DNA from: Candidatus Kaiserbacteria bacterium | GTDB lineage: Bacteria; Patescibacteriota; Minisyncoccia; Phycocordibacterales; Phycocordibacteraceae | Direction of reading: 5' to 3' | NCBI GenBank assembly: GCA_029288865.1 | Contig: JARIGM010000023.1 | Location: 3,039 to 67,038, forward strand | DNA: 64,000 nucleotides | Shown: piece by piece, positions 1 to 64,000 of the stretch | How positions within the stretch are numbered: the stretch's first letter is position 1 | How the letters are laid out: each line of letters starts with the position of its first letter | Made by a program: the position numbers and the translations under genes | Notes under the pieces: model-generated | Databases searched by the model: none | Seen by the model: only the letters and a program-made list of their open reading frames with translations | Told to the model about the DNA's origin: nothing

Positions 1-83
1 TGATATGGATTTTGATTACGACTCCTATAAGATTCTCAGCACGCACTTACTGAAGCCCGAAGTGCACAAAAAGATCACGCGAC

Positions 84-446
84 TTACATCGCAGCAACTG
101 GCTGTGAAGAATATGTCTCAACTACTTGAACCTGACGACGTTGTGCTTCGGTAAGTGCTTCGGCGAGGCGGTCGTTTTCTTTGCGGAGGCTGTACATGCG
201 GACGCGATCACGAATCGCTGCCGGGAATGAAAGCAGCATGCTCAAAAGCCCGCCGGCTAAGAGTGAGAGGACGACGAGCAACGCAAGTGAGCTCTGGAAC
301 TGCCATCCGAGGAATGACAATGCAACAATAGTGGTGTTCTGGAATGCAAAGACAATAGCCGCCGCACCGAGTACGAACCCGAGAATCAGTGAAAGTATCA
401 TATACGGCTCAGTATACTCATCAATACATGAAGAATACATGTGCAC
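84..446 (-). CDS. LapA-like (DUF1049) inner-membrane protein with C-terminal coiled coil
   Basis: 120 aa ORF; two hydrophobic helices followed by a charged helix (RDRVRMYSLRKENDRLAEALTEAQRR), as in LapA/YciS family proteins. Confidence 0.4.
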   Translation of the reverse strand: MHMYSSCIDEYTEPYMILSLILGFVLGAAAIVFAFQNTTIVALSFLGWQFQSSLALLVVLSLLAGGLLSMLLSFPAAIRDRVRMYSLRKENDRLAEALTEAQRRQVQVVETYSSQPVAAM

Positions 447-460
447 GTATGAACCTTAAT

Positions 461-709
461 CTAGGCCATGAATGGACTTTCAATGCCGGAAGCAGTATTG
501 GTGGTATCAATCGGTCCGAATTTCGCTTCGTATTCTGCAACCTTTTCGTTCCAGGTCGTAAGCATGGATTTCATAAGTTCAGGTGGAATCGCAAAGCCGG
601 CAATGTTGTCGCCTGAACGGAGCGCGACTACGAACTGATGCTGACCGAAGTTTATATGGGCTCCGTTGCAAAAAAGCATCGGGAGGGTGTCAAAGTCGAG
701 GTTTTGCAT
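461..709 (-). CDS. hypothetical small protein
   Basis: 82 aa ORF in the gap between flanking minus-strand genes; no recognisable motif. Confidence 0.3.
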   Translation of the reverse strand: MQNLDFDTLPMLFCNGAHINFGQHQFVVALRSGDNIAGFAIPPELMKSMLTTWNEKVAEYEAKFGPIDTTNTASGIESPFMA

Positions 710-718
710 AGGAACGCA

Positions 719-1417
719 TTATATCCCAACTGCCCCAAATAGTCTTCCGACGCCAAACGTAATTGCCATAGCAAGTAGCCCGCCGATAACGATGCGAATA
801 GTAGGACGAAGCTGCCCTACCCCGCTGACGCGAGCGCTTAATGTGCCCGTGATGATGAGTGCAGCAACGACTGCTGCGAATGTAACCGGTAACCGCAGTC
901 CCATCGGTGGCAAGACGATTGCCAGAAGTGGAATAAGACCTCCTACGGAGAACGATACTGCAGACGCAATTGCCGCATGCAGCGGATTCGAGAGGTCGTC
1001 CGGATCGATGCCGAGCTCTGCATCGAGATGTGCCTTGAATGCGTCTTTTTCAGAGAGCTCAGCAGCCACTTTCTTTGCAGTCCTGCGTGAGAGACCCTTC
1101 TCTTCATAGATGCCTGCAAGCTCTTCGAGTTCCTCTTCAGGATTGTCACGATGCGCGATGCGTTCTTTCTCGAGGATTGAACGTTCAACATCGAGCTGGC
1201 TGCTCACCGACACGTATTCGCCGAGTGCCATAGAAAAGGCCCCTGCGATGAGGCCGGCTACGCCGACCTGTAGTATAGAAATAGCGGAGCTATTGGCGCC
1301 GGCAACACCGGCTACGAGCGCAGCGATCGAGACGATGCCGTCATTCGCGCCGAGTACAGCTGCACGCAACCAATTCAAACGTCCGTTCAGTCCGGTTGTT
1401 CCGTTTTGTTCATCCAT
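719..1417 (-). CDS. VIT1/CCC1-family iron/manganese transporter
   Basis: 232 aa; N-terminal GANDGIVS and later LGEYVSVSSQ motifs with C-terminal TM helices, typical of the VIT/CCC1 (DUF125) family. Confidence 0.8.
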   Translation of the reverse strand: MDEQNGTTGLNGRLNWLRAAVLGANDGIVSIAALVAGVAGANSSAISILQVGVAGLIAGAFSMALGEYVSVSSQLDVERSILEKERIAHRDNPEEELEELAGIYEEKGLSRRTAKKVAAELSEKDAFKAHLDAELGIDPDDLSNPLHAAIASAVSFSVGGLIPLLAIVLPPMGLRLPVTFAAVVAALIITGTLSARVSGVGQLRPTIRIVIGGLLAMAITFGVGRLFGAVGI

Positions 1418-1426
1418 ACGAGTTGA

Positions 1427-1645
1427 TTATATATTCGGATTCAATGTCGGGAGACTTTTAAGTGGCAGATTCTTCATGAGCGATTGAGTAGCGTCTACGA
1501 TGAAGATCCATGCGGATAAGACGAGATGCCAAAGGTACGCGAAGTTGCTCTGGGCAAGCGGAGAGTCAACCAGGCTCTGAAGCGATACGCCAAAGAATGA
1601 AAGCATGAGCACTCCGATGACGACATACAGTAGCAGGCGGATCAT
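1427..1645 (-). CDS. small membrane protein, hypothetical
   Basis: 72 aa with two hydrophobic helices; sits between VIT and Nramp genes on the same strand. Confidence 0.3.
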   Translation of the reverse strand: MIRLLLYVVIGVLMLSFFGVSLQSLVDSPLAQSNFAYLWHLVLSAWIFIVDATQSLMKNLPLKSLPTLNPNI

Positions 1646-1652
1646 AGATTGA

Positions 1653-3044
1653 TTATACCACTAGAGAAATTATAGCTGCGACGCCAGCGACCAGCATGAG
1701 GCCGAAGGCAACCCAGCCGATGGTTGTGGTGATTTTGCCACTCGCATGTTCACGCATGAGCTGCTTGTTGCTGCTCAGTCGAACGATGAAGAACAGGATC
1801 ACCGGAGCGACGATTCCGTTTGCGACCGCCGAATAGATAAGCGCCTTAATTGGGTCCAGGCCGATGAAGTTCAATCCGATACCGACCAGCACGGACAAGA
1901 TAATGACTCCATAGAACGCATATGCCTCTTTCAGTTTGCGATAGAGACCATGCTTCCAACCAAAGCTTTCCGAGAGGGCATATGAGGTCGAGCCTGCAAG
2001 AACCGGAATCGCGAGCATACCAGTTCCGATAATCCCGATGGTGAAGAGTAAGAATGCTGCGTCTCCCGCAAATGGCTTGAGTGCGAGTGCCGCATCCGCG
2101 GCGCTCGTGATGTTCGTGATGCCATGCGAGAAGAGCGTTCCGGCACATGCAGCAATGATAAAGAACATGATCACATTCGAGAGTAACATGCCGCTCCATA
2201 CATCAGACTTCATGCCCTTGATCGCTTCAGGCGATACTTCTTGGCGCCAGCTCGATTCATCTATCTCGCCACGCAGATTCTCTTCCTCTACTTCTTGCGA
2301 GGTCTGCCAGAAGAAAAGATACGGTGATATCGTGGTACCAAGAATTGCACAGATAAGGTACAGCTGGGTCATGCTGAACTGGAGATGCGGGATCATTCCC
2401 TGCAGCACTGCATGCACATCCAGGTGGCTCAGAAGCGCTGAAACGACATACGCAAAAAGTACGAAGGCTAAGTACTTCAGATATTTCGCATAGCGGGCGT
2501 AGGTGGTAAAGATCTGTAAGCCAAGGCTCACCACTGCAAATCCAACTACAAGCAGCGTGAAGCTGAGGTGAGGATAGAGGAGTTGTGTTCCCTTTGCCAT
2601 CGCACCGAGATCCGCGCCAATATTGAAGGAGTTAGCCGCAAAGAGCAAGATCGTGACGACATACAGCACCCAGCTCGGGTACGCGCGGCGGATGTTTGCA
2701 GCAAGACCGTGTCCGGTTGCAAGACCGATGCGTGCGCACATTTCCTGCACGACAGCCATGAGCGGGAACGTGAACCACGAGAGCCACAAAAGCTGGAAAC
2801 CGTATTGCGCACCGGTTTGCGAATATGTCGCGATGCCGGCAGGATCGTCATCCGAGGCACCGGTCGTAAGCCCTGGACCTAGTGTGTTCCAATATTCCTC
2901 AGCAACTTTAAACGGCTTCTTGCTGATCGTCTCTTTGCCGATCTTCTCGACTTCCTCTATTCCCTCTTGGAGCAGTACTGCCGGCTCAGCAATGATGCGT
3001 TCAAGCGCAGAGGCGTCGTTCAGGCCTGATTCTTCCGGCGGCAT
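1653..3044 (-). CDS. mntH: Nramp-family divalent metal (Mn2+/Fe2+) transporter
   Basis: 463 aa polytopic protein; LGPGLTTGASDDDPAGIATYSQTGAQYGF matches the Nramp GPGxL...DPGNIAT signature region. Confidence 0.85.
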   Translation of the reverse strand: MPPEESGLNDASALERIIAEPAVLLQEGIEEVEKIGKETISKKPFKVAEEYWNTLGPGLTTGASDDDPAGIATYSQTGAQYGFQLLWLSWFTFPLMAVVQEMCARIGLATGHGLAANIRRAYPSWVLYVVTILLFAANSFNIGADLGAMAKGTQLLYPHLSFTLLVVGFAVVSLGLQIFTTYARYAKYLKYLAFVLFAYVVSALLSHLDVHAVLQGMIPHLQFSMTQLYLICAILGTTISPYLFFWQTSQEVEEENLRGEIDESSWRQEVSPEAIKGMKSDVWSGMLLSNVIMFFIIAACAGTLFSHGITNITSAADAALALKPFAGDAAFLLFTIGIIGTGMLAIPVLAGSTSYALSESFGWKHGLYRKLKEAYAFYGVIILSVLVGIGLNFIGLDPIKALIYSAVANGIVAPVILFFIVRLSSNKQLMREHASGKITTTIGWVAFGLMLVAGVAAIISLVV

Positions 3045-3062
3045 AAGTACCTTAATTATACG

Positions 3063-4424
3063 TTATAAATACGAAAGTGGGTTGAGATATCCGTTTGTCG
3101 GGGACACCGGCATCGTTGCGTTCTGGCATGGCGTCGAAGCGCCGCGATATTGGCCCAATGTCATGATTTTCACGCCGGCAGAGGCATAGACGCCGAAGTG
3201 GAGGTGGGGGCCGGTTGCGTAGCCAGTCATACCGGAGTAGCCGATCACGTCGCCGGTGCTTACGGCCTGTCCGGCGCTCACGCCAATCTGTGAAAGGTGG
3301 GCGTACATAGTGTTCAGGCCATTCGCGTGCTTGATCATCACCCACTTTCCGAAGGAGAGGCACTGCTGGCCTTTATTGCTTGCAAGGTCCGTATTCCCTG
3401 TCGCAAGAACCGTACCTGAGAGTGCTGCTTCCACCGGCGTGCCAACGGGTACGCCGATGTCGAGTCCGTCATGACCCATACCGTTGTAGACGGATGCATT
3501 CGCTGTCGCGAATGCGGTATTGCCGAAGTACTGCGTTATGCAAAAGATATTGCCGAGCGCACCGGACTTCCCTTTGCAGTTCTCCATTACTGAGTCAGAG
3601 AAGGGCCATGCGAGAATGCCTTGTCCTGAGTGCGGGATCTCTGCGGCAGTCACACTCTTCAATTGCTTCGCAAGATCGGAGAGCTCGTTTTCCATAGTCT
3701 TCTCCTGTGCTTTCTTTTGCGCGAGCAGTTGTTGGTAGGTGCTTTCAGTATTCTTCGTCACTGCAAGGAGCTGCTGCTTGGATTGTTCGGTGGCTTCCAG
3801 CTGCCCCTTCTGTGTGGTGAGCGTGGTATCAAGCTGTACGAGTTGCTGTTTGGTGCTGCTCGCCTCTTGCTGCTGGCCTGCTAACTGCGTCTTCACATCG
3901 GCGAGTTCGGTTATGTGGCCGTGAAGTGCCGCGTTCACCATTGTCTGCGTATCGACGGCGAGCCATGCGTTCACGAGTGTATCGCTAGAAAGGACGGCAA
4001 TTACTGGAGAGACGCCATCGTTTGCGGAAATCTCGCGAAGCGATGCAGCGATCGCGTTCTTATCCATCTCGATAATCTGTTGCTTTGTCTGGATTTGCTG
4101 TCCCAATTGCTGAATACGGAGATCGGTCGCCGACAATTTGTTTTGTGTGACATTGATCTGCGCTGTTGTCTGCGCCTTAGTGAGGTCGATGGTCTTGATG
4201 GCAGACTGCAGCGTTTGTTTCTGCGCGGTTACGGCATTCAGCTGCTTCTGGTATTGGGAAATCTCTTGGTTCAACGAATCGATCTGTTGACTGTGCGCAT
4301 TAATCTGCGCTTGGATTGCGGCCTGCGTGGAAGATGAGGTGTCTGCAAACGCAGCTGCTCCGATACTGCAGAGCCCTATCAAGCATGAGAGGAAAAGAGC
4401 TGATGCAAAGAATCGGACCTTCAT
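3063..4424 (-). CDS. secreted M23 (LytM-type) metallopeptidase with long N-terminal coiled coil
   Basis: 453 aa; signal peptide, Q/L-rich coiled coil, C-terminal HxxxD (GMGHDGLDIG) and HxH (GPHLHFGVY) motifs of M23 peptidases. Confidence 0.85.
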   Translation of the reverse strand: MKVRFFASALFLSCLIGLCSIGAAAFADTSSSTQAAIQAQINAHSQQIDSLNQEISQYQKQLNAVTAQKQTLQSAIKTIDLTKAQTTAQINVTQNKLSATDLRIQQLGQQIQTKQQIIEMDKNAIAASLREISANDGVSPVIAVLSSDTLVNAWLAVDTQTMVNAALHGHITELADVKTQLAGQQQEASSTKQQLVQLDTTLTTQKGQLEATEQSKQQLLAVTKNTESTYQQLLAQKKAQEKTMENELSDLAKQLKSVTAAEIPHSGQGILAWPFSDSVMENCKGKSGALGNIFCITQYFGNTAFATANASVYNGMGHDGLDIGVPVGTPVEAALSGTVLATGNTDLASNKGQQCLSFGKWVMIKHANGLNTMYAHLSQIGVSAGQAVSTGDVIGYSGMTGYATGPHLHFGVYASAGVKIMTLGQYRGASTPCQNATMPVSPTNGYLNPLSYL

Positions 4425-5875
4425 TCACCTAGTATAGCAAGTGCGGCGGTGATGCGTAATAGGCTTTCTTCGGTGCCAAGGATCGAAATGAGTGTGAACG
4501 GATCAGGTGATTTTTCCTGGCCAGAAAGTGCATAGCGAAGTGGCCACAGGACGGCTCCACGACCGCCGTTTTCCTTCGGATTCTGGTCTGCATATGGCAT
4601 GAGCTGCTCTTTGATACTCTCCGCATCGAGGTCGTTCGCAAGATTGTTCGGTAGAGTCTTAATAGTTGCTGCAAGGTCGGTGAGCGCTTGTTTGGTGTAC
4701 GCGCCTCGTGTCTCTGAAGGAACTTCCTTGGATATAAGCATGTCACGGTCCACAGCCGGCGCTGTCCAGATGCATGCGAGCTCGTGCCCCATCATCTCGC
4801 GCGCTTCGCCGAACGTATGCGAGCGTTCCTTCAAAAGCGGTACGACTTTCTCGAGTCTGCTCGTATCTGGAGCGGTCAGGTTTCCGGCTGCGATGTACGC
4901 AGTATCCGAAAGCTGTCGCATGTGTTCACGATTGATGAATCTGAGTTTCTCCTCGTCAAAGCGTGCGCCTCCTTTCTGGATGCGCGTGATATCAAATGTC
5001 TTTATGAGCTCTTCCGGGGTGAAGACCTCTTGATCCCCTTCTGGATGCCATCCAAGCAGCGCCAGGAAGTTCATCATGCCAGTTGGCAGATACCCTTCAC
5101 TGCGATAATCGAGAATATCTTTTGCACCATCGCGCTTGCCGAGCTTCTTGTTTCCGTCCGAGCCGAGGATTGGTGGCATGGTTGCGAATTCAGGTCGCTT
5201 GATGTCGAGGGCTTCATACAGCGACAAGAATTTCGGCGTCGAGGAGATGAACTCGTTCGCACGCATGATGTGCGTGATCTCCATTTCAAGATCGTCGATG
5301 ATGTGCGCGAAGTTGTAGGTCGGGTAGCTGTCGGACTTCACGAGGATGAAGTCATCGAGCGCTTCTTCGCCAGCAGTCAGCTCACCATACACGAGATCGT
5401 TCCAGGTATACCGCTTTACTTCCGGCACTTTGAATCGAAGTGGCTGTGTGCCGTCCCACTCACCAAAGGTGTCGGGTCGGTGATCGCGATACAGGAACGG
5501 ACGCTTCTCTGTTTCTGCTTGCTGACGGAATCCTTCTACTTGCTCTTCGGTGTATGGGTCAGGATATGCAAAACCAGCTTCGATAAGTTGGCGGGCGTAT
5601 TTGTGGTATGAGTCGAGGCGCGCGGATTGGAGGTATGGCTCGAACGGGCCGCCGATGTCGATGCCCTCATCCCACTCGATGTCGAGCCATTTGAGGGATT
5701 CGATGATGTGCCCGATCGATCCTTCTACCTCGCGGGCCTTGTCCGTGTCTTCGATGCGGAGGATGAACTGGCCGCCGTTCTGGCGCGCGAAAAGCCACGC
5801 GAAAAGCGCGGTGCGGACGCCGCCCACGTGCATATAGCCGGTCGGGCTCGGGGCGAAACGGGTACGGACTGCCAT
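4421..5875 (-). CDS. gltX: glutamyl-tRNA synthetase
   Basis: 484 aa; class I HVGG (PSPTGYMHVGG) and RIEDTD motifs; 4-bp ATGA overlap with the downstream M23 peptidase gene. Confidence 0.95.
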   Translation of the reverse strand: MAVRTRFAPSPTGYMHVGGVRTALFAWLFARQNGGQFILRIEDTDKAREVEGSIGHIIESLKWLDIEWDEGIDIGGPFEPYLQSARLDSYHKYARQLIEAGFAYPDPYTEEQVEGFRQQAETEKRPFLYRDHRPDTFGEWDGTQPLRFKVPEVKRYTWNDLVYGELTAGEEALDDFILVKSDSYPTYNFAHIIDDLEMEITHIMRANEFISSTPKFLSLYEALDIKRPEFATMPPILGSDGNKKLGKRDGAKDILDYRSEGYLPTGMMNFLALLGWHPEGDQEVFTPEELIKTFDITRIQKGGARFDEEKLRFINREHMRQLSDTAYIAAGNLTAPDTSRLEKVVPLLKERSHTFGEAREMMGHELACIWTAPAVDRDMLISKEVPSETRGAYTKQALTDLAATIKTLPNNLANDLDAESIKEQLMPYADQNPKENGGRGAVLWPLRYALSGQEKSPDPFTLISILGTEESLLRITAALAILGE

Positions 5876-5901
5876 ATCCTTAAATCGTACTATTTTCTGG
5901 C

Positions 5902-7056
5902 CTATTTTGCATCCTGCTCAGCTTCGTGGGCCAACCCGATGGCTACGAGTTCCTCGGCAATTGTGCGGGCTGCATCAGAGCCGCCGTATACAGCTCCCTT
6001 CTCTCCCATGCTTTGTGCGAGCTCAGCATCGGTTGCGATGCGGTGAATCTCGGATGCAAGCACGTGCGGCGTCATGTTCCCTTCCTCCAGCACGACGGCA
6101 GCGCCCGTATGTGCATAGCTGTATGCGTTCGTGCGCTGATCGTGACTTATCGATTCTGGAATCGGAATGAGAATCGCCGGCTTCTTCCAGAATGCGATTT
6201 CTGAAATTGAGCCAGAGCCTGCACGCGAGACGATCAGATCCGCTGCACTTGCCGCTTGGCGAAGCGAATCTGCTGCGAAGTACGGCACCGCGTGATAGCG
6301 AGATGCATGCGCACTTTTCTCGAGGATAAGCTTGCTCGTCGGGCCAACCTCAGCGAAGTTGTCTTTGCCGGTCTGATGAATTACGTTCATTGTCTCGACG
6401 AGTTCAGTTAATCCTGCGAGGAGCATGTCGTTGATCTTCTTCGAACCGAGCGAACCTCCCAGCACGAGTACCGTCGGGACAGTGGGATCGAGTCCGAGGC
6501 TCTGCATCGCTTGCTCTTTATCGGTCAGAGCGAGAATCTTGCGCACGGGCGTGCCGATCACGGCAACGTTTTTCTTTGCTTTCGCTGGTACGTCTTGTGC
6601 CGCACTCTCATACGCAACACCGATGCGGTACGCGAATCTCGCCGCAAGTTTGTTCGCGCGGCCCATGCGCGTGTCTGATTCATGGATAATCACGGGAATG
6701 CCGAGATAGTGTGCGGCGAGCACGGTCGGGACGCTCGTATAGCCGCCCTTCGAGAACACAACATCCGGATACAGCTTGAAGAGCGTGGACCAGGCCTTCA
6801 TGATGCCGGAAAGGGTCACGAAGATATCGGTGAAGTTCTGAAAGGAGAAATACCGGCGCACCTTCCCTGCTGGGATCGGGACGAACTCGATGCGCGTGGC
6901 GAAGAGCGCGTCTTGGTCGAATGGCGCGGGCGCGAACTGGAACATCTGCGGATCCACGAGCTGGCTCTCTGCCACGATGTCATGGACCGCTTCTGCGACA
7001 GCGATGATGGGATAGAAATGGCCGCCGGTGCCGCTTCCCGTAAACACGATCTTCAT
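5902..7056 (-). CDS. murG: UDP-GlcNAc:lipid I N-acetylglucosaminyltransferase MurG
   Basis: 384 aa; N-terminal GSGTGGHFYP glycine-rich motif and overall GT28 architecture. Confidence 0.9.
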   Translation of the reverse strand: MKIVFTGSGTGGHFYPIIAVAEAVHDIVAESQLVDPQMFQFAPAPFDQDALFATRIEFVPIPAGKVRRYFSFQNFTDIFVTLSGIMKAWSTLFKLYPDVVFSKGGYTSVPTVLAAHYLGIPVIIHESDTRMGRANKLAARFAYRIGVAYESAAQDVPAKAKKNVAVIGTPVRKILALTDKEQAMQSLGLDPTVPTVLVLGGSLGSKKINDMLLAGLTELVETMNVIHQTGKDNFAEVGPTSKLILEKSAHASRYHAVPYFAADSLRQAASAADLIVSRAGSGSISEIAFWKKPAILIPIPESISHDQRTNAYSYAHTGAAVVLEEGNMTPHVLASEIHRIATDAELAQSMGEKGAVYGGSDAARTIAEELVAIGLAHEAEQDAK

Positions 7057-7089
7057 AATATCTCTACTTTAGCACGGTCAATCTTATAC

Positions 7090-8220
7090 TTACGGAGTAT
7101 TAAATTTGGTATATGCCTTTGTAATCTCGACTTCTTCATTCTGAATTTCTTGTTCGAGCTTTGCCATCTGAGCTCGCTGCTCGTTAGTTATTGTCCCAGA
7201 ACCAATCTGCTTGCTGTAAGTTAGCAGGCTCGATAACGTATTTGCCTGTTTTTGTTGGATAGCAAGAAGATTTGTATATTTTGTTAGGCTATCCAATTGT
7301 CGGATTTGGTCGATATTTGGCAGCTGCTTGCTGTACTCAGTACGAAGTTTAGATATGTCATCAAGCATCTTATTGTTGATATCTTGTCTTGCTTGAATCT
7401 GGTTCTGAAGTGCCTGGATATCTGCATCATCCGGATGCTGTTTTTGCAGGAAGAGTTGATAATCGCTTGAAATATTGCCTGTTAGGGTAGAATACTGTTG
7501 CTCCAATTGGGTTTCGTCCTGCGTAATCTTATTAATTTTTGATGCGTCCAATGCGTTTGTAGCCATGAATGCAATAATCAATACCGGAAGCCCAATGAAA
7601 TGCGCGATTCGAAAATTCGCCTTTGTAGTGGGAGCTTTGAGTGCAAAGACGAAATAAGCTGCAGTTGCCAAATTCACTATTACCCCACTCCATTCATGGC
7701 GGAGACCACTAAGGACGGTTTCCACGAGACTATATGTCAATACTATATAGAAAAGTGGGGTGGGAGCGGTCTTTTTCTTCCTGAAGAGTTGAATTGCTGC
7801 ATACAGAAGTGCAATATTTGAAACAATATCAAAGATTACATAGATGTTTGTTAAGGTAGGACCTGCCATGTAGTCATTTAAAAACCACGTGGTTGATGAG
7901 GATATAAAAAAGAAAAGTATTACGAATCCGAGTGTCCAATTGCGACGTCGGTCCAATGATTCTGTCTCAGATAAGTTGTTTGGCTCCGTCCGCTGAGTTT
8001 CGAGATTGTTGTCGGCATGCTGCCTGCTCCTGATGAAGATGGCTATAAGGAATATTGCAACACACAGGCCCAGGAGATCATTTATCATAAGCGCGTGATC
8101 TATCTGAGGCAGGCTCGTTGGGTGGGCAAATGTAGTGGCCAGTCCATTAAGATTCATGGCAACGAGAAGAATCCCGATTACTCCTGCAATAATTCCTCCC
8201 CAGCGCGAGCTTTTCTTCAT
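7090..8220 (-). CDS. polytopic membrane protein with C-terminal Q-rich coiled coil, hypothetical
   Basis: 376 aa; about 7 TM helices then an LQNQIQARQDINNKM-type coiled coil; AT-rich; first gene of the low-GC island. Confidence 0.5.
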   Translation of the reverse strand: MKKSSRWGGIIAGVIGILLVAMNLNGLATTFAHPTSLPQIDHALMINDLLGLCVAIFLIAIFIRSRQHADNNLETQRTEPNNLSETESLDRRRNWTLGFVILFFFISSSTTWFLNDYMAGPTLTNIYVIFDIVSNIALLYAAIQLFRKKKTAPTPLFYIVLTYSLVETVLSGLRHEWSGVIVNLATAAYFVFALKAPTTKANFRIAHFIGLPVLIIAFMATNALDASKINKITQDETQLEQQYSTLTGNISSDYQLFLQKQHPDDADIQALQNQIQARQDINNKMLDDISKLRTEYSKQLPNIDQIRQLDSLTKYTNLLAIQQKQANTLSSLLTYSKQIGSGTITNEQRAQMAKLEQEIQNEEVEITKAYTKFNTP

Positions 8221-8497
8221 GGATTTATTAGATATCGGTTATGTAATCATTATACAATATACAAATTAAACTGTCTGCCATCGGAAATACTCCTCCTCTT
8301 ACAAGAGGTGGCAGTTTAATCGCATCATCTGGCTCGTGCAGAACGGGCTCTTAGAGTTCGCCAAATATAATAGTCGGGCCATGGACAGCTGCTCTCGTCT
8401 CTGGGTAGTTGATTGTCACTTATCTATTGCATCTAAGAGCTCGTTTTCAAGACATGCTAAACGTTCGGGCTCGTTTTTGGCGTGAGAGGAGAAGTAA

Positions 8498-8944
8498 TTA
8501 GTACTTTTCAAAGCCTCCGAAGCTTGCATCTGGGTTGAACTCACGTAATGAATTCATGATTTTTTTAAGTCCGTACAAACGGTATATCCAGCTATAGAAA
8601 TTGTATTTAATTAAATTATCTTCTTTTTGGAAGACTAGCTGGGTGATAGATTTTTGCAGAGTTGCTGATCTAAGAGTTCCCTGTGGGATCACTACAGTTT
8701 CTCCAAACCATTCATAGATGGTTACGGATTTCATTCGTGTATCTATAATTACCTTTCTCACAGAACCAAGTATCATTCCGGGCAAACATACCAAGGGTGT
8801 GATCCATAAAAACGGATAAAAGAATTGAATATCTCTGTAGCAAATAGCATCTATCAGAACGATAACTGGAAAAAATATCAATACTAATATTGGTGTATAA
8901 AATTGGTAGGAGTGTATCGTATATATTTGTTTATCTTTCCACAT
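8498..8944 (-). CDS. small membrane protein (possible orphan immunity protein)
   Basis: 148 aa, 2-3 TM helices, AT-rich, lies in the RHS toxin/immunity island. Confidence 0.4.
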   Translation of the reverse strand: MWKDKQIYTIHSYQFYTPILVLIFFPVIVLIDAICYRDIQFFYPFLWITPLVCLPGMILGSVRKVIIDTRMKSVTIYEWFGETVVIPQGTLRSATLQKSITQLVFQKEDNLIKYNFYSWIYRLYGLKKIMNSLREFNPDASFGGFEKY

Positions 8945-8947
8945 AAT

Positions 8948-9265
8948 TTAATTGCTGTGCTGCGAATATTGATAATATTGTGCAGTATTGCCAATGTATA
9001 CAGTTCCGACAGCAATTATCCATCCGCCTATAACTATCATTACACCAAAGAAAGTTACGAGGATTCTATAGAAGCCCCATTTTGCTCGCTCTCTACTTCC
9101 CTCTAGAAATATTCCATCCATGAAAGTTTGGAATTTTTTATCATATGCATCGGCCATCGTTTTCCCAAATTCTTTACTATGCCAGATCACATAGAATCCC
9201 AAAATAAATAATGGTATCGAAATTATGATGTGCGTTAGCTGTATTGGGGCTATTGTTATCGGCAT
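8948..9265 (-). CDS. small membrane protein (possible orphan immunity protein)
   Basis: 105 aa, 2-3 TM helices, 3 bp from the previous ORF. Confidence 0.4.
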   Translation of the reverse strand: MPITIAPIQLTHIIISIPLFILGFYVIWHSKEFGKTMADAYDKKFQTFMDGIFLEGSRERAKWGFYRILVTFFGVMIVIGGWIIAVGTVYIGNTAQYYQYSQHSN

Positions 9266-9284
9266 AATAATTAATCCTCTCTAT

Positions 9285-9680
9285 TTATAGGAGAGAGACC
9301 TCTGGCGCTGTGTTAGAGATTATGTCTAACACGTGCGTATCGGTCTTGATTAAATAGTGAATCATTTTCCTGTCTTCGTAAATTCCGTTACTCTCATCAA
9401 TTAGCCATGAGATTAGATTAGAATTAGTTGAGGTACAGAATTGCCATTTGGGGTCTTCGAACTTTGACTTGATCCACATTCTGGTACGACCTGTCTCATC
9501 AATATTTTGATATAAATAATAGCGACGATATTTTATAGTAAGGGTTTTTGATTCATCAGACTCATCCTTAAGCTGAATAACTAATCCTTCATCATCTTGA
9601 TGGACATCTGTAATTAGAAAATTACCCGTAGTCTTTGCTCGGTCTTGCAATAATCTTAGTTCCATCCTTTTGTGTGCCAA
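9285..9680 (-). CDS. putative RHS-toxin immunity protein (orphan paralog)
   Basis: 131 aa; C-terminal half about 70% identical to ORF 15227..15613 (FEDPKWQFC.STNS.LI.WL.EES.GIYEDRKM.HYLIKT), the gene directly downstream of the giant RHS toxin. Confidence 0.5.
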   Translation of the reverse strand: MAHKRMELRLLQDRAKTTGNFLITDVHQDDEGLVIQLKDESDESKTLTIKYRRYYLYQNIDETGRTRMWIKSKFEDPKWQFCTSTNSNLISWLIDESNGIYEDRKMIHYLIKTDTHVLDIISNTAPEVSLL

Positions 9681-9722
9681 CCTGAACCTCGTCCCCCATA
9701 TAAAGACCTTTTCATATTTCCT

Positions 9723-10070
9723 TTAGCTCCTCGCAAGTCTATCTTCTTCCTTACCTTTGTCGGTACTCTCAAACCAATAGAACTCATCCGAATTTATTAC
9801 TCCAGGGTTCTCTACTTGTTGCATAGATGCTAAAAGTTCCTTTCTGAGTTTACCTTTATTCAAAACAGTAGGAGTGTAAGTATTATCAGTGGAGTTATAT
9901 TTTAAACAATTTAATTCTCCAGCATTTACGAGTTCCGCCAGAGTATCTACTATTTCTATTGCTTGCTCCTCCGTCTTTCCTTCAGATGAAGACCAGAACT
10001 CCCAAGAGCCGTATGCATCTTCAGAGCATAATTCAAGGATGTTTGATCGAATTTTGTTCCTGTTTATCAT
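9723..10070 (-). CDS. putative immunity protein for the orphan RHS-CT toxin 10078..11712
   Basis: 115 aa acidic cytoplasmic protein immediately downstream (8 bp) of the RHS C-terminal cassette; the position is that of a toxin/immunity pair. Confidence 0.45.
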   Translation of the reverse strand: MINRNKIRSNILELCSEDAYGSWEFWSSSEGKTEEQAIEIVDTLAELVNAGELNCLKYNSTDNTYTPTVLNKGKLRKELLASMQQVENPGVINSDEFYWFESTDKGKEEDRLARS

Positions 10071-10077
10071 ATATTAA

Positions 10078-11712
10078 TTATAATCCTTCTACTGAAGGGG
10101 TGGAATCTTCCTCATCTATATTAATACTCGGATTGTCTAATGTAGGGTTCCCTGCCAGTGGAAACGGCCCTGACTTAGTACCTTTCTCCGAAACACGTCC
10201 ATATGGTCCCCGTTTAATAGGGTTGGGATCGTTTGGGTTACCATTTTGTATGCGTACTTGGTCGCCAGGCCTATCTGGAACAGGATATCTCGTTCCCTGT
10301 TGGTTACTTGAGGGGTTACCTGGAATTCCCTTCTTTTTCATGATTTCGTCGATCTCCTGGGGTGTTTTGCCGGTTAATTCGCCCGGTGTTGGTAATGCTG
10401 GATAAGCAGAATTTGAAAGTATATGGCTTGGTGTTGAGAAGGAGTTACTTTGTACTCCGCTTACATTCGCCCCGAAATGCACCGCCGGAATATTTATAGA
10501 CTGCACAGCCTGTGCAGCATTAGAAGCTGCTTGTTGGGATGCATGTTGAATTGCCGGATTACTCAGGATTGCCTGGAGAGTAATAAGAACTGCCAATAAG
10601 GCAATGGCTATTGGTATTTCAAATGCAGTAAACTTTCCTGTAGGGTCTTTCTTTGTAATAGGATTATCCTCGGCATATGAGTAACTATTTAAGCTCTGAG
10701 GGTCTTCCAAGATTTGACTCTTAGGATCACCCAAGAAGACTGGGTCTTCAGATAAGAATTGGCCTCTCGCAGAATCCTGGTATCTTGCATTCAAATAGTT
10801 AAGTTGGGTATTCCCGTCATACTGCTCGCCAATAAATTTCCTCTTTGTTCCGGTATACGTTCCGGCAAGCGTATCGGTACGGAGTGCGCCATACGGGTAG
10901 TAGTGGAGTGCTTCGTTAAGCAGTCCGGCGCTGTCTGTGAGTGCATTTGCACCGCCCAAGTGATCTGGATGGACATAGTAAGTGGAGGTAGTGGTTCCCA
11001 CGGTCGGGGTCGTAGTTGCAGGCTTAAAGGCAGCAATTGCCATACTCCAATTCTGAGTTGCAGCGCCGGTATACGTGTCGGAGATAGAACCAGCGGCTCC
11101 CGCAACTTGATAACTTGCCGCACCTAAAGTCGTTGAGGCAACGTTGTTGAACAGCGAGGTGCGATTTGTAGTAGCAGTGGTGGTTGAGTTTCTGCTGAGT
11201 GTTGCCACCACGAGATCGCCCGTTAAACGCGTGGTAACCGAAGCGGTGGGACTGCTCGTAGTACCTATAGCTGTTGAGGTAGCATCAAGGCCTGATTGAC
11301 TTGCTCCCGAGTAATCCGAAAGCCCAAACTTAAGCGCATCAGTCGCCCCATTAACAGTAACTGAGATGGTGTTAGTACCGGATGGCGGTGCAACCAGATA
11401 CCAGAGCTCAGAAGCCATAGTTCCGCTTAGGCTGCTTGCGGCTTTAATCAGCGGCATGCCCGCATAGGTAGCTGAGGAGATCGATCCCGTGCCGGCTATA
11501 TGCTGCAATATATCGGCCGTGAGGACCAAAAGGCGGTTAGTACCAAACGAAGTAGTATGAGTCCAGCTCTTCGTCGTGGTCGCGCTTGCTCCGAGGGTGA
11601 AGTTCGTCGTGACTGCATTTAACAGTAGTGTCGAAGTCGCGGCTGTCGTGGTACCGACCGTATTCGGGCCATATCTATCAGGAGTTAGCTGGTAAGACAA
11701 TGCCCCATCCAT
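10078..11712 (-). CDS. orphan RHS C-terminal cassette (T/S-rich domain + RHS core end + divergent C-terminal toxin tip)
   Basis: 544 aa; residues about 20-390 are about 75% identical to residues about 2290-2660 of the 2780-aa RHS protein ([16 protein letters not shown]...[10 protein letters not shown]...DNPITKKDPTGK), then a TM segment and a different tip; own TG-TATACT promoter upstream. Confidence 0.8.
   Translation of the reverse strand: MDGALSYQLTPDRYGPNTVGTTTAATSTLLLNAVTTNFTLGASATTTKSWTHTTSFGTNRLLVLTADILQHIAGTGSISSATYAGMPLIKAASSLSGTMASELWYLVAPPSGTNTISVTVNGATDALKFGLSDYSGASQSGLDATSTAIGTTSSPTASVTTRLTGDLVVATLSRNSTTTATTNRTSLFNNVASTTLGAASYQVAGAAGSISDTYTGAATQNWSMAIAAFKPATTTPTVGTTTSTYYVHPDHLGGANALTDSAGLLNEALHYYPYGALRTDTLAGTYTGTKRKFIGEQYDGNTQLNYLNARYQDSARGQFLSEDPVFLGDPKSQILEDPQSLNSYSYAEDNPITKKDPTGKFTAFEIPIAIALLAVLITLQAILSNPAIQHASQQAASNAAQAVQSINIPAVHFGANVSGVQSNSFSTPSHILSNSAYPALPTPGELTGKTPQEIDEIMKKKGIPGNPSSNQQGTRYPVPDRPGDQVRIQNGNPNDPNPIKRGPYGRVSEKGTKSGPFPLAGNPTLDNPSINIDEEDSTPSVEGL
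10400..11700. repeat. about 1.3 kb duplicated segment: orphan RHS cassette is paralogous to the 3' part of the main RHS gene (about 15900..17200)
   Basis: The protein alignment is near-collinear at about 75% identity across the T/S-rich and core-end regions; this gives a substrate for homologous recombination and tip switching. Confidence 0.7.
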
Positions 11713-11742
11713 AAGATGAGGCTTCCCACCAGTATATCACAA

Positions 11743-11761
11743 ATATTCCATTTTGGAATAT
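11743..11761. promoter_or_regulatory. perfect palindrome ATATTCCA-N3-TGGAATAT in the divergent promoter region between the XRE gene and the orphan RHS cassette
   Basis: Seen directly in the sequence; 8-bp arms and 3-bp spacer; also overlaps a TGGAATA direct repeat. Confidence 0.5.
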
Positions 11762-11787
11762 CCCAATATGGAATACAGCCTATAGGT

Positions 11788-12006
11788 ATGAAGAAATCCA
11801 TTCATACCGATGAACAGGCAATGTTTGTGAAGCGACTTCGCAAAGCACGGATGGAGGCTGGCCTTACACAAGTAGAAGCTGCTGCGAAACTGGGAGCTAG
11901 TCAGTCTTGGATATCAAAAATTGAACTCGGTGAGCTTCGGGTTGATGCAATATCACTTAATCGCATTGCAAAACTCTACGGTAAACCTGTTAGCTATTTC
12001 CTGTAG
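11788..12006 (+). CDS. XRE-family helix-turn-helix transcriptional regulator
   Basis: 72 aa from the internal ATG; LTQVEAAAKLGASQSWISKIELGE is a classic Cro/C1 HTH; the palindromic operator lies just upstream. Confidence 0.75.
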   Translation: MKKSIHTDEQAMFVKRLRKARMEAGLTQVEAAAKLGASQSWISKIELGELRVDAISLNRIAKLYGKPVSYFL

Positions 12007-12152
12007 CCAGACAGAAGAAGCCGAGTGGTCGGTCTTCTGTCAGCCGGACTAGTCCGGGCTTCGCCATGCACTTTGCGGTTACGCAAATCCAATGGCACGC
12101 CTTCCGGCCGCTGCCTACCCTATCGCACTTCAGGTGTTCTGCGAAGGGGCAA

Positions 12153-12335
12153 CTAATGTGCTACTTTAACACGGCGTTTTATAGGATTAGGAGATATAAG
12201 TACTTCACGTCCGGTCTTTCGAGAATGTGCGGTATGAGCAATCTTAAAGCCCTGCACTTGCCTCTTTCCGTATAGCTCTCGAACATACGGCGTATCGTCA
12301 TATGTCATTACCCAATCAAGAATCGAGGTATCCAA
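12153..12335 (-). pseudogene. C-terminal remnant of a Dam-family (D12 class) N6-adenine DNA methyltransferase
   Basis: 60 aa ORF; VMTYDDTPYVRELY...REVLISPN resembles the Dam C-terminus (V.ISN.DT...RE.Y...); no N-terminal catalytic region is present. Confidence 0.45.
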
Positions 12336-12414
12336 AAAGTTTGCCAGATTCTCGTGATTCTCCTTCGGCTATGACAACGAAGAATACACTCTCAAAGATA
12401 AACAGATTGAGCTA

Positions 12415-12810
12415 TTGAAACAGATTCCCCTTCTGCACAAGAAAGAGTTGGTTGACGTAAGTCTCGCGCAGTATTGCGAATCTACGAAAGAGCAATTTAA
12501 GACCCTGAAGGATTTTGAGTCTAGAAGGCAATTTCTACTGGATCACATTGATAGGGTTATAGTTGCGAAGAATTCAATATCTATTTACGGCTATGTTCCC
12601 GTTCGACTTAAGGTATATGAAGATCCAGATCAGCCAAATGGTGCAGGTAAGATTTGGTTTTGCATTGAGAAAGAGCTAGATCGCACTCGCTTAGTCGCCA
12701 AGTTGCAAAATAGAGACAAGAAACAAGATGTGTTAGACGGTACAAAAATTACTTGGAATGAATACAAACAATTATCTGAAATCAGAACTGGAGGTTTATA
12801 TACGCTCTAA
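12415..12810 (+). CDS. hypothetical protein or gene fragment (no ATG; TTG start in track; frame open back to 12358)
   Basis: 131 aa ORF; in-frame upstream extension FSFGYDNEEYTLKDKQIELLK with no start codon suggests a truncated gene. Confidence 0.3.
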   Translation: MKQIPLLHKKELVDVSLAQYCESTKEQFKTLKDFESRRQFLLDHIDRVIVAKNSISIYGYVPVRLKVYEDPDQPNGAGKIWFCIEKELDRTRLVAKLQNRDKKQDVLDGTKITWNEYKQLSEIRTGGLYTL

Positions 12811-12841
12811 ATTATCTATCTGCTGTTACGTTAATGCGGTT

Positions 12842-13117
12842 CTAGAGTTTTATCCCAGATAAGTAAATTCCACCGATAAGAACGAGACCAAGCCCAATCG
12901 CTAAAGCATAGCTGGTAGCAGTCATAAACATGCCGTCAGCCATTACGTCACTACCTTGAGAATTGTGGTAGAGATTCTTTTTAATCCAGCCTACAATTCC
13001 TGTTTTCATACCAGGATACCAATTAAAGTATGCAACTACCGACAACAAGAGAATGCCAACCAAGGTCACTACTACTGGTTGGTAATAAACAATTAATTGG
13101 TTGAATAAATTTTGCAT
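12842..13117 (-). CDS. two-TM membrane protein, putative immunity protein for RHS-CT fragment 13119..13970
   Basis: 91 aa, two hydrophobic helices, 1 bp downstream of the toxin fragment. Confidence 0.45.
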   Translation of the reverse strand: MQNLFNQLIVYYQPVVVTLVGILLLSVVAYFNWYPGMKTGIVGWIKKNLYHNSQGSDVMADGMFMTATSYALAIGLGLVLIGGIYLSGIKL

Positions 13118-13118
13118 A

Positions 13119-13970
13119 TTAGTTCTTTTTGTTATTAGTACTCTTATTGGAGGATGATTGCAAGGTGTTTACCAACTGAGTAAGGAGATGAACTTCCTGG
13201 GTCAGGAGACTTATCACATCCGATACCCCACTTACCCTACCTCCTGCGAGTGTAGGTGCTACGTTCATGGCGAAGTTTCCTGCACTTGAATAGGCAGCAG
13301 ATGGATTCTGATTATTAATAGATCCAACAGTGTTTATGGCTGAAGGGATTCCAAGCGCAGAACTACCAGCAAGGAAAGCATACCCAGCGGATTGAACCAG
13401 TCTACCTGCAAGGAAGTAAGTTCCTACTCCTGCTCTTAGAGAAGTAATCGCCACTGTTGAAGTAAGCGCCGCATCAGCTACAGGAGCCGAGAATAAGCCT
13501 ACCACTGCACCTGTTCTATATGGATGATCAAGCGCGGTACCCCAAGCTGGATTCACCTGAGGCAAATAAACTGTCGCATTATTAATCTCACCATTAAAAC
13601 TAGCCCAAGATTGTTGTCCTGTGAGAAATTCTTGATACCACAATCCCGATGGATCAGATTTTGAAATCGGATTGTCTCTACCGTAAGAATACGAATTTAA
13701 TGTTTGCGGGTCAGAAAGAACCGATGTTTGATCCGTCTGAGTGAGACTCTGTAATCTCTGTTGGTTTCCAATTGCTAGGAATGTAGGGTCCTCCGAAAGG
13801 AACTGGCCACGGGAAGGGTCTTGATACCTAGCGTTGAGATAGTTCAAATTCGAACTGGCGTCATATATCTGTCCAATATAAATGGGGCTACCGACACCTG
13901 CTCCTATTTTTGAGTAGTGTATACAGCCTTCCTCATTTGCATCCAAGACTCCATTTTCAAGCCACACCAA
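13119..13970 (-). CDS. orphan RHS C-terminal fragment with Gly/Ala-rich (membrane-active?) toxin tip
   Basis: 283 aa; [21 protein letters not shown]...NSYSYGRDNPISKSDPSGL matches the RHS core end and DPxGL motif of the main RHS, followed by a G/A/S-rich tail; TTG start, truncated N-terminus. Confidence 0.7.
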   Translation of the reverse strand: MVWLENGVLDANEEGCIHYSKIGAGVGSPIYIGQIYDASSNLNYLNARYQDPSRGQFLSEDPTFLAIGNQQRLQSLTQTDQTSVLSDPQTLNSYSYGRDNPISKSDPSGLWYQEFLTGQQSWASFNGEINNATVYLPQVNPAWGTALDHPYRTGAVVGLFSAPVADAALTSTVAITSLRAGVGTYFLAGRLVQSAGYAFLAGSSALGIPSAINTVGSINNQNPSAAYSSAGNFAMNVAPTLAGGRVSGVSDVISLLTQEVHLLTQLVNTLQSSSNKSTNNKKN

Positions 13971-14082
13971 GCGTTCGAAGTCGGTCTCAACCTGAGAAGG
14001 AGCGAGAGTGCTGAAGCGGGTTTCCAGATTAAATTCAGAAGGTTGTTTTGGGTTTTGGAGGAAATTTACACTCCATTGTAAT

Positions 14083-14724
14083 TTATGACATTTTCGTCGA
14101 AGAATGTGGAATTCCTAGTGCAAATTGCAGCTTCAGGCCTTCTGGTAAAGCTATGGTTTGAGCTCCTACTCGTAATATTTTGTGCTCAAAATCTCCAAGA
14201 TCAATATCCAGCTGGTGACCAGGCTTAGTTAAATCTGCGGCGGGATCCATAAATGCATTTCCTTCCTCATTAATAAAAGAAAAGACTATAACCATAGGCT
14301 CTGCTATCTGCTCGTTACTCAAAATCAAATCGCCTTCCTCAGGTTCTACTATAGTTAGTGCACTAGTATCCCGAAAATAAAGACTGAATAGGTGTCTGTT
14401 GATCGGATGTTCAACGTTAAAATGGATACGTAAAATGCCAGACTCTTCCCTCCCTTCTTGTTTTATCTTCAGTGTACGCTTTTCAAAAACGTACGATATT
14501 TCAAGACTCTCTCCAATTGGCACATTCTTTGTCACCGTTGGTGAACTAAAATCAGCTTCGTGTATTGATCCTTTGAATTGCCGTGGAAAAGTCTGGAATA
14601 AGTCCAGTTTATTATTGAACGATATTTTTAGTTCATAATCCCCGCCATGTAGCGGCATTATCAGAAGAGTGCCAATAAGCGCTCCATTCTTTAAAACTAG
14701 TCGACTTTTCCTAAGTGGGTGCAT
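14083..14724 (-). CDS. hypothetical protein (island cargo)
   Basis: 213 aa, AT-rich, no recognisable motif. Confidence 0.4.
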   Translation of the reverse strand: MHPLRKSRLVLKNGALIGTLLIMPLHGGDYELKISFNNKLDLFQTFPRQFKGSIHEADFSSPTVTKNVPIGESLEISYVFEKRTLKIKQEGREESGILRIHFNVEHPINRHLFSLYFRDTSALTIVEPEEGDLILSNEQIAEPMVIVFSFINEEGNAFMDPAADLTKPGHQLDIDLGDFEHKILRVGAQTIALPEGLKLQFALGIPHSSTKMS

Positions 14725-14733
14725 GACTAAACC

Positions 14734-15024
14734 CTAATCATTCCACAAATTAATATTTTCTTTTTTAATTTCTGCGAGCCATTTCGAAAATTCTCTATCA
14801 TCAATATACTTATATTCATCTCTGTCTTTTTCACTTGGGTCCTTGGCTACAAGAAACATTTTCTCGTTGATTTCATCTAAAAGATCCGCCTCATTCGGTT
14901 CTAATACTTTGTTTCTTTCTTCAGATTCAACGCCAAAATATAGTTCGTTGAATTGAGAATAGAATTCATCATAATCAATTCTATACTTGAGAAAGGAGTT
15001 GATCAAATCAGCAAATTCCTTCAT
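14734..15024 (-). CDS. small acidic protein, possible orphan immunity protein
   Basis: 96 aa, highly acidic, D/E/K-rich, in the toxin/immunity island. Confidence 0.35.
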   Translation of the reverse strand: MKEFADLINSFLKYRIDYDEFYSQFNELYFGVESEERNKVLEPNEADLLDEINEKMFLVAKDPSEKDRDEYKYIDDREFSKWLAEIKKENINLWND

Positions 15025-15226
15025 ATGGATTATTTTAATACTAATTTACTTAACTGGCTAACAAGGTTCGAGAGTTGACTCAAAATACCGCCGAGTCGTT
15101 GTAAATTTCCATTTGCGATATTGTTCGTCACTCCCATACCTACTCTCAAACCCCAAGAGAATAGTGTCCTCCATTTGCATCCCGTATTAGATGTAGCTCG
15201 TTTGATACGTTTACGAGTTTAATTTC

Positions 15227-15613
15227 TTATTTGATTATAGTGACTTTAGGCTCAACTTCGGAAATCACGTCTAGCACGTCTGTCCATGTCTTAATTAAAT
15301 AGTGGGTCATCTTTCTATCTTCGTAAATACCGTCACTTTCTTCTTTTAACCATTTAATTAAGCTGGAATTAGTTGATACGCAGAATTGCCATTTAGGATC
15401 TTCGAACTCAGCATGAGCCCATAGTCTTATACGCCCGGATTCATCTACATTTTTATATAATAAATATTGAGTAAAGGTTATTAAAATAGAAATAGAGTTC
15501 TCAGACTCTGCTTTAAGAAGAATCTTAAGCCCCTCGTGATCTTGATGTACATCAATGATAAAGAATTCCCCCACGAGGTCTTTCACGGGTGTCCAGTTAT
15601 TAAAAGTATCCAT
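15227..15613 (-). CDS. putative immunity protein of the giant RHS toxin
   Basis: 128 aa from the internal Met (MDTFNNW); the start is 1 nt after the RHS stop; paralog of 9285..9680; the longer 160-aa version in the track would overlap the RHS gene by 95 bp. Confidence 0.5.
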   Translation of the reverse strand: MDTFNNWTPVKDLVGEFFIIDVHQDHEGLKILLKAESENSISILITFTQYLLYKNVDESGRIRLWAHAEFEDPKWQFCVSTNSSLIKWLKEESDGIYEDRKMTHYLIKTWTDVLDVISEVEPKVTIIK

Positions 15614-15614
15614 A

Positions 15615-18600
15615 TTATTCATTATACCGAGTCTTTTCGATATCACCATTTGGTTTCTGTACCTCAAGTGTCGGACGTCCTTCTTTGCTCTGCGGCCGTA
15701 CGTTGACATTACTTCCGTCTTCTAGTTGACCAGCAGTAGTTCCATTTGGATATGTCTTAACATTCGTAGGATTAAGCTTTTTAAAATCTTGCAATGCTTG
15801 CGGGTAACCGCCATCCTTCTCTTTAAATGAAGTATCCCCGCCCAAGCTATTTTTTGCGAAATTAATATTTGTCGAAGGGATTGAATTTGAGGAGTAGGAC
15901 GGTACACCTTGAGTTGCAGGCGTAGAGAATGGATTGCTTTGAACTCCACTTACGGTACCTCCAAAATGCACTGCGGGAATACTTATTGAGGAAGCTGCTT
16001 GAGACACTCCATAACTTGCCTGCTGTAGCGAATGCTGAACTTGAACATTCGAGAGTATTGCAAGCAAGGCATATGCAGCAGCGAGCAGACCCACAATTAG
16101 TACCCCTTGAGGGCTTACAATGGCCTGCTTTCCATCAGGATCTTTTTTGGTTACCGGGTTATCATTCGCATAGCTATAACTATTCAAACTCTGTGGATCT
16201 TGTAAATTCTGTTGAGAAGGATTCCCCAAGAATACTGGATCTTCGCTCACAAACTGTCCTCTTTGTGGATCCTGATATCTAGCGTTCAAGTAGTTCAGAC
16301 CAGTAGTCCCGTCATACTGCTGCCCAATATATTTCCTCTTGGTTCCGCTATACGTTCCGGCAAGCGTATCGGTACGGAGTGTGCCATAAGGATAATACTG
16401 GATCGATTCATTAAGAAGGCCGGAACTGTCGGTAAGAGCATTCGCTCCACCGAGGTGATCTGGATGAACATAATACGTGGACGTGGTAGTACCATTTGTT
16501 GGCGTTGTAGTTGCAGGCTTAAAGGCAGCAATTATCATGCTCCAGTTTTGGGTTGCCGTACCGGTGTATGTATCGGAAATAGAGCCAGCTGCGCCTGCAA
16601 CTTGATAACTCGATGCTGCAAGAGTAGTAGAAGAGACGTCATTAAAGAGCGAAGTGCGGTTCGTGGTTGCGGTAGTCGTCGAGAACCGGCTTAGAGTTGA
16701 CTCCACAAGATCTCCGGCTAAGTGGCTCGTGACCGAAGCGGACGGATTGCTGGTGGTACCGGTTGCTGTTGACGTAGCGTCAAGCGGAATGAATTGGTTC
16801 ACGCCCGTGTAGTCGGCAAGAGAGAATTTGAGAGAGTCAGTCGTACCGCCAACCGTCACAGATACGGTATTTAATCCCGAAGGCGGAGCAACGAGATACC
16901 AGAGCTCACTCGCCATGTTCGAGGCACGAGTCGCTACCGCCTTGACAAACGGAATACCCGCATAGGTTGCTGAAGTGATAGCGCCTGTGCCAGCTACATG
17001 CTGGAGAATGTCTGCAGTAAGCACAAGGAAGCGGTTATTTCCAAAAGAGGTTGTGTGAGTCCACGACTTAGTGGTGGTGGCCGTGTTGGCTATGGAGGAA
17101 ATGTTAGTACTTGTAGCATTCAGGAGTGGTGTCGAAGTCGCGGCTGTCGTGGTGCCAATCGTATTCAGCGTGGCAACGAGAAGTCCGTTTGCGTAGATGT
17201 TCTTTGTTATGGTCGGACTCGCGCCTGCCGTGCTGCTGTAATACTTATTGGGATAGAACGTGGTTATTCCACCGTCCGTGGTCTGGACTCGGCTACCTGC
17301 ATAATCGTACAAGTACGTGGAAGTTGCTGAACCCTTCCCTACTTGTGCTAATTGATTGAGATAGTTCCAAACATAGTTGTATGTACCATCTGACGTCAGG
17401 TTTCCGTTATTGTCGTAGGCAAGCGTGCTGGTTGCCAATCCATACACGATAGACGTCGGTGCATGCGGATTCGCATAGTTGGTACCTATATTGCCTTGAT
17501 AATAATAGCCTCCTCGATCAGAACTCGTCGCAATGCCTCCAAGCGGATTGTAGGTGTATGAGCGGATGTATGGTGTCTGGAATCCTGCAAGCGTTGAACT
17601 TGCGAGAGTAAGTCGATTGAGCGGATCGTAGGTAAATGCTGTTTGCTCTGATCCATTCACGTCATCGAGAATGCTCGTGATATTTCCTGCTGGATCATAG
17701 GTGTAATGGAAACTCTGGATGTGTGTACCGTCATCAGCCATTGTAAAGTGATCCGTGCCACTCGACCACGGACTCGGATTGCCTGCACTATCCCAGAGGC
17801 GCATGCGGTAATAATATGTCGTATGATCGAGCGCGAGCGGAGTGCCCGTATAATACAAGTCCTGGGTCTGATTTCCTGCTGATGTCGTTGGTGAAAGGCT
17901 GAGTTTGCCGCTATCCCATAATGGGCTGGTGAAGCTGCTGCTTGTCGCGGTCTGAATCTGGTAGTACACCGCAGTGTCTCCGAGGTCGGGATCATTATAT
18001 TGAGCGCTAAATCGAGGTGAAATATCTGTTACATTTATCGGATTAGTCTGATCTTCTGCCATGAGCTGTGTAGTGGTACCGGGCGCCACGTTTGGCAAGC
18101 TGTAGGATATTTCTAGGTAAGGGTCTTGTGACGTACCTGAGTTACGGGAGCTTGAAAAGGTTACTCGGGAGAATAGCCAATGAAAGTTATTATTGACGGC
18201 CTCATTGTCTGTCGAGTCGTGGCCTTCTCGTAAGCAGAGTTTCGTATACCCAGTGGTTGAAATCCAGCTCTTCCCCGCCGTTGTGAGAGGATAGGCTTGG
18301 TAGGTATTTACGGTCGAGCTTGCTATAGGCGTATCAATTGATCCCTTTGTCGGATTAGTGATAGCATCGCCACAAGCGCTTATATCAGAATTACTGAGTG
18401 TAGCCGGAGAAGCTTCGAAACCTTGATATACATTTATGTTCGAATATGCATCATTAAAAGCATTATCGGTGCTTTGAACATATGCATAGAGGGTTGATGA
18501 ACTGATTATAGCGTTATCTGGTAGTGCTGAAGTATCTATCGGCACAAAACTCCGCACGATGCTGAGATACCCGCTACCACTCGCGAACGCCTGAGAATCA

Positions 18601-21600
18601 ACTTGCAAGTAGAAGCCGCTATACTCAGCGTTTACGCCTGTGGTATCTGCATGCTGTGTTTCCCAAGAACCCGGATATGGCTGAGTCTCTACTTCCCCGT
18701 CTCCCGGTCCACCGAAGTTACTAAAGGTAAGGTCGGCTCGGACAGGATACTGTGCCTTAGCAAGCCAGCTGTACGGGATCAGCTTGGTGACATAGATACC
18801 ATCTGTCTTCAGTTGATAAGTTACTGATATCGGAATCTGATTGTTCGGATCGTCTTGGTTTGAGCCCTGCGCGCTCGGTTGCCAGATATACGCGAGTATG
18901 TCTTTTCCGCTGAGGATAGTCGCCTCGTTTGTGGTTGTAATAGTTTTCGCATCGCTCAAAAGTTTACCGTCTACCAGTATGTCAAGGCTGCCGGTGCCGC
19001 TTGCGGCTGCAAGCTTGAACGTTATTGCGTAGTTTGTAGCGGTGCCGGACTGTGTGGGTTCCTTCGTAAGAACGACATCCTTCTTCAAATACGAGTCGGT
19101 AGATGTGATTTCCAAATTAGCTCCACTGCCAAGCGCACCGGTATAGCTGAAGAGTGCACTTCCGTCTGGGTTTGTAGTTTCAATCGGCGCGACTGTCTTT
19201 GCTTTTGAATCCGCAAACGAGACCGTCATAGTTCCGGATTGGCCCGTGTAGGTAAAAAGATTAGAAGCGGAGCTTTTTGCTATTTTCGCTTGGTATGCGG
19301 CCTGCGTGATGTTTGTCGTGGTCTTCGCATCCATAATCTTGGTAAATGAACTGAGCGGCTGGAATGCACCTGAGGCATCCTTGGCAAATTGCGGACCAGT
19401 ATGAAACTCCGTCTTGTACATATGATCGCCATTGGATGTGTGGCCGAGAAGGTAGGTCTTGGTATTCTCCGTCCGCGCGTTCTGTATTTCTATTGGATTT
19501 GTCGGTGATGCGAGCGACATATCCTGCATCGGAGAGCTTTGTACTGCAAGAGCATTCTGCTGCGTCATCTGCATCGGAGCGAAGAGATGGCCAGTACCGG
19601 GGCCGACAGTCTTCCGATACGTCAAGCGATAGAGCGCGTTCGGATTATACGTGTTGAAAGTCTCGACTGAATTGCCGTCTCGTTGATATGTAATCTGTCC
19701 GTCTGGACCATACTCGATATCAGCAATGATGGCCTTCGTCGTGGTCGCAGGCTGTTCTAATTCGCTAATGGAACCGAGTTGCCCCAGGTTATTGTAAAGA
19801 TAATAAACAACTGCATTGTCAGGATAGGTTTGGGTGATGGTATTCCCTTGTAGGTCGTATCCATACTTGGTGACAAATGAACCATTGCCTACCGCCTCTG
19901 TCTCTTTATTGGTCCGACCGAGTGGATCGTAGGCATATGTAGTAGTGGCTGAGTTAGTAGCAACACTGCAGAGTTGACCGATTCCGAAGCTGCATGAGTC
20001 ATAGGTAAAGATCTTCTCTGTGCCTGGTATGACTGTGTAGTCCTCGGTCACTTCTCTGTTTAAGGCATCATAGGTGTACTGAATCGTCTGTGATTTAGGG
20101 TCTACGACGGATGTCTTGTTACCTGCTGCATCATATGTGTAGGTCCAGGTACCAAAGCTTGAATCACCTGGCGCGTGGAGATCCTGAGCTGTTAATTCTC
20201 TACCCAAACCGTCATAGGTAAAGAAGCGAACATCACCCGACGCATCGGTTAGAGAGGTGAGATTATTGTTGCCATCATATGCATATTGGGTACTGTAAGC
20301 CGAAGCACCATTATGCTCGATTACATCTATGAGGTTTGTATAGATATCATAGACAAGATCTTTCGAGTGACCGTTGGCATCTGTTATCGTGGTGGTCGCG
20401 ACATTATACGCGTAGGTCGTACTTCCCACTGAATTAGTAATTGATTTCGCCCGATATATTGGGTCGTAGGAATAGACGGTGTACAAGTTCGCGTTTGTAG
20501 TAGGTGTCGTACTACCTGCTCCGTTACTGAAATACGGCAACGATTGCTTGCTTAAAAGCCCAAGACTGTTGTACTGGTAATCCTTTGTCGGATAATCACT
20601 GCTTCCGAAGCCCGGACCAAGACGGGATTGGAATATGCGGCCTAGGCCATCCAGATATGAATATTCCAATGTGCTGGTCGCAGCTGAGAGGTATCGCGTC
20701 TTGTATAAGTATGGGAATCCGGTATCGACATAGGTATAGCGGGTCTGGAGCACAGGTGCTGAAGTGCTTGCCGTCGAATCTGGCTGATATTGCAACAGTA
20801 TTCGACCCAGGCCGTCATACACGTTTGATGAAGTGCTCCCGTTTGGGTCGGTCGTGGTCGCAACCTTACCTGTAGCGTAATCATAAGATGTATATGTCTT
20901 CTGGTTCAGTGGATTGGTAGTAGTCGCTACATACAGACCGTATGGGTCATACATAAACGAAGTCGTGTTGCCCCGAGCATCCACTTGGTTCGTCGGTAAG
21001 CCAAATGCATTATATGCAGAAGTCGAGCTCGCATACATTGGAGTACTCGTTCCAGATACCCAACGCGCTACTTTAGTAAGGTTACCAAGCACTGCGGTAC
21101 CGAGTGGACTCGAATCGTAATAGTACTGCTGCTCATTTACTTTATTTCCAGCCTGATCCTTTTTCGTTTTGTCGGATTGAAGAACGATATAGGGAGCTGT
21201 ACTCGAGGCATATAAATTCGTAGTGGTGTACGAGTCGTTGCCCACGTCGGTGAACGTTCCGTCGTCATTGCCATTTACCAGACCCCAATTGGTTGAGCTT
21301 GCTATGACGCCAGTTCCAGTGTCATAAGCATTCGTGGTTGCAGTGTCTCGATGGGAGGTGCCACCGTCGTACATGGAATCAAGCTGCTGAAGTAATTCGA
21401 CAAAAGTCCGTCCTCCACTGAGGCTCGCCATATCCCACTTGAAGATGTCTTTCTTGTACAGGTTGTTTGCGTTATCGTATGTCTCTATGCGGTAGGCTTT
21501 ACCTATCTTTGATGGGTCGTCCTGATACTGACCATGCGAAGTATCGGAGGTACTATTCCCTTGATCGTAATAGGTGTTCGTAACATTCCCGGCCGGGTCA

Positions 21601-23957
21601 GTCTTTACTATTTTCTGGAACCCGCCGAACTGCCTGTTGAACGCGTTGCTGTAGTGATAAGCCCCGTTTTGGTAAGAGTAGTTCGTACTCGAGACGGTTC
21701 CGAGTCCATTATCAAGCGTAATATTTGACACAGTATCAACCGAAACGCTCAGCTTCGGATTAAGTAATTGTCCACTGCTCAGATATAGCTGCGAAGACTG
21801 ATAGGTATAGTTCGCAGAACCACCTTCCGCAAATTTGATCTTTGATAGGAGATCGGGTGTCGAATCATTATTGACGTCAACTTCACCGGCAGAAGTATAG
21901 GCAAAAATGAGATCTGGTAGGTTATCGCCGTTCACATCGGCAATGCGTACACTGTCATCGAGATTATCCGTGGTAAATGTGAGCGGCGATTTCCAGGATG
22001 AATCTTGTGTCCATCCGGATCCATTGTTGATCCACGCGGTCGTGACTCCTGTGCCTACATGACTCCACGACTGAAGTACATCTACTAATCCATCGCCGTT
22101 CACGTCCACAAATCGCACGCCATCATCATAATAGTTGGTTGAGGTGTCGTACGTGCTCATGGGAGCTGGCGCTACCCATTGTGGATCCTGTATCCAACCG
22201 CTGCCGGTATTGATCCATATTTCGTTATTAGAAGATGTACTTAATGCGTATGATTGTACGAGGTCTGGAAGACCATCGCCGTTCACGTCTACCATACGCA
22301 CATAATTATCTGAACCATTCACGCTAAAATTAACGGGAACCGTCCAATTGCTCAACGTCCAGCCAGAACCGTTGTTCAGGTAGACATATGAAGAGCCGTC
22401 TGCCGATTTTACGATGTCAGTAAGACCATCGCCGTTCACGTCGATATACTGGCCACTCGTTGCAAAACCAGAATCGTTTTGTACGACTGAAGGGATACCC
22501 CACGTTGAGGAAGCAACCCAACCGTTACCGGTATTAAGGTAGGTTACTCCACCTACAATCTCGTCCGTCAGGTGGTCGCCGTTTACATCGGCATAGCGTC
22601 CGAGGCTTGTAGAGGTTGCCGCACTCAGGGTGGTTGAAGCTGTCCATGTCGTACCAGTGTTTATGTATACTGCGCTGGTTCCGGCACTGGTATTCACTTT
22701 TACAAAGTCCACCATCGAGTCGCCATTCACGTCTACGAGAGAGACGCTTGAGTCAAATGGCACAGGAGGAACATAAGAAGTTGATTGATTCCAGCTTTTC
22801 GTTCCTGGTTTGTACGATAACTGTACTGCTGGCAGCGTTGTTGTGGCTCCATTTGCATAACCTGATTCGAGAATAGAGCTCAGCAAGGAACGCGTCGTAT
22901 CTACCCCAGCCGTGTACGAAAGAGCATAGTCATGCGTTAGTACGTTGTTTATTCGGATCAAGATATCACTTATTCTGAATCGTGAAGTCACCGGAAAGCC
23001 AGTCGCAGTAGATGTGGCAATATCCGAACGGGTTGTCGTCGCGTAATCAATCTCGAAGATGCCAGCCGTCGTGCTGCTGTTGGTATATAGAATTTTAAAG
23101 GGATATATCTCACCTTTATCTTTCGAATATTGGTACGTTATGTAATTCCCATTCGGATCTCGTACTTCTTGAAGCATCCACTTATATATCTGAGTGTTGT
23201 CTGTAGGATTATCTTGTCGAGCAGCGGTGGTAGTTCCGAACGTGTAAGTATTCCCATTTTTATCAGTGAGTGTCCAGGATGTGGTACTCGCTACGTATTG
23301 GTAATGATTGAAGTTTCCATTTTCGACTCTCGCTCCATATGTTGTTGAGCTCGCCATGATTGGATATAGCTCACCATCAAGTGAGCTATAAAAGTAATTT
23401 TGAGAATAGAGCGAATCAGTCCCCTTCCTATTTATACGCACGATGTATGGAATATTGGTGTCCCAGCCATATCCCATCACATTTACATTTGCACTAGGCT
23501 GACTGGTGTACTTGAGGTCTACCGAAGGCTGCAATCCATTTCTTCCAGGAGGAATTTGAATTGGAAATGTGTAAATGAGAGAGCCGGTCACTGGGTCGGT
23601 CTCACTATGAAATTTAGAATCAAGAGTGTTATGCGTAAGATCAGGGGCGGGTGCGCCGCTCAAGCTTGAGAATGTTTGTGTTGACTGAGTTGCCGTCGGC
23701 GAACTCTGTTGGTCCGTGACAGTTGACTTGTCAACAGACGTGGGCGAAGCCGCGGTGTCTTGACTGGCGGGAGTATTAGAATTAACCGTCGTATCAGAAG
23801 AAGTTGTAGGTGTTTGAGTTTGGTCTGTCGGTGGCGAGCTATCCGTTGTTTGTGCGTGTCCAATGAATGGAGAAATGGAGAAGAGAAAAATTAAGAAAAT
23901 TACCGCTCCTTTTTGTAGCAGAATTGTCTTGTTGCCCCATCCATAAGCATTCTTCAT
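15615..23957 (-). CDS. giant secreted RHS-repeat polymorphic toxin (SpvB-like N-domain, FG-GAP/VCBS repeats, YD/RHS repeats, RHS core, variable C-terminal toxin)
   Basis: 2780 aa; signal peptide; [17 protein letters not shown]...GYGWD SpvB/TcB-like motif; six or more (V/I)DVNGD(G)L.D repeats; many YD repeats; [10 protein letters not shown]...[12 protein letters not shown] core end (DPxG autoproteolysis motif) followed by a TM segment and a tip of about 170 aa. Confidence 0.9.
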
Positions 23958-24052
23958 GGGCTTACCTATACGCTACCCCGCGCATCTCTGAAGCTGTACT
24001 GTTCAGCTGGGGATAACGTTGGGCTAAAATACCACGTGTTGCAATCACCCGT

Positions 24053-25162
24053 CTATTTCCCTTTCTTTGGGCGGTTGGCGGCGATGTTGATGATGATCCC
24101 GACAGAAATGAGTGCAGCGAGAAGCGCCGTACCGCCCTGGCTCATGAACGGAAGCGGAAGACCTGTTAGTGGTAAGACGCCAAGCATCGCGCCGATATTA
24201 AGGAATGCAGAGATGGTGATGAGAAGCGAGAGGCCGGTCGCGCTCAAAGAGCCAAAGACGCTTGAGGCCTCGGCGGCGATCATAAATCCGCGCGTTATGA
24301 AAGCTATGAAAAGCGCGATCAAGATAACGGTCCCGATGAACCCGAACTCTTCCCCATAGACAGCAAAGATCGAGTCTCCATTGGGTTCAGGCAAATAATT
24401 GAACTTCTGCACGCTCTGGCCGTAGCCGCGGCCGAGCAGTTGTCCTGACCCGATCGCAATAAGAGATTGTTGGATCTGATACCCACTCGAAAGTGCGTGA
24501 TGCGAAGGATGGATGTATGTGTTGATGCGATTCAAGAGATAGGGGCGAATCGCCACGAGTAGTGCGAGCCCTGCGACCGCTGTGACGAGGATGATCGCGA
24601 AATCACGCCATGGCGCGCCCACGAGGAAATACAGCGCTACTGCCGTCGCACCCATGACGAGCGTCGTGGACGTGTTCGGTTGCGCGATAAGCAGGAGTGA
24701 TGGAATTCCCACGATAAGCGCGAATGGCAAGAGGCCATGTCGCATGTCGCGAATCTTCTTCTTCGCATGCGCAAGGTACGAAGAAAGCATGAGAATCACG
24801 CTAATCTTGAGGAATTCTGCCGGTTGCACCGTGAGCGGACCGATCTGAATCCAGCGGGTCGCACCGTTCGTGTGGTAGCCCAGGTGCGGAATGAACACGA
24901 GCATCGTGAGGAGTATGGAAAAGATATAGAACGGCAGTACGGACTTCTCTATCCAATGTGGCGGAACGAATCGTAACGCGATAACCGCAACTACGCCCGG
25001 AATAAGGCCGAGGCATACCTGTGTGATAGCGATGTGCCACGGCGTCTCCCCTGCTCGAGCAAGGAGGCCAAGCGAGGCGGAAGTAAACATTGCGAGACCG
25101 CCCACCACGAGGATCGTGACGACGGTAGCGAAGATGCGATCTCCAAAGAGGCGTTCAAACAT
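24053..25162 (-). CDS. ftsW: SEDS-family peptidoglycan glycosyltransferase FtsW/RodA
   Basis: 369 aa, about 10 TM helices, FtsW/RodA/SpoVE family pattern; lies between mraY and murG (after the island). Confidence 0.85.
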   Translation of the reverse strand: MFERLFGDRIFATVVTILVVGGLAMFTSASLGLLARAGETPWHIAITQVCLGLIPGVVAVIALRFVPPHWIEKSVLPFYIFSILLTMLVFIPHLGYHTNGATRWIQIGPLTVQPAEFLKISVILMLSSYLAHAKKKIRDMRHGLLPFALIVGIPSLLLIAQPNTSTTLVMGATAVALYFLVGAPWRDFAIILVTAVAGLALLVAIRPYLLNRINTYIHPSHHALSSGYQIQQSLIAIGSGQLLGRGYGQSVQKFNYLPEPNGDSIFAVYGEEFGFIGTVILIALFIAFITRGFMIAAEASSVFGSLSATGLSLLITISAFLNIGAMLGVLPLTGLPLPFMSQGGTALLAALISVGIIINIAANRPKKGK

Positions 25163-25163
25163 G

Positions 25164-26252
25164 TTACTTCAACAATGCGAGCGCGATACCGAAGATACTT
25201 CCCATGATGGTGATGATCCAATATCGCATCGTGACCTTATACGGAGGCCAGCCGATGGCTTCGAAATGATGATGGATCGGTGCGATACGGAACACCTTTT
25301 TCTTGAACACTTTCTTTGCGATCACTTGGATGGCATTTGTCACGACGGTGGCAGTGAGGGGGAATGCAATGATCGGAAGCACGGAGACGCCAACTCCCCC
25401 GCCAAGCGTGTCTGCGGAGAACGCTGTGACAGCGAGCGCGAGCGTGAGTGCCATGCTGCCGGTTTCAGAGAGATAGAATCGCGCCGGCGGTACGTTAAAC
25501 CACAAGAACGCAAAGACTGCTCCGGCGACCGTTGCAGCAAAGCCTGCCAGAGCTATCTGATTTTGCGCGAATCCGATAGCTGCATATGCCATGAAGATGA
25601 TCGCGAAGACGCCGCCTGCCAGGCCATCGATGCCGTCGATAACGCCGCTCGCATAGATCGCAAGCGTCACGAACACGAAGAACAGTATGAAAAGCGGACC
25701 GAGCTGGAGCGAGCCAATGAATGGCAATCCGACAGATGAAACGCCGAGCTTCGCATAAAACCACCAACCGGCAAATGCACCGAAGACAGCGACGATAGAA
25801 AGACGCCACCGCAGACGGAGTCCGCCATTGCTGCGAGTGATCTCGAGGAAATCGTCGAGGAATCCGGTGAGTCCTCCCACAACGAGCGCCGTAAGCGGCA
25901 GCCACGTCTGGCCACGATTCACGAAGTTCAAGAGTGAGAACGGTCCGTCAAAGATGGTGCCGAGAAGCATGAGTCCCGCAACGGTCACGAGCACACCGCC
26001 CCACACTAAGAGACCGCCCATGCGCGGCGTTGAGACTTCGCGTTCCTTGTGGAGCTCGTCGAAGAGCGGCGTACCGTTCTTGTCCCCCATGCCGTTGCCC
26101 TTTCCGCCGCGCTTCTTCCACGCACGGAATTTATACAGGAAATGCGTGAGGAATGGAGCGATCAGCATCCCTACAGAGAACGAGATGACGAATGGCACCA
26201 GTACGCGAGCTGCATTGAGAAGAACGGGCGTGAGTACTGGTGCGTTGATCAT
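25164..26252 (-). CDS. mraY: phospho-N-acetylmuramoyl-pentapeptide transferase MraY
   Basis: 362 aa; C-terminal APIHHHFE...GW signature of MraY. Confidence 0.9.
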   Translation of the reverse strand: MINAPVLTPVLLNAARVLVPFVISFSVGMLIAPFLTHFLYKFRAWKKRGGKGNGMGDKNGTPLFDELHKEREVSTPRMGGLLVWGGVLVTVAGLMLLGTIFDGPFSLLNFVNRGQTWLPLTALVVGGLTGFLDDFLEITRSNGGLRLRWRLSIVAVFGAFAGWWFYAKLGVSSVGLPFIGSLQLGPLFILFFVFVTLAIYASGVIDGIDGLAGGVFAIIFMAYAAIGFAQNQIALAGFAATVAGAVFAFLWFNVPPARFYLSETGSMALTLALAVTAFSADTLGGGVGVSVLPIIAFPLTATVVTNAIQVIAKKVFKKKVFRIAPIHHHFEAIGWPPYKVTMRYWIITIMGSIFGIALALLK

Positions 26253-27265
26253 AGAGTCGTGGTGGTTGCTGCCGAAACCGCTGTAGTGCTTGGCGGTACG
26301 ATTCCCGCGAAGTGTGCAGCAGTTGCATTGATAAGCTGCTTCACATCGACGAACCTACCCTCTTCAGTCGAGCCGAGCACGACGACTGCAATCGGGTGAT
26401 CGATGCCTGCGTCATATACGACGACTAAGTTCCCACCCGCAAGATCGGTATAGCCGGTCTTCGAGATGAGGATGTTCGGAATATGCGTCACATCTACGTT
26501 CGTGTTCGCGAACGTGTGTTTGATTCCCTGCTGCGACGTGATGCTCACGACAGGCTGCGTGCTCGCTTCTGCAATCGTAGGTTCTTTCTTAAGCAGTGCG
26601 CCTGCAAGAACGGCAACGTCATGGGCAGAGCCGTATGCGCCGGAGACTACTTCGTTTTGATCGAGGCCGGTACCGTTTAGTGCATAAGTTTGCTTGAGAC
26701 CGATCGCGCTCGCTGCGCTCGCAAGGAGCGAGGTTTGATCTTGTGCGCGTGCGTTGCTTGCGGCTTCCACGATTGCCTTTGCGCCGGTATTCGACGACGC
26801 GGCAAGCGTGAGGCGTGCGAGATCGTGGAATGAGAACGTTTCGCCTGGCTTGAATCCGATATCCGATGCATCATCGATGCTCGACACTGAATCTGGCGTC
26901 ATCACGACGGGCGTCGAAGACGAAAGGACTTGTGATGCTGCATAAAGCGTGAGGAGCTTCGTAACAGATGCGAGCGGCAGCTGCGCATACACATTTTGTG
27001 CGTAGAGCGTGTCGCCGTTCGTGAGGTCGTACACGATCGCCGCTTTTCCGATCAGTGATACATGTGCGTATGAATCAGGAAGTACGGGCGTGGTTGTTGC
27101 TGTCGCTTCGAGGACTGGTGCCGGATGCGGCATGAATCGTGACGCGAGGAACGTTCCCCCGCCGAGCACGAGCGTGAGTCCGATCAGGGCGATACCCGCC
27201 TGCTTAAGCTGGCGGCGTCCACGGCGTACCCGTTCAACTGCTTGTGCGATTGTTTCAGTTTCCAT
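26249..27265 (-). CDS. serine-type D-Ala-D-Ala carboxypeptidase (peptidase S11, PBP5-like)
   Basis: SxxK (ASVTKLLT), SxN (SSNTGA) and KTG (KTGYT) motifs; start moved to the internal METET Met at 27265 so that the overlap with scpB is 11 bp rather than 173 bp. Confidence 0.8.
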   Translation of the reverse strand: METETIAQAVERVRRGRRQLKQAGIALIGLTLVLGGGTFLASRFMPHPAPVLEATATTTPVLPDSYAHVSLIGKAAIVYDLTNGDTLYAQNVYAQLPLASVTKLLTLYAASQVLSSSTPVVMTPDSVSSIDDASDIGFKPGETFSFHDLARLTLAASSNTGAKAIVEAASNARAQDQTSLLASAASAIGLKQTYALNGTGLDQNEVVSGAYGSAHDVAVLAGALLKKEPTIAEASTQPVVSITSQQGIKHTFANTNVDVTHIPNILISKTGYTDLAGGNLVVVYDAGIDHPIAVVVLGSTEEGRFVDVKQLINATAAHFAGIVPPSTTAVSAATTTTL

Positions 27266-27845
27266 TTTCTTGTACTGCGTGCACAGCCTCTGCTTGAAGC
27301 GCGTCAGACTGGTCCAGTTCGCTCGTGAGTTCTTCGTAGTTCGGGAGTTCCGAGATGTGTGAGATGCCGAGGTGCGCGAGGGCCTCGATGGTCGGAGTGT
27401 AACGGGCACGACGGCGATCAGACTCATCCTCGGTGCGCGTCACGAGTCCACGGAGCAGAAGCGAGCGAAGTGCTGCTGTCGAATTCACCCCGCGCACCCA
27501 GTCGATCTCGCTGCGGGTCGCGCCGTTCTTGTACAAAATGATGGCAAGGGCCTCAAGGCCGGCCTTGCCGAGATCCCGAGAAAGCTCGCTCTGGCGGAGC
27601 CGCTCCACGGCCGCAGCAGCCTCTGGAGCCGTTCGGAGCTCCACCTCTTCCCCAGACTCAATGAGGGCCAATCCTGAGCCTTTTAGGTGCTCCTGGAGGC
27701 CGATTGCAGCGTCCCGGAGGGCTTCCGGGGAGAGCTCGAGCAGGGTTGCCAGACGCTTCTTGGAAAGCGGTTCTCCGGCAGCAAAAAGGACAGCCTGCAG
27801 CAGGGCCGAATGAGAACTAGACATAACTACTAGAATACCGCACAT
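27255..27845 (-). CDS. scpB: segregation and condensation protein B
   Basis: 196 aa; ScpB winged-helix pattern (AVLFAAGEPLS...LAIILYKNGATRSEID); the true start may be the second Met. Confidence 0.8.
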   Translation of the reverse strand: MCGILVVMSSSHSALLQAVLFAAGEPLSKKRLATLLELSPEALRDAAIGLQEHLKGSGLALIESGEEVELRTAPEAAAAVERLRQSELSRDLGKAGLEALAIILYKNGATRSEIDWVRGVNSTAALRSLLLRGLVTRTEDESDRRRARYTPTIEALAHLGISHISELPNYEELTSELDQSDALQAEAVHAVQENGN

Positions 27846-27958
27846 TCACACCCTCGAAAACCCCTCATACCTCGAATTTGTGTATCAAAAGTCCAGATGT
27901 AAAACACCCGTGCCATTTCTGACACGGGTGCGAAAACAATCCAAAGAACGTATATGTT

Positions 27959-28414
27959 TTAACTTTGAGTCAATTGTATTGGCGGGCAATACTTACGCCA
28001 ATCGAAATTCTCCATCTTATAGATGACGACATGGGGAGATTTGATCTCGTGGTCCCAGCCTTCTGCGTGGATCTCGACGATATATTTGACGTCGCGATCC
28101 AGAGCAAGAAGTTGAAAGCCGATTTGATCCGTCTCAGTTTGGTCGTTCCTATGGTAAGGAATTGACCGATCCCAAGCACTTTTCAGTTTGGCGATTTTAC
28201 CGACAGTGACTGCCCAAAAGGAACGGTGTCCTGCGTAGTCGCCATATCCATCGGCGTCATAGGACCATGCTCTCGGTGTGACCTCAAGCAGATTCCGGTC
28301 CCCCCGTGCCACCGTGATTTCTCCGATGCGATCTGCGGACAGGCCTTCTTCGGTGAAAATGTTGGTGATATACGGGAATTCCCGAACCATTTGCGCGAAC
28401 TTATTGCTATCCAT
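27959..28414 (-). CDS. hypothetical protein inserted between scpB and scpA
   Basis: 151 aa ORF, same strand, no recognisable motif. Confidence 0.45.
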   Translation of the reverse strand: MDSNKFAQMVREFPYITNIFTEEGLSADRIGEITVARGDRNLLEVTPRAWSYDADGYGDYAGHRSFWAVTVGKIAKLKSAWDRSIPYHRNDQTETDQIGFQLLALDRDVKYIVEIHAEGWDHEIKSPHVVIYKMENFDWRKYCPPIQLTQS

Positions 28415-28535
28415 GACTAACTCCTTTGCACCATCTCGGTGACTTAAGGTTATTTTGCACTTCCCAAGTTCCCCTTGGCACGTGGCAAATTAACGTGACG
28501 AAACTAAAATATCACGTATTGGACTATTTGTCAAG

Positions 28536-29276
28536 TTATGAACCGTACCTTGGCACAGCCGCAGAAATGTTTGTGATGGTAATGTCCTGGAATGTGCCGT
28601 ACTGCTGTACTTCCACGATTCCCTGCTTCACGAGTTCCAAGAGCGCGAGGAAGGATACCACGACTTCAACTTTCTCCTTCGCGTTGCCTGAGAAATCGCT
28701 GAACGAGAGGGTGATCGCAGCCTGTACGCGCCGAGTCAGGCGATCCATCATCTCTTCGATGGTGACGAGCGGACGCACACGGGCTTCAGGCAATTTCTCT
28801 TCCTTCTCGAGAGCTGCAAGCGATTCACGCAGCGCTCGTTCAAGCGCAGGAAGCGAGATGTCACGGCTCGGTGCGAAGACCGGCTCCGGTTCACGATCCC
28901 CTGCTGAGACCATCACGCGCTGTCCGAAGATACGGCTGAGTTCGCGAGCAGCATCGCGCACGAGTTCGTATTGCTTCAGGCGATCTTTGAGCTCTTCCAC
29001 GTCGCCTTCTTCTTCAGGAGAAAGTTCGAGTTCAGGAATAAGCGACTTTGATTTGATAAGCAGGAGCGTCGCAGCAACGCCGATGAAATCGGCGACATGC
29101 TCCATCGGGAACGCAGCCTGCGAACGGACGTGATTGATGTAGTCGTCGGTCACTTGCGCAAGCGAGAGTTCGCTCACGGAGAGCTGGCGCTTCTCGATAA
29201 GCTCGAGGATCAGCTCGAGCGGTCCCTCGTATGCAGGAGTGCGGACAGTGAATTTCTGTATCTCTACGATTTCCAT
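28536..29276 (-). CDS. scpA: segregation and condensation protein A (kleisin)
   Basis: 246 aa; ScpA family pattern (SVSELSLAQVTDDYINHV, C-terminal winged helix). Confidence 0.8.
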   Translation of the reverse strand: MEIVEIQKFTVRTPAYEGPLELILELIEKRQLSVSELSLAQVTDDYINHVRSQAAFPMEHVADFIGVAATLLLIKSKSLIPELELSPEEEGDVEELKDRLKQYELVRDAARELSRIFGQRVMVSAGDREPEPVFAPSRDISLPALERALRESLAALEKEEKLPEARVRPLVTIEEMMDRLTRRVQAAITLSFSDFSGNAKEKVEVVVSFLALLELVKQGIVEVQQYGTFQDITITNISAAVPRYGS

Positions 29277-30688
29277 GACTCTATAAAAGAGAATAGCAGA
29301 CGAACGGGCTCACCTGCTGCACCTTTTGCGAGTTCGTCGCCGGGAACTGACACCATGCGCGGTGCCATGTCGATATGGGCCCATGGGCAATCGAGATCCT
29401 TCGCGAATTGCCAGAGGAACATCGCGCCAAGCGATGCGCCGCCATATCGTCCGCCTCCGCCGAGCGGATAGTTCTGGAGGTCTGCAAATGTGCCTTTCAC
29501 TTGCTCTTCAAATTCATCGCCGAGTGGCAACCGCCAAAGATAATCCCCGCTTGTTTCTCCGAGCTCGAGTAGTTGTTGGGAGAGGGCTTCGTCACGCGTC
29601 ATGAGGCCAGAGGTATGGAGGCCGAGCGCGATCATTGCGGCGCCAGTAAGGGTCGCGACATCAACAACAACGCTTGGATTCAAACGCTTCGCGTACGCGA
29701 GCGCATCGGCGAGCACGAGTCGCCCTTCAGCGTCGGTATCAGTCACTTCGACGGTCTTTCCCGAGAGTGAACGATGGATGTCTCCCGGACGGGTCGCGTT
29801 GTTGCCCGGCATGTTCTCAGCTGCAGGAATGAGGCCGATCACGTGCTTCTTGGTCTTGAGTTTCGCAGCGAGTGCGACAGCGTGTATAACCGCTGCGGCA
29901 CCGGACATGTCCATGTGCATCTCATAGATATGCGCAGATGGTTTGATATTAAGACCGCCTGAATCGAATGTGATTCCCTTTCCGGCAAGCACGATCGGCT
30001 TTCCTGCTGCTCCCTTATACTCCATCACGGTGAACGTCGGTTCTTCGGACGATCCGCTTCCGACGCCTGCGAGTAAGCCCATGCCCATTTTTTCAATCTC
30101 AGCTTTGCTGTACGTTTTTACGGTTACTGTTTCGAGACCTTTCACCGCATCCTTTGCAGCTTTTGCGAGGCCCTTCGGTGTCATACTACCGCCTGGAGTG
30201 TTGGCGAGATTGCGGCAGGCATTCACTTCTTGTCCGATGATCTGTCCGCGCTTTGCAGCTGCTTCGACAGACTTGCTCGTAGCGCCACAGAGCAGTACCT
30301 CGTCCACGACCGTCCATCCTTCTTTCGGTGCCGTCTTGAACTTCGTGAATTCAAAGTTCGCCATCTCGTAGTTCGTAGCAGCGAGCTTTGAAGTTTCTTC
30401 GGGCGTAAGGTCGGCGGTTGCCATGCCTGCAAAGAGTTCAGGGGTCGCATCAAATTGTACGGCAATCTTTCGAGCTTTGTTCGCTTTCGTTGCTTGGATG
30501 ATCGAGCGGCAGAGAATGATGAACTTCCGGCGGTTCATCTCGCTTCCCTTGCCGGTCTTGATCTCGATATATTCGATTCCGTTCTCTCGCACGACTCGCT
30601 TCCCTCCCGGCACATCCTCGCAGAAACGGATGCGGACGTATCGTGCGGGCGCTTCACTGATCGGTTTGGGAGAGAATGTGAGTTTCAT
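29264..30688 (-). CDS. pepA: leucyl aminopeptidase (M17)
   Basis: 474 aa; NTDAEGRLVLADAL signature of M17 cytosol aminopeptidases. Confidence 0.9.
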   Translation of the reverse strand: MKLTFSPKPISEAPARYVRIRFCEDVPGGKRVVRENGIEYIEIKTGKGSEMNRRKFIILCRSIIQATKANKARKIAVQFDATPELFAGMATADLTPEETSKLAATNYEMANFEFTKFKTAPKEGWTVVDEVLLCGATSKSVEAAAKRGQIIGQEVNACRNLANTPGGSMTPKGLAKAAKDAVKGLETVTVKTYSKAEIEKMGMGLLAGVGSGSSEEPTFTVMEYKGAAGKPIVLAGKGITFDSGGLNIKPSAHIYEMHMDMSGAAAVIHAVALAAKLKTKKHVIGLIPAAENMPGNNATRPGDIHRSLSGKTVEVTDTDAEGRLVLADALAYAKRLNPSVVVDVATLTGAAMIALGLHTSGLMTRDEALSQQLLELGETSGDYLWRLPLGDEFEEQVKGTFADLQNYPLGGGGRYGGASLGAMFLWQFAKDLDCPWAHIDMAPRMVSVPGDELAKGAAGEPVRLLFSFIESWKS

Positions 30689-30689
30689 A

Positions 30690-32117
30690 TTATTTTTGTG
30701 GATCTACTTTGATACCTAATTCTTTGAGTTGCTTCTCGGCAAGTGGCTTCGGTGCGTTCATCACTGCTGTCTGGCCGCCGCGTGTCATTGGGAAGGCCTG
30801 GACTTCTCGGAGGTAGGTCTCGCCGGTGAGGTTCATGAGGTTGCGTTCGACGCCGAGCGCGATGCCGCCATGAGGAGGAGCGCCGTATTTGAATGCTTCG
30901 ATCATGTGACCGACACTATCCTTTGTTTCTTGTTCGCTATAGCCCATCACCTTGTATGTCGCTTCGAGAATCTCAGGGCGATGCGCGCGGATACTGCCAC
31001 CGCCTGATTCGTATCCGTTGCAGACGAGATCGTACTGTGTGGTGAGGATCTGCTCAATGTTCTCACCTTTCATGAGCCAGTCGAGGTGCTCCGGAATCGG
31101 CATGGAGAATGGGTTGTGAGTAAAGGTCCACTTGCCGTCGTCAGTCTTTTCGAAGAATGGAAAGTTCACGACCCATGCGTATGCGAGGATGCCCTGCTCC
31201 TTCTCTTCCTCAGTTCGGAGATCGAATTTGTCTGCGCCATATTTCTCCATCGCATCTTTGTATGAAATGCGCGGGAATGGCTTTTGTTTGATCGTGAAGC
31301 CCATGTCTTCGACAGTCTTAGTCACCATCTGTTCGACAGTGTTCATGACATCCTCCATCTTTACGAATGACATCTCAATATCGATCTGCGTATGTTCGAA
31401 GCCACGATCTGCACGGAGATCTTCATCGCGAACAGCGCGAGCGGTTTGGAAGTAGCGCTCAAAGCCTGCCGTCATGAGGAGCTGCTTGTACTGCTGCGGC
31501 GACTGAGGAAGCGCGTAGAATTTTCCGGGATTAAGTCGAGATGGAACCACGAAGTCGCGTGAGCCTTCTGGTGTTGATTCGGTAAGAAGCGGCGTTTCGA
31601 TTTCTGCGAATCCGTTACCGAACAAGAATTCACGACAGCGACGAACGAACTCGCTTCTCATGCGAATGTTCTTGGTCATGCGCTCTGATCGAAGATCGAG
31701 GTAGCGATAGTTAAGACGGACGTTCTCATCGATCTCGCGCGTATCGCCGCTGATGTCGAATGGAATTGGCTCCGCAACTGAAAGCACTTCTATACTCTTA
31801 ATCTCAAGCTCGATGTTGCCGTTTTGCTTGTCTGCCTGGACGTTTTTCTCAGGACGCTGGTTCACGATTCCCGAAACGGTCACGACGAACTCGTTACGAA
31901 CTTCTTTTGCTGCTGTCATTAAGGCCTCAGCTTCTTCATCTTTTCCGGGGAGCACGACACCCTGCACGACGCCGGTGCGGTCACGGAAATCAAAGAAAAC
32001 CAGCTTGCCCTGGTCGCGGCGCACGTCTACCCATCCGGAAATGGAGACGGTCTCGCCCACGTGCTGGCCCAGTTCACCGATAAGGATACGTTCAGTCATA
32101 TAGGTATAAAATACCAC
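30690..32117 (-). CDS. aspS: aspartyl-tRNA synthetase, short form lacking GAD insertion
   Basis: 475 aa; class II motifs (GGGSIRAHRPE, GAPPHGGIALGVERN); N-terminal OB anticodon-binding domain; the length is consistent with a non-discriminating or archaeal-type enzyme. Confidence 0.9.
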   Translation of the reverse strand: MVFYTYMTERILIGELGQHVGETVSISGWVDVRRDQGKLVFFDFRDRTGVVQGVVLPGKDEEAEALMTAAKEVRNEFVVTVSGIVNQRPEKNVQADKQNGNIELEIKSIEVLSVAEPIPFDISGDTREIDENVRLNYRYLDLRSERMTKNIRMRSEFVRRCREFLFGNGFAEIETPLLTESTPEGSRDFVVPSRLNPGKFYALPQSPQQYKQLLMTAGFERYFQTARAVRDEDLRADRGFEHTQIDIEMSFVKMEDVMNTVEQMVTKTVEDMGFTIKQKPFPRISYKDAMEKYGADKFDLRTEEEKEQGILAYAWVVNFPFFEKTDDGKWTFTHNPFSMPIPEHLDWLMKGENIEQILTTQYDLVCNGYESGGGSIRAHRPEILEATYKVMGYSEQETKDSVGHMIEAFKYGAPPHGGIALGVERNLMNLTGETYLREVQAFPMTRGGQTAVMNAPKPLAEKQLKELGIKVDPQK

Positions 32118-32172
32118 GCTTCAGCGAAGTATGCCTGGTCCACACGGCTCACGGGTTAGATCAATAAAACAT

Positions 32173-32208
32173 TGACAATTATTTAGTATGGTGTATTATA
32201 TACTTACC
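32173..32208 (+). promoter_or_regulatory. near-consensus sigma70 promoter (TTGACA-N17-ATTATA/TATATA) for the small ORF 32228..32449
   Basis: Seen directly; followed by a GGGAGG RBS 7 nt before a TTG start. Confidence 0.5.
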
Positions 32209-32227
32209 TGAACATTGGGAGGTTACA

Positions 32228-32449
32228 TTGAACGTTTACACATCGAATTCGATTTACGAGGTCTTGTTCCTCAAGACCCAAGTCCAAGTCACTCGAATCG
32301 CTGAACGGCAAAAGGGTTCCAAAGTGAGCCTGGACAACGTGATGCGTGGCATCGGTCTGGTGTGTGCCATCGAGCGACCGATGCAACTCATCGGCGAAAA
32401 CGGCCAGGTCATCTTCACATCAAGTGCAGTTCGGATGATGAAGGGTTAA
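32228..32449 (+). CDS. small protein of unknown function (73 aa)
   Basis: TTG start with a strong RBS and consensus promoter, and its own terminator; isolated on the plus strand between aspS and trpS. Confidence 0.45.
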   Translation: MNVYTSNSIYEVLFLKTQVQVTRIAERQKGSKVSLDNVMRGIGLVCAIERPMQLIGENGQVIFTSSAVRMMKG

Positions 32450-32477
32450 GCACATTCGATTCCGACAAGTGACCAAT

Positions 32478-32519
32478 AAGAGACGCATGACCCAGAGGTC
32501 CGGCGTCTCTTTTATTTTA
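32478..32519 (+). terminator. rho-independent terminator
   Basis: AAGAGACGC...GCGTCTCT stem with an inner GACC/GGTC hairpin, then TTTATTTTA. Confidence 0.5.
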
Positions 32520-32567
32520 TACGTTATGAACCTTAGTGGATTTGTTTGCGCGAAACCCCCTCGTTAT

Positions 32568-33536
32568 CTAGCGAACGCCGATAGCCTTATGCACGGCTTC
32601 CATCTTCGCTTCAGATGCTTTTCGAGCCTGCTGGCCTCCCTTTTCGAGAATTGCCATGATCTCGTTTGGGTTCTGCATCAGCGCTTCGTATCGTTCGCGC
32701 ATCGGAGCGATGAATGTCTCGAGATCTTCGACGAGCGCGTCCTTGAGAGCTTTGTACTTGCCCTTGTGCTCTTCGTAGAGCGGTGCGAGTTCGGCTTCGG
32801 ACTTGAGGAGCTTATGGATCGCATACACGTTTTCAGGGCGTTCACCCGATGAGTCCGTAACGATGCTCATCACCTTCTCCACGATGGTGTCACGAGACGC
32901 GAAAAGCGGAATCACATTGCCGTAGCTCTTGCTCATCTTCTGGCCGTCCGTGCCTGGCACGACGGCAACATCGGGCATAATGTGTTCCTTCGGAAGCGTG
33001 AAGGTATCGCCCGATTCGGTGGCAAAGATGCGATTGAATTTCTCTGCGGTGTCGCGTGCGTACTCGATATGCTGCTTTTGGTCTTGACCAACTGGCACGA
33101 TCGCCGTGTCGTAGAGAAGGATGTCGGCGGCCATGAGCATCGGATAATTAAAGGTGCCGACGCTAATCTCCTTACTCTTTGCTTCTGCATCCTTAAATGC
33201 GTGTGCACGCATCAGGTATGGCATGGTGGTGATAGTATCGAAAATCCATGCGAGCTCAGTATGTGCGGGCACGTCTGATTGCTTGAAGAGCACGAGCTGC
33301 TCAGGATCGAGCCCAACGGCAATATATGCTGCTGCGAGCTCAAGTGTGCGCTCACGCATTCCCTTCGCGTCCTGCATGGTGTTGAGCGCGTGATAATCCG
33401 CGATCATGATGAAGCACTGGTATTCGCCGGACTTGAACAGGTCCACCTGCTGCTTCATGGCCCCGAAATAGTTGCCGATATGAAGGTCGCCGGTCGGCTT
33501 GATGCCCGAGAGGAGGATAGGTTTCTGGTCGTTCAT
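32568..33536 (-). CDS. trpS: tryptophanyl-tRNA synthetase
   Basis: 322 aa; class I HIGH-like (GDLHIGNY) and KMSKS motifs; a length typical of TrpRS. Confidence 0.9.
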   Translation of the reverse strand: MNDQKPILLSGIKPTGDLHIGNYFGAMKQQVDLFKSGEYQCFIMIADYHALNTMQDAKGMRERTLELAAAYIAVGLDPEQLVLFKQSDVPAHTELAWIFDTITTMPYLMRAHAFKDAEAKSKEISVGTFNYPMLMAADILLYDTAIVPVGQDQKQHIEYARDTAEKFNRIFATESGDTFTLPKEHIMPDVAVVPGTDGQKMSKSYGNVIPLFASRDTIVEKVMSIVTDSSGERPENVYAIHKLLKSEAELAPLYEEHKGKYKALKDALVEDLETFIAPMRERYEALMQNPNEIMAILEKGGQQARKASEAKMEAVHKAIGVR

Positions 33537-33624
33537 GCCTCTACGATACCATGAACCGAGTCTTGAGAGAAAGCGTTTTTAGTGGTATGGTGCGGAGACG
33601 TATGAATATGATTGGAGGCGGAAC

Positions 33625-34158
33625 ATGCGTATTGAGAAAGTAAGTTCTTTAAGCGAAAGTCACAAAGAATGGCTGCTGGGCTCTGCGCTCTATGCGCAAA
33701 GACACGGTGTCAATCATCGTGGTTTCAAAGTCGGCGTCAGCATGTTGCTGGAGCATGGGCACGGGCAGCAATCGATGCTGTCCGGCTCCAACTTCAAGCC
33801 CTGTCCGGGTTCAAAAGGTCCTCGGATATGCGCAGAAATGCGCGTGATCGATTCCTACCAATTGCTGAATCCCCGAAGGACCCGAGTTAAGGCGCTCGGG
33901 ATTTCGGCTCCTTATCAGGTTGACGACGAACTCGGCATCGATATGGAAGGTACATTACCGCCTTGCAAGCATTGTCGGCCGTTGCTTCGGCAGCTCGTCG
34001 AAAAGGGTGCATTGTCCTCCGCGACGCCAATCGTCAGTATGGTCGTAGAGGAACCTTCCTTCGAGCTGCAATGGCAAGTGGTTCACAGAAACGTAAGGCC
34101 GGTCGAATACACGCTCGGCGAGTTCCTGGAGAAATTTAACTGCGTCCCCTCCTCCTAA
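33625..34158 (+). CDS. cytidine/deoxycytidylate deaminase-fold protein (CDA-like)
   Basis: 177 aa; CAE (CAEMRVI) and PCxxC (PPCKHCRPLL) zinc-binding motifs at the right spacing for the tetrameric cytidine deaminase family; GGAGG RBS. Confidence 0.55.
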   Translation: MRIEKVSSLSESHKEWLLGSALYAQRHGVNHRGFKVGVSMLLEHGHGQQSMLSGSNFKPCPGSKGPRICAEMRVIDSYQLLNPRRTRVKALGISAPYQVDDELGIDMEGTLPPCKHCRPLLRQLVEKGALSSATPIVSMVVEEPSFELQWQVVHRNVRPVEYTLGEFLEKFNCVPSS

Positions 34159-34175
34159 ATGGGATGGATGGCGAT

Positions 34176-34211
34176 AAAAAAAGCGAGGCTTACACCTCGC
34201 TTTCTTTTTTG
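34176..34211. terminator. bidirectional rho-independent terminator (A-run, AAGCGAGG-loop-CCTCGCTT, T-run)
   Basis: Seen directly; ends the plus-strand deaminase gene and abuts the 3' end of the minus-strand tRNA-Tyr. Confidence 0.6.
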
Positions 34212-34295
34212 TGCGCCGGGAAGGATTTGAACCTTCGTAGGACATTGTCCGCGAGATTTACAGTCTCGTGCGATTGACCACTCCGCCACCGACGC
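34212..34295 (-). tRNA. tRNA-Tyr (anticodon GTA), type II with long variable arm
   Basis: Manual fold: acceptor GCGUCGG/CCGGCGC (one G-U), D arm GCGG...UCGC, anticodon stem CGAGA/UCUCG with loop CUGUAAA, long variable arm, T arm GAAGG-UUCAAAU-CCUUC, discriminator A; CCA not encoded. Confidence 0.8.
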
Positions 34296-34896
34296 ATTTT
34301 TGACTATATTCACCTATCCATTTAAGTATAAGCTGTAATAACTTTTTATCACAATATCGCACATGTACAAGCCCATATGGCATGCGTGGTCCCCGGGCCG
34401 TCACGGCAGCTTGTTTTATATAGGGTTTCGTAAACTGCTCGAGAGGTATATTCAATAGATTGCTCCAATAACTATGCAAGGCTCCGATATCTTGTCCCTC
34501 ATAACAATATAAGGATGCTCGAAGCCGGTTCTGATTAACCCCACAAATCTTGTTCAGAAATTCGCAGAATAATAGGGCCATCTCAGGGTCCGAATTGGCA
34601 AAATCTATTGAGGAGCCAATTTTGTATCCCTCAGCCCAATAAAGCATCACACCTGCAAGTTTCAATTGCTCTTCCAGTGGCGAAAGATGTTCCTTTATCT
34701 GAAAAGATAACGTTGCATTCTCATAACGTATACGATTCGCTTCTTTACGGCTTCTTCGTTGAATTCCCTGATGTCGGAGAGAATAAAAAGTTGCGTTTAA
34801 GGAAACGTTAAAATGATCCGCTATTTGTTGAGCGCTTAATCCTTCGCGATAGAGTCTTCCTGCTTCGATTTGTTGTTCCACTGTAAGCGTAGCCAC
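34258..34896 (-). CDS. HTH + LAGLIDADG-like homing-endonuclease-type protein (low GC); 3' end overlaps tRNA-Tyr
   Basis: 212 aa; N-terminal HTH (LSAQQIADHFNVSLNATFYSL); MLYWAEGYKIGSS resembles a LAGLIDADG motif; GTG start; about 42% GC versus about 55% in flanking genes; the last 12 or so codons lie inside the tRNA. Confidence 0.4.
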   Translation of the reverse strand: MATLTVEQQIEAGRLYREGLSAQQIADHFNVSLNATFYSLRHQGIQRRSRKEANRIRYENATLSFQIKEHLSPLEEQLKLAGVMLYWAEGYKIGSSIDFANSDPEMALLFCEFLNKICGVNQNRLRASLYCYEGQDIGALHSYWSNLLNIPLEQFTKPYIKQAAVTARGPRMPYGLVHVRYCDKKLLQLILKWIGEYSQKCVGGGVVNRTRL

Positions 34897-34961
34897 GTTG
34901 CTACTGTATCAAAAGGAGTTCAAGGAAAACTGAAGAAAAAATCAAATAATTATGAAATTTT

Positions 34962-36224
34962 TTACATCTTTGCTTTGGCTGGAGCAGCGAGCACGATCAT
35001 CTGCTTTCCACGGCGCAGGAGCGCCAGACCATTCTCGAAGTGCGAGTCTTCAAGCTTTGCATCTGGATTCTCGATGCGTACATCATTTATAGACACGCCG
35101 TTTCCACTTATGAGGCGACGCGCATCGGCCTTCGAGCTCGCAAGACCAGTATCGGTGAGCAGATCCACGACGCTATACCCGTTAGTAAGCTGCTCCGCAG
35201 AAATTGCATGGCTTGGTGCTTCGCGTAAAAGGAGTGCCGCTTCTTCCTTGGTGAGATCCGCAAGAGCCTTGCCACCGAAGAGCACGGCTGAAACTGATGC
35301 GGCGCTATCTGCAGCTGCCTTGCCGTGCACGATCGTGGTGACGGAATGCGCGAGCATTCGCTGAGCATCTCGCTTCCCTGGCTGCCGCTTATGAAGCTCC
35401 ATGAGCGCATCAATCTCGAACGGGCTCATGAACGTATAAAACTTAAGGTATTGACCCACCTTCTCGTCCGGCTGGTTAAGCCAGAACTGATAGAAGGCAT
35501 ATGGCGAGGTCTTCTTTGTGTCGAGCCAGACGGCGTTTCCTTCGGACTTGCCGAACTTCTTGCCGTTGGCGTCGGTCACAAGCGGACATGTGAGCGCAAA
35601 CGCTTCTTTGCCGAGCTTGCGGCGGATGAGTTCAACACCTGAGAGGATGTTGGTCCATTGATCTGATGCGCCGAGCTGCAGGTCCGTGCCGTATTTCTGG
35701 TTGAGGACGAGGTAGTCGTATCCCTGGAGGAGCGAGTATGCGAATTCGGTGTACGAGATGCTGTCGTCCGGATTCTCAAGACGGCGACGGATGATGTCAC
35801 GCTTCACGAGTTCGTTTACGGTGAAGTGCTTGCCGATATCGCGGAGGAAGTCCACCAATTTCACCTTCAAGAGCCAATCCGCGTTATTCACGAGCGTGAC
35901 CTTGCTGCCGATGATCGCCTGCATCTGCGCGCGCAAGGCTTTCGCGTTTCGATCCACGATCTTCTTGTCGGCAAGCTGGCGTTCTCCTGATTCGCGTGGA
36001 TCGCCGATCATGCCGGTGCCGCCACCCACGAGGAGGATGATGCGATGTCCCGCATCCGCAAGACGCTTCATCAGGAGTATTACAACCAAGTTTCCTGCCT
36101 GCATCGAATCAGCGCTCGGGTCCACGCCGAGATAGACGGTGCGTTTCTTTGAAAAGATTGTTTCCAATTCAGCCGAATGATGTTCGATCAGGCCGCGTGC
36201 CTGCAGGTCTTTTATTAGGTCCAT
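34962..36224 (-). CDS. tyrS: tyrosyl-tRNA synthetase with C-terminal S4 domain
   Basis: Class I motifs and KFGKS (KMSKS-equivalent); start placed at the internal MDLIKDLQARGLIEH Met to avoid an 89-bp overlap with the upstream gene. Confidence 0.9.
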   Translation of the reverse strand: MDLIKDLQARGLIEHHSAELETIFSKKRTVYLGVDPSADSMQAGNLVVILLMKRLADAGHRIILLVGGGTGMIGDPRESGERQLADKKIVDRNAKALRAQMQAIIGSKVTLVNNADWLLKVKLVDFLRDIGKHFTVNELVKRDIIRRRLENPDDSISYTEFAYSLLQGYDYLVLNQKYGTDLQLGASDQWTNILSGVELIRRKLGKEAFALTCPLVTDANGKKFGKSEGNAVWLDTKKTSPYAFYQFWLNQPDEKVGQYLKFYTFMSPFEIDALMELHKRQPGKRDAQRMLAHSVTTIVHGKAAADSAASVSAVLFGGKALADLTKEEAALLLREAPSHAISAEQLTNGYSVVDLLTDTGLASSKADARRLISGNGVSINDVRIENPDAKLEDSHFENGLALLRRGKQMIVLAAPAKAKM

Positions 36225-36237
36225 ATCCTCGAGTATA

Positions 36238-37281
36238 TCATTTGCCCTTAGGGGCAATGGTCTGCATATACCACTCAACTTGAGCTTGGAGCCCATCTTC
36301 GAGCTCGACTTTCGGATCGTATCCAAACGTATCCCGCATCTTTGCTATGTTAGCACCCGTCTCGAGAACATCTCCGGGGCGCCGAGGCGTGCGTACGATT
36401 TCGGCTTTCTTGCCCATGATCTTTTCAATGAGTGTGATGCCCTCCCCTGTCGTCATGGTCTTATCAGTTCCGAGATTGAATATCTGACCGATCGCCTTAT
36501 CAAGATTCTTGAGTACGAGTACGCATCCCTCGATAATGTCGTGGATGAATGTATAACTGCGTACGTGATGCTCAGAGCCCTCGTGGAGATGCAATGGATT
36601 ACCCTCTGAGATCGCCTTTATGAGCTTGTGATAAAGCTTGTCTGGGCGCTCGCGTGGACCGTATACGGAAAAGAATCGGAGCACCACGATAGGCATGCCA
36701 CTCTCACGGTGCTGCGCGAGCGCGAGTTGTTCGGCAGCTAACTTCGTGACTCCGTAATGCGAGATCGGTTGGGGCGTCGATGTCTCGTCTCCGGTTGCGC
36801 GAGCACCATAGACCGAGGATGTAGAAGCATGGATGAACGCTTTAAGGGAAGGGATTTTCTTAGCTGCTTCGATCAAACGATGAGTCGCTAGAAGGTTATC
36901 GTGCAAATAAGTATCAAACGGTGTTGCCGCAGAAATGCCTGGTTGCGCAGCGAGATGGAAGATGACATCTACGTCAGTAAGCAGGTGTTCATACTGCCCC
37001 GTCGCGAGATCTATGTCGTAGACTTTCGCTCCGGTAGATTCCACTTCGCGGGCGTTTATCTTCTTGAGTTTAGGATCGTAATACGGCTTGAATGCATCGA
37101 TGCCGATCACGTCGTGACCTTCAGAGATAAGTCGTTCCGCGAGGTGAGAACCAATCGCGCCAGCAATGCCCGTGATGAGTATTTTCACGAGAAAATCGTA
37201 CCATAAAAACAGGCGAATCTGAAGATTTGACAAAAACTCAAAAGTTGCTAGGGTTAATTTATGACACCACGTCATATGCAC
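36238..37281 (-). CDS. NAD-dependent epimerase/dehydratase (extended SDR)
   Basis: TGIAGAIGSHL Rossmann motif, YxxxK region; the true start may be the GTG at 37188 (VKILITG). Confidence 0.85.
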   Translation of the reverse strand: MHMTWCHKLTLATFEFLSNLQIRLFLWYDFLVKILITGIAGAIGSHLAERLISEGHDVIGIDAFKPYYDPKLKKINAREVESTGAKVYDIDLATGQYEHLLTDVDVIFHLAAQPGISAATPFDTYLHDNLLATHRLIEAAKKIPSLKAFIHASTSSVYGARATGDETSTPQPISHYGVTKLAAEQLALAQHRESGMPIVVLRFFSVYGPRERPDKLYHKLIKAISEGNPLHLHEGSEHHVRSYTFIHDIIEGCVLVLKNLDKAIGQIFNLGTDKTMTTGEGITLIEKIMGKKAEIVRTPRRPGDVLETGANIAKMRDTFGYDPKVELEDGLQAQVEWYMQTIAPKGK

Positions 37282-37461
37282 AACCAGGGCTTCAATATCG
37301 CCGGGACCAAATCCTGCCTTATTCGAGCTGTTTGTGCATAGCCGCGACTTTTCTCTCTAGATTCTTTTAGAAACGCCCCGGCTCTGCAGAAGCCGGGTTT
37401 TCTCGTTTTGCAGAGCCGCGTGATCGCGCGTTCTTTCACAACTCATAATGGAGGTCCTTTT

Positions 37462-38088
37462 ATGGACTTTAATATCTTCCGTCACATGGATAATGTGGCT
37501 CTTGCAATCCCGGAACCGCAGCACGTGCCTCTCCTCGTGCAGTGGATCAATAATCCCGAGGTGACACAATTTCTAACAGCGAGACGTCCTATCTCGACAG
37601 ACTCAGAACGGCGGTTCGTCCAATCTCTCGCGGATAAAGAGGAAGATATAGTCTTCCTGATCCTTGTCCGAGCGGATGAGAAAGCTGAGTGGGCCCCCAT
37701 CGGAGTCATGGGCGCTCACCATATCGATGACTTCAATAAACGTGCTAATACCGGCGCATTTATCGGAGACGTCTCATTTCAAGGCAAGGGATACGGCGTG
37801 ATTGCCAAGTATCTGATGCTCAGATATCTCTTCGAATGGTTTGGGCTCAGAATCGTAACGACTCGGATCCAAGGCACTAATGAGCGCAGTATTAAATATA
37901 ACGAACGCTGCGGATATGAGATGTGCGGGGTCATCAAGGAGTACACCTGGCATGCAGGAATGTGGCATGACGAGGTGATCCTCGCTGTGACGCGAGAGCG
38001 TTTCGCGAAGCTCTGGGATTTCTATCAAGAGCACAAGCGTATCGCTACACGAGAAGAAGCCAAAGAACTGCTCGCTCAAAAAGTGTAA
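37462..38088 (+). CDS. GNAT-family N-acetyltransferase (RimJ/RimL-like)
   Basis: 208 aa from the internal ATG with a GGAGG RBS; acetyl-CoA binding region (TGAFIGDVSFQGKGYG). Confidence 0.8.
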   Translation: MDFNIFRHMDNVALAIPEPQHVPLLVQWINNPEVTQFLTARRPISTDSERRFVQSLADKEEDIVFLILVRADEKAEWAPIGVMGAHHIDDFNKRANTGAFIGDVSFQGKGYGVIAKYLMLRYLFEWFGLRIVTTRIQGTNERSIKYNERCGYEMCGVIKEYTWHAGMWHDEVILAVTRERFAKLWDFYQEHKRIATREEAKELLAQKV

Positions 38089-38103
38089 GTACCTTCAAAC
38101 TTG

Positions 38104-38130
38104 AAACCGCCCAAAGGCGGTTTCTTCTTG
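38104..38130 (+). terminator. rho-independent terminator between GNAT (+) and sensor kinase (-)
   Basis: AAACCGCC-CAAA-GGCGGTTT hairpin followed by TCTTCTTG. Confidence 0.55.
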
Positions 38131-38131
38131 C

Positions 38132-39853
38132 TTATGCTGTAGACGCCGATGTTGGAGCGGCCATTGGTTCGGGAGCTGCTGGAGCAGACACGAGGGGAAG
38201 CTCGACGATGAAGCGGCTGCCCTTTCCTTTCCCGTCTGATTCCGCCCAGACTTTGCCCCCTTGTCCTTCCACGAGCTGCTTAGCCACATAAAGACCGAGA
38301 CCGGTACCGGTCGTGTTCACCTTGTTCGCATCGCGAGCGCGTATGAACTTTGCAAAGAGTCCGTCGATCTCCGCAGGGTCGATGCCGATGCCTGTGTCTT
38401 GAGTCATGAATCGAACGGCCGTGTCTGTCTTCATGATTGAGACGGTCACGCTGCCCTGCTCGGTGTATTTGACGGCGTTGTCGATAAGGTTCGTGAACAC
38501 CTGCTTGATCTTGCCGAAGTCTGCGTTCACGGTGACGCTTGGAGAATCAGCAAATTCAAGCTTAAGACCCTTCTTGACCGCGATCGGCTTCATTTCCTCG
38601 GTCGCACGTTGCGCGAGCGCCGTCACGTCGACTGGAGCTATCTCATACTTCATGCGACCCTGTTCGATACGCGACACGTTGAGGTAGTCCTCGATCGAAG
38701 ATGTCATCACGCGAGTCGATTCCTGCACGACGGCAAGCGGATTGATCAGGTAATCAGGCAGCGGTCCATATGAGCCATCGCTAATATTGGCGATGTATCC
38801 CTTGATAGCCGTGATCGGGGCACGCAGCTGGTGCGATGCCACGGACAAGAACTCGCTTTTCATTTGATCGAGCTGTTTGAGTCGGTCATTCGCCGTCTTC
38901 AGTTCGCCGGCAAGTTCGATGATTTTCAATCGCGCGGATTCTTCCTTCTGTGCATTTTGCAAGAGGAGGAGGGCAAACACGATTGATATGCCCACCGTTA
39001 TAACACTCAAGATTGTTTGGGTCTGATTTTGTATGAGAAGGAGCTGAGAACCTGAGGTAATAATAAGCGCGTACGAGAATATTTGAGAGCCCAGAAGTCG
39101 GAAGTCAAAGACTCCCAGATTAGTTACCGCGAACATCATAACGATCAAGAAGACTGGCAGAACAAATAAACCGTATAGGTTAACCTCGTATATTCCGGTG
39201 ACGGACGAATAGTATTCTGTGCCGCCAAATACGACGAAGAATAAAAGAATTGCTACTGATACGACAGACAACTGTATGCGCTTTGCCCGGTCGGATTTCT
39301 TCCAGTTGATATATATAGAAAATAGTATTGAAAGAACGGCTATTCCTTCGGCTAGAAGTTTAAGATATGTCGACCAATCATTGTTTATAGCTTCGCATAC
39401 CGACTGAGTAAATCCGAGAACTGAGGTGCCGCTTACGGTAAGGAAGAAAGTTGGTATGCAGGCAAGTACAAAGATTACTTTTTCCCAGACAGTTACCTTA
39501 CCTCGTGAAAGAATGCCGAAGAAATAGGCACCAAATATGAAAGAAACGGCATTGATGAAATCTAGCCAGGACCACGTGTAATAAACCAAATAGTAATTAG
39601 ACACGACCCAATCCACCAGGTCTCCTAATAACCAAAGGGAGAAAGTAAGCGTAAAGGAAGCAAACACCAATGCCGGTTTGGAGAATTTTGCACGAAATAA
39701 TGTATAGCCTGCGAGGAATAGCGATATTGCAATTGGCACTACGTGAGAATATAGCGCAACCGTGTGGTAGCTGGCCGTTGTCGCGTAACAAGAATTCTCA
39801 AGCATACAATGATTATACGATACTAGCCGATCATTCAGCCTCTTGTATCCCAA
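38132..39853 (-). CDS. sensor histidine kinase with multi-TM N-terminal sensor domain (orphan, no adjacent response regulator)
   Basis: 573 aa; about 7 TM helices, coiled coil, HisKA H-box (SHQLRAPITAIKGY), HATPase_c G-boxes (DTGIGI, GTGLGL). Confidence 0.85.
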   Translation of the reverse strand: MGYKRLNDRLVSYNHCMLENSCYATTASYHTVALYSHVVPIAISLFLAGYTLFRAKFSKPALVFASFTLTFSLWLLGDLVDWVVSNYYLVYYTWSWLDFINAVSFIFGAYFFGILSRGKVTVWEKVIFVLACIPTFFLTVSGTSVLGFTQSVCEAINNDWSTYLKLLAEGIAVLSILFSIYINWKKSDRAKRIQLSVVSVAILLFFVVFGGTEYYSSVTGIYEVNLYGLFVLPVFLIVMMFAVTNLGVFDFRLLGSQIFSYALIITSGSQLLLIQNQTQTILSVITVGISIVFALLLLQNAQKEESARLKIIELAGELKTANDRLKQLDQMKSEFLSVASHQLRAPITAIKGYIANISDGSYGPLPDYLINPLAVVQESTRVMTSSIEDYLNVSRIEQGRMKYEIAPVDVTALAQRATEEMKPIAVKKGLKLEFADSPSVTVNADFGKIKQVFTNLIDNAVKYTEQGSVTVSIMKTDTAVRFMTQDTGIGIDPAEIDGLFAKFIRARDANKVNTTGTGLGLYVAKQLVEGQGGKVWAESDGKGKGSRFIVELPLVSAPAAPEPMAAPTSASTA

Positions 39854-40673
39854 GCCTGTTCAGAATGTATTCCTTGTCTTCGTGAGGATGACAGATCCAA
39901 AAGCGATCCCCTTCAATGTCGGTAGGTTCCAGAGATACAATAAGAGGCTTCAGGCCGGTGCTTCGGTACACTTCAATAAACGCTGGCAAGAATATATCTC
40001 GTGTAAATGAAAGTTCTTTTTCATCCAGCATGAAATTCTCAAATAATATCGCGTCTTTTACAAAGAGGGCTAGAAAAGATTTATAATAATCTTTTGCTAC
40101 TTCCCCGTTATGATGAAACCATTCAGAAGCATCAAAAAATTCCAGATCGAGATCAGGGAATCGACGAGAAAAAAGATGGTGATGAAAATCAATCAGCGAC
40201 TCACCGGTAATCGTCTTGACTTCGGAAATCTTCCTTCCATTAGCGAGGTTGAAGTCGATTGCATTTTTAGAATCAATTTTCGCTCCTCCCTGTTTGCCTC
40301 TTCCGTGATAGAAGAACAATCGCCCTAATGAATGTTTCCATTCGTTATTTGAGGTAAATTTATCGTTATGATATTCCCAAAAAAGTGGCTTAAGCTTGAT
40401 TGAATCAAGTAAGCTAAGAAAACGACGAATCTCGTAATTTGGAGTCACCAATTGCCTAAACATGACAGCCTTTGCCTCGCCTTGGAGTGCGAGGGGTGCC
40501 TTTATGTCTACCTGGATAGACTCGTCATTTCGACGTTTGTCCAGCTCAGCAAGTGCTTCTTCTAAAGGGGTATAGATAAAAGAATTAAATACTTCTCGAT
40601 TGGAAATCAGTAAATCAATGCTCGGAAGAGCATTTTCAGTTGAATATTTAACTCCGATAGTGTTATTGGTCAC
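39831..40673 (-). CDS. hypothetical protein (low-GC cassette)
   Basis: 280 aa, about 40% GC; start overlaps the preceding gene and the stop overlaps the kinase start, giving an operon-like arrangement. Confidence 0.45.
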   Translation of the reverse strand: MTNNTIGVKYSTENALPSIDLLISNREVFNSFIYTPLEEALAELDKRRNDESIQVDIKAPLALQGEAKAVMFRQLVTPNYEIRRFLSLLDSIKLKPLFWEYHNDKFTSNNEWKHSLGRLFFYHGRGKQGGAKIDSKNAIDFNLANGRKISEVKTITGESLIDFHHHLFSRRFPDLDLEFFDASEWFHHNGEVAKDYYKSFLALFVKDAILFENFMLDEKELSFTRDIFLPAFIEVYRSTGLKPLIVSLEPTDIEGDRFWICHPHEDKEYILNRLGIQEAE

Positions 40674-41022
40674 TTTGTTCGGGATTAGCAGAACATGAGT
40701 CGCCTGATGATTTTCCGCATTTTAGCTCTGTACATTGAGCGGTTCCGGCCACGCATTCTTTTTCACATGCGTCTCCGCTACATTTAGCAAAATCTGCAGC
40801 CTTGATAGTAAACACTCGGTAGTCTTCTAAGTTACTTGGGGGACAATTGCTATCTGGTGAAGAACAGTCGCGATGAAAACAATTTCCTGAAGCAGAATCA
40901 CAAGCAGCTTCTACCATGAATGTGTAATTCTTCTCTATTAGAAAAAACCATGCAGTAACCGCGAGTGCAATCAGAACAAGCCCCCAGAGGCATGCAAGTA
41001 CTAATTTAGAAGAAAACTCCAT
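40663..41022 (-). CDS. small membrane-anchored Cys-rich secreted protein
   Basis: 119 aa; N-terminal TM/signal anchor, then about 12 Cys in about 85 aa (CDSASGNCFHRDCSSPDSNC...). Confidence 0.45.
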   Translation of the reverse strand: MEFSSKLVLACLWGLVLIALAVTAWFFLIEKNYTFMVEAACDSASGNCFHRDCSSPDSNCPPSNLEDYRVFTIKAADFAKCSGDACEKECVAGTAQCTELKCGKSSGDSCSANPEQSDQ

Positions 41023-41129
41023 GTTTAATATAATAAGCCATATAAAATGAATTTGGCTTAATTTAAATATATCTGTGTATTAGTATTATAACAAAAGACC
41101 GGTTAGTAGTCAACTACTAACCGGTCGCA

Positions 41130-41768
41130 TCATACAAGATGCTTTACATAAAGAACTGCTTGGGTAATGGCGTCGAGGCACTGATTCTCAATTCCCGTCC
41201 AATCGATTCCGGGGAACCAGATCGGCAAGTGAGCCAGCAGGTAGTTTGCCACGATCACGATCACTGACCATCGGAGAGTCCAGTATGAATTTGAGAAGAT
41301 GACACTGGACCAGAAGATGAACCAGTCACGACCCGAAAGTCCGTCGTACGCGTCTTCTCCTTTGCGAAGATAGACGGTTACAATAAACGGATCGGTATTG
41401 ATGGAGAGTATGATGAATGCCGGAAACGCGCCTAAACGGGCGATCCAAAATACCATCCTGCTCATCCATCCTTTGTGTGGTGAGTTGGTGATTTCCTTGA
41501 GTGCCTCAAATCCAAACCAGTCCTGATGGAACCAGTCGTAGAGTTTGAGGTAAAAAAGACAAATCACTGCCGACAGAGGCGTCATCATAAGAAACGCAGC
41601 CACAGAGCCTTCAACTTTTCCCCACTGAGAAGTGCAGTACAGCACAACTGTGCCATAGAGTAGCCAATCGAAGAGGAATTCCTCGATGGCTTTGGCTGCA
41701 TACCCAACAGCCATAATGCCGATACGCTTTTTTGCGCCAGCAGTTAAACCAAGGCGTGCCATAGGCAC
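41130..41768 (-). CDS. polytopic membrane protein, hypothetical
   Basis: 212 aa, about 6 TM helices, Trp-rich. Confidence 0.5.
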   Translation of the reverse strand: MPMARLGLTAGAKKRIGIMAVGYAAKAIEEFLFDWLLYGTVVLYCTSQWGKVEGSVAAFLMMTPLSAVICLFYLKLYDWFHQDWFGFEALKEITNSPHKGWMSRMVFWIARLGAFPAFIILSINTDPFIVTVYLRKGEDAYDGLSGRDWFIFWSSVIFSNSYWTLRWSVIVIVANYLLAHLPIWFPGIDWTGIENQCLDAITQAVLYVKHLV

Positions 41769-42238
41769 ATCTCCTCTTCTACGTTTTGATGTTCAAGACG
41801 GCCAACCCGTCGATGAACATACTATATCACACTAATCTAAAATTGCAATACCTACGGAGCATCACTATAAAAGGGCTTATTTCTGAGTCTGTTTTAAGCA
41901 CATCACTACCTCCCTCAACACCACCCCGCCTTTCATCCTGAATCGTTCGTCTTCTTTCCGTTCTCCCGTATCGACGAAGCCCAGGTTTGATTCTGTTAGC
42001 TGATGCGATTTTTGAGAAGATTTTGTATGATGACCTCATGTGGATAAATCTGGATGAAGTACGGGACGCGCTTGTATTGTGGGCGTTCACAGTAGGACGG
42101 GCCATCGTTGGGCTGGTATTTGGGGCTGCACTACTTTTCCTCCTTTTCTGGATTGGCTGGGATAGCGGCCGAACGCTTCTGCAGTTACGGTTCCCGTCAA
42201 ACTTCGAGCAGCTCCTGCGGAGTTAGTCTCCCCTCTAA

Positions 42239-44026
42239 TCAGGTCAAACCGATGTGCAACTCATAGAGCGGCTTATAAACACCCTTCTCTTTTGTCATGA
42301 GTTCGTCGTGAGTGCCCTGCTCGGCGATCATTCCATCCTTCACGACGAGAATACGGTCGGCTTTGCGGACAGTCGAGAGTCGATGAGCAATGATAAAAGT
42401 AGTGCGACCACGCATCAGCTTCTCGAGCGATTGAGTAATGAGCTGCTCGGTTTTGGCATCGAGTGCGCTGGTTGGTTCGTCGAGAATCAGTATCTGCGGA
42501 TTGCGGAGGATGGCGCGAGCGATGGCGATGCGTTGCTTCTGTCCCACGGAGAGTTTGACGCCGCGCTCTCCAACGAGAGTATCGTATCCTTTGGGTAACT
42601 CCATAATGAAGTCGTGGATGTGTGCTTCCCGCGCAGCTTGCTGCATCTGTTCATCGGTTGCATCGAATGAACCGTAGCGGATGTTGATGCCGATCGTATC
42701 ATTGAATAGTGAAAGCTCTTGCGGCACTACGGCGATACTTTTTCGCAGCTCGTGGAGGTCCCAGTGACGCGTGTCGACTCCATCCACAAGCACGCTTCCT
42801 TCGTCAGGAAAATAGTATCCGGACAGGAGCGAGAGGATCGTGCTTTTCCCCGAGCCGGATTCTCCGACTAGCGCGACGGTCTCTCCGGGATGTGCGATGA
42901 ATTCGATGTCTTTAAGTACCCCGCTATCCTCTTTCCCGTAGCGGAATGATACATGCTGATAGGCTACTTCTCCTGTCGAAGTGGACGGTTTAGTCAGTTC
43001 ATCTGGCTGATATTTCTCCTCAGCCTGATCAAAGACGGACTCAAGATGTGCTGCAGAAGTAAGGCCGTTCTGAATGGTTTGCCAGCTGTGTCCGAGGGTG
43101 ACGAACGGTCCGAAGAACATAAGCGCATATCCATTCAAGGCAACCAATTCTCCCACAGTGAGAGTTCCCTGCTGGATCATGTGCACTGACAAGACGAAGA
43201 CAGCGAGCTGCGTAAGAAATACGATAATTCTCTGATAGAAACCGATGTCGCTCCAGGTCTTCTCAAGTTTGTACCAAAGACCCACGATGGTCGTCATGAA
43301 GACTTTCTCGATATTGGCAATTTCGTATTCTTCTGCCGCTGCCTGCTTCACAGCGGTGACCTGATTCACTGACTCGGCTGCTCGGTTCCAACTTTCATTC
43401 CAAGTAGAAAAAGCGAGGTCGTCGACTTTGGCGATCGGCCGTAACATGAAGATTAGCAGCACGATATATATACTTACGCCGAAGGCGAGTACGCCGGCAA
43501 GCTCGAAACTTATGCTCGCCGCAAGCGTGATACCAATGAGCACGGAAAGAAGTTGTGGAGCGATCTGAACGACATTCTGCCAGATGGTCGAGATGCGCCA
43601 CCCAGCATTACTGATCTTAGAAAGCACGCCGTTTATATGCGCATTAACGTGATATGCCAATGGTACGCGAAGTAGATGCTTGAATCCGGTCGCTTGAATC
43701 CCGACATGTATGAGGGTATCCACATAGCGCCGCATACGATCCATCACCCAATCATTAGCATTTGCAATCGCTTGAATGAACGCCCACACAGCAAGAAAGA
43801 ACACCCAAGGAGCGAGACTCATGATGGGAGTCTGAGCGGTCTGCAATCGTATGAGCGCATCGAAGAATCGCCCTGTTACGTATGGCACAAACCCGTTCGC
43901 TACAGCTGAAACAAGGCCTAGGATAAGGAGAATAACGAACGATCGTTTGTATCGTTTTGAATGTCGCCAGACGCCCTGTACACCTTGTGAAAAGGTCGTC
44001 TTCTCTTGATTTTCTCCCGTATCCAT
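42239..44026 (-). CDS. ABC exporter, fused permease and ATPase (MsbA/ABCB-type)
   Basis: 595 aa; 6 TM helices; Walker A GESGSGKST, signature LSVGQKQRIAIARA, Walker B ILILDEPTSALD. Confidence 0.9.
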   Translation of the reverse strand: MDTGENQEKTTFSQGVQGVWRHSKRYKRSFVILLILGLVSAVANGFVPYVTGRFFDALIRLQTAQTPIMSLAPWVFFLAVWAFIQAIANANDWVMDRMRRYVDTLIHVGIQATGFKHLLRVPLAYHVNAHINGVLSKISNAGWRISTIWQNVVQIAPQLLSVLIGITLAASISFELAGVLAFGVSIYIVLLIFMLRPIAKVDDLAFSTWNESWNRAAESVNQVTAVKQAAAEEYEIANIEKVFMTTIVGLWYKLEKTWSDIGFYQRIIVFLTQLAVFVLSVHMIQQGTLTVGELVALNGYALMFFGPFVTLGHSWQTIQNGLTSAAHLESVFDQAEEKYQPDELTKPSTSTGEVAYQHVSFRYGKEDSGVLKDIEFIAHPGETVALVGESGSGKSTILSLLSGYYFPDEGSVLVDGVDTRHWDLHELRKSIAVVPQELSLFNDTIGINIRYGSFDATDEQMQQAAREAHIHDFIMELPKGYDTLVGERGVKLSVGQKQRIAIARAILRNPQILILDEPTSALDAKTEQLITQSLEKLMRGRTTFIIAHRLSTVRKADRILVVKDGMIAEQGTHDELMTKEKGVYKPLYELHIGLT

Positions 44027-44050
44027 TAGTTAATACCCTACCACATTCTG

Positions 44051-44704
44051 TTAGGAGAGACCCCACTCCCGTTGTTTCTGCTCATACTGCAATTTTAATT
44101 CGCCGACTTTTTCTTCAGTAGGTTCTCCATACCCGTACTCGCGTAGAAAGATCTCACCATAACCAGGACCTAAATTATATTCAAGGCTCCATACAGCAGC
44201 TGACAGGTCTACTTCTGGGTAATCAATACCAACATCTCCCAGATCAACATACCCGGTAAGCTCTTCTTCGTTAAAAATGAAGTTAGGTAAGCATGCATCT
44301 CCATGGGCAAGAACTTTCCCTTGCCCGGCCGTTCCAAAGGGACAGGCTGTAGTTTCTATCGAATGAAAACTTCGTAATGCCATTGCCAGTTTCGTAGCGA
44401 TAAAATCGCCAGACCATTCAGCTTTGAATTTGGCCAGATTCTTTCCGGGAAGTTCGGTTGTGAGAAGGGCGTCAGAATTTCTAATCGTAATAAAACTTAT
44501 AACTTGAGAGACTGGTATCTTGCCTTGAAGCCACACTGATCGCTCGTGTTCTCTCCCGAGCCCGGCTGCGATTTTAAGGATATATTTTTGAGAAGGTGTT
44601 TCAATATGAAAGACCGTGCTTTGATCTCCATGTGCTTCTGGCTCAATGGCTATGACATCCTCTAATTCTCGCTTTGCCCATTCAATGTATGGTGCCGAAT
44701 CCAT
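44051..44704 (-). CDS. aminoglycoside phosphotransferase (APH)-family small-molecule kinase
   Basis: 217 aa; HGDACLPNF (HGDxxxxN catalytic loop) and VDLGDVGIDYPEVDL (DxGxxG...D) motifs. Confidence 0.75.
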   Translation of the reverse strand: MDSAPYIEWAKRELEDVIAIEPEAHGDQSTVFHIETPSQKYILKIAAGLGREHERSVWLQGKIPVSQVISFITIRNSDALLTTELPGKNLAKFKAEWSGDFIATKLAMALRSFHSIETTACPFGTAGQGKVLAHGDACLPNFIFNEEELTGYVDLGDVGIDYPEVDLSAAVWSLEYNLGPGYGEIFLREYGYGEPTEEKVGELKLQYEQKQREWGLS

Positions 44705-44707
44705 AAT

Positions 44708-45232
44708 CTAATGAACCAAGAAAAAGAGTCCGACGAGTGGCGCGATAAACCAAAGGAAGAAATATTTGTCCGGAGCAAAGAGCTGGTTGAGGGGTTTGGG
44801 GAAGGTGTAGAGATGATTCACGTCGAAGAGATGGTATGCGATCGCAAGGAGGAATGTGGCTGCTACGAATGAAAGCACGAAGCGCGGCACGAAGCTGAGG
44901 ATGCCGAAACCGCCATGCGTAAGTCGTTCGATGAATAAGAACGGAATGATGATGCAAATGAGGTATAGCACTATGCTAATAATCGTCTTGAGGAGTGGGG
45001 TCGGAGCAAATGAGAGCAGAAGCGAGGCATAGGGAAAGAGCGCGTATATGCCGTAGCCCATATAGAGGGCCACGATGAACGAGATAATGCCCCCGCGTGA
45101 ACGGTACGAGATCACGATCATGAGCACCGTGAGAATGAGAAGCGCGAGGAAGTTCCCGATCACTGCCCAGGCATGCTGAGCAAAACCAGTGACAACATTG
45201 CTGATCTGTACGGAGATCGAGTTTATATCCAT
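44708..45232 (-). CDS. membrane protein, hypothetical
   Basis: 174 aa, about 5 TM helices; 3 bp after the APH-like gene. Confidence 0.5.
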   Translation of the reverse strand: MDINSISVQISNVVTGFAQHAWAVIGNFLALLILTVLMIVISYRSRGGIISFIVALYMGYGIYALFPYASLLLSFAPTPLLKTIISIVLYLICIIIPFLFIERLTHGGFGILSFVPRFVLSFVAATFLLAIAYHLFDVNHLYTFPKPLNQLFAPDKYFFLWFIAPLVGLFFLVH

Positions 45233-45253
45233 CTCTCAATTGTACACGATGAA

Positions 45254-46339
45254 CTAAAGTCCCTCCCCCTTCAATTCGTCAATCGCCTTCTTCGCCTTCG
45301 CTGAAATTTTCTTCGGCATCGCGACGCTGATCTTGATGAGCAGATCGCCTTGACCACCTTCGGCGTATGCAACGCCTTTATTGCGGATGCGAAGTGTCTC
45401 TTCGGTGTGCTGCATTGCAGGCACTTTCACTTCGAGCTTCTTATCGTCGATGGTGGTGATCGTTACAGTAGTGCCGAGAAGAGCGTCGGTGAGCTTGATC
45501 GGGAGATTCATCACGAGGTTTGCGCCTTCCTTGCGATAGATGCTATGCGCCTTTACATGCACCTTCACGTACAAATCGCCGGACATGCCGCCCTTGATCG
45601 CTTCGCCTTGGCCGGGCATACGGATCATCTGGCCGTTATCGATGCCGGCTGGAATCTGAATGTTGATCTCCTCTTCTTTGCGCATGATGCCGCGGCCGTT
45701 GCAGTGTGTGCACGCCTCTTTTGGTGTCTTTCCTGAACCCTCACAAGTCGGGCAGCTGCGGACACTCGTGAACGAGCCGAGGATAGAGTCTCGGGTCTCA
45801 TGGATCTTCCCTGCTCCGTTACAGGTCTTGCAGGTCTGCATCTCTGTGCCGGGCTTTGCACCGGAACCGTCACAAACGTCACACTGGCTCACCTTGGTAA
45901 GCACGACGCTTCGCTTGGTGCCGAGAATAGATTCTTTGAATGAGATCTCAGTATCGATCGATATATCACGACCACGACGGCCGCGTCCATGACCTCCGCC
46001 GAAAATATCGCCGAAACCGCCGAAGATATCTGAGATGTCGAACTCGACGTTGCCACCATTGAAACCTTGGAAGTTGCTGAAGTCGAAACCGCCCATTCCA
46101 CCCATGCCGCCTGCGCCCGTAGGACCGCCACCTGGGAAGGTCTGGCCATATGAGTCATACTCGCGGCGCTTCCTGTCATCGCTCAACACGCTATATGCTT
46201 CGGTAATCTCCTTGAACTTCGCTTCGTCTCCGCCCTTGTCCGGGTGGTGCTTTTGCGCGAGCTTCCTGAACGCTTTCTTCACGTCGTCTTGTGTCGCCTT
46301 CTTGTCGACCCCGAGGATCTCGTAGTAGTTCTTTGCCAT
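45254..46339 (-). CDS. dnaJ: chaperone DnaJ
   Basis: J domain with HPD (KHHPDKGG), G/F-rich region, four CxxCxGxG zinc-finger repeats. Confidence 0.95.
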
Positions 46340-46429
46340 ACCAAACCACTATACACCTGTCGCCGAGGGCAGCAAAATACCCCGCACGCGAGGCGTACGG
46401 GGTAAATGCTCAGCAGTTTTTTTATCGTC

Positions 46430-46846
46430 CTACCACGAGTACGTATTATACGAGTAGGAGTAGTTACTCGTCACTCCATGATTTACTGGCACTGTATACG
46501 TATACATCGGGTATGCGGTGTATCCCGGATAATATGCCGGCTGGTAGTACGTCGGCTGCGTGTAATACGTGTTGTAGTTATTGTAATTGTACGTGTAGTT
46601 GGTCGGTGGGGTGTAGTACTGGCTCGAGTACTGGTATGGCTGCTGATAGCCGCTGTACGTGTTGTACTGCGGATAATTGTTATATGCGTAGTGGTTTGAC
46701 CACGTCGAAGACGGCTCCGTCCAGGTCCACATGCAGCTCGCGTCGTACCGTCCGCACGTGCTTGCGTGTGTAGGTGTCGCGAACGAACATACCGCAACAA
46801 GGGCGAGCGCAACGATTCCAGAGTATACGTAATGATTCTTTTTCAT
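46430..46846 (-). CDS. secreted tyrosine-rich low-complexity protein
   Basis: 138 aa; signal peptide then about 30% Tyr with N/T/Q/P (YNYNNYNTYYTQPTYYQPAYYPGY); lies between dnaK and dnaJ. Confidence 0.5.
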   Translation of the reverse strand: MKKNHYVYSGIVALALVAVCSFATPTHASTCGRYDASCMWTWTEPSSTWSNHYAYNNYPQYNTYSGYQQPYQYSSQYYTPPTNYTYNYNNYNTYYTQPTYYQPAYYPGYTAYPMYTYTVPVNHGVTSNYSYSYNTYSW

Positions 46847-46863
46847 ACGCGGGAATAGTAGAC

Positions 46864-48756
46864 CTACTCAGGTGATTTTTCCGTGAATTCGGCGTCAGTT
46901 GCGCCTGCTTCCGGCGGGGTCTGGCCAGGCGTCTCTCCTCCAGCCTCTGGCTGTGCCTTCATCATCGCTTCACCGATTTTTGAGAGCGAGGTTGAAAGAG
47001 CATCACTCGCAGTTTTGATCGCTTCAAGGTCTTCCCCTTCACGAGCCTTCTTGAGGGCATCAATTTTCTCATTCACTTCCGTCACGACGGCAGCGTCTAC
47101 CTTATCGCCGTTTTCTTTGACCGCCTTCTCAGCGCTGTACACCATCTGTTCAGCGAGATTCTTTGCATCGACGAGCTCCTTACGCTTTGCATCTTCTGCA
47201 GCATGCGCATCCGCATCTGCTTTCATCTTCTCAATATCAGCGGTTGAAAGACCGGTCGAGCCCTCGATGCGTATAGATTGTTCCTTGCCGGTGGTTTTCT
47301 CTTTTGCCTTTACAGTAAGGATACCGTTTGTATCGATATCGAAGGTTACCTCGATCTGCGGAAGACCGCGTGGGGCTGGCGGAATGCCTTCGAGGTTGAA
47401 GCGTCCGAGGGACTTGTTGTCCGCAGACATTGCGCGCTCGCCCTGGGTCACATGGATCTCCACTGAAGTTTGATTATCTGCGTAGGTAGAGAAAGTTTGT
47501 GAGCGGGAGGTTGGAATAGCAGTATTGCGCTCAACGAGCTTCGTCGCGACTCCACCAGCAGTCTCGATAGCAAGTGAGAGGGGGATCACATCCACGAGGA
47601 GGATGTCCTTCACGTCGCCCTGCAAGATACCCGCCTGAATCGCAGCGCCAATAGCAACCACTTCATCAGGATTTACCGACAAGTTCGGTTCCTTTCCGAA
47701 GAGCTTCTTCACTTCCTCTTGAATCTTCGGCATGCGGGTCTGCCCTCCAACCATAACGATCTCATTGATGTCTGATGGCTTGAGACCTGATGCTTCAAGT
47801 GCGCGCTTAGTGATGTCGATCGAACGGGTGATGAATTCATCAGCAAGTGATTCAAGGTTTGCTCGTGTGAGCGTGAGGAGGAGGTGCTGAGGATTACCAT
47901 CTGATCCGATCGTGATGAACGGGATGTTGATCTCAGACTGCGCGGCTGTTGAGAGCTCATGCTTCGCCTTTTCTGCAGCCTCATCGAGACGTTGGAGCGC
48001 GAGTGGATCCTTAGAGATATCAAGACCGCTCTGCTTCTTGAACTCATCCACGAGATAGCGAATGATCTTCTGGTCGATATCGCGACCGCCCATGTGTGCG
48101 TCGCCGTCCGTAGATTTCACTTCAACCACATCATCTCCCACTTCAAGCACCGAGACGTCGAACGTACCGCCGCCGAAGTCGTACACGACGATCTTTTCGT
48201 CCTTCTTCTTGTTGAAGCCGTATGCGAGCGCTGCTGCGGTTGGTTCATTGATGATGCGCTTCACGTCGAGACCAGCAACCTGACCTGCTGCCTTGGTTGC
48301 ATTGCGTTGTGCATCGTCGAAATATGCAGGCACGGTGATGACTGCCTCAGTGATCTTCTCACCAAGCTTCGCTTCCGCGTCAGCCTTCATCTTGCTGAGG
48401 ATCATTGCTGACACCTCTTCAGGGCGATAGTCCTTGTCACCGAGGTGCACGAGTACGCCACCGTCTGGGCCTGCCTTGATCTCATACGGCACGACTTCAC
48501 GATCCTTCTTCACTGCTTCATCCTCGAAGCGGTGACCCATGAATCGCTTGATGCCGTAGATAGTGTTCTTCGGGTTGGTGACTGCCTGGCGCTTTGCAAG
48601 CGTACCGACGAGTCGTTCGCCGTTCTTGGCGATCGCGACGATCGAAGGAGTCGTGCGAGCTCCCTCTGCGTTTTCAAGCACGCGTGGCTCCCCTCCCTCC
48701 ATGATGGCCATGGCGGAGTTGGTGGTGCCGAGATCAATACCGAGTATCTTAGCCAT
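46864..48756 (-). CDS. dnaK: chaperone DnaK (Hsp70)
   Basis: 630 aa; [18 protein letters not shown] and other Hsp70 signatures. Confidence 0.95.
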
Positions 48757-48852
48757 AGTCGTAGTAGTTACGTTATTAAATATACGCGCACGCGCGACGG
48801 TGCGCAGATAGGCACATAGTACCTCTAATAGTTTTAGAGTTCAAATGCGCGA

Positions 48853-48882
48853 GTAAAAAGAAAAGAGCCGCTTACGCGGTTC
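48853..48882 (-). terminator. rho-independent terminator on minus strand between grpE and dnaK
   Basis: GAACCGCG-UAAG-CGGCUC hairpin (one G-U) followed by UUUUCUUUUU on the minus strand. Confidence 0.55.
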
Positions 48883-48904
48883 TTTTCCGAGGCTGCTCGT
48901 TACT

Positions 48905-64000: not shown

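Follow-up and report, generated by a model that had tools for sequence, protein, structure and literature searches.

The stretch of DNA analysed (64,000 nucleotides, referred to as the window) contains the cell-wall genes ftsW and murG, between which lies a block of RHS-type toxin genes, referred to as the island. The features of this locus, listed from the ftsW side, are as follows (strand in brackets; (.) where no single strand applies).

24053..25162 (-): ftsW (SEDS family), the upstream core flank, intact; Pfam FTSW_RODA_SPOVE, E 2e-98
7057..24052 (.): the island, 16,996 bp from the murG start to the ftsW stop
15615-23957 (-): main toxin gene of the island, of the RHS/Tc-like polymorphic type; its 2780-aa product is identical to P0001 in the database
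23853..23957 (-): predicted Sec signal peptide, cut before QT; judged by eye from a positive n-region, a hydrophobic core and small residues before the cut
23112..23594 (-): SpvB/TcB N-terminal domain; Pfam PF03534, E 8e-18, SpvB residues 122-282
21573..22463 (-): FG-GAP repeats of a beta-propeller, with the TcdB middle/N region; Pfam FG-GAP_3 and TcdB_toxin_midN
16131..16397 (-): RHS-associated core; TIGR03696, E 3e-14, residues 2521-2609, its end being the expected autoproteolytic boundary
15915..16127 (-): pre-toxin segment (hydrophobic helix and linker), common to orphan544 and P0004
15618..15833 (-): T1 toxin tip, the last ~72 aa of the main RHS protein, a C-terminal module absent from Pfam
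15227..15649 (-): imm160, putative cognate immunity gene to T1, encoding 140 aa (P0121 in the database)
14083..15024 (-): orf96 and orf213, small AT-rich genes; GC3 0.32-0.33, no Pfam/NCBIfam match
13119-13970 (-): orphan283, a 5'-truncated RHS end with the last ~80 aa of the core and the tip CT2
12842..13117 (-): orf91, two-helix membrane protein directly 3' of orphan283, candidate immunity to CT2 from position and sequence
11716..12810 (.): mobile-element debris, comprising the next three features
12415-12810 (+): 131-aa ORF for an unknown protein
12153-12335 (-): Dam-like methylase C-terminal fragment
11716-12006 (+): XRE HTH regulator; HTH_3/HTH_31, E about 1e-11
10078-11712 (-): orphan544, a 5'-truncated RHS end with ~345 aa of shell, the core, the pre-toxin segment and the tip T3
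10081-10383 (-): T3 tip of orphan544, which recurs on another RHS backbone, P0073
9723..10070 (-): orf115, directly 3' of orphan544, candidate immunity to T3 from its position
9285..9680 (-): imm131, orphan paralogue of imm160 (60% identity, blastp E 6e-51)
8498..9265 (-): orf105 and orf148, small membrane proteins; GC3 0.36, no family match
7090..8220 (-): orf376, membrane and coiled-coil protein, island cargo; GC3 0.43
5902..7056 (-): murG, the downstream core flank, intact; Pfam Glyco_transf_28 (N) and Glyco_tran_28_C

FtsW could be aligned with its relatives over residues 1-367 of 369 and MurG over residues 1-383 of 384, and this end-to-end alignment indicates that neither gene is truncated. 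Identity to FtsW of related CPR loci was 60-73% (residues 1-367). In these closer loci (FtsW ~60-73%) MurG was 53-63% identical and encoded directly 3' of ftsW, and in more distant related loci its identity was 40-56%. The comparison comprised 76 related CPR/Saccharibacteria-like loci, i.e. those with both ftsW and murG, of which the nearest had 73% FtsW identity. The two genes were 13-1128 bp apart in these loci (median ~36), with a gap of 136 bp or less in 61 of them, in contrast to the 16,996 bp measured here; this agrees with the sequence-only reading, according to which ftsW and murG are normally adjacent and are separated by about 17 kb in this genome.

None of the island genes was detected in any of the 76 loci (E 1e-5), and no relative carried the island at the same position. 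The closest homologues of the main RHS protein (58-60% identical) had GH18/methyltransferase, L33/MFS or ribonucleotide reductase genes as neighbours, and another RHS locus, that of P0086, was bordered by a phage-type integrase on each side. Since the closest homologues sit elsewhere in their genomes, the island is not considered ancestral at the ftsW-murG junction, and the outcome that the sequence-only reading had named as refuting it did not occur. The spacer of 15 of the 76 related loci held 251-1128 bp of unrelated small cargo (NUDIX, cupin, Phd+ParE, pilin or EEP), which makes it a recurrent insertion hot spot, and in one lineage ftsW was not followed by murG. The earlier proposal that an essential conserved operon had been split is supported only as far as adjacency in relatives is concerned, and the junction is not strictly conserved in this clade.

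The island DNA is compositionally foreign. Its mean GC was 0.446, compared with 0.517 in the remainder of the window, and 1-kb bins ranged from 0.37 to 0.50 in the island and from 0.52 to 0.57 in the flanks. The island genes had a GC3 of 0.32-0.47 vs 0.59-0.66 for core genes (ftsW 0.65, murG 0.66), and tetranucleotide profiles correlated (Pearson) with that of the remaining window at 0.05-0.37 in the island and at 0.68-0.92 elsewhere. The distinct composition noticed in the sequence-only reading was thus confirmed by binned GC, GC3 and tetranucleotide contrasts.

It could be argued that the RHS locus was ancestral at this junction and was lost in all sampled relatives, its odd composition reflecting only RHS amino-acid bias. 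The RHS genes of this family have a GC of ~0.47-0.52 irrespective of their host flanks (0.45-0.54), so the big gene may owe part of its GC contrast to its family, and the relatives compared all have 73% FtsW identity or less. Amino-acid bias, however, does not account for third-position GC, and the small non-RHS island genes are even more deviant (GC3 0.32-0.43). Given also that the island is missing from all 76 loci, that the nearest RHS homologues occupy three other contexts and that the spacer of other relatives holds unrelated cargo, ancestral presence is regarded as very unlikely.

The borders were searched for traces of the insertion. The direct repeats that had been suggested at about 7060..7100 and 23958..24052 were absent: two 8-mers were shared by the border regions (±100 nt), close to the 0.87 ± 1.1 expected by chance, and neither a repeat search nor k-mer comparison found border repeats above chance. 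There was no tRNA inside the island (tRNA/Rfam scans of the window gave only tRNA-Tyr at 34.2 kb, unrelated to the island), and no integrase domain was found in it with Pfam or NCBIfam. Of the characters of an integrative island, absence from the site in relatives and deviant composition were thus present, but not an integrase, repeats or a tRNA target.

The island is known from one assembly, the sole exact database copy of the RHS protein (P0001) lying on a single 109,778-bp NCBI contig. A low-GC RHS contig of another organism might therefore have been joined in during assembly or binning, and the metagenome-type assembly with its single known contig, the abrupt change of composition at both borders and the internal repeats of the locus (orphan544 resembles the RHS 3' end) would fit such an error. 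It would, however, require two chimeric joins, both placed exactly within a spacer of ~36 bp, and ftsW and murG would have had to remain complete, in normal order and orientation. Moreover, the island genes run, with few exceptions, in the direction of the flanking genes and the closest RHS homologues also come from CPR genomes, while the internal repeats are just 73% identical and thus too diverged to mislead an assembler. An artefact of this kind is very unlikely.

The giant RHS toxin recognised in the sequence-only reading was confirmed by its domains. In addition to SpvB, TcdB_toxin_midN (PF12256, residues 662-795) and Ig_Rha78A_N (residues 1963-2066) were detected with Pfam; RHS/YD repeats (PF05593, six copies, E 3e-18; TIGR01643 (YD_repeat), three copies) and Rhs_assc_core were also present. 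Two families of 38-nt DNA repeats, D3 and D4 (21901-22463), correspond to the FG-GAP repeats of this gene. A TcB-like part (SpvB, mid-N, propeller) precedes a TcC-like RHS part in one chain. By eye, the main gene and the two orphans all have a core that ends in a DPxG(L/K) motif (KKDPDGK, KKDPTGK, KSDPSGL), which is expected to be the self-cleavage site. The pre-toxin segment behind it had a Kyte-Doolittle maximum of 2.44 over 19 aa and was 63-73% identical to those of orphan544 and P0004. No PAAR/DUF4150 domain was found in the protein (Pfam, NCBIfam), and among the scanned ORFs of the window there were no T6SS genes and, by Pfam, no TcA-like injector gene.

The T1 tip was found in 689 representative clusters (E<=1e-3), invariably at the extreme C-terminus and on different trunks (RHS, DUF6443 and PT-HINT proteins). 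Tips of the T1 type that were 67% and 50% identical occurred on the RHS backbones P0092 and P0086, and T3 and CT2 were likewise each found again on other RHS backbones. An AlphaFold2 model of T1 had a pLDDT of 85.6. A gene of the imm160 family lay directly 3' of a T1-type tip in two further loci, L098 (48% identity, E 5e-45) and L100 (38%, E 8e-31), and imm131 was also similar to the immunity genes of both. With the window included, T1 is thus trailed by this family on three RHS backbones that are unrelated, and T1 and imm160 are taken to be a putative cognate toxin-immunity pair. A word-indexed protein search gave three relatives of imm160 and one of T3.

The C-terminal tips matched no known toxin family, giving only weak fold matches; in isolation they had no Pfam or NCBIfam match even at E<=10, and the same applied to the small island ORFs other than XRE. 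When PDB sequences were searched with T1, T3 and a T1 profile, all matches were spurious ones to PPR/TPR repeats. For T3, comparison was made with PT7(Bc) of Bacillus cereus, a 76-aa polymorphic-toxin DNase with the catalytic residues D37/H47 (PDB 8owu; bioRxiv 10.1101/2021.10.19.465003). The two were 13% identical, the T3 model being built on three sequences, and in the T3 alignment no invariant column held a conserved histidine as counterpart to the D37/H47 pair.

Two orphan RHS cassettes had been proposed, and both were indeed found to contain Rhs_assc_core and to resemble the big gene. Orphan544 is 74% identical in amino acid sequence to the matching part of the main RHS protein. At the DNA level the two share ~1 kb at 73% identity, including an exact run of 33 nt, and this remaining homology could still allow orphan544 to be exchanged into the main gene. 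In orphan283 the core occupies residues 31-110 and is 59% identical to RHS residues 2543-2609; its DNA homology to the main gene is limited to 65 nt with a longest exact run of 8 nt, and it cannot swap in. CT2 is the Gly/Ala-rich hydrophobic C-terminus of orphan283, the first part of which was 52% identical to the tip of a full-length RHS protein, P0032. The candidate immunity genes orf115 (Pfam, NCBIfam) and orf91 were both without a family match.

Between the two cassettes, the predicted XRE regulator was confirmed by its HTH domain. The supposed tail of a Dam methylase was weakly backed: tblastn aligned it with the C-termini of phage DNA adenine methylases (E 3e-4 to 1e-2), but it had no Pfam match. 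For the 131-aa ORF, the one similarity found was to a short region next to a Y1 transposase in L098 (35% over 48 aa, E 1e-8). The ORF had been suspected of being the tail of a serine recombinase, but this was rejected because neither phages nor plasmids gave a match and it did not resemble the recombinase beside the RHS gene in L094. At the murG end of the island, orf376 has a homologue (33% identity, E 6e-62) just 3' of the related RHS gene P0004 in L097, and thus travels with a related RHS gene there.

We consider the 17-kb block to be a horizontally acquired RHS polymorphic-toxin locus in the ftsW-murG spacer of a Patescibacteria (CPR, Saccharibacteria-like) genome, with a probability of roughly 0.8. 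The block would have entered the short spacer in one step or several. The 2780-aa protein would be exported by its N-terminal Sec signal, and the SpvB/TcB-like domain, the FG-GAP propeller and the RHS shell would enclose the C-terminal ~170 residues as a cocoon. Self-cutting of the core after DPDGK would then free the hydrophobic helix, the linker and the 72-aa T1, which may be delivered into a neighbouring cell as a toxin with a target there, and imm160, encoded immediately 3', would shield the producer and its kin. Orphan283/CT2 and orphan544/T3 are probably displaced or captured toxin cassettes with candidate immunity genes of their own; together with the spare imm131 they would make up the usual orphan array downstream of the main gene, within which the XRE gene, the Dam fragment and the 131-aa ORF are presumed mobile-element debris.

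Rhs/YD-repeat polymorphic toxins with orphan CT-immunity arrays are found in the rhs loci of E. coli, Salmonella and Serratia. As in these enterobacterial loci, the island has an RHS/YD shell, a core ending in the DPxG motif, a variable tip with an immunity gene directly 3', 5'-truncated orphan ends further downstream, and AT-rich tips beside a more GC-rich core. Unlike these loci, it shows no PAAR, VgrG or T6SS context and the toxin has a predicted Sec signal peptide instead. Its trunk starts with SpvB, FG-GAP and TcdB_midN, and for T1 and T3 the variable junction is situated ~75 residues past DPxG, behind the shared hydrophobic pre-toxin segment. Moreover, the host is a CPR bacterium and the locus lies within a cell-wall gene cluster.

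WapA of Bacillus subtilis is a Sec-exported RHS toxin of a single-membrane bacterium. It resembles the island toxin in that RHS repeats are preceded by a signal peptide, the toxin at the C-terminus is small and the immunity gene lies next to it, with contact-dependent competition as the likely use; it differs in having cell-wall-binding repeats rather than SpvB/FG-GAP/TcdB_midN and in being about half the size. Also among the closest known systems are the C-terminal region of teneurins (a YD shell followed by small alpha/beta domains) and the TcB-TcC cocoon of Tc (ABC) toxins (Photorhabdus TcdB2-TccC3, Yersinia YenB-YenC). In contrast to Tc loci, the island has an immunity gene and orphan cassettes and is not accompanied by a gene for a TcA-like injector in the 64-kb window.

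The Tc-like trunk (SpvB, TcdB_midN, FG-GAP), as in toxins against other organisms, raises the alternative that the toxin is aimed at the host bacterium of an episymbiont, which would feed on this host or kill it, and that imm160 does no more than protect the producer itself. Homologues of the main RHS protein were numerous (507 at E<=1e-20 among 8,000 scored word-sharing candidates), and among the matches listed all but three had source names from Patescibacteria/CPR; their tips included Tox-REase-7, Ntox21, barnase, HNH or VanY/M15 (precomputed Pfam). That the family is very common in Patescibacteria, that many members have a hydrophobic helix after the cleavage site, and that the window resembles a small housekeeping-dense CPR genome would all suit such a use, and it is a possibility that these common CPR RHS cocoons with a post-cleavage helix are an episymbiont tool to breach the host. 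However, orphan cassettes, a spare immunity paralogue and fast-swapped tips with linked immunity typify loci with which close relatives bearing similar weapons compete, and a TcA-like partner is absent from the 64 kb. A host target is thus the less probable of the two uses, although it deserves some weight.

The suggestion that the island supplies promoters and terminators upstream of murG was not upheld, as neither type of site was enriched over shuffled sequences (sigma-70-like sites, 27 vs 33.2 ± 5.9; terminator-like sites, 15 vs 13.2 ± 3.6). The last island gene, orf376, is separated from murG by 33 bp without a terminator-like site, and nearly all island genes have the same orientation as the flanks. 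Read-through into murG is at least as likely as transcription from signals supplied by the island. A more speculative extension, to which we attach little credence, is that the spacer is a lineage-wide landing pad in Saccharibacteria-like CPR and that the island has become locked into an essential cell-wall transcription unit. If so, murG, gltX and later genes would be transcribed by read-through from the co-oriented island, which would be expressed along with cell-wall synthesis and could not be removed by imprecise deletion; a selfish weapon locus would thus be held by its position and not by an addiction module.

The island is judged to be real, but an ordinary example of an RHS polymorphic-toxin locus. 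As an element it is not novel, since RHS toxin-immunity loci accompanied by orphan cassettes belong to textbook knowledge; bacterial weapon loci of this kind are familiar, and what is unusual is the place and the host. The genome probably measures only about 1 Mb, as judged from related contigs of 0.6-1.0 Mb, and ~17 kb of it are taken up by the island. No description of RHS toxins in CPR bacteria was found in the literature searched, although the RHS family is very widespread in Patescibacteria, and interbacterial weaponry may be an under-appreciated part of CPR biology. The hot spot at ftsW-murG may aid in spotting accessory genes in fragmentary MAGs, and it is a warning against treating the order of cell-wall genes as fixed. 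T1 with its imm160 partner (689 clusters) and T3 are putative toxin families absent from Pfam, the activity of which is directly testable.

The 16,996 bp that separate ftsW from murG in the window lie within a string of core genes:

26249-27427, minus strand, D-Ala-D-Ala carboxypeptidase gene, first in string order
25164-26252, minus strand, mraY
24053-25162, minus strand, ftsW, full length
5902-7056, minus strand, murG, full length, followed by gltX, M23 peptidase, Nramp and VIT1 genes

Related loci were collected from species-representative genomes via MurG (13 loci) and from metagenomes via FtsW (80 loci), and the window genes were located in them by tblastn. In the 76 loci with both genes (counted without de-replication), murG follows ftsW at 13-1128 bp, the gap being at most 136 bp in 61 of them (median about 36 bp), and no island gene found a match in any of these loci at E 1e-5. 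The closer relatives keep the gene order dac-mraY-ftsW-murG-gltX-M23. Related genomes with this island in the same place and without ftsW-murG adjacency, the pattern that would have refuted the sequence-only reading, were therefore not seen among these loci. According to the sequence-only reading, a polymorphic-toxin island interrupts a mraY-ftsW-murG cluster in which ftsW and murG are adjacent elsewhere; the finding is real and this main interpretation correct. That the island was joined here by chimeric assembly is very improbable, since two joins within one spacer of about 36 bp would be required, and both flanking genes would have to be kept intact and in normal order.

Unrelated small genes were found in 15 of the 76 loci, in gaps of 251-1128 bp (cargo is recorded for L001, L003, L018, L020, L023, L028, L030-L032, L044, L046, L048, L053 and L059). 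They include NUDIX hydrolases (Pfam-confirmed in three tested loci; on inspection by eye the gap ORFs of L030 and L044 look similar to the NUDIX gene of L053), a cupin, an endonuclease/exonuclease/phosphatase (EEP) gene, a Phd/ParE toxin-antitoxin pair, a type-IV-pilin-like gene and two proteins of about 360 aa of no assigned family. These results indicate that the ftsW-murG spacer is a recurrent, clade-wide insertion hot spot. In one lineage (L042, L043, L050) the linkage is broken: no murG occurs for at least 8.9 kb after ftsW, and what comes next instead is a gene for a 3D-domain-like protein (judged by eye from its translation) and PilB/PilC/pilin-like type IV pilus genes (L043:8051-16929). 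It was also observed that the cell-wall string, dac(S11)-mraY-ftsW-murG-gltX-M23, lacks murD between mraY and ftsW, both in the window (24053-27427) and in relatives, and has a tRNA synthetase gene directly after murG.

The island is compositionally distinct, as had been proposed. Its GC content is 0.446, against 0.517 in the remaining window, and its lowest 1-kb bins reach 0.37, against 0.52-0.57 in the flanks. The contrast is greater at third codon positions, where every island gene has a GC3 of 0.32-0.47 and the flanking core genes 0.59-0.66. Tetranucleotide usage in the four island bins correlates poorly with the remaining window (Pearson r 0.05-0.37, versus 0.68-0.92 in all other bins). 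The change is confined to the spacers 7057-7089 (33 bp) and 23958-24052 (95 bp). No integrase or tRNA was found in the island, and the direct repeats suggested for its borders were looked for, with none above chance.

A protein search with the main RHS protein (E<=1e-20 among 8,000 scored word-sharing candidates) gave 507 homologues. One is the identical protein, on a single 109,778-bp NCBI contig, and among the matches listed the source names given are, with three exceptions, Patescibacteria/CPR. The five closest homologues have 58-63% identity, and genomic contexts were seen for three. P0002 follows GH18/methyltransferase genes and has genes for reverse transcriptase and serine recombinase downstream; P0006, with its own orphan cassette, is flanked by L33/MFS genes on one side and a DEAD helicase on the other; P0004 is preceded by ribonucleotide reductase genes. 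Two further homologues are P0086, in a block that has a phage-type integrase at each side, and P0092, which adjoins a Y1 transposase. These differing contexts show that the RHS locus is mobile, both from site to site and from genome to genome, and that its presence at ftsW-murG is not ancestral. The rival reading, that it was ancestral there and the relatives lost it, is contradicted by the synteny, by these other contexts and by the third-position composition of the island, and is regarded as highly unlikely. The P0086 locus (L100:1899-18413), which has a T1-type tip, an imm160 homologue and an HTH_3 gene between its integrase genes, represents the same kind of island as that of the window, in an intact, integrative form.

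The main RHS gene encodes a protein with the following features, in order:

15615-23957, minus strand, main RHS gene, 2780 aa
N-terminus, predicted signal peptide, read from sequence only, then a Ser/Thr-rich linker
residues 122-282, SpvB
FG-GAP repeats, visible in the DNA as 38-nt repeat families (21.9-22.5 kb)
residues 662-795, TcdB middle/N, followed by RHS/YD repeats
residues 1963-2066, Ig-like insert
residues 2521-2609, RHS-associated core, terminal motif ...KKDPDGK

The final 170 residues consist of a hydrophobic helix plus linker, common to orphan544 (an orphan cassette) and P0004, and then the 72-aa toxin tip T1. A strongly hydrophobic or glycine-zipper-like helix right after the DPxG cleavage motif was seen in many CPR RHS proteins (window 15915-16127 and 10426-10632; also P0004, P0007, P0031, P0045, P0052, P0088, P0092 and others). 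The variable junction in the window locus lies about 75 residues past this motif, after ...FSTP, and not at the motif itself. A Thr/Ser-rich segment of about 250 aa directly before the core (16398-17165, RHS residues ~2265-2520) had no family match, and is repeated in orphan544 (10903-11665) and in the orphan cassette of L096; it may serve as a plug or belong to the shell.

The genes after the main gene were, in order:

15227-15649, minus strand, imm160, putative immunity gene to T1, then two small genes of no assigned family
orphan283, C-terminal ~80 aa of the core, then a Gly/Ala-rich hydrophobic tip, CT2
orf91, two-helix membrane protein
patch of three elements: opposite-strand XRE gene, C-terminal fragment resembling Dam methylase, ORF of no assigned family
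orphan544, ~345 aa spanning shell, core and pre-toxin with 74% amino-acid identity to the main gene, and a different tip, T3
orf115
9285-9680, minus strand, imm131, 60% identity to imm160, then two small membrane proteins
orf376, last island gene, ending 33 bp before murG

The RHS toxin, two orphan cassettes, XRE gene and small immunity-like genes of the sequence-only reading are thus present. Precomputed Pfam matches placed Tox-REase-7, Ntox21, barnase-type RNase, HNH and VanY/M15 peptidases at the C-termini of family members. All three island tips were found again on other trunks: T1 on P0092 (67% identity) and P0086 (50%), both with differing pre-toxin segments, T3 on P0073 (61%), and the first part of CT2 on P0032 (52%). 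An exhaustive HMMER search with T1 gave 689 representative clusters at E<=1e-3, the match always being at the extreme C-terminus; the ten trunks scanned were RHS, DUF6443 or PT-HINT. An imm160 relative directly follows T1 on 3/3 trunks examined, namely the window, the P0092 locus (48% identity, E 5e-45) and the P0086 locus (38%, E 8e-31). That the two genes stay linked is the strongest evidence available for T1 and imm160 as a cognate toxin-immunity pair, and imm131 would then be a putative spare immunity gene of the same family.

T1 has no relative in Pfam, NCBIfam or PDB sequences. Its AlphaFold2 model (39-sequence alignment) is a confident beta-alpha-beta5 domain (pLDDT 85.6), with D34, R64, S67, T73, R87 and Y88 invariant or nearly so. 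The T3 model (pLDDT 81) was made from three sequences only. No histidine is invariant in the T3 alignment; in the Bacillus cereus DNase PT7, catalysis was assigned to D37 and H47 (bioRxiv 10.1101/2021.10.19.465003). Judged by its sequence, CT2 looks like a membrane-active Gly/Ala-rich peptide with a membrane protein after it.

Orphan544 and the 3' end of the main gene can be aligned over 1057 nt (72.6% identity, one 33-nt exact run), and exchange between them by homology could be imagined, though only as a rare event. Orphan283 has just 65 nt in common with the main gene (longest exact run 8 nt), and is effectively a fossil. For the 131-aa ORF at 12415-12810 a single match was detected, to L098:9579-9722 (35% over 48 aa, E 1e-8), a stretch of the P0092 locus with the immunity gene on one side and the Y1 (IS200/IS605-type) transposase on the other. 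The island may have been built in steps: arrival of the RHS locus, tip replacement leaving orphans behind, and mobile-element insertion and decay at 11.7-12.8 kb.

A toxin directed at a host rather than at competitors would be compatible with the TcB/TcC-like trunk and the CPR lifestyle, but the orphan and immunity array favours competition among relatives, and a host-directed role is considered unlikely. As an element, the island is an RHS polymorphic-toxin locus of the ordinary type, orphan cassettes included. It is mildly unusual in its CPR host, in where it lies (the mraY-ftsW-murG-gltX string, at a hot spot used across the clade), and in two tip families not yet described in Pfam.

Because orf376 has a GC3 of 0.43 and a homologue just downstream of the related RHS in the P0004 locus (33% identity, E 6e-62), it is an island gene and not a core gene. 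The island had also been proposed to supply promoters and terminators upstream of murG, which was not upheld: at 6800-24400 neither sigma-70-like sites (27 versus 33.2 +/- 5.9 in shuffled sequence, although CPR promoters may not fit the consensus) nor terminator-like sites (15 versus 13.2 +/- 3.6) were commoner than in shuffles. Every plausible gene from 11712 down to murG is on its strand, and the final 33 bp before murG contain no terminator-like site. That murG is transcribed by read-through from the island is a reasonable inference.

The remaining window encodes housekeeping functions (ScpA, M17 peptidase, several aminoacyl-tRNA synthetases, DnaK/DnaJ, one tRNA-Tyr). The closest MurG and FtsW relatives have 57-73% identity and belong to MAGs that carry the labels Candidatus Saccharibacteria, Parcubacteria or Paceibacterota; the organism is therefore an uncultured Patescibacteria/CPR bacterium without a close sequenced relative. 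The tRNA-Tyr (34211-34295) has a class-Ib synthetase gene on either side, the one TrpRS-like and the other TyrRS (32568-36326), and GC falls to 0.44 in the 1-kb bin at 34-35 kb. A second low-GC patch (39831-41768, GC 0.40-0.45), with a histidine kinase gene on one side and an ABC exporter gene on the other, has three minus-strand ORFs with no Pfam match. One of them (40663-41022) encodes a Cys-rich protein of 119 aa that has a hydrophobic segment near its N-terminus. This patch, too, may be a small block of acquired DNA.

Follow-up and report, generated by a model that had tools for sequence, protein, structure and literature searches.

By its sequence, the open reading frame (ORF) at 10078..11712 on the minus strand is an orphan rhs-CT module, which corresponds to the 3′-terminal part of an alternative RHS allele. 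According to our preferred reading, to which we assign a probability of roughly 60%, the module comprises a working immunity gene and a stored alternative toxin tip, and represents an old, 5′-truncated allele. The orphan lies downstream of the main RHS gene, both on the minus strand, in an RHS polymorphic-toxin island (about 7057-24000) that is inserted between ftsW and murG. All coordinates refer to the window, i.e. the whole stretch of 64,000 nt that was analysed. Spare orphan RHS tips are common next to RHS genes.

Anatomy of the orphan

The features of the two RHS genes are as follows.

15615..23957, minus strand: main RHS gene, 2780 aa, SpvB/FG-GAP/TcdB_midN/RHS repeats
15915..17165, minus strand: shared block, main RHS side, inside 15615..23957
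10078..11712, minus strand: orphan RHS C-terminal ORF, 544 aa, intact
10426..11664, minus strand: shared block, orphan side, aa 17-429 (main RHS aa 2265-2681)
11665..11712, minus strand: 16 unique N-terminal codons (MDGALSYQLTPDRYGP) without homology to the main RHS
11017..11634, minus strand: T/S-rich insert domain, aa 27-232, all-beta, 15 strands
10636..10902, minus strand: RHS repeat-associated core domain, aa 271-359, TIGR03696
10426..10632, minus strand: post-cleavage linker, aa 361-429, 53% aa identity to the main RHS
10135..10398, minus strand: putative toxin domain of ~85 aa, aa ~439-526
10081..10134, minus strand: 18-aa C-terminal tail (NPSINIDEEDSTPSVEGL) following the toxin domain

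The orphan ORF starts with an ATG, which is preceded by an in-frame TGA 27 nt upstream, and contains no internal stop codons or frameshifts. Decay of the cassette, which the earlier note had named as a possible objection, was thus not found, and all residues that are invariant in the tip family are present. An identical protein is included in the NCBI-derived data (P0001), and a search with the whole orphan revealed no relatives in the genome contigs. A hydrophobic segment is absent from the N-terminus (KD(19) of at most 0.93 over the initial 60 aa), so that the orphan has no signal peptide. It also lacks the RHS shell, and retains the core end, the cleavage motif and the post-cleavage helix.

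The T/S-rich insert follows the last RHS strand and precedes the core end. Its AF2 model has a pLDDT of 92.5 and a pTM of 0.90, and comparison with the PDB gave weak jelly-roll-like matches, nothing stronger. The insert is common to many RHS relatives, and some proteins contain more than one copy of it (two or more matches each in P0003 and P0004). The core domain scores 54.6 bits with TIGR03696, i.e. above the curated cutoff of 32.5, and ends in NPITKKDPTGK, a PxxxxDPxG-type cleavage motif. It is followed by the linker, which is conserved in the main RHS too; a hydrophobic helix (aa 358-388) lies in this region.

The block shared with the main RHS gene

BLASTP aligned orphan aa 17-429 with main RHS aa 2265-2681 (305/418 identical, 73%, E 2e-162), and the earlier description of about 370 collinear residues at about 75% identity therefore holds, with a slightly longer block. 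Collinear similarity is also present at the nucleotide level: BLASTN matched 10633-11665 with 16128-17166 (71.9% over 1047 nt, E 4e-156), and the direct-repeat families D1, D2, and D5 are offset by a constant 5495-5501. When all of the 412 codons in common are aligned, 68% of the nucleotides and ~74% of the amino acids are identical. The homology extends ~70 aa beyond the DPxGK cleavage motif, across the hydrophobic linker, so that the differing tip comprises about 115 aa (430-544) and not ~150 aa, as had been proposed. That the tips differ was borne out: no BLASTP similarity to the main RHS was detected beyond orphan aa 429, and a distant relationship of the main tip to the orphan tip family was rejected (hhalign probability 0.4%).

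The shared block has a dN/dS of 0.07-0.08, a dS >2 and a pS of 0.72. The saturation of synonymous sites suggests that the module is old, and a recent intragenomic duplication was rejected for the same reason. We infer that purifying selection shaped the orphan at a time when it still belonged to a functional gene.

The earlier note had proposed that an unusually long duplicate favours tip swapping by homologous recombination. The length was corroborated (~1.24 kb), but the identity is low (68-72%), and the longest identical runs between orphan and main gene are 33, 27, and 25 nt. In Salmonella, recombination between main gene and orphan was shown experimentally for 522 bp at 95% identity (PMC3967940). 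A past exchange between main and orphan blocks is nevertheless indicated by a four-taxon mosaic analysis with the pair at locus L001. The informative sites in columns 18-180 split 11:4:2, favouring a grouping of the window's main gene with the L001 orphan, whereas those in columns 180-365 split 1:10:0, in favour of a grouping by genome (Fisher p = 0.002 for the contrast). A drop in main-versus-main identity at the 3′ block was considered as a sign of cassette replacement and was not found (61% in the body, 67% in the block). L001 and L003 have the same layout, i.e. main gene, immunity gene, and then a short RHS ORF with a following ORF; the L001 orphan has a different start point and no adjoining recombinase element.

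A widespread family of putative toxin tips

An exhaustive HMMER search (E≤1e-3) yielded a tip family of 219 representative proteins, in which the tip is almost always located at the extreme C-terminus. The exhaustive search was needed to reveal the family, as a word-index search with the tip alone retrieved one relative only; for the locus scans, a 9-sequence tip alignment was used. The family motif is GK.PEEID..G...P.R.GGTRYP.P..PG[DE]QVR..GNP.DPNP.K.GPY.R.S..G..S.P.PL.GNPTL, and the orphan tip has kept every invariant residue. The number of departures from the family consensus is 9 in the orphan as well as in the main gene, i.e. there is no rate asymmetry. The 18-aa tail is atypical, as 127 of 156 tip-family relatives end within 3 aa of the domain.

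The family tip forms the C-terminus of full-length RHS proteins, of short RHS-like ORFs, and of one protein with a non-RHS N-terminus (L044), which looks LXG-like by eye only. Fusions of the tip to a full-length gene, which had been suggested as a test, thus exist at the family level, i.e. in P0124 (2414 aa) and in the frames of >2088 aa at L005 and L006. Short tip fragments also occur in other genomes, some of them without a start codon (125 aa at L009, an open frame of 74 aa at L013).

The AF2 model of the orphan tip has a pLDDT of 88.6 and a helix-plus-sheet layout. No Pfam-A family matched the tip even at E≤10, the NCBIfam search of the orphan returned nothing at E≤0.01 except the core domain, and no usable match was obtained with PDB sequences or by Foldseek against PDB and BFVD. 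A match to the PDB sequence Lin0431 (E 0.008) was rejected, because it consists of two short segments in swapped, non-collinear order. Assignments of the tip as HicA-like or BECR/RelE-like would be based on the helix-plus-sheet layout alone, and support for them was not found.

Immunity genes and their start signals

Three features downstream of the orphan are relevant.

9723..10070, minus strand: likely cognate immunity gene, encoding 115 aa; its start lies 7 nt downstream of the orphan stop codon
10077..10082, minus strand: perfect TATAAT that overlaps the orphan stop codon, with its end 6 nt upstream of the immunity ATG
9285..9665, minus strand: probable orphan immunity gene; the gene that directly follows the main RHS tip is its paralogue (61% aa identity)

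Of 54 occurrences of the tip in other loci, 14 have a homologue of 9723..10070 directly on their 3′ side; these include MAGs of Sungbacteria, Saccharibacteria, Paceibacterota, Parcubacteria, and Verrucomicrobiota. By conserved adjacency only, 9723..10070 is the likely cognate immunity gene of the orphan tip. The 115-aa protein has no match to Pfam-A or NCBIfam models. No toxin domain is found upstream of 9285..9665, and a word-index search retrieved two members only of the presumed immunity family of the main gene, both on this contig. Homology between the two immunity proteins was looked for and rejected.

TATAAT boxes precede both immunity genes, and the distance of 6 nt to the ATG of 9723..10070 is typical of leaderless-type starts in this genome (see below). 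The immunity genes appear to carry their own leaderless-type promoters within the last codons of the toxin genes.

A neighbouring mobile-element remnant and the origin of the orphan

At its 5′ end, the orphan adjoins the decayed remains of a serine-recombinase element that includes an XRE regulator.

11744..11775, no strand assigned: 13-bp inverted repeat TATTCCATNTTGG with a 6-bp spacer, candidate operator, flanked by the orphan ATG and the divergent HTH gene
11788..12006, plus strand: XRE-family HTH gene, divergent, 72 aa counted from an internal ATG
12415..12810, plus strand: C-terminal fragment of a large serine recombinase, a mobile-element remnant

The 13-bp repeat has three matches with at most one mismatch, compared to 0.24 expected, and two exact copies form the palindrome. 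The HTH gene matches HTH_31 and HTH_3 of Pfam as well as transcriptional regulators of PHROG; no homologue was found in the 53 other loci examined, which include other RHS loci. The recombinase fragment matches the C-termini of intact recombinases of 560 and 571 aa that are located beside RHS and immunity genes at L005, and also a fragment at L006.

It is possible that the orphan originated as the remnant of a second, tandem full-length RHS gene, which would have lost its first ~2250 codons as the serine-recombinase/XRE element inserted or decayed. The homology to the main gene stops abruptly at 11664, against the element remnant, the recombinase fragment and the end of the upstream cassette array are in convergent orientation, and the RHS-immunity-recombinase layouts at L005 and L006 are alike. 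An orphan block that is an old allele formerly under purifying selection also agrees with this origin. However, no remnant of an RHS shell was found elsewhere in the window, displacement by incoming cassettes accounts for the same layout, and the L001 orphan starts elsewhere, without such an element adjoining. We regard the tandem origin with reserve. It is opposed to a tip displaced from the main gene, and is compatible with the functional part of our preferred reading.

Start signals upstream of the orphan

The earlier note had proposed that the orphan is expressed from its own promoter and ribosome binding site. Both motifs were found at the proposed location.

11731..11739, minus strand: extended -10-like motif TGATATACT, the TATACT of which ends 18 nt before the orphan ATG
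11722-11727, minus strand: GGGAAG, upstream of the orphan ATG

A functional role as proposed was not corroborated. The motif TGNTATACT occurs three times in the window, compared to 1.2 occurrences expected by chance, so that its presence alone is weak evidence, and a promoter scan upstream of the orphan found no -35 partner. For comparison, the starts of 27 housekeeping genes in the window were analysed. An SD-like core precedes only 2 of them, which is below the value for random positions (10.8%), whereas in 15 of the 27 genes a -10-like box ends at a distance of 4-14 nt from the start codon, versus 15% in the control. Leaderless-type starts are thus predicted for this genome, and Shine-Dalgarno (SD) sites are nearly absent. 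As SD sites are essentially unused, the GGGAAG probably plays no role, and the -10-like box of the orphan is outside the spacing of 4-14 nt.

In Salmonella, orphan Rhs-CTs have internal promoters and behave as type II toxin-antitoxin (TA) modules (Starsta et al. 2020, PMC7043789). The promoter directly precedes the PxxxxDPxGL-coding region, and a nearby CTG serves as the translation start (PMC7043789). The idea that the orphan may be expressed without the delivery part, with the immunity protein as antitoxin, is similar. However, an internal start of this type near the cleavage motif was rejected here, as no in-frame ATG/GTG/TTG with a -10-like box at 4-14 nt was found inside the orphan. The sole candidate lies where the 544-aa ORF begins, and has the atypical distance between -10 box and ATG.

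These data bear on an alternative, namely that the orphan is expressed alone from the TGaTATACT promoter, repressed by the XRE protein bound to the palindrome, and forms a TA-like pair with the 115-aa protein. In this case, the acting form would be the 544-aa product or a self-cleaved C-terminal fragment, inside the producer. The extended -10-like motif and the ATG are present, the palindrome covers the position at which a -35 box would lie, and the HTH gene is divergent; in addition, the ORF is intact without excess departures from the family consensus, and Salmonella offers a precedent. That a 1.6-kb ORF with an ATG is intact beside clearly decayed neighbours may reflect selection on its protein product, which would favour independent expression. 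The spacing, the missing -35 box, a motif that is weakly above chance, the essentially unused SD sites, and the lack of an internal leaderless-type start near the cleavage motif argue against it. Moreover, the HTH gene, which has no homologue in the other loci, is part of a decayed mobile-element remnant, and its juxtaposition with the orphan may be accidental. Taken together, independent expression is unlikely.

In another alternative, the toxin-coding part could be a functionless relic, intact by chance, and only the immunity gene or genes would matter. The orphan has no signal peptide, shell, or promoter at the usual spacing, an atypical tail follows its toxin domain, tip fragments occur elsewhere, some without a start codon, and a lone paralogue of the presumed immunity gene of the main gene is located nearby without an upstream toxin domain. 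Yet 544 codons without a stop or frameshift, the conservation of all family-invariant residues, and the lack of rate asymmetry relative to the main copy make a relic improbable; the dN/dS of 0.08 points in the same direction, though most of the divergence may predate orphaning.

It is very doubtful that the headless 544-aa fragment is itself a regulated product, which would be transcribed from a captured XRE/recombinase switch region, repressed via the palindrome at 11744-11775, and self-cleaved to free a membrane-inserting helix and a toxin of undescribed fold, acting in the producer (addiction or growth control) or upon release by lysis, instead of awaiting recombination.

Discussion

Our preferred reading, i.e. 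a working immunity gene combined with a stored tip, assigns different roles to the two parts of the module. The immunity gene would be the part that most likely works today, probably transcribed from the TATAAT 6 nt before its ATG, and it would protect against neighbours that deploy the same tip. The toxin-coding part would be a stored alternative warhead, which recombination in the shared block of ~1.2 kb could fuse to the full-length gene. Such events look rare now, because the block is only about 70% identical. The 5′ truncation of the module would have taken place beside the now-decayed element with the serine recombinase fragment and the XRE regulator.

The main gene resembles the BC-type RHS cocoon of ABC toxins (TcB/TcC), which was reportedly described by Busby et al. 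in 2013, with teneurin-like YD shells as a comparison. It has SpvB, FG-GAP, TcdB_midN, RHS repeats, and a core end with an aspartyl-protease-type motif, whereas the orphan carries the plug/cleavage part and none of the shell. According to the framework that Zhang et al. are said to have put forward in 2012, polymorphic toxin C-terminal domains are common to RHS and LXG/T7SS toxins. The tip fits this framework in that it occurs on RHS proteins of several architectures and on the non-RHS protein of L044, and is linked to a small immunity gene. Neither the tip nor the immunity protein matches a Pfam-A or NCBIfam model, and the predicted fold has no significant Foldseek match (PDB, BFVD).

The orphan is also similar to the enterobacterial rhs-CT/rhsI modules (Poole et al. 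2011, PMC3150448; Koskiniemi et al. 2014, PMC3967940), i.e. a 5′-truncated rhs piece downstream of a full-length rhs gene that contains part of the core and the PxxxxDPxG-type motif, followed by a different C-terminal toxin and its own, here predicted, immunity gene. In both cases, the block in common with the main gene could mediate fusion. The block described here is longer (about 1.24 kb versus 522 bp) and far more diverged (about 70% versus 95% nucleotide identity), and it also takes in the all-beta insert and, beyond the cleavage motif, about 70 further aa. The main protein has a signal peptide and is of the SpvB/FG-GAP/TcdB type, whereas the enterobacterial Rhs proteins are linked to T6SS PAAR/VgrG, and the host is probably a CPR (Patescibacteria) bacterium.

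The finding is real but ordinary in kind, as orphan modules of this type are known, and the current understanding of RHS systems is unchanged by it. The exchangeable unit at this locus begins well upstream of the cleavage motif, including the insert domain and the core end, and extends about 70 aa downstream of it. The tip and its neighbour define a putative, widespread toxin/immunity pair (219 representative clusters) that has no model in the copies of Pfam-A and NCBIfam searched. The own promoters that the immunity genes appear to have would be a simple means to uncouple immunity from toxin expression. Orphan toxin/immunity cassettes are a stock for changing contact weapons and the resistance to neighbours, and this example would extend the picture to a probably CPR-type genome with Sec-signal, TcB/TcC-like RHS proteins.

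Gene content of the RHS island

The 544-aa RHS C-terminal ORF is intact and is a genuine orphan rhs-CT/immunity module; elements of this kind are well known (PMC3150448, PMC3967940). Judged by the nearest relatives, the host is probably a CPR bacterium. It lies in a low-GC island of 17 kb (~7057-24000; GC 0.36-0.50 vs 0.51-0.54 in the flanks) between ftsW (24053..25162) and murG (5902..7056). The island is co-oriented with the cell-wall/division cluster that it splits, and its genes of interest are all on the minus strand; murD was not found between mraY and ftsW in the window.

Features of the RHS island, beginning with the main RHS gene
15615..23957, minus: main RHS gene, 2780 aa, first gene of the island
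15227..15613, minus: 128-aa ORF, starting one base past the main RHS stop codon
14734..15024, minus: acidic 96-aa ORF, TAAAAT box 7 nt before the ATG, no family match
14083..14724, minus: 213-aa ORF, no family match; lies with the 96-aa ORF between the main cassette and orphan 1
13119..13970, minus: orphan 1, a short fragment of the RHS core end carrying a tip of its own, 283 aa, TTG start
12842..13117, minus: two-TM ORF, 91 aa, directly after orphan 1
11788..12810, plus: stretch between the orphan 1 cassette and the 544-aa orphan
12415..12810, plus: C-terminal fragment of a large serine recombinase, next plus-strand ORF after an HTH gene
10078..11712, minus: the 544-aa orphan ORF
9723..10070, minus: 115-aa ORF, next after the orphan
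9285..9665, minus: 126-aa ORF, next after the 115-aa ORF
8948..9265, 8498..8944 and 7090..8220, minus: three ORFs of membrane-associated look, judged by eye only

At the N-terminus of the main RHS protein is a hydrophobic signal or anchor; its domains are SpvB, FG-GAP, TcdB_midN, RHS-repeat and Ig_Rha78A_N, plus an RHS-associated core domain at aa 2521-2609. Orphan 1 carries positions 19-76 of that core domain and a Gly/Ala-rich tip (C-terminal toxin domain). The 91-aa ORF is likely a membrane immunity protein for this second, shorter orphan, and the 96-aa and 213-aa ORFs are possibly further immunity genes. A tblastn search with three RHS pieces revealed no other RHS remnants in the window.

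The block shared with the main gene

The extent of homology between orphan and main protein described in the earlier note was close to our result: BLASTP aligned orphan aa 17-429 with main aa 2265-2681 (305/418 identities, E 2e-162). At the nucleotide level, 10633-11665 matched 16128-17166 with 71.9% identity over 1047 nt (BLASTN), and a repeat finder recovered collinear pieces at a constant offset of ~5.5 kb. Orphan codons 1-16 have no counterpart in the main gene, and the reading frame is closed by a stop 27 nt before the ATG.

The block begins with a T/S-rich segment (orphan aa 27-232; 11017..11634, minus strand), confidently predicted as an all-beta domain of 15 strands (AlphaFold, pLDDT 92.5), for which PDB matches were weak and jelly-roll-like only. 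It constitutes an insert of ~200 aa between the last RHS strand and the core end, with main aa 2275-2482 as its counterpart. The insert is missing from some relatives (protein P0095, locus L003), and related proteins P0003 and P0004 contain at least two matches each. The core end (TIGR03696, aa 271-359) terminates in the cleavage motif NPITKKDPTGK and is followed by ~70 residues that share 53% aa identity with the main protein and include a strongly hydrophobic helix (aa 358-388). A different tip, as noted earlier, is thus present, but it is shorter than had been estimated, because homology extends beyond the cleavage site and divergence is confined to the last ~115 residues.

A tip family with a conserved partner gene

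Searches of Pfam, NCBIfam and PDB sequences returned nothing for the tip. A family of 219 proteins (E<=1e-3) emerged when 1.84 billion representatives were searched exhaustively with HMMER. The matching ~85 residues are at the extreme C-terminus, with three or fewer residues after the domain in 127 of 156 cases. All invariant residues of the family are present in the orphan, whose 18-aa tail after the tip is unusual. The predicted fold consists of two helices, two strands, a short helix and a third strand (pLDDT 88.6); Foldseek searches of PDB and BFVD gave no significant hit.

Proteins carrying the tip are 55 to 2414 aa long. One (P0124) has the SpvB/FG-GAP/TcdB_midN/RHS architecture of the main gene, two (P0156, P0187) are DUF6531-RHS proteins, and the carrier at locus L044 has a non-RHS N-terminal region that is LXG-like by eye alone. 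Genome and metagenome scans placed the tip in Sungbacteria, Saccharibacteria, Paceibacterota and Parcubacteria MAGs, and also in Alphaproteobacteria, Verrucomicrobiota, Gemmatimonadales and Actinobacteria. At loci L005 and L006 it is part of reading frames of >2000 aa, and at most other loci of short ORFs. ORFs of ~575-600 aa at L003 (4546..6264; = L018 4593..6386) and L017 (46..1851; = L016) start with a signal-peptide-like N-terminus and also contain a small number of RHS repeats, the core end, a linker of hydrophobic character and a tip of this family. They are conserved between two organisms, and the L003 copy follows a large RHS gene. Instead of being silent orphans, they may act as secreted mini-RHS toxins in their own right.

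The 115-aa ORF begins 7 nt past the orphan stop codon. Of 54 occurrences of the tip, 14 have a homologue of its product directly 3′ (tblastn; 33-44% identity in the genome-scan loci), among them nearly all loci with a tip at least 58% identical to that of the orphan and enough 3′ sequence to judge. Conserved pairing across such distant phyla is characteristic of toxin/immunity pairs, and the tip and the 115-aa gene are predicted to form one; among the comparative results, this is the strongest.

The 126-aa protein is unrelated to the 115-aa protein. Its gene is a paralogue (61% aa identity) of the 128-aa gene directly after the main tip; it is the second gene past the orphan and is not preceded by a toxin domain. 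Neither paralogue was matched at other tip loci, and a word-index search of 5.8 billion proteins found the family solely on this contig. The 126-aa ORF has the look of a solitary additional immunity gene against a main-type tip.

Age of the block and past exchange

Codon alignment of the shared block gave a pS of 0.72, i.e. saturation (dS >2), and a dN/dS of 0.07-0.08. With synonymous sites saturated, the copy is not a recent duplicate; it diverged over a long period while coding for a constrained protein. Compared with the consensus of nine relatives, orphan and main gene depart at nine sites each, and these equal numbers give no sign of orphan decay.

RecA-type exchange is expected to be rare across a block that is ~30% diverged, in which the longest identical runs are 33, 27 and 25 nt. 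The pair of main and orphan sequences was compared with that of the related locus L001, i.e. four sequences only. In the first two-thirds of the insert domain, informative sites are distributed 11:4:2 in favor of pairing window-main with L001-orphan and window-orphan with L001-main, and two one-residue gaps fit the same pairing. In contrast, the remainder of the block groups by genome (10:1:0 informative sites; Fisher p = 0.002 for the difference between the two parts). Only 2 of 28 informative sites back a grouping by position, in which main pairs with main and orphan with orphan. The mosaic indicates past exchange despite the ~30% divergence, and, with four sequences, would fit intragenomic swaps and between-lineage transfer alike. 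In Salmonella, the sole experimentally proven case, recombination occurred across 522 bp at 95% identity (PMC3967940); the block described here is more than twice as long, but ~30% diverged.

A mobile-element remnant upstream

A divergent 72-aa XRE-type HTH gene (from 11788, plus strand) faces the orphan ATG, and a 13-bp inverted repeat, TATTCCATNTTGG, with a 6-bp spacer lies between them (11744-11775), a plausible candidate operator. An HTH homologue was found in 0 of 53 fetched loci, other RHS loci included. Between the HTH gene and the recombinase fragment is a weak DNA-methyltransferase fragment; the 5′ end of the orphan thus abuts a decayed mobile element, which may have caused the truncation and accidentally supplied the ATG and the -10-like box.

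The recombinase fragment is convergent just after the orphan 1 cassette. At L005, intact 560-aa and 571-aa recombinases (6678..8360, 8357..10072) are convergent immediately after the RHS and immunity genes, a fragment at L006 (6642..6983) has the same place after the tip and immunity pair, and a fourth match is at L019. A recombinase-bearing element may favor the tip-immunity end of these RHS loci as its site, or may itself deliver that end.

Start-site usage and expression

The earlier note had proposed that the orphan has its own promoter and ribosome binding site. Both sequences are present, TGATATACT at 11731-11739 and GGGAAG at 11722-11727, but the start grammar of the genome is of the leaderless type, so that the box, which ends 18 nt from the ATG, is misplaced, and GGGAAG probably plays no role. 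An SD-like core was found in 2 of the 27 housekeeping genes of the window, compared with 10.8% in a random control, and in 15 of 27 a -10-like hexamer ends 4-14 nt upstream of the start codon (control 14.7%), which points to leaderless or near-leaderless transcripts. Exact TGATATACT occurs three times in the window (1.2 expected), and the promoter scan reported no -35 partner for it. An internal start of the Salmonella type (PMC7043789) was not found in the orphan.

Perfect TATAAT boxes, both within the last codons of toxin ORFs, end 6 nt upstream of the start codon of the 115-aa gene (10077-10082, minus strand) and 7 nt upstream of that of the gene after the main tip (15621-15626, minus strand), which suggests that the immunity genes are expressed on their own. 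The 544-aa product might be expressed independently, but the start-site grammar lends this no support, and without signal peptide and shell the product would be barred from the export route of the main protein. The parts of the module most likely to be at work are the immunity gene and, over evolutionary time, the stored tip.

Follow-up and report, generated by a model that had tools for sequence, protein, structure and literature searches.

The locus lies in a low-GC island between ftsW and murG, within the 64-kb stretch of DNA that was analysed (the window), and is built around a single ATG-initiated ORF encoding a protein of 2780 residues (Table 1). Using Pfam, NCBIfam and inspection of the sequence, we found every part that an initial annotation had listed for this ORF, and in the same order. 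The N-terminus has a basic n-region, a hydrophobic core and a GHA cleavage-type site, and is followed by a spacer with 19 T, 15 S and 8 P in 74 residues (37-110). Beyond the SpvB domain, FG-GAP_3 (PF13517) was matched at E = 9.7e-19 and TcdB_toxin_midN (PF12256) at residues 662-795 with E = 4.6e-18. Exactly six D[VI]NGD motifs are present (residues 409, 457, 506, 557, 618 and 674), in agreement with the at least six DVNGDGLxD propeller repeats noted earlier. RHS_repeat shows six significant stretches (E = 2.6e-18 in Pfam), and RHS_core and YD_repeat_2x were matched in NCBIfam. The Rhs-associated core scores 53.4 bits against TIGR03696 (NCBIfam cut-off 32.5; match at residues 2521-2609) and ends in DPDGK, which, by analogy with the family, would be the site of autoproteolytic cleavage.

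Table 1. Features of the rhs locus and its downstream cassettes, in window coordinates
Feature	Coordinates	Strand	Residues or size	Remarks
Main rhs gene	15615..23957	minus	2780 aa	Predicted Sec-exported SpvB/FG-GAP/RHS polymorphic toxin; ORF, Pfam and NCBIfam
Signal peptide	23853..23957	minus	1-35	Predicted from sequence; cleavage after GHA, then QT
T/S/P-rich spacer	23595..23852	minus	about 36-121	Composition
SpvB/TcaC N-terminal domain	23112..23594	minus	122-282	PF03534, E = 7.9e-18
FG-GAP beta-propeller and TcdB_toxin_midN	21573..22745	minus	about 405-795	PF13517, PF12256, D[VI]NGD motifs
RHS/YD repeat shell, part one	19587..21572	minus	about 796-1457	PF05593, TIGR01643, NF041261; boundaries approximate
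Insert 1	17748..19586	minus	1458-2070, about 610 aa	Only last 100 aa assignable (Ig_Rha78A_N)
RHS/YD repeat shell, part two	17163..17747	minus	2071-2265	YD motifs at 2085 and 2215; boundaries approximate
Insert 2, T/S-rich domain before the core	16515..17162	minus	2266-2481	Kept in orphan cassette 2
Rhs-associated core	16128..16475	minus	2495-2610	TIGR03696; presumed autoproteolytic plug and cleavage site
Constant pre-toxin segment	15918..16127	minus	2611-2680	Common to orphan cassette 2 up to FSTP
Polymorphic tip	15618..15917	minus	2681-2780	C-terminal family; ends KTRYNE
Beta-alpha-beta5 toxin domain	15618..15833	minus	2709-2780, 72 aa	AF2
Imm1, candidate cognate immunity gene	15227..15613	minus	128 aa	Acidic, no signal peptide; ATG 1 nt past rhs stop codon
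Low-GC ORF	14734..15024	minus	96 aa	Possibly orphan immunity gene; GC 0.31
Low-GC ORF	14083..14724	minus	213 aa	Possibly orphan immunity gene; GC 0.40
Orphan cassette 1	13119..13970	minus		Truncated Rhs core (DPSGL) and different Gly/Ala-rich hydrophobic tip
Hydrophobic protein, candidate membrane immunity protein	12842..13117	minus	91 aa	Directly after orphan cassette 1; no family match
Orphan cassette 2	10078..11712	minus	544 aa	Insert-2 domain, Rhs core, TM/pre-toxin segment, third tip
Candidate immunity protein for orphan-2 tip	9723..10070	minus	115 aa	Position only; no family match
Imm2, paralogue of Imm1	9285..9680	minus	61% identity to Imm1	Orphan immunity gene

The shell carries two inserts. 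The larger one, insert 1, was overlooked initially; it contains Ig_Rha78A_N (PF25788) at residues 1963-2066 (E = 2.2e-12), and outside this domain there is no further match in Pfam or the PDB. Insert 2 corresponds to the T/S-rich insert of about 200 aa in the initial annotation. It is indeed present, but as a conserved domain rather than a linker, being 73% identical to the equivalent region of orphan cassette 2, and has no match in Pfam or the PDB.

Database searches with the Rhs protein returned 556 homologues at E<=1e-10, and the best 120 of these all have the same architecture. Where named, they come mostly from Patescibacteria, Parcubacteria, Paceibacterota or Minisyncoccia; judged from these named relatives only, a reduced-genome host is plausible. 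An identical protein is on record (P0253). The architecture is not an assembly artefact, since homologue P0256 shows 59% identity in an alignment covering 100% of the length. The protein has the domain order of the "TcdB/TcaC-type" polymorphic toxins, i.e. signal peptide, SpvB, integrin-like beta-propeller, RHS repeats and a variable C-terminal toxin (Zhang, de Souza, Anantharaman, Iyer & Aravind 2012, PMC3482391, Table 1). Like them, the locus has an adjacent immunity gene and standalone (orphan) cassettes; it differs in its two large non-RHS shell inserts and in the hydrophobic helix after the core. The initial remark that such a protein is unusual without a TcA partner is thus unsupported, because the class was described in 2012 and the architecture is common.

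The partner of the tip was assessed in 74 independent metagenomic loci with a tip homologue and room downstream. In 67 of them (91%) the neighbouring ORF on the same strand belongs to the Imm family, and a single phmmer pass with Imm1 recovers 65 of these 67 ORFs. Pairwise, Imm1 matches the partners in loci L002, L001 and L089 with E = 9e-12, 7e-9 and 3e-45, respectively. The pairing was also found at loci L001 and L002, in the N. gonorrhoeae record L086 and in Rhs relative P0343, whose tip is 67% identical and is followed directly by an Imm protein with 48% identity. The Imm family is acidic, with a median pI of 4.8 and a net charge of -7. This conserved synteny strongly supports Imm1 as the partner of the tip, in line with the protective role first proposed for it, and Imm1 would be expected to neutralise the tip.

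Further downstream lies an array of orphan cassettes that the initial annotation did not mention. The 96-aa and 213-aa ORFs (14083..15024) have no Pfam, NCBIfam or PHROG match. The core of orphan cassette 1 scores 43.8 bits against TIGR03696 and is 59% identical to the main core by tblastn. Orphan cassette 2 shares 73% amino acid identity with the main C-terminal region up to FSTP and then continues into a tip (10078..10423) unrelated to the other two. The window therefore holds three Rhs cores, each with an unrelated tip. At the DNA level the identity of orphan cassette 2 to the main gene is only 72% (over 1047 nt), which suggests that the displacements are old. Imm2 has no adjacent tip of the Imm1-partner family and is therefore an orphan immunity gene. 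The GC content is 0.31-0.42 in the tip and immunity genes, 0.48 in the rhs body and 0.55 in the flanking genes.

The tip had been put at roughly 170 aa, yet only the last ~100 aa are polymorphic, and the helix and spacer before them are constant and common to orphan cassette 2. Homologues of the tip form 683 clusters at 50% identity (E<=1e-3). In each of the best 150, the match lies no more than 28 residues from the C-terminus, and 95 reach it exactly. Carriers include RHS and PT-HINT proteins, and the family is represented in records of Neisseria gonorrhoeae and Salmonella; tip homologues also lie inside cassette arrays adjoining Ntox33, Ntox37, CdiA_C, SUFU and Imm33-like genes. Among the closest full-length relatives (best 120 of 556), the same tip recurs in only 2. 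The conserved residues R2754, S2757, T2763, E2765, K2775, R2777 and Y2778 map to the last three strands; the main tip keeps all family-invariant residues, and His is absent from it. The family is basic (median pI 9.3), with the tip of the main protein itself near neutral (pI 6.5).

The profile and structure-prediction check envisaged initially yielded a confident AF2 fold for the 72-aa domain (pLDDT 88, pTM 0.75) and no profile match to a known toxin family. Pfam gave nothing at E<=10 for the main tip and nothing at E<=1 for 44 family members searched one by one. No match was obtained in NCBIfam, PHROGs or the PDB by sequence and profile, and Foldseek against the PDB and BFVD returned nothing, with the PDB empty at E<1e-3. 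Both tip and immunity families are missing from the motif descriptors of PMC3482391 and from Pfam, where the Ntox, Tox and Imm families of that paper are included. The first assessment that the tip falls outside known toxin families thus held. The tip is a genuine C-terminal toxin module of a widespread family outside every curated library searched; the new element is this 72-residue domain with its matching immunity gene.

The locus is well formed and of ordinary Rhs build, with an uncharacterised but widespread toxin-immunity pair. Very probably it encodes an Rhs/YD-repeat polymorphic toxin used in interbacterial competition, and the genome is probably that of a member of the Patescibacteria. 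The protein would be exported by the Sec pathway, and its SpvB domain, six-bladed FG-GAP propeller and RHS repeats may form a closed TcB/TcC-like cocoon, as in solved Tc and Rhs structures. The core would cut after DPDGK, leaving in the shell a C-terminal fragment of ~170 aa that comprises the constant hydrophobic helix and spacer and then the toxin domain. Target binding and membrane entry without TcA might conceivably fall to the helix and spacer, perhaps assisted by the insert domains of the shell, both the Ig-like one and those without assignment. The toxin domain would act in the target cytoplasm, while the producer would be protected by acidic, cytoplasmic Imm1. The displaced cassettes and extra immunity genes could supply alternative tips for switching and immunity to the toxins of neighbours.

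The activity of the tip can be proposed only tentatively. BECR, RelE and microbial-RNase toxins resemble it in size (~70-100 aa), in having one helix on an antiparallel meander sheet, in conserved sheet Arg, Lys, Glu and Tyr, in a C-terminal Arg-Tyr and in an acidic inhibitor; no sequence, profile or Foldseek similarity to them was detected, and the tip is only a candidate member. An RNase-like fold is a possibility, and the tip may be a cytoplasm-acting, metal-independent RNase-like enzyme using the seven conserved residues. Against assigning this activity, the best partial Foldseek matches are EspG and VOC half-domains (TM 0.4-0.5) and include no RNases, hhalign probabilities to the barnase-type (PF00545), Ntox21 and Tox-REase-7 tips of sister Rhs proteins are <4%, and the main tip has a pI of only 6.5. 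Possible, though rather unlikely, is an Imm1-neutralised toxin of another kind, which might be a DNase, act enzymatically on a nucleotide or cofactor, or inhibit an essential cytoplasmic protein stoichiometrically. The missing fold or profile link to RNase families, the resemblance to generic beta-alpha-beta meanders such as VOC halves and the near-neutral main tip favour it, as does the finding that the short novel-fold domains PT1 and PT7 proved to be DNases (Nachmias et al. preprint, 10.1101/2021.10.19.465003). However, the tip lacks the conserved His or Asp/Glu cluster expected of a metal-dependent nuclease, its conserved polar set being R, S, T, E, K, R and Y, and the domain has only ~70 aa. 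The acidic immunity family is compatible with nucleic-acid mimicry, for a DNase as much as for an RNase.

The same preprint (10.1101/2021.10.19.465003) describes PT1-PT9 as novel polymorphic-toxin domains, with PT3 being ART-like, PT2 restricted to Neisseriaceae, and crystal structures reported for PT1 and PT7. Like the tip, these are short, formerly unannotated C-terminal domains with adjacent immunity genes and cross-phylum spread. Nothing indicates that the tip is one of them: its motif strings do not occur in one of the supplementary files of the preprint, and the PDB searches above, which gave no match, cover PT1 and PT7 if their structures were deposited there.

The hydrophobic helix (approximately residues 2616-2648; AF2 helix, Kyte-Doolittle 2.44) is strongly TM-like and directly follows the putative cleavage site; at a strict threshold, only 29 of 80 relatives have such a helix after the core. 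The released fragment might accordingly be a membrane-inserting, depolarising toxin or a producer-membrane anchor, with the 72-aa domain as an accessory or binding module, and pore-forming Rhs tips reportedly exist, e.g. Tse5 of Pseudomonas aeruginosa. We consider this improbable. By comparison with orphan cassette 2, which has an unrelated tip, the helix is part of the constant pre-toxin region outside the polymorphic tip, and the 72-aa domain and Imm also co-occur on carriers without it. Moreover, Imm1, an acidic soluble protein, lacks a TM segment, and lysines N-terminal of the helix speak against a stop-transfer (N-out/C-in) anchor.

Tc TcB-TcC cocoons (Photorhabdus TcdB2-TccC3, Yersinia entomophaga YenB-YenC) share with the protein an SpvB N-terminus, a shell-closing propeller and an RHS shell; their aspartyl-protease core sets free an encapsulated C-terminal toxin, as proposed here. 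As TcB-TcC proteins have precisely this complement of domains (SpvB, FG-GAP/TcdB_toxin_midN, RHS and Rhs core), the protein could be the BC (TcB-TcC fusion) subunit of a eukaryote-directed Tc-type ABC toxin, with the TcA translocator encoded elsewhere in the genome. This is very unlikely, as the window yielded no TcA and contains no ORF >640 aa apart from the rhs gene, the 6-10 kb around relatives P0256 and P0258 show no TcA-type Pfam family, and the same tip is found on PT-HINT proteins and in a Neisseria cassette array. The protein also differs from Tc systems in being one fused polypeptide with a tip unrelated to the TccC ADP-ribosyltransferases. The tip-immunity coupling across the metagenomic loci and the orphan cassettes are signatures of antibacterial polymorphic toxins; an antibacterial role is therefore likelier than an insecticidal one.

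Enterobacterial and T6SS Rhs effectors likewise combine an RHS shell and a core ending in a DPxG-type motif with a polymorphic tip and its cognate immunity, and they too have orphan cassettes, displaced downstream, that share the 3' constant region. The present locus has no PAAR, VgrG or T6SS link, with a Sec signal peptide and SpvB/propeller N-terminus instead. Bacillus subtilis WapA is a Sec-exported, wall-associated YD/Rhs-repeat toxin with tRNase tips and the immunity protein WapI. It parallels our protein as a signal-peptide-dependent toxin of a cell without an outer membrane, with a small nuclease-type tip (here a candidate assignment) beside an immunity gene, but it lacks the SpvB/FG-GAP cap and its tips are unrelated. 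Many Patescibacteria live as episymbionts, and the Ig-like and other insert domains and the T/S/P-rich stalk would also suit a non-toxic surface adhesin or teneurin-like shell protein for host-cell attachment; this is hardly credible given the intact Rhs core, the conserved toxin-immunity module, the orphan cassettes and the full retention of the family-invariant tip residues.

Profile scans of the 2780-aa Rhs protein agree with the domain list of the initial annotation, with SpvB, FG-GAP, RHS and Rhs core all recovered. A motif count gives exactly six D[VI]NGD blades, and the N-terminus is predicted from sequence alone to have the n-h-c layout of a Sec signal peptide, directly followed by a T/S/P-rich composition. 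The Rhs core runs to a DPxG motif immediately ahead of the toxin part, which is a defining Rhs feature. Every testable defining feature is present, and the locus belongs to the Rhs/YD polymorphic toxin family. The shell also holds a non-RHS insert of 610 aa (residues 1458-2070) that had been overlooked; only its final 100 aa could be placed in Pfam and PDB searches, as an Ig-like domain. The T/S-rich stretch at residues 2266-2481, previously described as an insert, turned out to be a conserved domain, since a second copy within the window is 73% identical; searches of Pfam and the PDB returned no match for it.

Features of the rhs island and domains of the main Rhs protein (nucleotide positions refer to the window, residues to the protein)
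Feature	Position	Strand	Remarks
murG	5902..7056		Glyco_transf_28; flanks the island
Imm2	9285..9680	minus	61% identical to Imm1
115-aa ORF	9723..10070	minus	after orphan 2
Orphan 2	10078..11712	minus	insert-2 domain, core, TM/pre-toxin segment, third tip (10078..10423)
XRE-family HTH gene	11716..12006	plus	opposite to cassettes; between orphan 1 and orphan 2
91-aa protein	12842..13117	minus	hydrophobic segments; directly after orphan 1
Orphan 1	13119..13970	minus	truncated Rhs core up to DPSGL, then Gly/Ala-rich hydrophobic tip (13119..13649)
213-aa ORF	14083..14724	minus	low GC; between Imm1 and orphan 1
96-aa ORF	14734..15024	minus	low GC; between Imm1 and orphan 1
Imm1	15227..15613	minus	ATG 1 nt past rhs TAA
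Main rhs gene	15615..23957	minus	single ORF, 2780 aa
ftsW	24053..25162		flanks the island
SpvB, PF03534	residues 122-282		profile scan E=7.9e-18
FG-GAP_3, PF13517			profile scan E=9.7e-19
TcdB_toxin_midN, PF12256	residues 662-795		profile scan E=4.6e-18
RHS/YD repeats (shell)			PF05593 E=2.6e-18; TIGR01643 E=4.7e-18; NF041261 E=2.3e-20
Ig_Rha78A_N	residues 1963-2066		profile scan E=8.1e-12
Rhs-associated core, TIGR03696	residues 2521-2609		53.4 bits vs cut-off 32.5

A protein identical to the Rhs protein is on record (P0253), and a database search returned at least 556 homologues at E<=1e-10, a count drawn from 8000 scored candidates only. The best 120 of these all combine SpvB, FG-GAP and RHS in 1.8-3.9 thousand aa; the named ones are assigned to the Patescibacteria group, Minisyncoccia, Parcubacteria, Paceibacterota or Ryanbacteria, along with a few Acidobacteria-type records. 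These relatives make a Patescibacteria origin probable. The architecture, which had been called unusual for its lack of TcA, is thus a common class, and one already described by Zhang et al. 2012 (PMC3482391). A scan of genome contigs yielded nothing beyond an Acidobacteriaceae relative at 31% identity and, at 47%, a core fragment from Paceibacterota. The domain set of the BC subunit of a Tc (ABC) toxin is present (PF03534, PF13517, PF12256, PF05593 and TIGR03696), and the Rhs protein would resemble the TcB-TcC cocoon in its working. It differs from a Tc toxin in its partner: no TcA-sized gene (about 2500 aa; VRP1 / TcA_TcB_BD) lies within the 64-kb window, where no other ORF exceeds 640 aa, and no TcA-like gene was found within 6-10 kb of the Rhs relatives P0256 and P0258, one of which has the same layout of main, immunity and orphan genes. 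Within the sequence covered, assignment as the BC subunit of a Tc complex is therefore very unlikely.

The extent of the toxin part was defined by comparing the main gene with orphan 2, a displaced core/tip cassette. The two are homologous through ...VSGVQSN.FSTP and diverge completely after it, so that the polymorphic tip covers only about residues 2681-2780 rather than the roughly 170 aa initially proposed; on this alignment, the hydrophobic helix following the core is part of the constant pre-toxin region. The tips of orphan 1 and orphan 2 both differ from the main tip, behind a common constant region. The tip of orphan 1 is Gly/Ala-rich, hydrophobic and without a family match; it may be a toxin directed at membranes, with the 91-aa protein as its membrane-located immunity partner. 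The orphan-2 tip, which contains …GKTPQEIDEIMKKKG…RPGDQVRIQNG…, and the adjacent 115-aa ORF have no Pfam or PHROG match and probably form a second uncharacterised toxin-immunity pair. Imm2 has no adjoining tip of its partner family, making it an orphan immunity gene that could serve as protection from neighbours' toxin variants. The 96-aa and 213-aa ORFs may be further orphan immunity genes. Scans of Pfam, NCBIfam and PHROGs were empty for these two ORFs as for Imm1, Imm2, the orphan tips and the other small ORFs.

GC declines along the cassettes. The flanking cell-wall genes have 0.55, the rhs body 0.48, the tip 0.42 and the immunity-type genes 0.31-0.40, which is the classic signature of exchanged rhs-CT/immunity cassettes. 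The genes ftsW and murG usually stand side by side in the dcw cell-wall cluster. Here they flank an island (~7090..23957) with a GC of 0.31-0.48, and both its composition and its position suggest that it was inserted into this cluster. Promoter and terminator scans gave no signal above chance.

The tip could not be placed in a known toxin family, as the initial annotation had stated. It has no Pfam match at E<=10 and no NCBIfam or PHROGs match, and none of 44 tip-family members matched Pfam or NCBIfam at E<=1. Against the PDB, phmmer and profile searches gave only spurious PPR/TPR repeat proteins with per-domain E-values in the hundreds, and Foldseek with the 170-aa single-sequence model and the 85-aa MSA model found nothing at E<1e-3 in the PDB or BFVD. 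In the literature searched, the GRPTLE / RPTLEIQ motif was not found in print, no motif descriptor that fits the tip turned up in Zhang 2012 (PMC3482391), and nothing indicated that it belongs to the polymorphic-toxin domains PT1-PT9 (10.1101/2021.10.19.465003). A word-indexed homology search with a 122-aa tip query also returned no homologues. This null result is a sensitivity artefact, because at least 683 clusters (50% identity) were recovered at E<=1e-3, 40 of them at E<=1e-10, when 1.84 billion representatives were scanned exhaustively with HMMER. In every one of the 150 best hits the domain ends no more than 28 residues from the C-terminus, and it is exactly C-terminal in 95. The proteins that carry it range from 63 to 2407 aa. 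The carriers include P0001 and P0024, RHS proteins of the same SpvB architecture, as well as PT-HINT proteins. A profile search added 186 further "hypothetical" proteins with the tip, including records from Neisseria gonorrhoeae, Salmonella enterica, Desulfobacter and Margulisbacteria. Of the 120 nearest Rhs relatives, only two have the tip: P0253, which is the identical protein, and P0343.

We then asked what accompanies the tip elsewhere. With the tip sub-alignment, 80 metagenomic loci were recovered; in 74 of them the sequence continues for 330 nt or more past the tip ORF. An Imm-family ORF adjoins the tip on the same strand in 67 of these 74 (91%), revealing a conserved two-gene toxin/partner module, and a single phmmer pass with the window's Imm1 picked up 65 of the 67. 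The pairing recurs in two independently found loci (E=9e-12 and 7e-9), in an N. gonorrhoeae record and in another cassette array. P0343 also has the pair, with 67% identity in the tip and 48% in the downstream Imm; there the similarity to the window tip begins exactly at beta1 of the 72-aa domain (residues 2709-2780), which makes this domain plus Imm the exchangeable unit. Imm1 has no signal peptide, a pI of 4.9 and a net charge of -8. Across the families, Imm is acidic (median pI 4.8) and the tip basic (median pI 9.3), although the window's own tip is near neutral. Searches of Pfam and the PDB gave no match for the Imm family. Tip/Imm homologues also lie within toxin/immunity cassette arrays (L002 2066..3037; L087 911..1720 and 5258..5509; L086 1823..3334), beside cassettes of the PT-HINT/Ntox37, Ntox33, CdiA_C/SitI3, SUFU and Imm33-like types; these arrays are typical polymorphic-toxin islands, one of them in an N. 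gonorrhoeae assembly.

To obtain a structural view of the tip, we modelled it with AlphaFold2 from a 91-sequence alignment. The model is confident (pLDDT 88, pTM 0.75) and has a beta1-alpha1-beta2..beta6 topology; when the last 170 aa were modelled from the single sequence, the same domain followed a long helix and a disordered spacer. Across the family, the consensus reads GG..A..DF..LNP.NV...PNGT.vG.LpDG..vNVRP.S.dGRPTLEiq....iKiRY. Eight residues with a conservation of 82% or more across members (R2754, S2757, R2761, T2763, E2765, K2775, R2777 and Y2778) are all present in the window tip, whose variable part has no His. In the predicted structure, R2754 lies on beta4, T2763 and E2765 on beta5, and K2775, R2777 and Y2778 on beta6, where R2777 and Y2778 make up a C-terminal Arg-Tyr. 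The small size, the helix packed on a meander sheet and the conserved residues on three adjacent strands, together with the absence of a metal-binding motif, the acidic inhibitor and the C-terminal Arg-Tyr, lead us to a tentative guess, somewhat more doubtful than secure, that the tip has a metal-independent RNase-type activity; homology and fold searches lend this no backing. From context, we infer that the toxin is catalytic. A soluble, cytoplasmic immunity protein also suggests the cytoplasm of the target as its site of action.

Pfam, NCBIfam, PDB and hhalign comparisons showed no sequence or profile similarity to BECR, RelE or microbial RNases. When the tip profile was aligned by hhalign with the last 140 aa of the 120 sister Rhs proteins, whose tips include PF00545, Ntox21, Ntox44, Tox-REase-7 and DUF4258, it matched only the same-family tips of P0253 and P0343; the probability was <1% against the PF00545-bearing (barnase-type) sister tip, and no profile similarity was seen to those of Ntox21 or Tox-REase-7 type. 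With no curated model above threshold, the tip cannot be filed in any RNase, Ntox or Tox family. An ADP-ribosyltransferase was rejected despite the R...S...E pattern, because a spacing of just 3-11 positions separates these residues and the domain falls far short of the size needed.

By analogy with Tc and Rhs structures, the Rhs protein would be exported by Sec, the propeller and RHS repeats would form a cocoon, and an aspartyl-protease cut after DPDGK would leave the last 170 aa encapsulated. More speculatively, the post-core hydrophobic helix, with the Ig-like and unassigned shell inserts, may replace TcA-type binding and translocation. Under a strict hydrophobicity threshold, no more than 29 of 80 relatives have such a helix. 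A main role as stop-transfer anchor was rejected, because it is opposed by the charge distribution and would keep the toxin in the producer. By eye, P0001 (1698 aa) carries tandem CBM-like repeats at the insert-2 position just ahead of the core, and P0024 (2407 aa) has DUF2341/LamG-like sequence elsewhere in the shell. These different domains suggest that the shell may have hot spots where binding modules are exchanged.

The locus is a 17-kb island for contact or secreted warfare in a probable ultra-small (CPR/Patescibacteria-type) bacterium, comprising an 8.3-kb gene, two orphan cassettes and several immunity genes, and it bears on the competition and host dealings of such episymbionts. The remaining interest lies in the tip/immunity pair, for its spread across phyla into N. 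gonorrhoeae and Salmonella records, its clear boundaries and its candidate catalytic residues; the conserved residues and the partner gene make it directly testable. One possible, rather unlikely reading is that the 72-aa tip and its ~130-aa acidic partner form a new phylum-spanning toxin-immunity family, with a fold and activity not in the PDB or Pfam, found in Patescibacteria, N. gonorrhoeae, Salmonella enterica, Desulfobacter and Margulisbacteria records and delivered in Patescibacteria by a self-sufficient Rhs cocoon whose shell binding domains and post-core helix replace TcA or T6SS machinery. The tip-immunity family, with its 683 or more clusters, has no curated model or structure, and with Pfam or NCBIfam models for the tip and Imm, hundreds of genes now labelled "hypothetical" in polymorphic-toxin islands would gain an annotation.

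Ten housekeeping ORFs of the window, including DnaK (46864..48756), GltX (4421..5875) and MraY (25164..26252), are singletons in 90% identity clusters of ~15 billion proteins. As this holds for all ten, even DnaK, there appears to be just one sequenced example of the lineage.
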